A stretch of DNA of 64,000 nt from Octopus vulgaris. Lineage: Eukaryota. Shown here piece after piece: positions 1 through 64,000 of the stretch. The position numbers and the translations under genes were made by a program. A model generated the notes under the pieces. That model had not been told where the DNA came from. It ran no database searches and worked only from the letters and a program-made list of their open reading frames with translations. The stretch spans positions 72,292,001-72,356,000 of the forward strand of contig OX597825.1 of the NCBI GenBank assembly GCA_951406725.2. Reading direction: 5' to 3'. Within the stretch, counting starts at the first letter, position 1. The number at the start of each line of letters is the position of its first letter.

Positions 1-427
1 TTTATTTTAACTATAATTTTGGTATTTCTAAATCGTCTTCCTAAGCGATTGGAAACAGGAGTGTATTTTGATAAAATTGTAAATATATTCTCTGTGTTTT
101 GGAATGTATGAAAGTAATTATACAATATGTGTGTCTCTGTATAAAAACATTCATACTTATATATAAGTTAGACTGCTGACATGCCTGGCAAATGAGTGCC
201 CAGCACCGAAGAGATCCAATAAGATAGAAATTAATTGGTCTGGTAGTCTCGGAGGTAGCGTGACATGTGGGTTCTCCCTCGCTTGCAATGAATATCGAGT
301 ACGAAAGCGCACTGAATAAACCATTTGGAGATATGGGGTTAAAACAGCAGTATGGTCCTCTCGTAGAGAACACCCACGTTAAAGTGTCAATAAACGCTAC
401 CATTTGTGTATGTGTGTGTGCGTGCTT

Positions 428-469
<42 letters not shown>

Positions 470-605
470 GTGAGTGAGTGAGTGAGTGAGTGAGTGAGTG
501 AGTGAGTGAGTGAGGGGGCTTGGCCTAATGATTAGGTTATTGCCGTCCCGGTCGCTGGTTCGTGAGTTCCATTTCCTGACTGGGTGGTGTGTTGTGTTCG
601 TTTCG

Positions 606-649
<44 letters not shown>

Positions 650-651
<2 letters not shown>

Positions 652-1208
652 CTCTTATTCCCCACAGGTAGCTAAACATAGAGGGGACGAAAAAGGACAG
701 ACAAAAAGATTAAGTCGATTACATCGAACCCAGTACGTAACTGGTACTTAATTTATCGACTCCAGTGTGTGACCTCGGCGAGATTTGAACTCAGAACGTA
801 GCGGCAGACAAAATACCGTTCAGCATTTCGCCCGGCGTGCTAACTAACGTTTCTGCCAGCTCGTCACATTCAGAGTCGAAAGAAATACCTATTTCTTTAC
901 TACCCACAAGGGGCCAAACACAGAGAGGACAAACAAGGACAGACAAACGGATTAGGTCGATTATATCGACGCCAGTGCGTAACTGGTACTTATTTAATCG
1001 ACCCCGAAAGGATGAAAGGCAAAGTCAACCTCGGCGGAATTTGAACTCAGAACATAGCGGCAAACGAAATACCTATTTCTTTACTACCCACAAGGGGCTA
1101 AACACAGAGAGGACAAACAAGGACAGACAAACGGATTAGGTCGATTATATCGACGCCAGTGCATCACTGGTACTTTATTTATCGACTCCGAAAGGATGAA
1201 AGGCAAAG
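650..1208 (-). mobile_element. Cluster of tRNA-derived SINE family A copies (monomer plus tandem units)
   Basis: Family A has a head GGCGGCGAGCTGGCAGAAACGTTAG (A box) ... GAGTTCAAATTCC (B box) and a central GCCTTTCATCCTTTCGGGGTCGATAAA-TAAGTACCAG block resembling the Meta/MESC SINE domain. Confidence 0.85.
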
Positions 1209-1224
1209 TGAGTTGGAAGGCCAC

Positions 1225-1510
1225 TCTTGCACTTCAAAGCCAAACTAAAAAACAATCTGAAGCGATACCACATTCCTTTTCCTTCCTAGGAAAAGAAAGC
1301 TTCAGGAGGCAGGACCAAGCACCAGTCCTGCTTCTCTTCAGTTTAAAGATTTGAGCAAAGTCGACTCCAGCATCGGAACCAATTTCGTGCAAGCATGAGG
1401 GTATGCTGGCAAAAACGCTGCTCCTCAAAAATTGGAAACCCTACCTGTGATTGTGGTTTTGTGGCACAAACAAAGCAGCCCTTGCCGTCCATTCAGAAAA
1501 ACACATAGCA
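1225..1510 (+). mobile_element. Probable RTE-clade LINE C-terminal remnant
   Basis: WQKRCSSKIGNPTCDCGFVAQTK/ALAVHSEKH resembles the terminal zinc-finger region of RTE ORFs; one frameshift is needed. Confidence 0.45.
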
Positions 1511-1691
1511 AATGTTCCACTCGAACAAACTGAATCCTCAACTTGTTCCGTTCGCCAAAAACCCACAAGAGACACATTCGTATCCATCGAACATGGTTTA
1601 TTTTAACTGAATCCTCATTTGTTGTTCACGACAAGAGAATCCATCTTAATCATACATACATACATACATGCATGTCATATATATATATATA

Positions 1692-1866
1692 TTAAATTAG
1701 ATAAAACCACTATTAGACAAATCAAACAGTGAAAATCATATAAATTTAAATAATTTAAATTTTGAATTTTATATTTTATACATTTATTAATTAATTTTAT
1801 TTCTATGTATTGGTTTATGATTTTCACTGTTTGATTTGCCTAATAGTGGGTTTATCTCAAATTTAA
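1692..1866. repeat. Foldback with ~50-bp imperfect arms embedded in TA repeats
   Basis: TTAAATTAGATAAAACCACTATTAGACAAATCAAACAGTGAAAATCATA (1692-1740) matches the reverse complement of 1816-1866. Confidence 0.85.
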
Positions 1867-1945
1867 TATATATATTTATACTATAAAATTAGATTTAATC
1901 CTAGATCTAATTTTTCGCTGTAAGTTTGGATTCACTCCCTAATAT

Positions 1946-2012
<67 letters not shown>

Positions 2013-3039
2013 ATATATATAAATTTGTATTTATTATATTTACATATGTTCGTGTGTAACAGAGAGAGAGAGAGAGAGAGAGAGAAAGTGTGTGTTTGTT
2101 TATGTGTGTGTGTGTGTGCGTGTGTGTGTGTGTGCGTGCGTGCGTGTGTGTGTGTGTTTGCGTGTGTGTGTGTGTGTTTGTGTGTTTGTCTCTATTTGCC
2201 CTTCGCTGCTTGACAACAGGTATTGGTCTGCTTACATTTCACGTAACTTATGAACACAAGAAATAAATGATTCCAATTATGTCAAACTACGAAAGGCTTT
2301 GCATACAGATGATGATCAGTAACCCACACTACGCAGAGACCCTTGCAACGTTCATAAACTTCACGTTTATGCTGTTATGGTTTAGTTTAGCCTCCGTTCA
2401 GAAATGACTAATTTAGTCTATGATCAAAACGATTCAAATGTGATTATACGTTTTTTTATTTAGATAACATTTATGTAATGCTACGTTATTCAACTCGGCT
2501 TCTTATATCAGCTTATATGACGTGGTAAGGAAATTTGGCTGCATAAAAATAGTTGTGCTGAGACCGGTGGAAGTCAGAGAAAATAGCAATGAAATCAGGA
2601 AAACGTAAAATCCTTATCCCTATTGTTTGTGTGTGTGTCTGTGTGTGTATGTGCATGTGTGTGTGTCCTTGTGTTTCTATTTGCCCTCCACTGCTTGATA
2701 ACAGATGTGTGTTTGTTTACATTTCTAGTAAATTAGCCCTTTTGCAAAATGTCGCCAATGGAATAAGGATATTTTTATAATTTTCTATAATACTATAATA
2801 CAGCTTAATTTAATTCGTCCTTAGTCGAAAGACACCAGTTGTTATGTGTTGTTAATTGCATTTGTATTTGTGTAGCATTTCTCTGTTTTTTTCCGTCCTT
2901 GTTTTCATATACATTCGCTGCTTTCTTATTTTTATAATTTTCTACAAACCTTTCAAGACAGTGATCCTGCATGGTTGCACTCCAGTGAACGAAAGAACAA
3001 AAAATATAGCGGCGTACGTACACTTTGGTCTCTTATATA

Positions 3040-3074
<35 letters not shown>

Positions 3075-3796
3075 AAATTTTGTATGACTCTATTATTCTT
3101 TCTATTCTTTCATTCTTTCCTTCTTTCTGTCAGCCCTTCCACACTTCGTTCGTCCCACTCTTCGTTCTTTCGTTCCCCCTCTCTCACATTTCCTGGCCTT
3201 CTCTTCATGCTCACTTTCCCTCCCCATTCCCTACACTGTTTCTCTTTCATTTTTTCTTGCCCCTCCTTAATTCTTCTATCCCTCTGCCTCTAACTCTCTC
3301 TCTCTTCGCTTCCCACGTGACCTGTGTTCGACCAGGTTTGACCTTTTTTTCTTGGTTAGACTACCATCCGTGCAACATCTATATTCCTTCCTGTGCCTGT
3401 TAAATCTTATGTCCCTGCCGTAAGGCTTTACTTCCACACATGCCAGCTTAATTTAATTCGTCCTTAGTCGAAAGACACCTGTTGTTATGTCATGTTAATT
3501 GCATTTGTATTTGTGTAACATTTCTCTGTTTTTTCGTCCTTGTCTTCGTATATATTCGCTGCTTTCTTCCAAGGAATCTAATGCTCTTAGCTTAGTTTTT
3601 CCTTGGGGCTGGCCAGATTGGAGCAATCTCGAGTATAACCAGCCGAAATTGCAAAGATAATCTGGAACTCGACTGAGGATAGAAAACTCCGAATGACCCG
3701 TCCTGTTTTCTTTGTATCGTCTGTCTGGATGTTTTGTTGTCCCTTTTTTGTATCACCTAACTCTCTGGAAGTTTTGCGTACTCATTTTTGTGTTTT

Positions 3797-3869
3797 ATGT
3801 ATGTATGTATGTATATGTATATATATATATATATATATCTATATGTATATATATATATGTATATGTATA

Positions 3870-3914
<45 letters not shown>

Positions 3915-3917
3915 ATA

Positions 3918-3953
<36 letters not shown>

Positions 3954-3983
3954 TGTATGTATGTATATGTATATATATGCATG

Positions 3984-4036
<53 letters not shown>

Positions 4037-4208
4037 AATTAGAAATACGAGGACCATCAAAATAGCCGACAATAAACATTTATTTATAAATACCAAGATT
4101 AGTTATAAATACGGTATGTTTCTTGCTAATGAAATTGTCAAACTGTCAGTTTTATATGGTCGAAACATACTGCAGTTTGTCATATTATTAATCATTAAGT
4201 TTATGCTG

Positions 4209-4266
<58 letters not shown>

Positions 4267-4534
4267 AACTACTACAATAACTACTACTACTACTACTACT
4301 ACAAACACACAAACACACACACACATATATATATATACATGTATAGTAAACACAAGTATATGTGTATGTATGTATATATTTATGCAAGGATGGGTGGCTG
4401 TTTGGATGGGTTGATGGATGGATGGAAGCATGTATACGTATATCTATATAATTTGTGTATATGTATGTGTTTATATATATATATGCATGTACGTGTGTAT
4501 GTGCATATATACATAGCTTTAGCCATGCCCACAC

Positions 4535-4573
<39 letters not shown>

Positions 4574-4602
4574 TATATATATATGTATGTGTGTGTGTAT
4601 GC

Positions 4603-4642
<40 letters not shown>

Positions 4643-4860
4643 GGTAGGAAAGGAGAGATAAAGGAAGAATCGTGCATATGAAGTATGTGTATGTATGTGT
4701 GCTTATACACACATACCCACGCGCATGTGTGCTTACACGTGCGTGCAAACATTTCATGTATACACATACACACAATCACGCACGCAAGGACACATACACA
4801 GAGTCACACACGCACGAATACATACACGCAGTCACGCACACATGCACATAGAGAGCGCGC
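3797..4860. repeat. Compound microsatellite field (TA, TATG, CTA, CA, GGAT)
   Basis: Directly visible; source of spurious YI/MYVC/poly-L ORFs. Confidence 0.95.
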
Positions 4861-5375
4861 GCATATCTGCATATACATGCCCACATATGTGCGTATATCT
4901 GTATTAATTGTAGCCACTTGTGTTTGCCAGCCAAAGAAACATTCTGTGTGTCCCCCTTTTAGGGAAAACAACATGCCGTACTTCGTGTAGGTGGCTATTT
5001 GCTGAATGACTCTGTTGATATGCGCACGGAACCGTTGGTTGATTGTGTGGCTCAAAACGTCTGGAAACGTGATGATGATAACAGTGCGTATGTATGCCTT
5101 AAGTAATACGACGCCAGTTATCATTGGTCTTTATTAATCTCGTTTTACAGGCAGTGCTTGATACAAGGAGGGGGAAAAAAATAGAATTACGGGAAAAAAA
5201 ATAATGTGATTGATTTTTTTTTTTTTTTTTTTTTTTCTCCTCTCGATGTAATATAATTGTTCCCGGAAATATGTAGAACAATTATTTCCCCGTTATGAAA
5301 ATAAAAATAATTCACTATTGTTATTTTTTTCATATGTGTATATGTTTGTGTATGAGTTTGTATGAGAGAGAAAAG

Positions 5376-5435
<60 letters not shown>

Positions 5436-6359
5436 AAGGGATTCTGTGTCCGTATATGTTGTTGTTTTTTTGCATATAATTATGGTTTTTTATGAGTTAG
5501 ATTTTGAGAAGGTAAAAAAAAAAACAAAGACAGACAATACAGACGTAGTGAATATAGATATAACAAAGGGTAGATAGAAAGAACAACGATGAAATTAGAC
5601 AAATTTCTATCAAGGAATAAGAGTAAAAATACGTTGAAGGAGTTTAGCAGGATAGACACGTAATGAGGAATGAAATAAAATAAGATATGAAGGAAAAGAG
5701 GAATAAAATGGTTTTTGTAACTTATTTAGAGAAAGATGGCATTAAAGGGAGAGAACAATAAGTTGAGCAAAAACAAAGGAACAGAAATATCTGCAGGCGG
5801 AGGTTATGTAAAACAACGTGAAATGATGCTTGTGTATGTTTCTCTCCCACTCTCTCTCTCTTTCTCTATTTATCTATCTCCCCCTCTCTCTCTCTCTCTC
5901 GGTGTTTATTAGCGGAAGGAAAAAGTAATTAAAGATACAGAAACATTGCAGTAAGTTCGGGTATTTGTGTCATGTTACCAATCCTACACCTATCACTCTC
6001 CTCAGTGCACCCCACTATCGGTTATTAATTGACATCCCTAGGCGTAGGAGTGGCTGTGTGGTAAGTAGCTTGCTTCCCAACCACATGGTTCCGGGTTCAG
6101 TCCCGCTGCATGGCACCTTGGGCGGGCAAGTGTCTTCTACTATAGACTCGGGCCGACAAAGTGTCTGTGTTTGTCCCCCAACATCGCTTGGCAACCGATG
6201 CTGGTGTGTTTACGTCCCCGTATCTTAGCGGTTCGACAAAAAAGACCGATAGAATAAGTACTATTCTTACAAAGAATAAGTCCTGGGGTCGATTTGCTCG
6301 ACTAAAGGCGGTGCTCCAGCATGACCACAGTCAAATGACTGAAACAAGTAAAAGAGTAT

Positions 6360-7760
6360 CCCGTCTCTGTATGTTTTATGTGCCGAGAACAACGAGGTTC
6401 AGCTTCGAGTACTCAGGTTTCTGTGTACGAGTTCTATCTTGGTCAACTGTGCAAATCCTAACTGCGTGATCCGTACTGTTGAAAGTGTCATCCTACACAT
6501 TCCTTGTCAACTAAACTAATATATAACTTATATAGATACGATATGGATAAATATGATGCTACTACTCCACATGGTACTTCCTGGAAATCGAGCCTATATC
6601 AGTCAGACAGTTGGAAACATAAGAGCAGGTTTGCGAGACTTTTACACCCCCCCACTCTCTTACTGGTTATCCTCACACAATCCATTCCGATAGACCACTT
6701 AAGATGCCATTCCAATCGCTCGCTAGTACTTAAGGGCAAGTCATTCCTAAGAGCACTTCCAAATATCTAAAGAAACCTAGTTATCGCATTCATGTTCGAG
6801 AATATATGGCTCCTAATGGGAAGTAAAAATTCAGGACCATCGATTTGCCATTCTATTCCAGAAAGATCAGCACTATATTGAGATCAAGACTTCTCAGGAA
6901 CAACAGTACTACTCCAACTCCTATTCCAGGCCGGCTCAGAGACACAAATTTCTCCTTGCAGCCAATCAAAGATGAACGGTTGTATGCTTGTATTGGAAAT
7001 TTAGTTCTCGCTGACTGCTTGCTGCCACATACATATCTAGCAAACTGAGGCCATTCAGCAGATGACGTTGTTTCCAAAGTAACTCCAGGTCGCATGTATT
7101 TATATATTCCTATTCTGATTACGGGTGGAGACGCGTGGCTTAGTGGTTAGGGTGTCAGCATCATGATTGTAAGATTGTGGTTTTGATTCCTGGACCGGAT
7201 AACGCGTTGTGTTCTTGAGCAAAACACTTCATTTCACGTTGCTCCAGTCCACTCAGCTGGCAAAAATGAGTAACGCTGCGATGGACTGGTGTCCCATCCA
7301 ACTTGGGAACACATACGCCACGGAAACCGGGAAATCGGGCCCATGAGCCTGGCTAGGCTTTAAAAGGACGCATTTATTATTATTGTTTTACCCTGATTAA
7401 GGCCTTGTTGGTCGATGGGAAAAGAGCTTGAGAGGTTACTCACTTTGGTTTTAAAGAAATCCGGTCAATTCAGTCTCGTCAGTTGAGTAGGGTTCCTCGA
7501 GAACCCCACGTACAAGATTATAGTGCACCCTGTTCACAAGGGAATTTAATCTTTAGGCTACTGTAGGAGTCCTCTGCTAATTTGAGTTAATATTTTGGTG
7601 TCAATATTATTTAGGACCCCGTCCTTTTGTTTGTACTTTGATTTCAAATAGATTTTGTTCCATGTACTCCGTTAATACTTTGTACTTCTTGCGAGGAACA
7701 GTGAAGTTAATGGCTGACGTTTCGAGTGCGTTTGGTTATATTTTGTGAGTGTGCTTGGTA
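6360..7760 (-). mobile_element. Probable decayed Penelope-like element 3' part (GIY-YIG-like remnant), interrupted by a SINE
   Basis: Frameshifted IYKY-C...YFG-like remnant near 7110-7050, with hammerhead-like half motifs at ~7712-7726 and 6469-6513. Highly degenerate. Confidence 0.4.
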
Positions 7761-8421
7761 TTATTGAGTGAAGGCGCATGGCTTAATGGTTAGGGTATTT
7801 GACTCACGGTCGCAAGGGCATGAGTTCGATTCCCTACAGCTCATTCTTTTCTTGAGCAAGAAACTTTATTTCACATTGCTTCAGCCCACTTAGCTGGCAA
7901 AAATGAATAGTACCTGTATTTCAAAGGGCCATTATTATGAGATTCTGTGTCACGCTGAATCTTTCTGAGAACTACGTTAAGGGTTTGCGTGTCTGTGGAG
8001 TGCTCAGCCACTTGCGCGTTAATTTCACGAGCAGGCTGTTCCGTTGATCGGATCAACTGGAACCCTGGTCGTCATAACCAATGAAGTGCCAGTAGTTAGC
8101 ATTGTTGGTGTATTGGTGTGGTTGTAGATGTGCTAGTGTTGGTGTTGGTGGTGTGACTGTATGATTGTTGTAGGGTTCTGTATCTCCTCATCCACCCTAT
8201 TTTTTCTGAGACGACGCTTTTCCTTTTTACTTGTTTCGCTTCCCACCTACAAAGTCACATGATGACGCTTTCGATTTGACCTCGTCACACAATGACATTT
8301 TGAACTCATCATTGTCTATAGTAGAAAGGAAATCTATGTCTGTATATATATATGTGTGTTTATATAGTCTTGCGTCTTGGTGGACGTCTATGGAGAGGGT
8401 CTCTTTAAGATAAGATAATGT

Positions 8422-8841
8422 CGGCGAGCTTGCAGAAACGTTAGCACGCCGGGCGAAGTGCTTAGCGGTATTTCGTCTGCCTCTACATTCTGAGTTCAAA
8501 TTCCGCCGAGGTCGACTTTGCTTTTCATCATTTTGGGGTCGATTAAATAAGTACCAGTTTCGCAGTGGGGTCGATGTCATCGACTTAATCCGTTCGTCTG
8601 TCCTTGTTTGTCGTCTCTGTGTTTAGCCCCTTGCGGATAGTAAAGAAATAAGTATTTCATCTGCTGTTACGTTCTGAGTTCCAATTTTGCCGAGGTCGAC
8701 TTTGCCTTTCATCCTTTCGGGGTCGATAAAATAAGTACCAGTTACGCACTGGGGTCGATGTAATCGACTTAGTCGACTTAATCCCTTGGTCTGTCCTCGT
8801 TTGTCCCCTCTATGTTTAGCCACTTCTGGGCAATAAAGAAA
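8422..8841 (+). mobile_element. SINE family A dimer with one target-site duplication
   Basis: Two units joined at AAAGAAATAA|GTATTTC and flanked by TAAGATAAG(A/G)TAATGTCGG at 8406-8424 and 8842-8860. Confidence 0.9.
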
Positions 8842-9644
8842 TAAGATAAGGTAATGTCGGTGATACAGTCTTCATGCGCTGGTGTGATGATGTCTGTTGC
8901 TGTTGTTGAGGCAAAGTCTTTGTTTCTCTTCTTTTAGGTGGTAATTGCAGCTGTTGTTGCTGTTGCTGTTGCTGATGCTGATATTGTAGTTGTTTCTGTT
9001 GTTGCTTTTCTTGCTCCTGTGACAATGGCGTTCGCAGTAGTTAAGGGTCTTCCTCTCCCTTTCCATTGTTATGGACAGAAAGGTCTTTGATGATTTTTGG
9101 GGTTTCTGCTCTCAACCGCAACGAACAATGGGCTCATCAGGTCAGGGATGACAATCACGCTCGCTTGAGTTGTTTGGATCAATAAGTCAATCTCTGTGCC
9201 CACCAAATTTTCTTTCACAGTTAGTGGACTTAAAATATGATCGTTTCCTAACATTCGCAGAAGTGATAGTGGTGGTGGCAGTGGCGAAGGTGGTGGTGCC
9301 GGCGACGGTGATGATGGTTGGGTGGTGGCGGTGGCGGCAGTGGTTATGATAATGGCGGCAGTGGTGGTGGTAGCGGCAGTACTAGCGGCGACTAAGGCGA
9401 TGGCCATGCTGGTTATGACAATCTTCCTGGTGGTAGTGGCAAGGGTGGACGTGGTGATTGACTTGGTGATGGTGGACGTGTTGGTGGTGGCGGTGGTGTT
9501 ACTATATATATTTCAGTGGTGGTGTTCTGCTGTCCTTTTCACGTGTTTCCTGTTTATTCGAATCCGGGGCATAAAATGTCTCCAAAAGACATGGACCAAT
9601 TTTTTTAATATATACATCTAGAAATAGAGAAAACAGAAACCCCT

Positions 9645-9915
<271 letters not shown>

Positions 9916-10284
9916 ACGACAACGACAATGGCGGCGATAATGATGATGATGATCCTTCCTTATTTCTTTATTGCTCAGAAGGGGCTAAACATTGAGGGGA
10001 CAAACAAGAACAGAGAAAGGGATTAAGTCGATTACATCGACCCCAATGCGTGACTGTTACTTAATATAAATTAAGTACCCCGAAAGGATGAAAGGCAAAG
10101 TCGACCTCGGTGGAATTTGAGCTCAGAATGTAATGGCAGACGAACTACCACTAATCATTTCGCCCGGCGTGCTAACGTTTCTGACAGCTCACCACCATCA
10201 GTCTTAAAGCATGTAGATACGTCTTGCTTGTCCTTTTTGTCTTAGGAACAAGGCCACGCAGTTTTGAGAATATAATTTTAAGCC

Positions 10285-10420
10285 CTTCGTTCCCTATAAA
10301 GTATAGGCTATCGACGGCTTGTCACCGTAGTTCTCGACTCTGGGCTATCTTACTACTTCTTTCCAGCTGGATCCCTGCTTTAATCTTTATGGATGTTACT
10401 GCGTCGTCCCACATATTTCC
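10285..10420 (-). mobile_element. Probable RTE-type LINE extreme 3' remnant
   Basis: The minus strand resembles W..L...AQxR..WR..VDxL (WKEVVR*/AQSRELR*QAVDSLY). Confidence 0.4.
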
Positions 10421-11028
10421 ACGAGGGAAGGCCATCCTTTCTCAGGTATGGTTGCTTTTGAACTATCATCGATGATTCTGTAACTTTGCTTTATTCTTCT
10501 AGGTTGGAGCGTTGACCCTATTTAAACCTATTTTCATTCCTGGGAAGAGTTGGTCAACACTAGTTCGGCCTCTTTCTTTGACCAGTTCAGCGTGACAGGT
10601 CCTACAAGGTGCTTGTGTTTCACTGGCATAGCTCTCAAGGTGATTGAGCCATACTAGGTACGAAACCAAATCAAGGACTGGACATTGTAGATTGGTATAA
10701 GTGATATAATCGAACCATTTATAGAATAGGAATCTCTTTCTTTTTTTTTTTTTTTTTTTTTTTTTTACCAATTCCTGATGTAAATACCAAATCAAACTCA
10801 GCAGAAACGAAATTAGTGCACAAACAAGAAAATCAAAGAGTTACAAGTAAACAATTGCAAACCATATCGTCCATTGCAAAACCAATTCCCATAATCCAAC
10901 GTTCTTAATCAAGTAAATAATAATATTAAAGAAATTAATTTGATGACGTTAATTATCTCAATCTATCTCAGTGCAGAAATAAAACTTGAAAAATCATAAA
11001 CATGTTTGTCTGTTGACAAGAGATTGGA

Positions 11029-11059
<31 letters not shown>

Positions 11060-11186
11060 AAAAAATATATAATTGAAGCCTGTTCCAGGATATACAATTT
11101 TGATTCGGACGAAAATTATCTTCATTAATTTTATTGGATATTAATATTTATATATTTGTGCGTTGTGTGGCGAAGTAGATACACAC

Positions 11187-11252
<66 letters not shown>

Positions 11253-11587
11253 ATGTGTATATATACGTATGCGTGTATGTATGTATGAGTGCGTGTGTGT
11301 TTGTGAGAGAAGTATTTTGATGGTCGTGTATATAGTTGTGAGCATGTATGGTCGAGTATTACTGTCCCTACCATTTCTTTCTTATTATTACCACTCACTC
11401 ATTTGTTTTTTTTTTAACATCCATTATAGTTTCTGCTGAGAACATTGAATAGCAGAGGCATTTTTATGTATACATAACAACTCATATGCATACACAGGAA
11501 CATACAAACACACACTCACACAGGTATATGCATAGCAGTATATTTATTCGCATACATATTTACACATACACACACACATATATATAC

Positions 11588-11660
<73 letters not shown>

Positions 11661-11807
11661 TATAAATAAGTTAATATATATTAGATAGATAGATAGATAA
11701 AACCTACTTGAAAAAGGATGCGTGGCGTTCGATCATATAATAATATAAATAATATATAAATATATACATATATACATAATGTACATATATGTATGTATAT
11801 ATGCATA

Positions 11808-11858
<51 letters not shown>

Positions 11859-12445
11859 TTATATATATATATATATATATATATGTAGATATCTATATTT
11901 TTTTAAGAGGTCGAATGTGAATTAATTCGTCCTTTAATGAGAGTAGTTTCCAAGAGATTTCTAACATTGTCTCTTCATAATTTTATTTTAATTGTGTATT
12001 AAAATAAAAAATAAATTTTACGTTGTATAAAATTTATGTAATGCAATATTCAACACGGTTGATAAAGTGGTTAGCTGTGTTTATAAAATCAAAGTTTGAC
12101 AGTCTGTTCTGAGTTTCGCTCCGGGCTGAGGTATTCGCGACTGTGGGGTAGAATATTTTTTCATTTTGTATAAGGGTGTGTTGGCTTTGCAAGGGTGTGT
12201 AAATGTAGGTAAGGTGAAAAGAAACAATGAAGGCTTTTTTTTTAAAGATATAGAGATTGTGATGGAAACATTTCTCTTTTACGTTTTAACGTCTTCCTCT
12301 CAGACTGTGACCATGCTGGAGCACCGCCTTGAACAATTTTTAATCGAATGTATTAAACTAGATACTTAGTCTATCGGTCTCTTTTGCCGAACCACTAAGT
12401 TGCGGGGGACATAAATGGAATAACACAGGTTATCAAGTGATGGTG

Positions 12446-12484
<39 letters not shown>

Positions 12485-13871
12485 CGATGGGCTTCTTTCA
12501 GTTTCTGTCTAACAAATCCAACCAGAAAGCTTTGGTCGGCTCAAGGCTATAGTTGGAGGCACTTGCCCAAAGTGCCATGCACTGGGACTGAACTTGGAAC
12601 TTGCGAGTGCGAGTAGGTATGTTGTCTAACTCGGCAAATATAGGAAAATACTAGGATATTTAAAATAGTAATGACAAAGCAAAATGGCCGTTTGATTGAA
12701 ATATGGGCAGTTAAACAATAACATGAAATCAAAACATTTTTGCTACCTACTAAGGCGGTGCTCCAGTATGGCCACAGTCAAATGACTGAAACAAGTAAAA
12801 GAAGACCAAACACTTAAATTTTGATCAATATTCCATGATGAAAAGCAACTACAGATTTGTCGCCCTTTCGTACAGATTCGTACGCCCTTTCACAATAAAC
12901 AACAACAATAATATTGGGTTTCAAATTTTGGCACACGGTCAGTAATTTCAGGGGAGGGTATATGTCGGTTACATCGACCCCCATTTGCTCATCTGGTACG
13001 TATTTTGCCGACCCCGAAAGACAAAAAAAAAAAACAAAAGACGTCAACTTCGGCAGAATTTGAACTCGGAACATGAAGACAGTCGGAATGCTGCTTATAA
13101 TTTTGGCCATTGCGGTAACGATTCTGCCATTTCACCACCTTAGACAACAACAAAGCTAGTGGAGGCGCAATGGCCCACATGATAGGGCAGCGGACACACG
13201 GTCGTAAGAACGCGTTTTCGATTCCCAGACCGGGCATTGTGGGTGTTTATTGAACAAAAACACCTAAGCTCCACGAGGCTCCGGCGGTGTGAGAGACCCC
13301 GCTGTACTCTTTCACTACAACTTTCTCCCACTCTCTCATCCCACTTCTGCCATAAAGCAGAGGAACCATGGCGTAACCCACTATGGTGTGGTAAACTTTA
13401 AGACCCTAGTCTAGATTACGAATCCTCTGTACCCCAGGATGGTTTAGCTATCCACTCGTTAAAAGCCACCGTTTACGGAATAAGGATAACAACGTAGCTT
13501 TCGCGCCCGTGCAGCCGCCAGTCTATTGCGTGTGGTGGGTGGACCTTCAAGTTGCCGCACGCATTCTTAGTAGCTTAGAGTAGGCTCGAATTAGAGATTA
13601 TTCTTTGTGGCTGATGGCGTTGAGTCCTGATTGGAAGAAGAAGAAGAAGAAGAAGAAGAAGAAGAAGAAGAAGAAGAAGAAAACAACAACAACGCTAATC
13701 TTGGTAAAGATATAGGCGCAGACATGGCTGCGTGGTTAAGAATCGTGCTTTGCATTCAGTCCCACTGCGGGACGCCTTGGGAAAGTGTCTTCAACTGCTA
13801 TAGATCCGAACTGATCAATATATTTTGAATGAATTTCGAAAAGGGAAACTGTGTGGAAGCCCGTTGTATTC

Positions 13872-13906
<35 letters not shown>

Positions 13907-14744
13907 TGAGTGAGTGAGTGAATGAGTGAGTATGTGTTTGCCTGTGTTTCTGTGCTCATGTATGCATGTATGTGTTTGTGTATGTGTGTGTGTGTGTGTG
14001 TATGTATGTGTGTGTGTATGTCTATGTGTTTTTGTTTGTCCCCACTGTTTGATTAGTGATGTTGGATTATTTACGACCCCTTAACATAGCGTTTCGGCAG
14101 AAGAACCGATAGAATATGTATCAGACTTAAGAATATGGTCGGTTTATTCGACTAAACACTCGAAGGCAGTGCTCCAGCATGGCTGCAATTCAACGACTGA
14201 AACGAGTAAAGGATTAATGACAAAAGATAATGTGAGGCAAGAGTAACAGAATTTTCACATCGATCAAATAACAACAAATAAAATTGTGACAAGCGACAAA
14301 AATGTTGAAGGTTACATGTGTAAGCAATAAATTATCTTCACTGTGAAGTCTCATCGTTGTTTGCTTCGTACAAGTAGTAACGCATTGCAAATGATCGCAT
14401 GAAAGGTAGGTCATCGACCATCTGTAAACACACCACCGAAACACAAGTCAATTCACCACCAGACAGATTCACCTACACACATGCACAAATATCGCAAGCG
14501 ATTGCAAATAAAAACAAGTGCAAATATACGGAGGGGAATGTATAGTTTGAATGTGGTTAATGAGAAAGCGAAAAAACAGAGGCAGTAGAACGAACTTCGC
14601 GCAATCAGAAGCATATAACCTAGTAGCCGAGGTAAATAAAAAATATAAATGGCCAAGCTATAGTTCTCACGATCCGCAAGTAAAAGAGAAAATCATGCAT
14701 AAATGGGCAGAGTATTAGGTTGCTATACTTCATACATATTGGAA

Positions 14745-14935
14745 GGTGCCGGGCGAAATGCGTAGCCGTATTTCGTCTGCCGTTACGTTCTGAGTTCAAA
14801 TTCCGCCGAGGTCGACTTTGCCTTTCATCCTTTCGAGGTCGATTAAATAAGTACCAGTTACGTACTGGGGTCGATATAATCAACTTAATCCGTTTGTCTG
14901 TCCTTGTTTAGTCCCTTGTCGGTAGTAAAGAAATA
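14745..14935 (+). mobile_element. SINE family A, 5'-truncated, 17-bp TSD
   Basis: TSD TATACTTCATACATATT at 14724-14740 and 14936-14952. Confidence 0.9.
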
Positions 14936-14959
14936 TATACTTCATACATATTTTGAAAC

Positions 14960-16300
14960 TACACGCTATCCTAAAATAGGTTTACTATAATGTCCTTAAT
15001 ATCTGGAGAAAAAAATAACCCTGTTGTAAAATAAATTTGGATCCCACTGGCTTAAAAAATTTAGATATATTCTTAAACCAAAAAATACCAGACATAGATT
15101 AGAACACGTAAATGTCAAATTACATAATAAAGTACCTCCGATTGTACGTGGAGGATTAGAGCTATAATTAACATATCTTAAGTTTTTATTGCGTTTGTGA
15201 AAAGGTGCATATAAACCAGTATTTACATCCAAAGATATATCCAGGAAATTCGCTAATCGATAGTTATTTTCTAACGTTTCAGATAGCCCAAAGGGTTAAA
15301 AGAACTCAGACAGTTTTTGCCTATTTTTTTCTAGTTCTACTGTACTGCAATTATCTAAAGTGAAGAGATCATCGACTATATATAATATGCCCTCTAATTT
15401 AGGAAAACAGGATTTTATTTAGAAAAGAATAAGCTTCCAAACAAGCCCTGTGACTTGAGTCGCGTTCCCTAGACTCCAATGAAATGTCGAAATTATCTAA
15501 TCTGTCCTCCGGGTCTACAGTTTGTCTTCATAGCCTTTATGAAATAAACCTAATTTTTGTACCCTTAGCGATTCATATTTAGCTTATATATAACAGTACC
15601 GGCGTCGTCACAACTTATAATAAACTGCTTAGATTATAATTTAATTAATATATAGTAAGCATGTTCTTTCACCTCAGTACTCCTTTATTAAATACCAGTA
15701 AATGCCAATGATCAATCTTCATAGATACCATCTAAGTTAATATTTAAGTATATAATATGAATAAATATTAAACTATTTCTATGTAATTTCTTTCCCTCTC
15801 TATTGTGGTAAATTTTGGTATATACTCAAAAGTATTCAAAAATTTTATCCTTCTGATTATAATAATATTCTTAATAATCATCTTGATAACCCTCAATTTT
15901 AACTTTATACAATATAGCAATATTGTTTAAATCATTTAACTATAGTACCCCATGATAACATTTTCCCTGTATTATCATCATTTGTTTTACTAGAGTCTTG
16001 CCCCTTTAACTGATAACTAATATCTTGATTTAAGATCTTCCTTTACCAAATCTCATTATATTGCTTCAAATTAATCTTGATAGATTTATGACTATGCCCA
16101 TTATGACTTCTGTCGAGTGCCTCAGCCCCTTTCCTAACTGACACTGCTCTTTTTTCCTTGGCCTTAGATTTTGATATCCAAAGATTTGATAAAGAAGACT
16201 ATAAATTAAAACTGATACCCAAAAATCAGTGACAAGCTAGATCTCAAACAAGTTTTTTCCCCGATGCCTTAGTAGCTTCTAAGCTGAAGTGAAGACAGCA
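14960..16300 (-). mobile_element. Decayed Penelope-like retroelement reverse transcriptase fragment
   Basis: Minus-strand remnants read DNFDISL../TQVTGLV (cf. FDVxMGSxDGAExCELVG), GILYIVDDL (YxDD region) and NFLDISLDVNTGLYAPFHKRNKNLRYVNYSSNPP (cf. FLDV...YxKPN..YV...SNHP of PLE RTs). The 5' boundary is uncertain. Confidence 0.75.
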
Positions 16301-16772
16301 TGGTCTTTGGGAGGTTTTAGGAAAAATTATACTAATGTGTCCATCTGTTTTAATTTAATTTAATTGTATGTATTTATGCAGCTGAGGATTGCTCTGCATT
16401 CAAATTGATGTAATGATTGTATTGTTCAATTAAATAGAGTCGCTTGAAACGATCATACTGCATTACCAATGGATATCCTGTTGGTTATTTTGATTTTTAT
16501 ATATGATATATGTATATACATAATACATATATAATAGATCAGGATTCTATGACCAGCAAAATTCATAGACTCATGAAGGTACACATACCATTGTCTTTTG
16601 AATGTCGTGGTCTTTGTATTCATCTGATGAAAACGGTTTTTTCTAATGATATAATGTCTTAATTAATCAATTAAGAATTCGTTGGAAACAGCTGTAGTAA
16701 ATTGACATATTATCCATCTGTTGTTGTTGTTGTTGTTGTTGTCGTGGTTGTTGATGTTGTCGTTGTTGTTGT

Positions 16773-16832
<60 letters not shown>

Positions 16833-17475
16833 AGTAGTTTCTGTTGCTGTTGTGTGTGTGTGTGTGTGTATTATTCTTACCATAATTGTTCTCGGTGTCT
16901 ATGTCGCAAGCCCATTCGGCTCTCTGTAATCAGTTGAACATCGACGTTATGATAGCCGGAGGGGAAAATAGCCGCACTATCACTTGGGTGTTGCCCATTT
17001 TAAGCCGATTAGATTGGAGTAATATGAGATGAAGAGTAATTCTTAAGAGCAAACCGTGTGCTTCATATCAAGAAAGTATTCCTACTACTTATGATCAAGT
17101 TCCAAACATCTAAAGCACTAGAACAGACATGATTTCATTCGGTTACGATGATGAAATCTTTTAATTGTTTGATTATCGGAATGGTATATTCATTGAACCA
17201 GTGTGTATATAGCTGAGTATTCCGTAGAGATGTATGCCTTTAATGTAATCGTTAGGCATAATCTGCCTTGCACAATGTTTGATAAGGTTGGTCCTCTAAA
17301 TTACAGGTATTGTCTGTTTTATGGTATAAGCAGTTGAGCACCACACTGACAGGTATTGTGTTGGCAACTAAGTTCCCACCGTTTTTTTTAATTTAAATTT
17401 TCTAAAAGGATTAATAAAAATAACAATTAATCAATCAATAATGTATTCACAGTTGTTGTTTCCAAATTCCCCCCA

Positions 17476-17762
17476 ACGGTGCCGATGATGATGACGATGA
17501 AGAAGAAGAAGGAGAAGGAGAAGATGACGATGATGATGGTGGTGATGACGATGACGACGATGATGATGATAACGATGATGATGAAGAAGAAGAAGAAGAG
17601 GGAGAAGAAGATTTTTTTTTCTTTGTTCTTCTTCTCCCTCTTCTTCTTCTTCTTCATCATCATCGTTATCATCATCATCGTCGTCATCGTCATCACCACC
17701 ATCATCATCGTCATCTTCTCCTTCTCCTTCTTCTTCTTCATCGTCATCATCATCGGCACCGT
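17476..17762. repeat. Perfect inverted repeat, 136-bp arms with a 15-nt spacer
   Basis: 17476-17611 is the reverse complement of 17627-17762; the ORF track gives the same peptide on both strands. Confidence 0.95.
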
Positions 17763-18043
17763 CATCTTCTTCTTCTTCTTCTTCTACTTCTCCACCTTCT
17801 ACCCCCACTAATGTCTTTAAGTATAACGCCTACGCAGCGACTGCCGGTCGCCACTGACCAGCCCAGATTTTCCCACTCCCACCCCCTCAAGAACTCACAA
17901 CGACCTCGAATACACAAGTGCAAACAAGGGAGTCAGAGAAAGGCAGAATGCCACATATATCTGAACACTACTATGGAAGTATTCCTTTAAAAAAACCTTT
18001 CTTCTAATTTTTCTAAATTTTTCAAAATTTAATTATTTAATCG

Positions 18044-18087
18044 TTACAGTTGAAAAGGTCTCAAAATGACCGAAACCGGTACTGAAA
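18044..18087 (+). ncRNA. Minimal type I hammerhead ribozyme motif (Penelope-type), U3-A8 core variant
   Basis: TTACAG-TTGAAAA-GGTC-tcaaaat-GACC-GAAA-CCGG-TA-CTGAAA. Stem I pairs 5/6, stem II has 4 bp, stem III is palindromic, and the cleavage triplet is GUA. Confidence 0.7.
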
Positions 18088-18171
18088 GATTCACTATAAA
18101 ATCATCTTAGCATTTTCTATTTTTGACTTGTTTTTTCATATATATCAACTCGTGTGTTCCTTTCCACCCTT

Positions 18172-18335
<164 letters not shown>

Positions 18336-18412
18336 CGTATGTTTATGATCCGAAAACGAAGGCTCTGTCCAAAGAACGACGTCATATCTCTTCTGCATAT
18401 CGTAGAACGACG

Positions 18413-18459
<47 letters not shown>

Positions 18460-19119
18460 GTATGTATATATATATGTGTGTATATATGTATGTATGTATG
18501 TATGTATGTGTGTGTGTGTTTGTATGTATGTATGTATGTGCATTTATGTCTACATGTATCTATTTTTAAAATCTTGTCTTCCTATCTGCTGACCTAAAAC
18601 TCCTTAATATCCGGTTTTAACCGAACGTCAATCACAGGATTCCTGCTTATACAAGTGTTGAACCAAAATTTATGCAAAAGTAGGCCCAGCTTTCATATTA
18701 ACTAACGCAGGTCATTCAAATTTCACACGTCGAAAGATTAACTCTTAGTATAGCGTAATTCTAATTGGTCTTCTTCAATGCACAATAATGGATTCCAAGA
18801 GAAAACAACGAGCCGACATATAGTTCTCCACGATGGAATGGCGCAGGCTGTTCAACATAGATAGAAGGTTGTAGCTTCTTTACGGAGGTCACACCATTGA
18901 GAGGAGCAGATGGATTATTAGGTTAAAAAAGGGGGAAAACATCAGCTTTGAAGACAAGCCATTCAGTGAGGGACCATCAACTACAACTACTGGCACGAAT
19001 TGCTGGCGAACGGTCGAATTGATTTTCGTAAGCAGACGACTCACAATTTATTAGTTTTCTGTTCAAATGAACTGTTGGCACAATGCGTTACACAAGATGG
19101 TGTAAAATTATAGATATTA

Positions 19120-19520
19120 GGCGTAGGAGTGGGTGTGTGGTAAGTAGCTTGCTTATCAACCACATGGTTCCGAGTTCACTCCCACTGCGTGGCACCTTGG
19201 GCAAGTGTCTTCCACTATAGCCTAGGGCTGTTCAAAGCCTTGTGAGTGGATTTGGTAGAGGAAACTGAAAGAAGCTCGTCGTATATATATGTATGTGTGT
19301 ATATATATGTTTGTGTGTCTGTGTTTGTCCCCCCAACATCGCTTGACAACCGATGCTAGTGTGTTTACGTCCCCGTAACTTAGCGGTTCGACAAAAGAGA
19401 CCGACAGAATAAGTACTAGGATTACAAAGAATATGTCATGGGGTCGATTTGCTCGACTAAAAACGGTGCTCCAGCATGGCCACAGTCAAATGACTGAAAC
19501 AAGTAAAAGAGTAAAAGAGT
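19120..19520 (+). mobile_element. SINE family B (tRNA-like head, CORE-like CCTTGGGCAAGT block, internal microsatellite, AAAGAGT tail)
   Basis: GGCGTAGGAGTGG(G/C)TGTGTGGTAAG...CACCTTGGGCAAGTGTCTTC...GACTGAAACAAGTAAAAGAG. The copy is inserted in the mariner relic. Confidence 0.9.
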
Positions 19521-19879
19521 AGAAGAGAAAGCGTTTGTGCAAAGTGAGTACCACGATAAAATGGAAACCTCGATTTGAATGCGAAAATATGGAAGTCTGC
19601 TCTGATCTGCTGAAGACAAGAGATACACATTTACTTTAGTCTGATAACAGGGACCGAAACATGAGCGTATGTTTATGATCCGAAAACGAAGGCTCTGTCC
19701 AAAGAACGACGTCATATCTCTTCTGCAAGGTTTAACAATTTGAAGAGCAATTCATGTCGACTGTTTTGTGGAGATGACGATGACCTCATGGTAATTGGTT
19801 TTCTGGATCATAGACGTACCGTACACATTGACCGGTATATTGAAGCAATCAAAAGGCTTAGAGAAGCCATTAGGAGAAA

Positions 19880-20277
19880 GGCGCAGGAGTGGCTGTGTGG
19901 TAAGTAGCTTGCTTACCAATCATATGGTTCCGGGTTCAGTCCCACTGCGTGGCACTTTGGGCAAGTGTCTTCTACTATAGCCTCGTACCGACCAAAGCCG
20001 GGTGAGTGGATTTGGTAGACGGAAAGAAACCCGTCGTATATATGTATATATGTGTGTGTGTTTGTGTGTCTGTGTTTGTTCCCCCAACATCGCTTGACAA
20101 CCGATGCTGGTGTGTTTAGGTCCCCGTAACTTAGCGGTTCGGCAAAAGAGACCGATAGAATAAGTACTAGGTTTACAAAGAATAAGTCCTGGGGTCGATT
20201 CGCTCGACTAAAGGCGGTGATCCGGCATGGCCTCAGTCAAATGACTGAAACAAGGAAAAGAGTAAAAGAGTAAAGAG
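19880..20277 (+). mobile_element. SINE family B copy
   Basis: Near-identical to 19120-19520 and 46212-46612. Confidence 0.9.
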
Positions 20278-20377
20278 CCCGAACAAGTATCTAAAAGCGA
20301 CGAACAATCGCTATGATAGTTTGCTATCACACACATCATTGGAAACGAATCAAACAATCAGCGAATTGGGTTGATAA

Positions 20378-20696
20378 TTTTTTTTTATTTATGCGGCCTT
20401 TTCAAGCCTAGCCAGGCTCATTGGCCCAGTTTCCTGGTTTCTGTGGCGCATGTGTTCCCACTAGCTGGACGGGACGCCAATCCATCGCAGTGTTACTCAA
20501 GAAACAGGAAGAAAGAGTGAGAGAAAGTTGGGGCGAAAGAGTACAACAGGGGTCGCCACCACACCCTGCCGGAGCCTCGTGGAGCTTTTAGGTGTTTTTG
20601 CTCAATAAACACACACAACGCCCGGTCTGAGAATTGAAACCGCGATCCTCCGACCGCAAGCCCGCTGCCCTAACCACTGGGCCATTGCGCCTCCTC
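20378..20696 (-). mobile_element. SINE family C copy, 12-bp TSD
   Basis: tRNA-like head GGAGGCGCAATGGCCCAGTGGTTAGGGCAGCGG...GGTTTCAATTC; TSD TTGGGTTGATAA at 20366-20377 and 20697-20708. Confidence 0.9.
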
Positions 20697-21121
20697 TTGG
20701 GTTGATAAGCGTTCCTCTACTTATCCTAGGGCCCAGATCTGGCACCTCTGACTTCCACCTGTTCGGTTCACTGAAAAAGTGTCAATCTTCAGTGACAGTG
20801 ATCTGATGACGAAGTCAATGAGAAAGTGGCTTGGAAGAAGTCGGTACAGCAGAGACACCCGAATGTGTTCAGAGAGGATCAAAAGATAGCTTATTTGTAT
20901 AGTCTGTAAGAGGAGACTGTGTTGTGCAGTATTTTTGTATAGACAGAGAGTGACTCAACAAACATTAGTAATTTCAACGCCCCACTGTCACTTGGTCAAA
21001 CTGCTATGCCCACTTAAGCATTACTTTCGGTACAGCACTTCCGAGTGTGTGTATGCGCGCGCGTAGGTGTAGGTGTATACACACACCCACACACAAGCAC
21101 ACACACATATGTATATATATG

Positions 21122-21173
<52 letters not shown>

Positions 21174-21523
21174 ATAAATAATATATAAATGATATAAATA
21201 ATATATGCATATATACATACATATATGTACATACCTACATCTATGTGTATATATACATGCGTATATGGGTATAGGACATCAAAAACCGTTGAACACAGTG
21301 AGAAACGGAAACACAAAAACAAAAACATGGAAACGAACATTTTTTCAAACAACGAAAAAACAGTACAAGACAGACAACACAAGGAATATTCCCCTTCTTC
21401 AGTTGTCTCGGTTTCGTCTACTCCGCGTTACGAAGGTAAGGACAAGACGCGACTTCGTTGAAACAGTCCTTCCCGCAAAGCAAATTGAATATCATTTGGA
21501 ATTTTTTGCGGAGGGGTAAAAAT

Positions 21524-21581
<58 letters not shown>

Positions 21582-21766
21582 CGCACGCGCGGCTATGTGG
21601 TAAGAAGCTTGCTTCCCACCCAAACACATGGTTCAGGGTTCAGTCCCACTGCATGAGACCTTGGGCTAGTATCTTCTACTTTAGCCTTGAGCTGACCAAA
21701 GCAAAGCTTTGCATGTAGATTTGGTAGACGGAAACTGAAAGAAGCCCATCATATAAAATTATATAT

Positions 21767-21869
<103 letters not shown>

Positions 21870-22738
21870 ACAATATAATATATATATATATATATAGTGA
21901 CAAATAGACACAGAGAGAGAGACTTGTGTATCAATAATGAGAATGTCATTAATTCTGATAATAATTTCTCAAAAAATAAGAAGGAAAGGAGATATTTGAA
22001 TGCTTAAGTTTAGTGCAAACTTTATAGATGGATGTAGTTAATTTTAGTGAGTGGATCATTATTTCGTAAGATGAGGAAACAGTGATAAAAAAGGAGAATG
22101 ATAAGAAATAATGTTCTGTTTAGCGATATGAATCTTGTTTTCGGTACATTCAATTTTATATATAAAATTTTACTTTTCTTACATGAGTCTTTGCTTTTTC
22201 CTTGTTTTTCCGATATTCTTTGGGATTTTTTTTTTTTTGCGTTGCTGTTAAAGTAGAAAACTTTTATTTGAAATAAATTACAAACATATAAATGGAATGT
22301 TGTTTTGTTATTTGGGCTTGGTTTTTTTTTTCATAGACATACACATAGCCTCGTTGCCTATGACTTGATTTATTCTTCACTTTTGATCAAATAATGTATT
22401 GTGTTTGTTTGTTTATTTGTTGTTGTGGTTGTGGTTGTGGTTGTTGTCGCTGCTGCTGCTACTGTTGCTGTTATTATTCTTCTTGCTATAGTTGTCATGT
22501 CATATTTCTGTCGTAGAAATTATTGCATAAATGCACACACAATATAAATAATATACATACGTATATATATATATATGCATGTATATATGCATGTATGTAT
22601 ATATATATATATATATATATACATACATGTATGTGTTTGTGTGTGTCTATGTGTGTGTTTGCGTGTGTGTGTGCGCACGTGACTGCGTTTGAATTTACAA
22701 ACCATGGAAAAAACATCCCCGGTACATCAGATAAAGTG

Positions 22739-22805
<67 letters not shown>

Positions 22806-22861
22806 ACATATATATATTTCCATTTTGGAACCGATAACTTTCTATGGAAGTTTTCACCTTC

Positions 22862-22961
<100 letters not shown>

Positions 22962-23336
22962 ATATATAAATATGTATGTATGTATGTATATATGTATGTA
23001 TGCATATATATAAATATATATATATGGATGTATCTGTCAATCTATCTATGTCTTTATTTATATGTATCTACGTATATGTTCGATTTGGATATAAATATAA
23101 TTATGTACACATACATATGTGCATATATATACACACGCATGTTTGTGTGTGTGTGCTTGCGCGCGTCTGTGTAACTTAGGTTTCTCCAGTTCAGAAGGCT
23201 GTCAGTGGAAGTAAAGTTCATTGAAGATGGTGACTTAAATGTATTCTCGGTTCAGACATCCAAAAATCACTTCATAACCCATACATCACGATTTTTTTAT
23301 GAAGCAAACCTTCACTTCACATGCCAAATAAATATT

Positions 23337-23419
<83 letters not shown>

Positions 23420-24050
23420 GACTGGATATCATATTTTTAATAGATATATACGAATGTTTCATTTTTGTTACTTTTTTATAGAGGTGTTGGATACAGGGAA
23501 ACATAAAGTTCAGACTTGTCAGTCACCCCTACATGGTGTTTTTTGTTTTATCTTTTAAATGTTTGTTGTCACAGTCATTGGACTGCGGCCATGCTGCAGC
23601 ATGATGTTCAGGCGTTTAGCTGAAAAGAAACGACTCCAGCACTGTTTTTAAAGCCTGATATTTATTCCAATTTTCCTTTTTGTCAGATCGAAAGATAACG
23701 GCGAGGTAAACCAACACTGGATGGCAAGCGGTGGTAGGGGACAAGATCGTCACAGACATAAAATGTTCCCTCTCGGGCTATGCAAAGCTCATAAGGGCCG
23801 GTTTCCCGGTAGAAATCCCCCACCTGGACGGGACGCCGGTCCGTCGCAGGATTACTCATTTTTGCCAGCTGAGTGGACTGGAGCAACGTGAAATGAAGTG
23901 TTTTGCTCAAGAACACAACGCATCGCCCGGTCCAGGAATCGAAACCACAACCTTACGATCATGAGTTCAACGTCCTAACCACTAAGCCACGCGCCTCCAC
24001 TACAGACATATAGATACATGAATAGAGACAGGCATACATAATATACATGC

Positions 24051-24081
<31 letters not shown>

Positions 24082-24780
24082 TGTATGTATGTATGTATGT
24101 GTGTGTATGTATGTATGTATGTATGTATGTATGTATGTATGTATGTATGTATGTATGTATGTATGTATGTACAGATGTGTATGTTTTGCTTTATGTATGT
24201 ATCTTCATGCATATAGTTGCATATCTAGACATGCTCATATACTCTTTTACTTGTTTCATCCATGTGACTGTGGCCATGCTGGAGCATGCGAACACACGCA
24301 CACACGAACAAACACACACACACACATACACAAGCACACACACACTCATGTATCCAGCAGAACCATTCACTGATAGAATTACTTCGTAATTAGCTCGGTG
24401 CAATAGTTATAACATTTACGTGTCAGAACTTCTCGCTTATTATCCGACCAGAAGCAGCGAACTAATTTTTTGAGAGAGAAGAATCAACAAGTCAACTGTA
24501 GAGCAAAAACAGTCAGTTGGTCAACAGGTTAGTGATAGATATGAGATCAAGTCCCACCAGGAGATCGCTCTAATTCCTTTCTATTTCAAATTGATCCTCA
24601 TCTCATATTACTTAATGCTAAATATATTTTCACTGCATTCCTGAAAATCCACAGATCAAAACGTAACTTATTACTACTGAAGAAACAAGTTTAATTGAAA
24701 CTGTCGAAAACTAATGCATCTAGCTCTGTATTTCTGTGCCAACTTATATACGTGCATCCATGTGTATCCATGCTTATAGG

Positions 24781-24809
<29 letters not shown>

Positions 24810-24814
<5 letters not shown>

Positions 24815-25090
24815 CACCTTGATCACCTTGACTGACCAGTCCGTCGGGCGTCCATTTGACACCGCTGGTCACAGTACGCTGTCCACTCCTCTCTGGATCG
24901 CGCCTTCCTCATCCACGTGATCCTAATCGCTCTCCTAAATTCGTAACGCCACCGTCGTGGAGGCCTTCCGAGTGGTCGTTTCCGCCCGCGCGGGTTCCAC
25001 TCGACAACTGCGCGGATCCACCGATTATCGGTGAGCCGGGCGACGTATCCAGCCCATTTAAACTTGATGCGTGTATATTCTACGATTAAT
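24810..25090 (-). mobile_element. 5'-truncated RTE-1-like LINE 3' end
   Basis: The minus strand reads KFKWAGYVARLTDNRWIRAVVEWNPRGRKRPLGRPPRRWRYEF...TWMRKARSREEW, followed by a tandem tail (TCAAGGTGA)2 running into a TA/TG microsatellite. Confidence 0.85.
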
Positions 25091-25228
25091 ATATATATAT
25101 TTGATTAATATATATATACATATTAATCAAAGGAATTCCAACTTTGATTTTCACGTTTTATTTACAATCTTATAATAATATAATACAATGAAATACTAAA
25201 ATATTAAATGTTTATTCTGATTGAACTA

Positions 25229-28002
25229 CAGTAGACTTCGGATATAACAGACAATCACTTATAACGGACAAAATTGTCTGGTACGGATTTTCGCAATGGA
25301 AATTTCATATAGATTTCGGCTCCTGTAACGCTTCTGTGACACTCGCTTATAACGGACGATTTTTTCGGCACCAATATTAAAAAAACAATGTAAAGAACCT
25401 TGGTTATCTTTTAACTAATAAATATGTTTTAAGCAATGTTTTGATTTGTTTCTAGCAAATCTAGTTGGTTTGCACGTCGCTTTTCAATTTTTAGTTTGCT
25501 AGCGTATTTTTTAATATTTTCTTAAATATTTAATTTGCTCACGTATGTTTTAATATTTTTTTAGATATAAAATTGCTCTCGTATGTTTTAATAGTGTTTT
25601 TTTAATGTTTAATTTGCTTGCGTATTTTTAATATTCTTTTAGGTATTTAATTTGCTCGCGTATGTTTTTAATATCACTGTTTACTTTGCTCCTGTATATG
25701 TTAATGTTTTGACTGTTATTTCCAGCAACTGTAGTTGATTTGCTCGTAGCTTTTAAATATTTAACTTAATCGTGTATGTTTTAATGTTTTTCACTGTTAT
25801 TTCTAATGCTTTGACATGCCGGCGGCCCCTCTATTTTCGCCACTGTGGTAGACGATAGAAGAGGCAGCGAACGCGCTGTTTTCTGATTGGCTGAAAAACT
25901 GAAATTCTGAAATTAATCACAATTTGAACACCTATAACATATTCGCAAAATTTTTCTGGAATAAATGAATAACAAATTATGATTTAGCGTTTTTTTTTCC
26001 TTTTTGAAGATTTCCACTTACAGTGATGAAAACTATAAAGATCCATACGTTTTTGTCTCATTTACGTCCTTTTGTTGGGCGAATTTGTATATTTTCGTGT
26101 TGAATTTTCCATTTCCATTGAACATGATCAGTTCGAAAAGGAAAAAGGGTGCTCTAACCACCGATGAAAAGTTGGAAATTTTAGAATATTGTAACAAGAA
26201 TAGCTCGATGAAAAAGACAGCTACCGCATTACACGTTGAAATTCCAGAGCAGACACTCAGTGACATTATTAAAAACAAGGACAAGATCTGAGAGGAATCG
26301 AGACAGAAGGACACGAGACCAGACACTTCTTCTAGAAAGCGATTCCGTGTGACAAATTATGATGTGCAGAAAATTTTACTCCAAGCCGGATTTACGTATT
26401 CATGGGGAAATGTTGATACAGAAAGCTGCATATTTTGCGAAGGAATTCAACCATGCAAACATTTTGCATGGATTGAAAGGTGGAAGAAACGCTGGAATGT
26501 AGAAAAATCCTGAAGTCAGGTGAATCCGGAGGTGTGGAACTGGATTTGGTTAAGGAGTGGAAGAAGGTGTGATGAACGACGTTCTGACACGCTTTCAAGA
26601 ACGTCACATATTCAATTGTGGCGAGGCTGGTCTTTTTTGGCAAGCCTTGGGTTTATTGGTGAACAGAATAAATGGAAAAAGCAACCCAAAACGAGAATAA
26701 CTTTTCTGGTCGGCTCCAACATGGACGGATCTGAAAAAATGCCGTTTCTCGCAATAGGTAAAATTGCAAAACCGCGTTATGTACCAGACGAATAAAAAAG
26801 CTTGGATGCGTGGTGACATTTTCGAATCTGAGATGAGAAATTTTGACCGTCGTATGAAACGAAAATCGAAAAGTTGCTATGATCGTCGACAACTGCTCAG
26901 CCCACTCACAAGTTGAACTGAAAAATGTCGAGCCGACCTTCATCTCCCCAAATACCACGTCTGTAACGCAACCTATAGACGCAGGAATTATAAAGAACTT
27001 GAAATTGCACTACAGAAGAATATTGGCTGGCCGATGGCTAACAGTCGCTGAAAACAATCAAGATTTCAAATGGGACATTCTGGATTGTTTACTAGGTGTG
27101 AAATCCAGCTGGAAGATACTCAAATGCAAAACTGTCCGAAGAAAGCCGGTTTCGTCGAACAACCTGCGAACGAAAGTGCGGAAGAGACGAGGGACGTTCG
27201 ATTTGCGGACAATGAAATCCAGGTTGTTGATGATGACTACACGGTTCTTCGAAACATTTGGAATCGTCTAAATGACATTTAGGGCGTAAAACGTCCGCCA
27301 TTAGATGAGTATGTGAACATCGATTCGGCTAATGTCAGTACTACCGAACGTTGGGCTTACGAGGACATTGTCGCAGAATTGAGAAGCTCTGCAGATGACA
27401 CTGTGCTGATATCGACGAAGCTGGTGATGGTGATGATGGGAATGCGGAAGGTGGTAAATCCAATACTCCTCCTACAAGTGGTGATGCATATTCCGCATCT
27501 TGAATACTTTGCGACGGTTTGGTCTCTCTCGACAGAATGGCCAGAGGCGGAAGGCGTTTTCGATTGAACAGTGGAAACAGAGAAACTGATTCACAAGAAT
27601 ACTATGTATTCTTGTGATTCAAAAGAATACATAGTATTCTTGTGAATCAATTTACCATTCTGAAACAAAAGAAAATGACCGATTTTTTCGAACCGAAACC
27701 GAAATAAATGCGTATACGTATGTGAACGCGAACGTCTTCGCATGTACTTCATCTCAAATCTGTCAATTTTACAAGAGTAGATTAGCAACAGTACAGTAAT
27801 TCAATATGCTGATTTTTATTTAGTATTCATGAATCCTGAGATTACAATGTGATGGCTTATCCTGATGAATCTCATCGTATACTGGATGCTCCGTAGAAGG
27901 ATGCGCGGTACAAACGGATTTCACTTCGTTTCCGGTTATAACTGATAATCGGATATAACCGACAAATTTTCCCGAGGTGTCTGTTTTATCCGAAGTCTAC
28001 TG
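25229..28002 (+). mobile_element. Full-length decayed pogo/Tigger-family DNA transposon (~2.77 kb)
   Basis: TIRs are CAGTAGACTTCGGATATAACAGACA (from 25229) and TGTCTGTTTTATCCGAAGTCTACTG (to 28002). TA target duplications sit at 25227-28 and 28003-04, with transposase remnants inside. Confidence 0.95.
26124..27690 (+). pseudogene. Tigger/pogo transposase pseudogene (CENP-B-type HTH plus DDE_1 domain), with multiple stops and frameshifts
   Basis: HTH segment MISSKRKKGALTTDEKLEILEYC...IPEQTLSDIIKNKDKI. Catalytic segments IFNCGEAGLFW (first Asp mutated), RITFLVGSNMDGSEKMPFLAIGK and IVDNCSAH...SPNTTSVTQPIDAGIIKNLKLHYR. The 3' end is approximate. Confidence 0.9.
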
Positions 28003-28064
28003 TAGAACTTTCGTGCATTAAACTATGCAATCTTCATGTTCATATAGAAGTGGTGACAGTTCTA

Positions 28065-28294
28065 GGCGGCGAGCTGGCAGAAACGTTAGCACGCCGGGCG
28101 AAATGCTTAGCGGTATTTCGTCTGCTGCTACGTTCTGAGTTCAGATTCCGCCGAGGTCGACTTTGCCTTTCATTCTTTCGGGGGTGATTAAATAAGTACC
28201 ACTTACGCACTGGGGTCGATATAATCGACTTAATCCGTTTGTCTATCCTTGTTTGACCCCTCTGTGTGTAGCCCCTTGTGGGCAGTAAAGAAGA
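28065..28294 (+). mobile_element. SINE family A monomer, 14-bp TSD
   Basis: TSD AAGTGGTGACAGTT at 28048-28061 and 28295-28308. Confidence 0.9.
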
Positions 28295-28955
28295 AAGTGG
28301 TGACAGTTATGTTTTACAATTTACAACTGTATTGGGATGGCTAAAATGTGTGCCTTAAATACATAGACTGCAGAATGTCGTTGTCGTTGTCGTCGTCGTC
28401 GTTGTGGTCATGGTCGTGGTGGTCGTCGTAGTGGTCGTCGTCGTGGCTGTGCTCGTGGTGGTCGTGGTAGGAGTAGCTGTGTTAATAGAACTTTAAACCT
28501 AAATAAGATTATTTTTACTGACTTTTCCCTTGACTTAACTAGTATTTTCCTGCTATCATCATCATGAGCACCTTTACTATTGTTGTTGTTGTTGTTAGTG
28601 GTAGTGGTCGTAGCAGTAGAAATAGTATCTCTAAATATTAGTACTATTGTGTATTTAGTGTGGGTTGGAAAGTTCTTTTCTCTGTTTTTCACTTTGACTG
28701 AGGAATTTGTAGAATGGAAATATTATAAATATTTTCCGACCCCATGTTGCTAGATTGTTACTCAAAGGTACCTGACGGACATCTTTTTGATGTCTTTTGT
28801 TTTGTTTTGTTTTTGTTTTGCGAACTAATTTATTATAGTGAATATAGTTAGGTGTGTGTGTGTAATTATGAGGTAGGTTACTAAGTCTAGGTTACTAGAA
28901 CTTGGAGTTCTAGCTCTTCATCATTAAATGAGGAAGAGAGAGAGGAAGAGAGTAA

Positions 28956-30822
28956 TGTCATAACATCTATTCTGAGCAAGTAAATATTTCTTCTATTCCA
29001 CATTTTACACTACAAAAAAAAACGATAATTAAATAGAGTTTAAAGATTTCAAATTTATATTCAATGGGTTTATTATTCTTCCTCTCACTTTTATAAACAC
29101 TATTTAGTTTCAAAGGCTAAACCGATCATTCTAGCTTTCATACCTACACCTTGAAACCTCAATGGATTAAATAATGTAAACACTTTCTAATCATGTCAAA
29201 TTTACTTATTTCTAATTAGATTTGAAAATTAAAGAACAACCTTCATCAGATTTCGATCATTATTCGAATCTCATCAAGCTAGGAACTATATCGATTCATC
29301 CCAATTGTCTGAATGAAGCTGACCGATACATCTGTACTCATCTCTTGTCCGTTGCACATGAATTTATTTTATGAATGCTTTTAAATATTTTCATAGATGT
29401 AAGCCTTAACAAGTCATGTTGAGCACTACCCGGCTTCTATGATGTATAAGCAACCGAGATTACAACATTCAGCCTGAACAGGAAGCCAGTCCGTTGCAGG
29501 GCTCCTCATTTACACCTGAGAGGTCTAAATCAACGTGGAATAACGTGTTTTATTCAAAAATACACTGCACCGTCCGGTCCGGGATTCAGAAGCACGATTT
29601 TGCGATCTTAAGTGCAACACACTATCCATTGGGCCAGACGCACTTACTAACCTGGCTAAAATAACGAGAAATCGATTATCATATTTTCGACATAGTTTAT
29701 AGCATACACATGCAGTGTAATCATTCAAACATCCGCACTATCTCTCCAAATCCTCCAGCGTCTCACATTGAATCTTTTGTTCTCCAAAGTCGTCTTGGTG
29801 TATATGTCGACCTATCTTTTCTGACTTGAAATTCTACTTGTATGCCGGATATTAGGAACCTAGAGGATGCCAAAGTATCAGACGAGTAGCTTCTTTTGAA
29901 GAGCTGAGTATCTTCCCTCTAGTGGCAAATACACTTTATAAGATATCCACGGATGTATTTCAGATAAGAGGGAATCTAGCAGCTCATCCTGTTTTTCACG
30001 TGAAGTTTTTAGTGTGAGGTGTAGATCGCGTATTTTCTGATAATGTTAGTGATGCAGATGCGAGAAAATGCTTACAACTTAAAATCAAAATCAGATCTTG
30101 GCCTCGCTTCGGACTGCACAAAACTTTCCATTTTGATTTGTATATATTGGGTAGTCCGGAAAGTTTGTGCCGATTTTTAAAGGAAAGAAAAATGTCAATA
30201 CATACTTGCCATTACATTTTTAATCAACCAAATATGAACCATTTTGTTGCACAATGCGTCTCCATCTTTCCTTTAACTTGAAAATATCCTCTTCCCAGAA
30301 TTGAGGTGCCTGGGAGGGTAAGTCGAAAGGTAAGCTACTATAAAATCGGCACGAACTTTCCGGACAACCCAATATTTCTATCACATGACAGAAATACAAC
30401 TTTACGTTTAAGTGTCTATTTTATGACTTAATCAGAAAAGGCTGAGCAGAGATATCCGGATTTAATTCTAAGAGTGTCTAGGAACAAAAGCCATGTTTTC
30501 TAAGTGTAGGGAATGTTGTCCACTGAATTATAATAAAAAATTGTGAACAAAAAACTACAGAGAAATAAGTAATTTTGACATGATTGGAAGGTATTCACAT
30601 TATTTAATCCACTGAGGTTTCGAGGTGTAAGTATGAAAGCTAGAACTATCGGTTTAGCCTTTGAAGCTTAATATTGTTTATAATAGTGCGAGGAAGTATA
30701 ATTAACCGATTAAATATAAATTTAAAATCTTTATACTCTATTTAATTATCTTCTTTTTTTGTTGTAGTGTAAAACGTGGAATAGAAGAAAAATTTACTTG
30801 CTCAGAATAGATGATACTGACA
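28956..30822. mobile_element. Non-autonomous foldback DNA element with ~255-bp terminal inverted repeats and TGT...ACA ends
   Basis: 28956-~29212 is the diverged reverse complement of ~30561-30822. Ends are TGTCA/TGACA and flanks are GTAA/GTAT, a possible decayed 4-bp TSD. Confidence 0.8.
30147..30372 (-). mobile_element. Mariner-derived MITE nested in the foldback element
   Basis: TIRs TTGGGTAGTCCGGAAAGTTTGTGCCGATTTT and AAAATCGGCACGAACTTTCCGGACAACCCAA with TA TSD. The internal minus strand encodes a mariner C-terminus, FWEEDIFKLKERWRRIVQQNGSYLVD*. Confidence 0.9.
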
Positions 30823-31216
30823 GTATTTCTATTCAATATGTCGAGGAGTAAATCTAAATAACCGACTTCACTTCCGGTTTACTTCCTTGTCATCCGGTCA
30901 AGCTCTTTAATTGAGACATCTGTATTGTAATGGATCTTGTGTAAGTATATCTGTACATGTAACCAAGCCCGTTGCCAGACTTTGTGCCTGGGGGTGCTTC
31001 AGAATATTCTGGGTGTGCATTAATTTGTATTTTCTAAACTGTATTTTCTAAATCTGAGAGTGAACCATTGAATAGTGAGGGGTCAGTACCGTCCAATGCT
31101 AGCCCCCACTCCTTAGCGACCTACGTGTATGCAAACTAAATACAGCCAGTTCTTTCACTGCCTGTCATATTCCACCAATATTACGGATATCCCACACAAG
31201 CTATTCCACCAGCAAA

Positions 31217-31433
31217 CAGCCTTAAATCAATGAGATAAAAAGTGTAAACGAGAGAAAAAAGAGAGAGTGAGATTATTTGATGACAGACGGCAGAGTATCG
31301 TCTGGTCTACAGCTAACTGAGATTCAGCCTTAAATCAATGAGATAAAAAGTGTAAACGAGAAGGAAAAAAAGAGAGTGAGGTTATTTGATGACAGACAAC
31401 AGAGTATCGTCTGGTCTACAGCTAACTGAGATT
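31217..31433 (+). repeat. Tandem duplication, 2 x ~108 bp
   Basis: CAGCCTTAAATCAATGAG...CAGCTAACTGAGATT occurs at 31217-31324 and 31325-31433. Confidence 0.95.
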
Positions 31434-31739
31434 TATTCCGACCACCGCCACTACAACTACAATAACGGGTGACGTCATTTTATGTCGGCTGGTCTTAGTG
31501 TTTAACAAAGGAAATTTGGTCACTTAACGAGCTGGAAAAAGTAAGTAAAACTCTTGCAAATAGTCTTTTGCAGTCTTAAATAAATGAGATATTGGATAAT
31601 ATAGCACCCTTAACTGAATTACCTGATCTTGAATTAAAGGATATGTAACAGAAAATTCCACAAACATAGGTTCCCATCACAATTTTCAGATAAAATCAGC
31701 ATGACACAGTTTGTAGCAAGGTTTTACCCTTTGAATTAG

Positions 31740-32650
31740 AAGTACAGTCCACCATTTTGGCTTCTATGCAGTTTTCATAAAATTAGTTTCATTCACAAGT
31801 GTAAGGTTCGCGTCAAATCTATCAAAAAAAAGAACATCAGACCAGTACCAGGCAGGGCTTCAAATCTGGAGCCTTATGCTCGTATAGAATCAGCAAACCT
31901 AGTAGTGACTTTAGTAGGCTTGACAAGCGTCTCTGGTCGCGCTATACGATATTTATCCAAACTAAAGTTAGAGCTTATAGCACATGTGTACTACTTATCA
32001 TTGCTCTATGGAAGTGACATGAGTTGTTTATAGTGAGCATTCGAGGCATTTGGAACGATTACATCAATACTGTGTTAATGAAATTTTGGAATAAATTGGA
32101 GAATGGTGAACAGTGATGTAGAGGTATTCGAGAAAAGTTGTAGTAGGAGTGTGGAATCGATCATTCTGCAAAATCGTTTGAGGTGGGGTGGGCATCTGGT
32201 GAGAATAAATGATAAAAGACTTCCTAAGCAACTTTTGTATGGTGAGCTGGAAGATTGAAAAGGGCCAGCACATAAGGTTTTATAATTATTTAGTTGAGGT
32301 AAATTATTTTTGCAATTTTATAGTGTTTATTTCAATTATAACTACTTTTGTATCATGAGGTTCAATGGCTGCTTTAAAAGTGCTTTGACGCAGACAGGAA
32401 TTTCAGATGCTATTTGGGAGAGAGAAGCACAAGACCGAAATGGATGGAGGAAAAGAGTGAACAGTGGTTGTTCGAAATTTGAAAGAGAGAGAATGAAGCA
32501 CGGGATGATCAAGAGAAAAGTTAGAAAGTATAAACCAATAGAAAATTAAAGGAGTGTTGTTTTTTACTTGTGTGATTTGTACGAGGAAATGTTTGAGTCA
32601 TACAGACCAGGTCAGCCACGAGAGAAGTTACAGGAATCAACACTTTGTAA
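31740..32650 (+). mobile_element. Decayed RTE-clade LINE, 3' part of ORF
   Basis: TKVRAYSTCVL../LLYGS, RLRWGGHLVRINDKRLPKQLLYGEL, IWEREAQDRNGWRKRV and a terminal C2H-type finger FTCVICTRKCLSHTDQVSHER. Stops and frameshifts are present. Confidence 0.85.
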
Positions 32651-33915
32651 ATTGTGATACAGTTGTTGTTCACAACAGAACCATGTGCAACCTGTGGATA
32701 GGTGTGCCATTCAGTTGGAGGATTAAAAAGACAAGTCAAAAGACTTCATAATGTGGCACCTGTTCCTTCTGCCGGCCACCACAACTGTACATTATACAAT
32801 AAAATGTCAAAAACTTTGGCAACGCTCAAAAGACATGTAAGAGCCTCACATTGCATTATCAATGGCTCATTTCAATGATTCTTTCTCACAATGACTTTGC
32901 TCGATTCAAGGATGTAGGTGTAGGAAGTTGTAAATCTCGAGCAGTCCGTGGTATGTATAGTACACACCTTTCAGGAACAATAATTTGCTGATGTCGAAGG
33001 TTGTAGGCAGGACTTTAAACTGCATTTGGAATGGGGGCCTGGTACGGGAATTCCTGGATTGTGAGGAGCGTGGGACCACCCTTCAGTCACTATACTTTCC
33101 AGTCTGCTCTAATCCGAAACGGTAGCAACTGATCAGGCCAGAAAACTTGCTTTATGAATCTATGACTCAAGAAGGAGGTTTGATTCCTTTTGAATAGAGT
33201 AAAAATTGTGAGTTAGCAGAATAACTAGGGCGCTGGACAAAATAGGAAGGGATATGAAACGGATGGAAAATAGGAGGAACGGAGAAAATTAAACTGAAAA
33301 GGAGTGTGAGAATAAATGAGAGAGAAAGTGGGGGATACAATAAACATTAATATTTCTACTACAGGCACAAAGCCTAAAAGTTTGGAGCATATGAGTGGGG
33401 TTAGTCGAATACATTGGAACCAGTGGTCAACTGGTACTTACTTTTTGGACATTGAAAAGATGAAAGCCAAAATCGACTTCGGCGGAATTTGAACTCAGAA
33501 CGTAAAGCCACATTAAATGCTGCTTAGGAATTTGGTCAACGTCTTAACGATTCTACCCAACTATGGGTTAACATGCAAGTGAACCACTGGTAGTGAAGGA
33601 CCTGCTAGTTCTCGTTAGAACTTGTTTTGGGAGAAAGTAAACTGGTATAATAAACCTAAACTGCATTTGGATCCTGGTCATCACCTTTGTTGTGTCACTG
33701 GTGTTATAAACTGAATGCATTGAAGTGGTTCCAGTGTTGTGCAATACTTCATCAACTCAAAAGGAATCCACGAACGCGGACTTCTTGGGATCTTGGAACA
33801 TTTTCACGGACTTACTGAGCTTAGGAAGTGGTCTCTCTCAGTCACAAGTTGACTTACATCATGCATCTATATCTATTTATATATGCATATATAAATAAAT
33901 TCATACACACATACC

Positions 33916-33946
<31 letters not shown>

Positions 33947-34000
33947 GCATATATAACTAAATATATACACATATATATATACACACACACAGATACGTAA

Positions 34001-34031
<31 letters not shown>

Positions 34032-34191
34032 TGTATGTATACGCATTCTCACACATACACATATATATTCTTGGGGGGAAGCCTTCGACTTCTGTCCAAG
34101 AGGGTTCTTCAACCCGACGCTATTATTTCTAGCTTTTTATATTTCAAGATCCACTGTTCCAAATAGATAGATAGATAGATAGATGATAGAT

Positions 34192-34296
<105 letters not shown>

Positions 34297-34561
34297 TCTT
34301 TTACCATTTACTTGTTACAGTCATTAGACTGCAGCCATGCTGGGGTACCTCCTTGAAGAATTTTAGTCGAATGAATAGACCCCAGTACTTATTTTTTTTT
34401 TTTGCAAAGCCTGGTACTTATTCTATCGGTATTTTGCTGATCTGCTAAGTTACGTGCAAGTAAACACACACCAATACCGGTTATCAAAATAGTGGAGGGT
34501 ACAGACACAAAGATACACATACGCACATACGTGTGTGTGTCTTTGTCTGTACCTCCACCAC

Positions 34562-34639
<78 letters not shown>

Positions 34640-35220
34640 GTGTACATATACGACGGGTTTCAGTTTCCGCCTACCAAATCCATTCACAAGGCTATGTTCG
34701 TCCTGAGGCCATAGTAGAAGACACTTGCCCAAGGTTCCAAGCAGTGGGACTGAACCTGGAACCATATGGTTGGGAATAAGCCTCTTACTACACAGACACG
34801 CATTTTTGCAAGGAAAGAGAAAAGAACTATCTTTGTGCCTATCGAAATTTATCGATTATTGAAGCTAAACACAAAACCACACAATGAAAAAAAGAAGAAA
34901 ACACATTTTCATATCATCAAGACAACGATTTAATGAGTTTTTAAAATACTTTAATGATCATTTGGTTGCAACAGTTTCCATAATCGTGATCCTATTGATA
35001 CTCATGTACAACAAGCATCAGTAGGTTCTTCCAGTTTCATCTTCATCGCCTTCCCTCTTTATAAACACTAGTTAAGTCACAATGTTTCGAGACATCGTTC
35101 TGATCAGTAGGAACAGAACGAGTCAAGGAACATAACATTTCAAACAAGAAAAATAACAAGAAAAAGATGGGGGTTGAGAGGAAAATGTATTGAATAACTG
35201 AAAGAATAACGTTGTGTTAT

Positions 35221-35413
35221 TTTATTCAACTTTTCTATCCTTTCCTTTTTCTTACTTCTCTGAATATTTTCTCTTCTTTTATTGTTAAAATTTTTCAGAC
35301 ATTATCCCTCTCTCTCTTTCGCTTCAGTTGGTTGTTTAATTATTTTTTTTTCAATTAAGATCTTTCTTTTAATAGTTTACCCAATTAATTAATTAATTTT
35401 TTTCTGTTTTATT
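35221..35413 (-). promoter_or_regulatory. Candidate polyadenylation signals in the AstC 3' UTR
   Basis: Minus-strand AATAAA at 35413-35408, 35283-35278 and 35226-35221, downstream of the stop at 35601. The AT-rich context makes chance matches likely. Confidence 0.3.
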
Positions 35414-35600
35414 TTATAAGAAAGGATCAAATAGTCAAGAAGGAAACATGGAAAGAATTGTTACGGGTGAGAGTTTAATTTGTCAATAAAGGACAAGTTC
35501 ACATTATCCGGCACCCTCAAAACATCGGCCTCCATGTATGTATCGCAGATGGCAACGGGGTGTCGTTCAGTTATTGTTGTGTAGACAAAATTGGTCGTTT

Positions 35601-35771
35601 TTAGTAACAGGAAACTGCCTGGAAATAGCAAGCTGTGATGACGGCACGCTTTCTTTGGATCTCTTTCAATTCGTGTTCAGTGCCACCGTAATCTCGGAAA
35701 GTTTCGTAAGCAACGTCAAGTAAGCGGTGTAGTAAACGATTAGCCAGCTGCCTCTCCCGCGAAATCTCGCT
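35601..35771 (-). CDS. AstC: Allatostatin-C precursor, terminal coding exon containing the mature peptide AVITACYFQAVSCY
   Basis: An acceptor TTTGTTCTGTTCTCGTTGCAG| precedes 56 codons, SEISRERQLANRLLHRLLDVAYETFRDYGGTEHELKEIQRKRAVITACYFQAVSCY-TAA. An RKR convertase site precedes a C-terminal C-x6-C-aromatic peptide, the AstC signature (cf. arthropod CYFNPISCF and CAFNAVSCF). Confidence 0.93.
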   Translation of the reverse strand, partial: SEISRERQLANRLLHRLLDVAYETFRDYGGTEHELKEIQRKRAVITACYFQAVSCY

Positions 35772-35899
35772 CTGCAACGAGAACAGAACAAACGTAAGAA
35801 TAATGATAAAATAAAATAAATATATTTACATGCATTGTAAAACAAATCGCTAAATCTTCTTGTTCATCGTTCCCTATTTGTGTGTGTGTAAGTATGTAG

Positions 35900-35973
<74 letters not shown>

Positions 35974-36103
35974 GTAAAAAATATATATACAAACTGGGAC
36001 AAGAACGTGAAACACCTAGAAGACGACACAAGAAACACAGGACGGGACATTCGAAGCCCTCAATCATCAGTCAAGGACCGGATCATCTTCGCAATTTCGG
36101 CTG

Positions 36104-36164
<61 letters not shown>

Positions 36165-36653
36165 CCACGAAATGCGCGTAGTCTTTTTACTACTATTTAC
36201 TATTTATTGTACTTTATTGATTTTTAGAATAATTTTTTTTTATAGTATATGTTTCTAGATGGTGTGAATAACATCTTTCTTTATTGAATTGTTTAACAGA
36301 GGTTTTTTCTCTAGATTATATATATATATATATAGTTCTAATAAAGCAAAAGACGGATACAGGTCGGTGAGGGAACAACGCTATGGAAGAATGGAAAAGT
36401 GTTTCACGTCTCGAGCCTACGCTTTTCAGCAGTAACGGTAAAGAGGAAAATTCTCTCATTTATTTCTTTGTTTATATATATATATACATATATGTATGTA
36501 TATATACATGAATTCACACACCAGCATACATACAGTCATACGTATACGCAAGAAGGCGAGTAAGCTGAAATATACTTACAAAACTTTAAAAATGTATTCC
36601 ATTAAAATATCAAAAACACATTGAGTAATCCTTCAGGGGAAGGTTATTTTTTT

Positions 36654-36701
<48 letters not shown>

Positions 36702-36755
36702 ACTGTACGTACCCCCACACATACATGCACATTCACACACACATACGTGTGTATG

Positions 36756-36793
<38 letters not shown>

Positions 36794-37224
36794 TACACAC
36801 ACACATTCTATTCTATTTCGTAGGCAGATCCTATGAGATATAATTAAACATTTTATACGAAGCGTGACAGTTTTTGGTGATTGGACAAAATTCATATGTG
36901 TGTTTTTGTTTACTTCTTTTTTCTTTTTCTTCTTAGAAAGTTGTTTAGCAATGGAAATGGAAATCAGAGAAAGTTCTCAGTATCTCAATATCTTAATGCT
37001 TTTAGAGACCTCCCCCCCCATCCTGTGAAATATTTCGCCAAAATACTATTTGTTACACCGCATACAAACGTGAAAAAATTGTGAAATAAACGAAGTTATA
37101 AATATATATATTATATTATATTATATTATATTATATTACATTATATTATATACATATGCATATATTTAGGTATATATGGAATGTATATGTACGTGTGTGT
37201 GTACGTGCGTGCATGCTTGTCTGT

Positions 37225-37290
<66 letters not shown>

Positions 37291-40200
37291 CTGAAATCTT
37301 GTGAATTTGGTGCATCAGATTAGTAAATCTCGCCATCTTAAATTCAACTGACTCCTTTTTTTAAATATATCTCTTTTAGACTACATTATTTTATTCTGTT
37401 TATATTTCTCCTCGTTGCCTTTTTTCCCACTGCTATACTTTACAACAGACCGTTACATTAATGAAACAAAACACTAGTAACTCACCACTGAATTATTAAT
37501 GGAGCTAGCTGCCAAGAATGCACTGCGTACAAAAATCCGATTAATCCAATAACAATGGGTTTATATACAGTTTGTTCCTAGACAAACAAGGTACTCACTC
37601 ACTGATGATATGCCAACAGAAGACAAGAATTAATCCGGATGTTTCCTTTCTTCCGCACACGAACATTTTGTATATAAAATTGAGGTTTTTACATATCTTT
37701 ACATTCAGTGTAGCTTTCTTTCCGTTAGGCAAAAGGCCGTTTTTGTGTTACTATACATCATTTATTAGATGGACTCTGATGATATTAGCTGATATTTATT
37801 TAAATTATAGGTTATGAAGGAATGACATGTAAAGTATCTAACATGCCAAATGGATTTGATCTGATGTTGGAAATTGATAATGTATCCTATAATGCATCAG
37901 TCTTAGTGACCCATGCTGCACTCTGGACGGAATAAATGCTCCATTGTATTGATAATTTGGTGAAATTTGAGAGAGAATTTAGAGTGAACGTGTCTTAGTG
38001 GTAAGCGTGTTGGGCTCACGATCACAGTGTCGCCAGTTCAATACCTGAGCCGACCGGTGACTTGTGACTTTGAGCAAGGCACCTCGTTTCATGTTGCCCC
38101 AGTCTAATCGACTAAATGTTTGATCCTTCTCGAGCCATGCCTGGATCATAAGGGCCGGTTCCCCGGTTTCCTTGGTGTATAGGTTCCCCACCTGGACGGG
38201 ACGCCGGTCCGTCGCAGGTGAGCTGCAAGATGCAGGAGGAAAGAGTGAGTGAAAGTTGTGGCGAAAGAGTCAGCAGAAGTACGCCATTACCTTCTGCCGG
38301 AGCCGCTCATAAACACACACATCGTTTATGAGGTGTTTCGCTCCTGAACACACACATCGCCCGGTCTGAGATTCGAACCCGCGATCTTTCGACCATGAGT
38401 CCGCTACTCTAACCACTAGACCATGTGCTTCCACAATCAGCTAAATGAGTAACACATAGGTACTAGTGCAGATCTTTCTCTATCTAGTTGTCACGTCTTG
38501 GGTGACAAAATTTTCAGCGGCATTTCGTCCGTCTTTATGCATTGAGTTCAAATCCTGCTGGAGTCGACTTTGCTTTTCATCATTTCCGGATCGATAAAAT
38601 ACCAGTTGATCAATGGAGTCAATGTAATCCACTCACAACCTCCCCAGAAATTTTAGGCCTTGTGCTAAAATAGGAAACCGATATAAGACTATTGCATAAC
38701 TACTTTAGGATGTAGTACTACTTCAGAAGAAGAGAAGAAAGAAGAGAAAGAAGATAAGAAGTTGAAAGAAGACAGCTTGGGAAGAACGCATGTGTGACAG
38801 GTTCACATGTTCGACATATTTTGTATGTACGTATAACAATATTGTATGATGGTTGCCATGTCTGTACAAAACAGTGTATGTCCTTAGCTGAACTGAAAAG
38901 ACACAGCGGTGCTGTTCATGTTTAATAGAACAACCAAGTGATGGTATTACTTGAAATCGCGTTGCAGCCGTCTTGTAAATATATAAACACATTCAGTTTT
39001 TAAAAGCCTTAAATCTAAAACTTTAAAGTAAATTTTCATACGCAGCATTAACAGAACACCAATTAGGTGACAGACGTTCGGCTCTTCTTTCTTTCTTTCA
39101 AAGCAAACACTTCAGTTCGTCTTGTTAGCGTTATAGGTTAACTAAATGGTTCTTTTAACTTCCCGTATTGTAAAAGACTACAACCAACAATCATACTTGC
39201 AAATATAAAAAAAAATATATACATTAGCAAAGACTACACAAAATATAATGCATAACTCTTATCAATATCGATTCTAATGATCAAAGTTTATAGGGAAATA
39301 TGCCTCCTACAAATGCATCAGAATGTTAATTTAAGAGCAAACATTATTTTTAAACATCACTTAGTGAAATATGATAATCAAATGAATGAACGAAAACAAA
39401 AGAATGGAAGATGAAAGGAAGTAATTTTTAAAATATTAATAATAATTAAGACGCAGGTAAGGGAATGTTGTTAAGAATCTTGTTTTCGGGTTCAATCCCA
39501 CTACGCGGCACTTTGAATAAGAGACTTCTACTAGAGTCCGACTCGATCAATGTCTTTTGAGGGAATTTGGTCGGTGGAAACTATGCGGAACTTCATTGTA
39601 TGTGTGTGTGTATGTACATACACACATAGATACACACACATATATACATACATACACACACACACATATATACATACATACACACATACATATGGGCGCA
39701 TGTGTGTCTGTGATTTCCCATACCAGCATCGCTTGACAACCGCTGTTAGTTTGTTTACATCGCCTATAACTATAACTATAACTATAACAATAAGCGGTTC
39801 ACCAAAAGAGACGAAATAGAATAAATACCAAACTTAAAAAATAAGTATTGGGGGAAATTTGTTCGATGTGTGGCTGAGTATTTCTAAGTCGCATAACCCC
39901 AATAAGTAATCCTTTAGTTAAGTAATGAAATGCTATTTTCCCCAATATTAATAGAGTAAAATGTGGAGGCACGTGGCTTAGTGTTTAGAGTGTTGGACTC
40001 GTGATACTGAGGTTGCTCTTTCGATTCTTCGACCGGGTGATGCATTGTGTTATTGAGCAAAGCACTTCATTTTTCTCGTTGCATGACGCTGCAGTCCACC
40101 CAGCTGGCAAAAATGAGTAATCCTGCGACGGACCGGCGTCTGCCCGGTAGTAGGCGGCAGGAATTTATACGTTACAGAATCCAGAAGACTGGCCTTCTGA

Positions 40201-40761
40201 GTTTATGGGTCGGGAAAGACGTTTGATTCTCTTTGAACAGAGTAAAATATTTCTGGTACAAATACAAATACAAAGAAAGGGAGACAGAAGAGAAAATAGA
40301 GGGAAGAGAAAAAGAAAGTACTAGGCAGAGAGGTGGAGGACGGGATAGGAAAATGGATGGAAAATGGGAGGAAAGGAAAGAATTAAAATGAAAATATAAT
40401 AGATGAGAGAGAGGGAGAGAGAGAGAAAGAGAGAAAGTAAGAGAAATAAAAAGGGGTGTAAAATAAATATTAATCTTTCTACTACAGGTACAAGGCCTTA
40501 AATTTTGTAGGAGGGTGGGGGGCTGGTCGAATACATAGAACCCAGCGGTCGACTGGTACTTATTTTTTGGACACTGAGAAGATGAAAGCCAAAGTCCACC
40601 TCGGGGGAATTTGAACTCAGAACGTAAAGCCGGAAGAAATGTTGATTGGCGTTTTGTCCGACGTCCTAATGATTCTGCTAACTGACAGCCTTTACGAGCA
40701 GACATTAATGAGATTGTGTAGCAATTTGGTGAAGAAGCACTGATTAGAAGGGTTAAAATAA

Positions 40762-40803
<42 letters not shown>

Positions 40804-41071
40804 GAGTAAACGCGTTTAGAGAGAGAGAGAGAAAGTGACAGAGGGGAGACAGAGAGAGAGAGAGAGATGGAAGACAGACAGAGAGAAAGAAATTAGAGGA
40901 TGAATGCTAGAAAATTGGAAATCAAGAATACTAGAATGATTAATAGGTAAAGAGAAAAAAATATTTTTGCAAGGGTTAAAGTACACATAACGAGTACACA
41001 GAGATAAAGGGAGGAAGAGAGAGCAGTGGGAGGTAGAAACTTCGGGGAGGGAGAGAGAGAGAGGGAGTGAG

Positions 41072-41072
<1 letters not shown>

Positions 41073-41166
<94 letters not shown>

Positions 41167-41173
41167 AAAAGGA

Positions 41174-41229
<56 letters not shown>

Positions 41230-41240
41230 AAAAAGAAAGA
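41073..41240. repeat. (GAAA)n microsatellite
   Basis: Directly visible. Confidence 0.95.
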
Positions 41241-41755
41241 AAATAATGTAAGAATGAGAGAGAAAAAGCACGTATGTTTTAAAGAAAAATCTTAGCTGAA
41301 AAGGAGAGACAGAACTAACCACTATAGCAACAACAACAACAACAACAACAACAACAGCAACAACAACAACAAGAGATAAATGGAGAAACAGGAACCCAAC
41401 AATATCGAATTATACTCCGATGGGAGTCTATGATATATTGGAGAATTGACCATCTTCCCCCATCTGCCGTTGACTCTAATAATAAATTGTTTTAAAATGT
41501 TTTATTGGTGCAACCCAACCAATTATCTCAATCAGATTGTCGTAATTTCATTTTTTAAAATACATTACCATCACTAAACTACACCTAATCGAATAAAGGA
41601 ACAGTTATAGGACAGAGATTGCAGATGTTTCTACCATCACCTGGCGCCCAACAGAAGAATTAATCTTCTTGGAGAGAAAGAAACCAAGAAAGTTAATATT
41701 GCTACTTTTATTATTATTGTTATTACTATTATTATTATTGTCATTATTATTATTG

Positions 41756-41836
<81 letters not shown>

Positions 41837-41838
<2 letters not shown>

Positions 41839-41977
41839 AGGTTGTCCCAAAAGTTCGTAGAAAGTCTTGGAAAATAATGGTCTTTATTTTGAGGAATAAT
41901 TTTTGTTGTTTTTGTTAGTACTTGGCGAGTAAAAATTCAATTTTCGGAAGTGTTTACGAACTTTTGGGACAACCTAA
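41837..41977. mobile_element. Mariner-type MITE inserted in an (ATT)n tract
   Basis: TIRs AGGTTGTCCCAAAAGTTCGTA and TACGAACTTTTGGGACAACCT, with TA flanks. Confidence 0.85.
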
Positions 41978-42064
<87 letters not shown>

Positions 42065-42461
42065 GGCGGCGAGCTGGCAAAAACGTTAGCACGCCGGGCG
42101 AAATGCTTTGTGGTATTTCGTCCGCCGCTGCGTTCTGAGTTCAAATTCCGCCGAGGTCGACTTTGCCTTTCATCCTTTCGGGGTCGATAAATTAAGTACC
42201 AGTTACGCACTGGAAGTCGATGTAATCGACTTAATCCGTTTGTCTGTCCTTGATTGTCCTCTCTGTGTTTAGTCCCTTGTGGGTAGTAAAGAAATAGGTA
42301 TTTCATCTGCTGCTACGTTCTGAGTTCAAATTCCGACGAGGTCGACTTTGTCTTACATCCTTTGGAGGTCGATAAATTAAGTACCAGTGAAACACTGGGA
42401 TCGATGTAATCGTCTACTCCCCTATCCACAAGTATGAGGCCTTGTGCCTCCAGTAGAAAAG

Positions 42462-42499
<38 letters not shown>

Positions 42500-42700
42500 A
42501 GCGGCGAGCTGGTAGAATCGTTAGTGAAATGCTTAGAGGCGGTTCGCCCGTCATTATGTTCCGAGTTCAAATTTTGCCAAGGCCGGCTTTGCCTTTCATC
42601 CTTTCGGGGAATGATGAAATAAGTACCAGTTGATTAGTGGGGTCAATGTAATCCACTCCCCCCACCCCGAAATTGCTGGCCTTGTGCTAAAATTTGAAAC
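42065..42700 (+). mobile_element. SINE family A dimer (42065-42462) followed by an older monomer (42500-42700)
   Basis: Full head, junction AAAGAAATAG|GTATTTC at ~42297; the second unit ends in an alternative GGCCTTGTGCC...GTAGAAAAG tail. Confidence 0.85.
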
Positions 42701-43110
42701 CGTCATTATAGTTGTTGTTGTTGTTGCTATTGTTGTTACTGGCTTTGTCTTCTAAATTTCTTTCACAAAGCTAAGAAAACGCACACGGGAGATGCTGTGT
42801 CGTGGGATAAAGTTCCGATATATTTGACGGCGAAGGTAACTCCTTAACTACCAATAAAATGTGGCAAAGAAGCAGACAGATATACAGTCGCTCAACCTTC
42901 AATAAATAGCAGCCATATTCCTCCTATATCCTCCTATATTACAAGATGCGGAAAGTCCCGTTCTTGTTATCTTTGCCCATCCTATTATTTGCGTTTTGGT
43001 GTACCCTGGTCAGTTGGTGACCACTTTATCTAGTTATTATCTATCTAGTGCTTACACACACATATATACGCGTGCGCTCTCATGATGCACTGGAGCAGCT
43101 GTATTCCATT

Positions 43111-43319
43111 GGCAGAAACGTTAGCACGCCGGGCGAAATGCTAAGCGGTATTTCGTCTGCGTTACGTTGTGAGTTCGAATTCCGCCGAGGTCGACTTTGC
43201 CTTTCATCCTTTCGGGGTCGATAAATTAAGTACCAGTTACGCACTGGGGTCGATGTAATCGACTTAACACCTATGTCTGTCCCATCTGTGTTTAGCCCCT
43301 TGTGGGTAATGAAGAAATA
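43111..43319 (+). mobile_element. SINE family A, 12-bp TSD
   Basis: TSD TGTATTCCATTG at 43100-43111 and 43320-43331. Confidence 0.85.
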
Positions 43320-44427
43320 TGTATTCCATTGAAATTAATATATTAAATATTTCCTGCAGACCAACTGTGAGATAAAATATATTGTCGAAGCTGACTGGTA
43401 AGGTTTGAACTCAGTCTTCAATCGATGAAATTACTTGCTGCCCCGAGCGTTACCATCTGCGCCACCCTTATAAACCTGCTAACAATATCGCAATAAATTA
43501 TATTAATAGTAATGGTTTCAAATTTTAGCACAAGGCTAACAATTTAAGGGGGAGATTGTAAGTCGATTCTTATTTCATCGATACTGAATGGATGGAAGGC
43601 AAAATCGACCAGACCACGGCGGAATTTGAACTGAGAATGCGACGGACGCCGGCTCACCCGCTTAGGTAACAGTTATAATAACGATTTCAAATTTTGGCAC
43701 AAGATCACCAGCTTTTGGTGTGGGGGCTAGTCGATTACAACGACCACGGTGTTCGACTGGTACTTATTTTATCGACCCAAAGAGAGAAATGGCAAAGTCC
43801 ACCTCAGCAGATTTTGACGGAATGCCACGAAGTATTTTGTCCGGCCTGCTAACGATTCTACTAGTTCGCCCCCATAGTGGAATGGAAGCACTCCGTCGGT
43901 TACGACGATGAGGGTTCCGGTTGATCCGAATCAACGGAACAGCCTGCTCGTGAAATTAACGCGTAAGTGGCTGAGCACTTCACAGACACGTGTACCCTTA
44001 ACGTAGTTCTCGGGGATATTCAGCGTGACACAGAGAGTGACAAGGCCGGCCCCTTGAAATACAGGTACATCAGAAACAGGAAGTAAGAGTGAGAGAAAGT
44101 TGTGGTGAAAGAGTACAGCAGGGATCACCACCATCCCCTGCCGGAGCCTCGTGGAGCTTTTTAGGTGTTTTCGCTCAATAAACACTCACAACGAAACACT
44201 CACAATCGAAACCGCGATCCTATGACCGCGAGTCCGCTGCCCTAACCACTGGGCCATTGCGCCTCCACACAGATAGTTACATATATTATACGACAGGCTT
44301 TTTTCGGGTTCTGCCTGGCAAGTCCACTCAAGTCTTTGGTCGGCCCGGGGCGACAATACAAGGTATTTGCTTAAGATGCCGCGCCATATGATTAAACATA
44401 GAACCGTGTAGTTTGGAGACAACTACT

Positions 44428-45506
44428 TATTTCTTTATTGCCCAAAAGGGGCTAAATATAGATGGGACAAACAAGGACAGACAAACGGATTAAGTCGATT
44501 ATATCGACCCCAGTGCATAACTGGTACTTAATTTATCGATCCCGAAATGATGAAAGGCAAAGTCGACCTCGGCGGAATTCGAACTTAGAACGTAAAGGCA
44601 GACGAAATACCTATTTCTTTACTACCCACAAGGGGCTAAATACAGAGGGGACAAACAAGGACAGACAAACGGATTAAGTCGATTATATCGACCCCAGTGC
44701 GTAACTGGTACTTAATTTATCGATCCCGAAATGATGAAAGGCAAAGTCGACCTCGGCGGAATTCGAACTTAGAACGTAAAGGCAGACGAAATACCTATTT
44801 CTTTACTACCCAAAAGGGGCTAAACACAGAGGGGACAAACAAGGACAGACAAACGGATTAAGTCGATTATATCGACCCCAGTGCGTAACTGGTACTTAAT
44901 TTATCGATCCCGAAATGATGAAAGGCAAAGTCGACCTCGGCGGAATTCGAACTTAGAACGTAAAGGCAGACGAATACCTATTTCTTTACTGCCCACAAGG
45001 GGCTAAACACAGAGGGGACAAACAAGGACAGACAAACGGATTAAGTCGATTATATCGACCCCAGTGCGTAACTGGTACTTAATTTATCGATCCCGAAATG
45101 ATGAAAGGCAAAGTCGACCTCGGCGGAATTCGAACTTAGAACGTAAAGGCAGACGAATACCTATTTCTTTATCGCCCACAAGGGGCTAAACACAGAGGGG
45201 ACAAACAAGGACAGACAAACGGATTAAGTCGATTATATCGACCTCAGTGCATAACTGGTACTTAATTTATCGATCCCGAAATGATGACAGGCAAAGTCGA
45301 CCTCGGCGGAATTTGAACTTAGAACGTAACGGCAGACGAAATACCTATTTCTTTACTACCCACAAGGGGCTAAACACAGAGGGGACAAACAAAGACAGAC
45401 AAACGGATTAAGTCGACCTCGGCGGAATTTGAACATAGAACGTAACGGCAGACGAAATACGGCTACGCATTTCACCCGGCGTGCTAACGATTCTGCCAGC
45501 TCGCCG
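44428..45506 (-). repeat. SINE-A-derived tandem array: five 183-184-bp units plus one internally deleted, head-bearing unit
   Basis: Unit starts (TATTTCTTTA) at 44428, 44612, 44796, 44979, 45162 and 45346. Confidence 0.95.
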
Positions 45507-45675
45507 TCTTTGTTGTGCGTAATATTGTAATATTGTGCGATTATTGCTGTTGTTGTGATAACCATACGAGTGTCGCAATTAATATTAATTGTTATGTTGT
45601 TGCAAACAAATTTTTAAAAAATGCAATAACAACTACTATCACTACAACTACTATTACTGCTGCTGCCGCTACTGT

Positions 45676-45708
<33 letters not shown>

Positions 45709-46211
45709 AAAACAATAACTACAAAAACAACCACAACAACAGCTGCACTAAAATATGCTTGAAATATAATTAGACACTGATTGGTTACTAAGCAACGAAA
45801 CAATTTCAAGCTGTTATTCATTAATTTATCTATTTGTTGAAATTCCATTTGCCGACCACAGCTATTCCCCTCTGTTAAATTAGTTTATAATATGCTACAA
45901 TGGTCAAGTGGCGCAGTTTATCATCTAACACGGCATTATATGGTATCATATATGTGTATGTTTTATATCATATGTTCCTACGGTCAAGTGTTACTGTTTA
46001 TCATATAATATGGCATTATATATGTATATGTTATTGTAATTATCCTTATAGACTGCTGTAATTGGGAAGTGCATCAGTTGATCAATTCCAAGAATACTAA
46101 TTTATTTGTTATTGAATTTTTAACCGCGGGTTAGCTTCGATTGAGAATAACTACCATCAAAATCGTTGAAATTGTGTCTGTTCCATCAATAATTTTCTTT
46201 TCTTAGACATA

Positions 46212-46612
46212 GGCGTAGGAGTGGCTGTGTGGTAAGTAGCTTGCTTACTACCAACCACATGGTTCCGAGTTCAGTCCCACTGCGTGCCACCTTGGGCAAG
46301 TGTCTTCTACTATAACCTCGGGCCGACCAAAGCCTTGTGAGTGGATTTGGTAGACGGAAACTGAAAGAAGCCCGTCGTATATATGTATATATATGTATGT
46401 GCGTGTTTGCGTGTCTGTGTTTGTCCCCCCAACATCGCTTGACAACCGATGCTGGTGTGTTTACGTCCCCGTAACTTAGCGGTTCTGCAAAAGAGACCGA
46501 TAAAATAAGTACTAGGCGTACAAAGAATGAGTCCTGGGATCGATTTGCTCGACTAAAGGCGGTGCCCCAGCATGGCCGCTGACAAATGACTGAAACAAGT
46601 AAAAGGGAAAAA
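46212..46612 (+). mobile_element. SINE family B copy
   Basis: Full-length copy. Others lie at ~6041-6357(+), 12275-12610(-), 13714-14212(+), 21580-21750(+), 34296-34800(-), 39450-39865(+), 48031-48415(+), 50620-51060(+), 51450-51655(+) and 55935-56380(-). Confidence 0.9.
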
Positions 46613-48188
46613 GAAAGAAAGAGATATGGCATCTACAACGACATTATCTAATGTATTCTTTGTTTTTGTTTCTTGTTTTTTGTAGCATAATATTTTTTTA
46701 TCTTTTAACTTCGACTTGATTCAATAATTGGAGTCCGGCCATGCTGGTTCATCGAATTCAAGTGTTTATTCGAACAAATGGCTACTTTCATTGTCTGATA
46801 TTTATTCTATCGAATCCTTTGTCGAACCGCTACGTTATGGGGATGCAAACAAATTACTCAAGAAACAGGAAGATAGAGTAAGGGAAAGTTGGGGCGAAAG
46901 AGTACAACAGGAGTTGCCACCACCCCCTACCAGAGCCTCGTGGAGCTTTAGGTGTTTTCGTTCAATAAACACAAGCAACGCCCGGTCTTGGAATCGAAAC
47001 CGCGATCCTCCGACCGCGAGTTTGCTGCCCTAACCACTGGGCCATTGCACCTCCATGACAGAATAAGTACCAGACTTCAAAAAACGTAATAAGTATTGAG
47101 GTCGATTCGTTTCACCAAATCCTTGCAGGTGATGTTTTCTAAATTATTTCAGTTTTTGCTTCAGTTTCATGTTGGGATTGCGGGGCTATTCCATAGCATA
47201 AAACTACATTCGGAGATTTTTGAAAAATCATAAAATTGTTTCGCGACAAACTAATTTTGTGAAACAGCTGCTCTACGGTTTACAATATTTCGGTTGAAAA
47301 CCGAGATTTTAGCCAAGCATGGGCAATATATACCGAGAAGTGGGCTGTACAGGACATGGGTTGTCATCAGAGGAGCTGCAGAAAACATGGTTCGTTATTA
47401 GGGGGCCGCACTACAAAAATCTTGCAAGGTAATTTTTCGTTAGGTGTTCATGTGGACCACATGCGACCCGTAGGCAGCAGTTTGCCTATATAATTTTTTT
47501 ACACGTCCCGTCTTTCACATATTGTGCCCCTCATTGAAAAGTTCTTCATGGTTGTAGCTGTATTGAAGAAAAATATATTTACGGTGATCGAAGCCTCGTA
47601 TATTTAACAACACCAACCCGAACGTGAATAATTTTATCGAAATGCACTCTGTTGCAAACATTCAAACTAGATCTACGGCCTATGGATCATTTCCTCGATT
47701 CCTTCCACTACTTCCGAGTTCCTACAAAGGACCGTGGACCTTACTGTCCTCATTTGATTAATATAAATAATGAAGATGGATTGCTTTCTTGAGTTGTATA
47801 CAATCTGCCTATTTACCTATTGATTTATGCAGTTGGAGGAGATGGACATCAAATGCTTCGTGGATTATGAAGAGATGATATTGGGACCATAGACAACGTC
47901 ATATACAGGAATAACTTCCGTGTCCATCGACATAACATGTATAACGTATTATGTGTACAGATAATATGCTATATTTTGGAGTAACATACTATGTGAATAT
48001 AATAAAGGGTTATATGTCAGAATGAGTGTAGGCATGTCTGTGTGGCGTTGAAGTTTGCTTTGTAAACCACGTGGTTTCAGGTTCAGTCCCACTGCGCGGC
48101 AGCTTGGGCAAGTGTCTTCTGCTATATTCCTGAGACGACTCGTTCTTTATGAGTGAATTTGATAGACAGAAACTGTGCGGAAACCCGT

Positions 48189-48231
<43 letters not shown>

Positions 48232-51200
48232 CTGATTGTGTTTTTCTTGTTTACCTTGCTGTAAATTAGCGGATCGGAAAAAGAGGCTAAGTGCCAAACT
48301 AAAAAAATAAAAAAAAAAAAAAAAAAAAAAAATTCAGAGGTAGATTTATTCGAGTAGACCCTTCAAGGCGGTGCCCCAGCATGGTCGCAATCCAATAACT
48401 GAGACAAGAAAAAGATAACCGATCTATTCACCATCAGAGCAACTTCATTGGTCATATTGATGTTGGGTTTATCTCCAGACATAATAGCGACGCCAGTGTT
48501 GTATTGTTACTATGAATTACTACGATCAAAGCTGTCCCATCCATGATCTTCCGATCATTCTGTCGGTTATTGCTTGTCTGTGATTACGTTAGCCACTCTA
48601 CCGAACATGTTAGTGTGTGTGTGCGTGTGTGTTTCTGGGGGGTGTGTGATTTGACTGCTGTTTTGGGGGCTTTGAACAGTCAAACTGTAGTTTCCCTTAT
48701 CAGCTCCGCTGTGAATGTTGTAGATGTAGTTGGTATAGAGTTTGCGGTGGCGGTGGTGGTAGTGGTGGTGGTTGCGGTGCTTTTGGTGGTGGTGCTGGTT
48801 AGTGGTAGTGCTGGTGGTGGTGGTGTTGGTGGTGGTACTGGTGGTGGTGCTGGTGGTGGTGTGAGGTTAAGGATTATGTAGAAAAAACTTGTAGTAGTAA
48901 CAGCTGTAGTGTTAATGATGGCGATGGTGGCGGCGGCGGCGGCGGTGGTGGTGGTGGTGGTGGTGGTGGCGGTGGTGGTGGTGGTGGTACTGTTGGTGCT
49001 AGTGTTGGTCGTGATAATTATGGTGGTCAGGGTCATGGTCATGATAGAGATGCTGGTTGTGATGATGTTCGTCGTGTTAGTCGTCGTCGTGGTGTCGTCG
49101 GTCTTGACGGCGGCGACGGCAACATCATTCACGATGGTGGGGGCGATGACCTTCATGGTGGTGATGGCAGTGTTGGCGTTGATGTTGCCGTTGCTATTAA
49201 AGGTCACTACAGATATATGTCGGTGTATACAGAGGCTATCGTTAATGATACGTAAAGGCCAGAGTGTAAAAACGCTTCTCCTACTTAACATTTCTTCTAA
49301 AACATCAGGAAAACACGCCTACTGGTAGCAGTGGCTCCACCTCTGTCATGTAACAAGGAACGGCCTTATTCCAATACCAGTTCCAATCGCTAAACACAGA
49401 ATAGTATAACACTTCAGGCTACAACTGGCCCGCATCCTTTCGGAGTTAATTGTTGATATCCCAATAAAAAATAAAATCAATATTCCAATGTGTTCCATAA
49501 AGACAAGAGTTCAATCGATTTCGATAAAAGGTTTACCAAATCAATCAGTCACAGCTATCATTCTTAATAAGCCTCCGATAAGGTAGTTACTATAGTTACT
49601 AATTAAAATCCATTTAATTAGATTCAATGTACTCTTGTAACTGTCGCTTGTAACCATGTAGGGCCCAAACATAATTACAATTATCCGATATTTATAGTTA
49701 GTTATATTCTTTTCTACTCTAGGCATAAGGCCTGAAACTTATGGAGGAAGGACCAGTCGATTAAATCGACCCCAATACGCAACTGGTGCTTAATTTATCG
49801 ACCCTGAAAGAATGAAAGGCAAAGTCGACCTCGGCGGAATTTTGACTCAGAACGTAGGAACGGGTGAAATACCGCAAACGATTCTGCCAGCTAACCGCCT
49901 TAGTCAATTATATTATTAATATGAGGACTCATGGTCTAGTGATTAAGATTTTACTCTCACGATCGCAAGATCTTGGTTTCGATTCCTGGACCGGGCAGTG
50001 CGTTGTATTCTTGATCAAAACAATTCGTTTTATGTTGATCACCTGTCCACTCACCTGTAAATGAGTAACCCAGCGGCGCTCTGGAGTCACGTTCAAAGGA
50101 AATGTTGGTCTGCCGCCTGGCCAACGTTGTGGCATCATTGGTAGCTACAACAAAGCGAAGAAGCGCATTGTGGCCAGCGATATGTAACAACATCCGATAG
50201 TCTGGTCGATACAGTGATACAGTTATAATCTTAATGCCATAAAGTAAACGATGACTTCTACAGAAGGCATCTCCACGCTGGCTTGGCTTGCTAAAAATAG
50301 CAGTTAATTCTGTTTGATCATCTACTGCGTTCTTCAAGAAAGAAAACAAGACACAATGCGAACATTTTAATTTAAATCGTCGTGTAAAGCCTCGATCAGA
50401 GTTGATAAGGGACAAAACAACTATATTTTAAATTTCGTTTCTTAGATCTTTGGGAAAACCATGAACAACACAACACAACATTTCGAAATATGAAGCAATT
50501 ATGTCTAAGAAATCAACAATTGCAGAACAAGGCAGGGAAGGCCACCGATAAGTATCGATCGCGTGTCGCAGTTTTGGTTTCCTCGGTGCTTAAGTCTTCT
50601 TTAGGTTTGGCTGTGTGCTTCAGAGCTCAATTTACAACTGTTTAGTTCTGGGTTCAATCACACGGCCTGGTGCCTTAAGCAAGTATATTTTAGTATAGGC
50701 CCGGACGAGTCAATGCCTTATGTGTAAACTGGTAGATGGACATTTTATGACAGTCTGTTGTATATCAAAAGGATGTGTTATAATACTATTCCACATATAC
50801 AAAAGCAGCCATACCAACAATCCAACATACTTCCATCTTCAGCTGCTCCACGCGTATCATTATGGTTTCGACATCTGGACAGTACCATATATACCACATA
50901 TATGTGTATGTGCGTGAGCGCATGCTTGTGTGTATGTGTTCTTGTGTTTGTCTTCCAACATTGCTTAATAATTGGAGTTGGTTTGTTTATGTCTCCCTAT
51001 CTTATAATTCGGTAAAGGAAACCGACAGACCAACTGAAGGTCTTAAAAAAGAAGTACTGATTTAGCCGATTTATCTTAAAGACGGACGAGATGCCGCCAT
51101 GCATTCTATTTGGCCTGCTAATGATTCTGTCAGTTCACCGCCTTTATTATAAGAAGTAATATTGCGATAGCGAAGAACGAATTATTGGACTCGATATTTT

Positions 51201-51352
51201 CTTTTTGTGCCATATTTATTGCGCTAGCGATGTATAAATCCCTTCTAGACCTTCCTTGCCCTTCCCAGTCAAACAAATCGACACCAGTTGTCAAACACTA
51301 GCTTCGGGTGGGGTACAAATACAGAAACACACATGCACATATACACATATTC

Positions 51353-51416
<64 letters not shown>

Positions 51417-52105
51417 GTATGTGTGTATATATATATACATATATATATATGCATGTATGTGTGTGTTCGTATGTCTCTGTTTGTTCCCATCACCACCACC
51501 ACCATCGCTTGAGAACCGATGTTGGTGTGTTTATATCCCCCTAACTTAGCGGTTCGGCAAAGAGACCGACAGAATAAGTACTAGGCTTACAAAGAATAAG
51601 TTCCAGGGGTCTATTTGTTCGACTGAAAGGCGGTGCTCCAGCATGGCCGCAGTCATATACATATATATGGAGAAAAAAATTCAAGATAGAAAATGCTAAA
51701 ATAATTTTATAAAATACATATATATGACCTTCCACATGGTTTTTGCCTAGCAAATTCACTCACAATTCACAAGGCAATGGTTGGCCAGAGACTTATCGCC
51801 CAAGATGTTGCACAATGAGACTGAACACAAAATCTTGTGGTTGGAAAGGGAGTTTGTTAACCAAACGGCTATACAGGTGCCTCGTTAACAAAGCGGTTGC
51901 TCTTTTTCTCTACTCTGTATATAAAGAATACTTTGGCACGAGAGAGAAATCAGGTGTCTTAATTAATTGCTAGAATGAGCCAAAAAGGATAATTGACAGA
52001 AAGTACCACTGAAAGAATATTACATGTTCATACTGTTCAAAGCTGTGAATTAACAGAATCACGAATACGTCGGAGACATTCATTCCGAATAATTATTCTG
52101 TGAAT

Positions 52106-52620
52106 GGAGGCGCAATGGCCCAGTGGTTAGGGCAGCGGACTCGCGGTCGTAGGATCGCGGTTTCGATTCCCAGACCGGTCGTTGTGAGTGTTTATTGAGC
52201 GAAAACACCTAAAGCTCCACGAGGCTCCAGCAGGGGTGGTGGTGAACACTGCTGTACTCTTTCACCACAACTTTCTCTCACTCTTTCTTCCTGTTTCTGT
52301 TGTACCTGTATTTCAAAGGGGCCAGCCTTGTCACACTGTGTGTCACGCTGAATCTCCCCGAGAACTATGTTAAGGGTACACGTGTCTGTGGAGTACTCAG
52401 CCACTTGCACGTTAATAAATGAGCTGCGATGTCACTGGTGCGAAGCTGTATCGGCCTTTGCCTTTCCATTGGATAGCATCGGTGGCGTGGAGGGGGGAGG
52501 CCGGTATGCATGGGCGACTGCTGGTCTTCCATAGACAAACTTGCCCAGACTTGTGCCTCGGAGGGTGGCTTTCTAGGTACAATCCCATGGTCATTCATGA
52601 CCGAAAGGGGTCACACAATA
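52106..52620 (+). mobile_element. SINE family C long composite copy, 11-bp TSD
   Basis: TSD ATTCTGTGAAT at 52095-52105 and 52621-52631. Other family C copies lie at ~13159-13335(+), 38225-38434(-), 43880-44268(-), 46858-47055(-) and 63253-63630(+). Confidence 0.85.
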
Positions 52621-53445
52621 ATTCTGTGAATTCAAATTCCAGTGGTGTCAACTTCGCCTTTTCTTCTTCTTCTTTTGAATCAATAAATAAAGTAGCAGTC
52701 TACCATTACGGCATCGATTCCTTTCTCCACTCCTCTCTTTATGAAATATATCAGTTGTAGACAGGACAGTTCTACCAAGATTAGCCCAAAACACACTTGC
52801 ATATCACAAGGGCACCCCCACCTAACAACTCTTTCAAGAATGGAGAACGCAAAGCAATGCAAGGCAATCAGAGTTATTGTCTGGATCGAAGACGACCCAG
52901 TTCTGTACGACTGAAGACGCTGGTTTAATAAGAGGTTTATTATTTTGTTAAATGCTTCAACAATTTTGTAAACAAGCATGTCTCTAACTGGATGGAGGAG
53001 TAAGTGACTGATGATTATAAGCAACTGAAATCGAATCGAAGACTCAGTTGACTGTGCATTTATCTACTGTCATCATTTCATAATTATTCTGCTGGCATTC
53101 GCATATCATTATACTAGCAGTATCGCCTATCCAAATTTTTCGTCTATCCGTTGTCTTCTGTTGTGGTTAAATGAACAAGCTATACAACTCCTTCCACCAC
53201 AAGATCCGGTCCTCATTGTGGTGCGAAGCCTTGTGTGCCCCAGTGATGCTGAGATCTATGCCAACAGAGTGTAAGTTCCTGCTAGAATCTTTTATGATAT
53301 GATAGACAGTTCAAAGGATAGTTATCAGAGTAATAAGGGCCATCTCTTCCTAGAAGTAAAAAGGGTTGGCATGTTGGTTGAAAGAGTTTTTTAAAAAATA
53401 CACGGAGCTTCATTCAAGTCAAATATTGAAGCATACAGTCTTATG

Positions 53446-53598
53446 CATTAGCGTAGGTAGGGTCAGGTGGTTGGGGCAGTCCGCCCCGGGCGGCACTTTT
53501 GGGTCTGCTGTAGTCAATGTGGGGTCCCGGGTGGCAAACGGAAGGGGTTGAAAACGGAAGGGCTGCTCCGGGTGGCACACACTCCAGCTACGCTAGTG
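53446..53598. mobile_element. hAT-like MITE
   Basis: Imperfect TIRs CATTAGCGTAGGTAGG and CCAGCTACGCTAGTG, with internal repeats GCCCCGGGCGGCAC and GCTCCGGGTGGCAC. The 8-bp flanks match only partly. Confidence 0.55.
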
Positions 53599-54094
53599 CT
53601 AGTATGGTCCATTTTAATGATGACCCATGCAGCAGCATAGCGTGGGCCGAGATGACCACCGAGGGTGGCCACGTTGGCATGAGTCTTCGCCGTAGAAGAA
53701 GATATGTTCCGTTTAAAGAAGTCGAATCTCCAAAATTCACGTTACGTCACAGAGAATGTTACTGTAGAAAAACAAATCTGTAAAACGAGGCATATTATTT
53801 TAATAGTATTTGAAATATTAGACTTGTGTGCAAGAAAAAGAAAAGCAATGTTACTTAAGTCCGATGACAATTCAGAGCCAACAGGACCCAGGGGAAGGAA
53901 AAACAACACAGAGTCGACACAGTGGATAAAGGTGATCGATGTCCTGCGCTCCGAAGGCAGTAAAAGGCTTAAGAAGTATACAACCACTTATTTGGTTTTG
54001 CTATTTCTTTAGGTTCACCATTAACTTCTGTGCTTCTATTTATCTTTAAATTGCTAATTCTTTCAACATAATATTTCCGAGTAAAATAGGAATA

Positions 54095-54348
54095 GTGGAG
54101 GCGCGTGGCTTAGTGGTTAGGATATCAGCATCATGATCGTAAGATTGTGATTTCGATTCCTGGACCGGGCGAGGCGTTGCGTTCTTGAGCAAAACACTTC
54201 ATTTCACATTGCTCCAGTCCACTCAGTTGGCAAAAATGAGTAACGCTGCGATGGACTGGCGTCCCGTCCAGCTTGGGAACACATACGCCATTGAAACCGG
54301 AAAACCGGGCCCATGAGCCTGGCTAGGCTTTAAAAGGGCGAGAAGAAG
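54095..54348 (+). mobile_element. SINE family D copy, 12-bp TSD
   Basis: Head GTGGAGGCGCGTGGCTTAGTGGTTAG...TTCGATTCC and body TTCTTGAGCAAAACACTTCATTTCAC; TSD AAAATA(G/T)GAATA at 54083-54094 and 54349-54360. Other copies lie at ~7125-7375(+), 7768-8090(+), 23770-24000(-), 37980-38220(+), 39962-40200(+) and 49925-50340(+). Confidence 0.85.
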
Positions 54349-56747
54349 AAAATATGAATACAATACTGACGGAAAAGACTACTGCACCTTTTTACCAACG
54401 TCTATATTGTTTAATTTGTAGTTGTAATTTCGGGTCCTGTAATGATGCATGATACGTTTGAGATACTATAAAACAGTGAACATTAAAGAAGAAAATTCGT
54501 GTATATCTATCGCCGTGTGGGATCTGGGGTCTGAATGTAATTAGGGCTTTCAAAATGGGACTATAGTCACTGTAATTATGACTTCTTTAAATGTTTAGAA
54601 TGCAACCCTTTGTCACCAATGTCCTCAATTTCATATTTGTATACTCCCCCAGAAGAAATTGTATTAATTACAAGGAATTCTAAAACTTATTACCCCAGAT
54701 TCAGGTTTGTGTAACTCTGAAAAACTTTAAATTCTATATGGCTCAGACAGCTACATTATATATGGGTGTCAGAGGAATGTACAGTAGACCACAACTCTAT
54801 ACAATTATGCATATGACATTCTCTAGCCGTTGGTGAATCTTAAACTCAAATCTATAATCAAAGTATTCCATTTGTGACCATCGAGTCTTTAAGAGATATG
54901 TAGGACAAATCATTTACTGGCTGTTTCTTTGTTTAATATATTAAGGTGTAATTTGAGGAAGACAGGGGGTTATTCCTAGATTTAAAACCGACCAAGAGTA
55001 AGTGAGTGTCCGCATATATTTATAGATCTATTAAATAAAGACATGGCATTAGTGTGTATATGTACATATGTTTGTGTATTTTGGTGTGTATATGCGCTGG
55101 TATCAGTAACTTTGCTTGGCCTTACTCCTTCATCTCCTTCAAAGGCGTTTCAGGGGCGCTATCGTGACAAATAAGTGTCTTGGACACTTTTAGACCTGCT
55201 GGAGTTCATCTCTCTGAAGGCGTATTGATAAGTTGATGATAGGCTGTTGAAAGATCACCCGATCATAGTCTCCCACTAGTTGGCATCGTTTACATAAAAA
55301 TGCATCTTTATGCGCGTATAGAAATAAGAATGTATAAATATGTATCTGTATTATCTATTTGTATGCACATTGAGAAATAAGTACATGTGTAAGCATACAT
55401 AAGTGTATATGTATGTATATATATATATATACATAAGTATATATGTTTGTATATATATATACAAACATTATACATACATATGTGTGTGTAAGTATATATA
55501 ATTATATATAAGTGTATATAAGTATATATAAATATATATAAGTATGTATATGTATTTTTGTGTACGAGTGTGCATGTGTGTGTGTGTGTGTGTGTAGAAA
55601 GAAATTTGGCCAAACTATAATAAGTTTCAGCTATTTTAAAATCTTTTAGGAAGGAGCGTAGGTAATGGCCATAAACCTTCACGGAATCTCCAAGACTCAT
55701 TGAGGGATTAAACGTCATCCTCACACCGGAGACCGGGCCGCATAAATGTAACAGAACTTGGTACACTGAAGACACCCAAGGTGTCAGGGTATGACGCTAA
55801 AGGAGAGCTTGCTTTAAGTTTACCAATCAAATATACCAGGGCAAAATTCGAACTCACAAAGCAATGAGCCTGAACAGATACCGCTGATATCAAGTAGGGC
55901 TTTCTCACAACTCCGCCAATCGAACATGGGTTTATCTTTTACACTTTATTTGCTTTGGTGATTAGACTGCGACCATACTAGGGCACCCCTTGGAAGGTTT
56001 GGTCGAAAAAATCGACCAGTTACGATAACGTAAACAAACTGACATCGGTTCTTAAGTGGTGGTGTGGACAAACACAAACACATAAATACGGTAAGGATCG
56101 ATGGGCTGCGCTTTCACGGTCCGTATTCGTACTGAAAATCGAAATCCAGCTAGCTTTTGCCCACATATATATATATGTGTGTGTGTGTGTGATTGTGTGT
56201 GTGTGTGTGTGTGAATATCTAGCACGGGATTCCACATAGTTTCCATGGACCAAATTCACTTATAAAGCACTGCTAGGCTCGGAGCTATAGTAGAAGGTAC
56301 TTGTCCAAAATCCTACAAAGTGGGATTGAACACGAAGCCAGGTAGTTGCAAAGCAAGCTTCTTAACCATGCAGCCACGCCTGGTATTTATTTTTTGTGAA
56401 CCCCCGAATGAATGGAAGGAAAAGTTCGTCCTGACGTCATTTGAACTAAGAGTGAAGAGTTTCAGAACAAATAGCACGGACCATTCTTTCCGATGCCGAA
56501 TCCACCACACCGTATTGCAGCTCGGAGCTCCACACAAAATATTAGGTTCAATTTTTGGCAAAAGGTTAACAATTTTAAAGTAGGGGGTAGTCGAGAACTG
56601 GGGCTTATTTTATCGATTCCGAGACAACGAGACGCAAAATCGACGTGGTTTGAAACCCGAGCATAAAGCCAGATGAAATGTAGTTAAGTATCTCGTCCAA
56701 CGTGCTAACCATTCTGCCGGATCGTCTGCTTATCTCCACATAAAATA

Positions 56748-56956
56748 ATTTGTACTAGAGGTGCAAGGAATGAAATTCGGGGGATGGGATAGTCGACTAC
56801 ATCGACCTTCAGTGCTCAAATGGTACTTATTTTATTAACTCCGAAAGGATGAAAGGCAATGTTGACCTCGGCGGGATTTGAACTCAGAACGTGCCAACAG
56901 ACGAAATTGTGCAAAGCACTTTGCCCGGTGTGCTAACGTTTCTGCTGGGTTGCCGC
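56748..56956 (-). mobile_element. SINE family A, 19-bp TSD, abutting an older copy (56545-56728)
   Basis: TSD CTTATCTCCACATAAAATA at 56729-56747 and 56957-56975. Confidence 0.9.
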
Positions 56957-57240
56957 CTTATCTCCACATAAAATACGGCTTTGACATGTATAAAAGTATA
57001 GACCAGACTACAATGCACAACAAAGGACAATTAAAGTTTATGTGAGAGACGAACAGACGGACGGATGGATGGACGGATGAATGTTTGTATATATGTATGC
57101 TTGTCAGTTCCTTCTTATTGCTATTGTAAGCCAGTGTAACCTGTTGCATGTGCGGGCCGTCGGCGACTAAACTAGCAGCCTTACTAAGCCTGCTTGGTAA
57201 AGAGTATTGTTTTTCCCTGGATACCATGCAGGAAGAAAAC

Positions 57241-57472
57241 CTATTTCTTTACTAGCCACAAGGGCCTAAACACAGAGAGGACAAACAAGGACAGACCAAC
57301 GGATTAAGTCGATTATATCGGCCCCAGTGCGTAACTGGTACTTATTTAATCGACCCCGAAAGGATGAAAGGCAAAGTCGACCTCGGCGGAATTTGAACTC
57401 AGAACGCAGCGGCGGACGAAATACCACAAAGCATTTCGCCCGGCATGCTAACGTTTCTGCCAGCTCGCCGCC
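57241..57472 (-). mobile_element. SINE family A full-length monomer
   Basis: Near-consensus head, central block and tail. Confidence 0.9.
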
Positions 57473-57475
57473 TTA

Positions 57476-57508
<33 letters not shown>

Positions 57509-58012
57509 TGTATGTATGTATGTATGTATGTATGTATGTATGTATGTATGTATGTATGTGTTCATGTATGCTTGTATGTTTGTCGGTCGGTCTATCTATA
57601 TGTACTATGTATGTATATATGCATGTATGTATGTATCTATGTATTTATGTATGCATAATGAGCGTTTATTCATAAAAAGAAGTGCTACAGATACGAGATA
57701 TTGAACTCAATACTGAAAGACATATAGCCTATTGTATTCTACGTTCTGTCAAGCGTTAAGACATTTGCAGCGGAGTCAAGTCAGTGACGAGGTTGCAGTT
57801 GGTGCGACGAAAATTTTGACACCAAATACAAGATGTCCATGTGCAACCAAGAGACTTTGGGTGTTTTATAATGGCAAAAATGTATCTTCTACGCTACTGT
57901 CGGTTTAAGCATTCGATCCTGTTTCAATTCTAACTCAATCTGATCACAGATTGTAATCGGTTGAATTTTCCAACGACAGGACTAACTTGGTGAACTAACC
58001 ATTAAATAAACA

Positions 58013-58043
<31 letters not shown>

Positions 58044-58554
58044 CGCATATTATATGAGTCTTTGTGTGTGTGTGTATGAGCGAGTGAGAGAGAGAAGAGA
58101 GAGAGAGAAGAGAGAGAAAAAGAGAATGTATGCACGAATGCGCATGTGCTTGTATGTTTGTATGCGTCTCTCGTATGTAAATACGGCTGAATTTACAAGT
58201 TGGAAGGAAAATGTACTCAGTTTTAAAGTAAAATATTTTTATTTCTTGTACTTCCTACATAATCTACCGACATTACACTCACTGTATGGAAACTATCCCC
58301 GTTCAACAAGCAAATTAGAACAGCACGCTTACACGCACACGCACACACGTACACACGTACACACAAACACATTCTCTCTCTCTCACACACGAATCACATG
58401 CTAGGCGCACATAGAGAAACATTCTCACACATACATACACACAGACATACATATATAATTATATATATATAATCTTAAACATATAGGGAACTTGAGAGAT
58501 ATATAGACGAATAGACGAGATGTATATAATACACTCAATCATAACATGTAGGCG

Positions 58555-59397
58555 TATGTATGCATGCATGTATGTGTGTACGTATGTATGTATGTATGTA
58601 TTTATGTATGTATGTATGTATGTGTGTATGTATGTATGTATCTATGCATGTATATGTGTAGGTATGTATGTGTGAATGTATGTATGTATGTGTGTACGTA
58701 TGTATGTGTGTATGTATGCATGTATTATGTATGTATGTATGTATGCTTGTATGTATGTATGTATTATGTATGTGTGTATGTATGTATTATGTATGTATGT
58801 ATGTATGTATGTATGTATATATGTGTATATGTATGTATGTATATATGTGTGCACGTATGTATGTGTGTGTGTATGTATGTATGTATGTATGTATGTATGT
58901 ATGTATGTATGTATGTATTACAAATGAAAAGCTGTGACGTAAAAAATTGCTTGAACAAAGTTTCCAAGTCACCCTTAACTTAACAATTTTTTAAAAGCAA
59001 AGTCTTGACAATTTAATTCACGATGACGCTCACCACATCCCCGCTTCCGCCTTCCTCGCACACTCATAGATGCATGTTACATATATAAAGGTATGTGAAT
59101 ATATATATATATATATATATATGTATTACATTGTCAAAAGAATATAAGATAATACTTAATATTCTAGTCGGCATCATATGAAAAGTTGTTATAAACTTTT
59201 TAAAGTGTGTGTGTGTGTGTGTGTGAGTTAGTGTGTGTATGTGTGTACACGTATGCGTGTGTATGTGCATATGTATAGTTTTATGTATATGTGTGTGTAT
59301 GTATATATTTATATATATAAATGTATATTCATGCATGTATGTATACATATATATATGTATGTGCGTGCGTGTGTATGTGACTGGACATATATATATG

Positions 59398-59452
<55 letters not shown>

Positions 59453-59556
59453 GTATGTGTATATACATATATATGTGTGCATATATATACATATATATAT
59501 ATACACGTATATATATATATATATATATATATACCCACATACATATATATATATAT

Positions 59557-59632
<76 letters not shown>

Positions 59633-59730
59633 TCACAAATATATATGTATATGTGTGTATATATGCATGCATGTACGTTTTCATACATACATTTGTGAGT
59701 GCTTGTGGTTGTACGTGAGTGTATACATGT
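58555..59730. repeat. (TATG)n/(TA)n/(TG)n microsatellite field at the 5' end of the AstC intron
   Basis: Directly visible. Many more TA, TG, GATA, GTT, GGT and AAG tracts occur throughout the window. Confidence 0.95.
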
Positions 59731-59805
59731 ACAATACAAGTATTTCTGTAAAGAAAACTTTAAAAAAAAAAAAAGAAATAATAATAAAAAACATCAAAGA
59801 CTTAC

Positions 59806-59907
59806 CAGTTCACTTTTGGGTAAAACTTCGGAGAGGGCCATAGCTTCGGCAAACATATTGGCACACACCACTACGAGAAAGAAACAGGCAAATGTGTGTT
59901 GACGCAT
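59806..59907 (-). CDS. AstC: Allatostatin-C (somatostatin-like) neuropeptide precursor, first coding exon (signal peptide)
   Basis: ATG at 59907 gives 34 codons, [34 protein letters not shown]: a basic n-region, a hydrophobic core and an A-M-A cleavage motif. The exon ends at a consensus donor CTG|GTAAGT in phase 0, matching the phase-0 acceptor at 35771. TATA/Inr motifs lie upstream. Confidence 0.85.
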
Positions 59908-60001
59908 CTCGGATCTGCGTTGATTTCAGAAACACCGTAAACGTGGAGAGATTGAAGAATTCCGCGAGAAAACTTGGAACACGCAGTCACAGCGACTAGA
60001 A

Positions 60002-60037
60002 GAATGACTAATCGAGGATCTATAACCGTCCTTTATA
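60002..60037 (-). promoter_or_regulatory. Proximal core promoter of AstC (TATA box plus initiator)
   Basis: On the minus strand, TATAAAGG starts at 60037 and an Inr-consensus TCATTC has its A at 60005, placing the TATA at -32. No ATG lies between this site and the start codon at 59907. Confidence 0.6.
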
Positions 60038-60237
60038 GAGTAAGAGCTGGAGATAGAGAGAGAGTGGGAGTGAGAGAAAGCAACAAAGGATGTGCGTGCG
60101 TTTGTGCGTGTGTCTGTCGGACACGAGAAGTCTCTTATACAGAATGAATTTGTCTGTGTGTTTTTTCGTTTTTGTTTTGTCTAGTAATAGATTTTCATAA
60201 GAGAATTGCAGTTTTCTTCTTTGTCCTCTTCGAGAGC

Positions 60238-60337
60238 TTTGAAGGAGAGAGTTTCAGCGCTGTCTTTATAAAGCAGTATAAAGATGGGCGAGCACAAGAT
60301 AGTTTTGTATACGCGTGTGCTCTCTTCCCCGATTGGC
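60238..60337 (-). promoter_or_regulatory. Possible distal core promoter of AstC (CCAAT box, TATA box, weak Inr)
   Basis: Minus strand: GCCAATC at 60337-60331, TATAAAGA starting at 60270, and TTCA with its A at 60240 (30 nt downstream of the TATA). Confidence 0.4.
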
Positions 60338-60721
60338 CGACTTGCCGCGCCTTTTTTCGGATCGATAAACCAATTATATGCTGCTGCATATTGCGTGGTA
60401 GTTGCTCCTGACTCTGACGGCTGTGTTTTCGTTGTTGTTTTCTTTACTGAGTTTTGCAACGCCCTGATTGATCTTACAAGCATGTAAGTAGACAGGTGGA
60501 TGGATGGATGGATGGATGGATGGATAGATGGATGGATGGATGGATGAACGGATGGATCGTCAGTCGGAACAAGAACTTACCAAACAAGCCTACGCTATGT
60601 AGCGTTGTTGCTGATTTCCTGCTAGTAATTCTTCAAAAAAAAAATGAAAAATACGATAACAGATTACATTATTTATTTTTTTTTTTTTAGTTTTGTTTCT
60701 TGTTTATTTTTAAATAATAAT

Positions 60722-60752
<31 letters not shown>

Positions 60753-61104
60753 AAGAAGAAGAAGAAGAAGAAGAAGAAGAAGAAGAAGAAGAAGAAGAGG
60801 TGGTGGTGGCGGCGGCGGTGTTGGCGGTGCTGCTGGTGGTGGTGAAGATGATGATGGATGGAATATGATGATGTCGACGATGATAATAATGAAGAAAGAA
60901 GAGAAAAGAAGAAATGGTGGAGGAGGCGGAGGAAGACGAATGTAGAGAGGCAGAAGAAGTGGGAAAGGAAGAAAAAGGAAGAAGGAGAATAAAATGAAGT
61001 GGAAGATGAATGAAAGAAGGAGAAGAGGGCGGAGGAGGACTGAAGAGAAACTTTTGTTCTTTACTAAAACAAGTATGAATGTTCTATGAAATAATAACGA
61101 TAAA

Positions 61105-61371
61105 CCTTTCTACTATAGGCACAAGGCCTAAAAAATTGTGGGGGATGGGTTAAGTCGATGCCATCAATTCCAGTGTTCAACTGGTGCTCATTTTATCGAC
61201 TCCGAAAGGATGAAAGATAAGGTCAGCCTCGGCAGAATTTGAACTCAGAACGTGAAGACGGACAAAATTCCGCTAAGCATTTCATTCCGGTGCGGTAACG
61301 ATTCTGCCAGTTCACTGCCTTGATAATAATAATAATAATAATAATAATGGTGATAATAATAATAATAATAA

Positions 61372-61434
<63 letters not shown>

Positions 61435-61467
61435 GAAGAAGAAGTAGAAGAAGAAGTAGAATAAGAA

Positions 61468-61518
<51 letters not shown>

Positions 61519-63050
61519 GAAGAAGAAGTATAAGAAGAAGTAGAAGAACAACAACAACAAGAACAAGAAGAACAAGAACAAGAACAAGAAGAAGAAGAAG
61601 AATGAAGTTCAAAGTTTGGCGCAAGGCCAGCAATCCCATGGGAGGGGACAAACAAGGACAAACAAACGGATTAAGTCAATTATCCCGACCCCAATGCTCA
61701 GCTGGTGCTTATTTTATCGACTCCGAAAGGCTGAAAGGCAAAGTCGACCTCAGCGGAATTTGAACTCAGAACTTAAAGACGAAAGAAACACCGCAAAGCA
61801 TTTTGCCTGGCGTGCTAATGATTCTACGAGCTCACCAATTCTTTCGAATTTTGGCACAAGCCCAGCAAATTTAGTGGGATTGGGGTTAGTCGATTACATC
61901 GGCCCCAGTATTTGAGTGGTAATCAGTTTTATTTAAGGATGAAAAGCAAAGATGATATCAGTAGGAATTGAACTCGGTACGTAAAGAACTGGAAGAAATG
62001 CTGCTAAATATATTCTCTGACGCGCTAACGTTTCCGCCAGCTGGCTACTTTGCTCAGTTATTTTCGGTGGGAAAGAGGGTTTGTCAATCATATTGACTTC
62101 GGTATTTGACTGGTATAAGGCGGCGAGCTGGCAGAAACGTTAGCACGCCGGGCGAAATGCTTAGCGGTATTTCGTCTGCCGTTACGTTCTGAGTTCAAAT
62201 TCCGCCGAGGTCGACTTTACCTTTCATCCTTTCGGGGTCGATAAATTAAGTACTAGTTACGCACTGGAGTCGATGTAATCGACTTAATCCATTTGTCTTT
62301 CCTTGTTTGTCCTCTCTGTGTTTAGCCCCTTGTGGGTAATAAAGAAACAGGTATTTCGTCAGCCGTTACGTTCTGAGTTCAAATTCCGCCGAGGTCAACT
62401 TTGCGTTTCATCTTTTCGGGGTCGATAAATTAAGTAGCGGTTGCGTACTGGGGTGGATGTAATCGATTGGCCACCTCCCCAAAAATTTCGGGCCTTGTGC
62501 CTAGAGTAGGAAAGAATATTTGATTGGTATTCAAATCGGTGAGCTGGCAGACTGGTTCGCGTGCTGGAGAAAATGCTTAGCTGTCGTTCCTCCGTCTTTA
62601 CGATCCAAGTTCAAATTCCACCGAGGTCGACTCTGCCTTTCATCCGTTCGGGAATGATAAATGAATAGACTGGGGCCGATTTAATCGACTTACACCCTCT
62701 CGCACAACTGCTGGCCTTGTGCCAAAATTTGAAATGAATATCATAGCTTCCAACTAAGACAAGCAAGCTGGCAGAATCGTTAGCACACAGGGCAAGTTTA
62801 TTAGCGGTATTTCATCCGTCTTTAGGCTCTGAGTTCAAATTCCTCTGCGGTCGACTTTGTCTTTCAACCTTTTGGGATCGATAAAAGAAATATCAGTTGA
62901 ACACTGGGGTCGATTTAATCGACTCACACATTTCTCTGTACTTTTGGCCTTGTACGAAAATTAGATATCACTATTTCACTGGTATTTATTTTATCGACCC
63001 CGAAAGAATGAAAGACAAAGTTGAATCTACGGAATTTGAACTCAGAACAT
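61105..63050. mobile_element. Dense cluster of at least 7 SINE family A copies in both orientations, including a TSD-flanked dimer at 62118-62516
   Basis: Minus copies at ~61105-61320, 61608-61835 and 61845-62045; plus copies at 62118-62516, 62537-62735 and 62762-62965. The dimer TSD is TATTTGA(C/T)TGGTAT at 62103-62116 and 62517-62530. Further family A copies lie at ~9961-10195, 12920-13140, 33352-33560, 38510-38678, 40475-40690, 43515-43870 and 49708-49900. Confidence 0.85.
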
Positions 63051-63170
63051 TTCTTTTTCTTTTTTTCTAAGATAAGTTTGTTCGTTTATATTTCTCAAAT
63101 AATTTCCAATTTGCAATGTTATTTGAATTATCAAGAAAAATATTTTTGTTGTATAATGTGATGGTTTTTC

Positions 63171-63204
<34 letters not shown>

Positions 63205-64000
63205 TGTCTGTCTGTCTGTGTCTGTGTATGTGTGTAGCTCTATTTAACCTCAGTGGAGTCGCAATGGCCCAGTAGTTAGGGCAGCAGACTCGCAGTCATA
63301 GGATCGCAGTTTCGATTCTAAGACTGGGCGTTGTGAGCATTTATTGAGCGAAAACACTTAAAGCTCGACGAAGCTCCGGCAGGGTAGTGGTGAACCCTGC
63401 TGTACTCTTCCACCACAACTTTCTCTCAATCTTTCTTCCTGTTTCTATTGTACCTGTACTTTAAAGGGCCAGCCTTGTCACACTCTGTGTCAGGCTGAAT
63501 CTCTCCAAGAACTACGTTAAAGATACGCGTGTCTGTGAAATGCTCAGGCACTTACGCGTTAATTTCACAAGCAGGCTGTGCCGTTGATTGGGTCAACTGG
63601 AATCCTCGTCGTCGTAACAGACGGAGTGCCGTAGTAATTCAACCTCAACAACTCTTGTTTATCATCTTCGAAATTGGAATATATTTTTCCTTTTTTCAGG
63701 CATATGATAATCGAATACCAAATAGAACAAAACTACCAACCCAGTGAAAAGCCAGAACGAATACTGCAAAGCATTTTGCCAACAATCTAACGATTCCGAA
63801 AATGTAACCCCTTTAATAATAGTCTGGAGTTTATGAACAAGACCGGTATTCTTCAGAAATAGAGGATAACTCGATAGCATCGACCCCATGGAGGGTGAAG
63901 ACGCAGAATAAGTAATGCGCAACGCATTTTTAACGAAAACGTACATGATGATGATGATGATGATGTTGACAGTGGTAGTGTAGATGGTGGCAGACTCGAC

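Follow-up and report, generated by a model that had tools for sequence, protein, structure and literature searches.

A two-exon AstC gene on the minus strand

The window, i.e. the whole 64 kb stretch of Octopus vulgaris DNA analyzed here, carries on its minus strand a two-exon gene for a precursor of the allatostatin C (AstC) family (positions 59907 to 35601). This gene model had been put forward in an earlier note made from the sequence alone and was confirmed, the joined frame encoding 90 amino acids with no internal stop (Table 1). Exon 1 comprises 34 codons counted from its ATG and is directly followed by the donor GTAAGT, and exon 2 is preceded by a pyrimidine tract with TTGCAG at its end. 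The hydropathy of the precursor peaks at 3.2 over residues 7-15, in the putative signal peptide. The length of the latter is given as 22 amino acids in a preprint (bioRxiv 10.64898/2026.02.18.706622, hereafter the OvAstC preprint) versus 24 in the earlier note. Across all six frames of the window a tight AstC-type motif has a single occurrence, and it is absent from each of 60 local shuffles. A looser motif (KR followed by C-x6-C and a stop) occurs twice in the window as compared to a mean of 0.35 and a maximum of 3 in the shuffles, and is thus not significant alone; its second match, at 9307-9248, was rejected as low-complexity chance.

Table 1 Features of the octopus AstC gene, in window coordinates.
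Feature	Position	Strand	Remark
Possible 5' UTR and promoter; TATAAA at 60270 and 60037	59908..60270	-	The run X3 contig, if colinear, would reach ~60186
Coding exon 1, 102 bp; hydrophobic signal region and start of pro-region	59806..59907	-	Contig loose ends match 59807-59836; 102 bp also in bioRxiv 10.64898/2026.02.18.706622
Phase-0 GT-AG intron, 24,034 bp, with many simple repeats; long frames without Pfam family	35772..59805	-	
Coding exon 2, 171 bp including stop; conserved pro-region, RKR site and mature peptide	35601..35771	-	
Conserved pro-region, residues 40-73	35655..35756	-	Identical residues: 26/34 in Pinctada, 22/34 in Patella
Arg-Lys-Arg convertase site, residues 74-76	35646..35654	-	Lys-Arg invariant in 23/23 aligned relatives
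Predicted mature 14-mer AVITACYFQAVSCY, C-x6-C loop, stop right after Tyr	35604..35645	-	Same peptide activates two receptors in bioRxiv 10.64898/2026.02.18.706622
Probable 3' UTR, ~667 nt; ATTAAA at 34955-34950	34934..35600	-	16 nt from ATTAAA to the end of two contigs (runs X3 and X4, both ending at 34934); a hint only

Among 20 candidates examined, none was a longer form. Pfam analysis of the 118 non-low-complexity frames of at least 70 amino acids revealed no nested or neighbouring gene, the hits being three transposase pieces and one sub-threshold match. No Pfam family matches the octopus precursor and Rfam gave no match. A PDB sequence search with the precursor returned just two matches at chance level (E values of 0.28 and 0.39), and its Atlas structure matches were uninformative. 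The top Atlas clusters for the precursor were 'Allatostatin C' (0.94) and 'Prohormone-1-like' (0.93), prohormone-1 being presumably AST-CCC.

The call of an AstC-family peptide made in the earlier note held, and so did the octopus origin. The octopus peptide contains the cysteine pair with six residues between them that defines the family (PMC8786951), and it is the single peptide at the C-terminus of the precursor, located behind the basic site (RKR at residues 74-76, peptide at 77-90, then the stop). Tyr90 follows the second cysteine, a position where Tyr or Phe is an AstC feature (PMC5996578). The phase-0 intron lies inside the pro-region, which is also given as an AstC feature in PMC9048919, although it is not diagnostic because the same source describes it as common to SSRPs. 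The loop Asn typical of most AstC members is absent and replaced by Gln85; this does not exclude membership since that source states Asn to be common, not universal. A pyroglutamate peptide derived from the pro-region was considered and rejected, Gln42 not being conserved (Leu in Argonauta).

The gene is already known. Comparison of the 90-residue product with databases, as the earlier note had proposed, showed that it is identical at 90 of 90 positions to CAI9731308.1 from Octopus vulgaris, annotated as 'hypothetical predicted protein' (UniRef100_A0AA36BC24, genus Octopus), and at 78 of 90 to GAB1606153.1 from Argonauta hians. The OvAstC preprint describes the same mature peptide, exons of 102 and 171 bp, and one intron printed as 24,304 bp versus 24,034 bp here, which may reflect swapped digits or another assembly. 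The gene model cannot count as the contribution that the earlier note saw in it, because the identical protein is in NCBI and UniRef and the exon sizes, peptide and receptors are published. According to the same preprint, OvAstC is broadly expressed by RT-PCR, and the synthetic cyclic peptide has an EC50 of 28 nM at OvAstCR1 and 3.5 uM at OvAstCR2. These assays used a cell line carrying a chimeric G protein, and the open peptide is less active, at 160 nM for OvAstCR1. The preprint also remarks that a Sepia survey did not find AstC.

Public sequencing runs were used to examine the splice junction. The stretch 35000-35800 is contained in 20 of the 24 listed runs, none of which is on record as RNA. 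Four runs were aligned to positions 34660-35895, namely X3 and X4, which we guess to be RNA, and X17 and X16, which are unlabelled. Contigs of X3, X4 and X17 cover exon 2 and leave the genome at 35772. In the single contigs of X3 and X17 the loose end matches the end of exon 1 exactly (Table 1), this being the sole match in the window at up to 3 mismatches; the X4 contig also ends at 35772, with 250 unaligned letters. The junction letters are thus seen in two of the four aligned runs, neither on record as RNA, and these contigs bear out the splice from 59806 to 35771 predicted in the earlier note. In the putative DNA run X16, of which 76 in 100 was read, the exon is without cover, which is no evidence either way. 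That the exons are wrongly paired, or that the joined contigs derive from a processed DNA copy, is extremely improbable: no aligned run is recorded as RNA and X16 is no usable control, but the splice sites are canonical, the exact junction is found in contigs of two studies, the database model is identical and the OvAstC preprint reports sequenced RT-PCR products.

Gln-type and classical AstC in molluscs

To identify relatives of the octopus precursor, a profile made of four close octopus-type precursors was searched against 1.84 billion representatives at E<=0.001, and this led to 21 matches. All 21 have an aromatic residue at loop position 1, and at position 3 there are 18 with Gln and 3 with His; since Gln-type sequences went into the profile, this tally is biased to the Gln type and is not an estimate of prevalence. 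The classical loop was found in none of the 21 matches. All 23 relatives have Ala at loop position 4, as does octopus (Ala86). The same Tyr-Phe-Gln-Ala loop, together with the conserved pro-region, is present in bivalve and gastropod precursors. Gln-type members were found in Pinctada imbricata (KAK3105177.1), Patella caerulea (KAK6177369.1), Crassostrea virginica (XP_078310171.1), Plakobranchus (GFN86465.1) and Bradybaena (BFZ23643.1), and His-type members in Potamilus (KAK3581395.1) and the annelid Paralvinella (KAK2167853.1). Ten of the 18 new profile matches were looked up and five of them are named here (Potamilus, Crassostrea virginica, Plakobranchus, Bradybaena and Paralvinella). The Gln loop was also searched in the available parts of published supplements, with one occurrence in PMC6425005 and none in PMC8557429, PMC9048919, PMC8514136 and PMC8851493. 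A Bathymodiolus precursor of the Gln type is in file 2 of the PMC6425005 supplement, and in file 3, part 125, of that supplement the AstC entries are all classical, with no cephalopod. A tree of the 21 core precursor sequences (two duplicates of 23 dropped, 51 columns, no outgroup) separates just two Phe-Phe-His rows and small groups and leaves 10 of its 18 inner branches open; it is not used as evidence.

Classical lophotrochozoan AstC, as found in Aplysia, oysters, scallop, Nautilus and Platynereis, shares with the octopus precursor the single C-terminal C-x6-C after KR and the aromatic residue after the second cysteine. However, its first loop residue is aliphatic (PMC9048919) instead of Tyr83, its loop position 4 is Val, Leu or Ile (PMC8851493) instead of Ala86, and its peptide is followed by basic residues while in octopus the stop comes right after Tyr. 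The molluscan AstC list in supplement 1 of PMC8514136 has 20 entries, including Nautilus, and none of them is Gln-type. Amongst these, the first loop residue is aliphatic or Met in 19 of 20, Asn is present in 19 of 20, position 4 is Val, Leu or Ile in all 20 and a basic tail is present in all 20, this last criterion being a tally of the listed entries made here and not a published definition. The same list contains a classical type for two species in which we found the Gln type, C. virginica (XP_022344895.1) and P. imbricata (CM008067.1). Because each of these species carries both types, molluscs have two AstC genes. The split into two groups is based on motif comparison and on this co-occurrence in two species. 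Judging from sequence, the octopus gene seems to belong to a second AstC type, characterized by an aromatic-Phe-Gln/His-Ala loop and the conserved pro-region, that is also present in bivalves, gastropods and an annelid. What the earlier note overlooked is that the Gln-type loop marks a second AstC paralogue common to other molluscs.

The alternative that molluscs possess one AstC, the classical one, and that the octopus gene is its orthologue with an Asn-to-Gln change peculiar to cephalopods, is asserted in the OvAstC preprint, in which the loop Gln is called cephalopod-specific and a genome BLAST gave one match; it also agrees with the one-precursor statements in PMC8514136 and PMC8786951. 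We consider it very unlikely. Five named molluscs outside the cephalopods have the same Gln loop, as does the Bathymodiolus sequence of the PMC6425005 supplement, a classical Asn-type entry exists for Nautilus, and the octopus profile retrieved the classical loop in none of its 21 matches. The two species with both types largely refute the single-orthologue interpretation. In all, we estimate at about 85% the probability that the locus is a functional two-exon AstC-family prohormone gene, identical to the published OvAstC, that belongs to the second paralogue group rather than to classical lophotrochozoan AstC.

We found no report of a second molluscan AstC paralogue in the literature searched; papers behind a subscription, Veenstra 2009, 2010 and 2016 among them, figure images and bioRxiv supplements fall outside this search and may already note it.

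Proposed action and meaning

According to general prohormone biology, the signal peptide would route the precursor to secretory granules, a convertase would cut after RKR and a disulphide would form in vivo between the two cysteines. The 14-mer would be released with a free C-terminal Tyr, and without amidation because there is no Gly before the stop, which agrees with the non-amidated 14-mer proposed earlier. By analogy with other AstC systems, the most likely role of the peptide would be that of a neuromodulator and hormone with inhibitory, Gi/o-type action in the gut, the ganglia and sensory tissue. The OvAstC preprint proposes an antinociceptive role, and it has been suggested that the AstC pathway may work in cephalopods like an opioid system against nociception. 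A role in venom was rejected given the broad expression reported in the OvAstC preprint; the available part of a venom preprint (bioRxiv 10.64898/2026.02.02.703354) names AstC in abbreviation lists only.

The gene itself adds nothing new, and it is the paralogue side result that is a fresh point, of interest to specialists in neuropeptides. Two statements in print are contradicted by it, namely that the Gln is cephalopod-specific and that molluscs have one AstC precursor. It also makes the Gln-type peptide a candidate second ligand for the two to five AstC receptors of bivalves, and offers a testable explanation for the unequal potency at the two octopus receptors.

Comparison with nemertean AstC2, arthropod AST-CC/CCC and somatostatin

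A group in the supplement of PMC8557429 is headed 'Allatostatin C2 (Nemerteans only)', and the main text of that paper counts Allatostatin C2 among the precursors for which mass spectrometry confirmed peptides. Compared by eye, nemertean AstC2 has the loop aromatic-Phe-x-Ala-Val-Ser in common with the octopus precursor and resembles it in the pro-region just ahead of KR, but it has His for Gln, Phe for Tyr, and a Gly with a basic tail (an amidation signal) that is absent in octopus. The octopus profile reached an annelid protein with an AstC2-like Phe-Phe-His-Ala loop (the Paralvinella hit, P0028, E value of 6.9e-5). The nemertean loop and pro-region resemble this Paralvinella protein, and the octopus gene less closely. 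The paralogue labelled as restricted to nemerteans probably extends to molluscs and annelids.

The octopus loop agrees with Drosophila AST-CC at 7 of 9 positions and with AST-CCC at 6 of 9, with the classical Nautilus and Aplysia peptides and Drosophila AST-C at 5 of 9, and with classical oyster AstC at 3 of 9. As in octopus, loop position 4 is Ala in arthropod AST-CC/CCC (PMC8851493) and the first loop residue is aromatic in arthropods and nematodes (PMC9048919). Fly and beetle AST-CC end without a tail, like the octopus peptide, and a leucine-rich stretch of the AST-CC pro-region looks similar by eye to the octopus type. Arthropod AST-CC/CCC differ by having Asn for Gln and a terminal Phe for Tyr. 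In arthropods these genes lie beside another AstC gene, and scanning all six frames of the window, 64 kb in length, turned up no classical-like loop.

It is an even call whether the second paralogue arose within Lophotrochozoa, in which case its likeness to AST-CC/CCC would be convergence or a retained ancestral loop and not orthology. Such an origin is compatible with the assignment of the octopus gene to a second paralogue and competes only with orthology to AST-CC/CCC. In its favour, the octopus profile reached no precursor with an arthropod-type Asn loop among its 21 matches at E<=0.001, for the oyster protein the Atlas gives a higher rank to the generic 'Allatostatin C' cluster (0.94) than to 'Allatostatin CC' (0.90, a borderline score), and the title of Veenstra 2016 places the C/CC/CCC triplication in the ancestral arthropod. 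The loop identities (7/9 with Drosophila AST-CC as opposed to 3/9 with classical oyster AstC), the shared Ala at position 4 and the similar leucine-rich stretch argue against it. A wider and more tentative scenario, which we regard as rather doubtful, is that the AstC duplication predates the arthropod 'triplication' and that AST-CC/CCC have their orthologues in nemertean AstC2 together with the octopus gene and its relatives in molluscs and annelids. Of the two paralogues coleoid cephalopods would then have retained this one alone, the classical AstC of Nautilus having been lost in them, OvAstCR2, which is 100-fold less sensitive, would be the receptor of the lost or an undetected paralogue, and the unusually conserved pro-region would have a second function, as a peptide or as a sorting helix. 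Loss of classical AstC in coleoids is suggested only by absences, namely the single BLAST match in the OvAstC preprint, Nautilus being the sole cephalopod in the PMC8514136 list, and no cephalopod in the PMC6425005 part.

The description of AstC as the protostome counterpart of somatostatin, repeated in the earlier note, has been superseded by Koch 2022 (PMC9048919) and Zhang 2022 (PMC8851493), which argue that AstC is a paralogue of somatostatin, the molluscan somatostatin orthologues being separate SSRP-like peptides with Trp-Lys. None of the 23 relatives has a Pfam somatostatin or urotensin match. The Trp-Lys loop motif of somatostatin and SSRP-like peptides (PMC9048919, section 11) is missing from the octopus peptide and the family is regarded as paralogous, but octopus AstC shares with somatostatin, urotensin II and the protostome SSRP-like peptides a disulphide-looped C-terminal peptide, a phase-0 intron in the pro-region and related receptors.

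3' end and models of the OvAstC gene

Contigs from sequencing run X3 show a step in depth, from about 1500 to 413, at 35320-35415, near an A-rich tract. This step may mark a poly(A) site earlier in the transcript, or it may stem from internal priming; contigs cannot separate the two. About 160 bp beyond the probable OvAstC poly(A) site lies a repeat fragment of very high copy number (34705-34776), which matches thousands of contigs in each of four runs (X3, X4, X16 and X17).

The OvAstC intron (35772-59805) measures 24,034 bp in the window versus 24,304 bp in print in the bioRxiv paper (10.64898/2026.02.18.706622); the digits may have been swapped there, or a different assembly may have been used. 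A second database model of the gene, CAI9731309.1 (P0006), has 73 aa, starts at Met18 and does not include most of the hydrophobic signal region. This shorter model is probably a gene-calling artefact.

Repeats within and downstream of the gene

The 184-bp unit of the intronic array is probably a dispersed repeat that was tandemly amplified in the OvAstC intron, because similarly reading frames occur at 789-1139, 8227-8622 and 61544-61915. About 8 kb downstream of OvAstC, on the opposite strand, lies a pogo/Tigger-like transposon relic. Its CENP-B N-terminal (E 1e-7) and DDE_1 (E 6e-12 and 3e-4) pieces are split among separate frames.

Features in and around OvAstC
Feature	Position	Strand	Description
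AATAAA	35413		beside A-rich tract at X3 depth step
ATTAAA	35373		beside A-rich tract at X3 depth step
Tandem array	44417-45416		OvAstC intron; 184-bp unit, 5.5 copies, 96% match
DNA-transposon relic	25983-27271	+	broken; CENP-B N-terminal domain and DDE_1 pieces

AstC-related precursors in other animals

Unannotated AstC precursors of the Gln/His-type (aromatic-Phe-Gln/His-Ala loop) are present in bivalves, gastropods and one annelid (proteins P0009, P0010, P0013, P0020, P0022, P0023 and the annelid P0028), and both this and the classical type are found in C. virginica and in P. imbricata. Part 9 of the PMC9048919 supplement holds two 'Charonia lampas' TSA entries, one resembling insect AST-CC and the other insect AST-C. 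These are possibly contamination and were therefore excluded as evidence for molluscan AST-CC; in sequence they lie near the Tribolium entries of PMC8514136 supplement 1.
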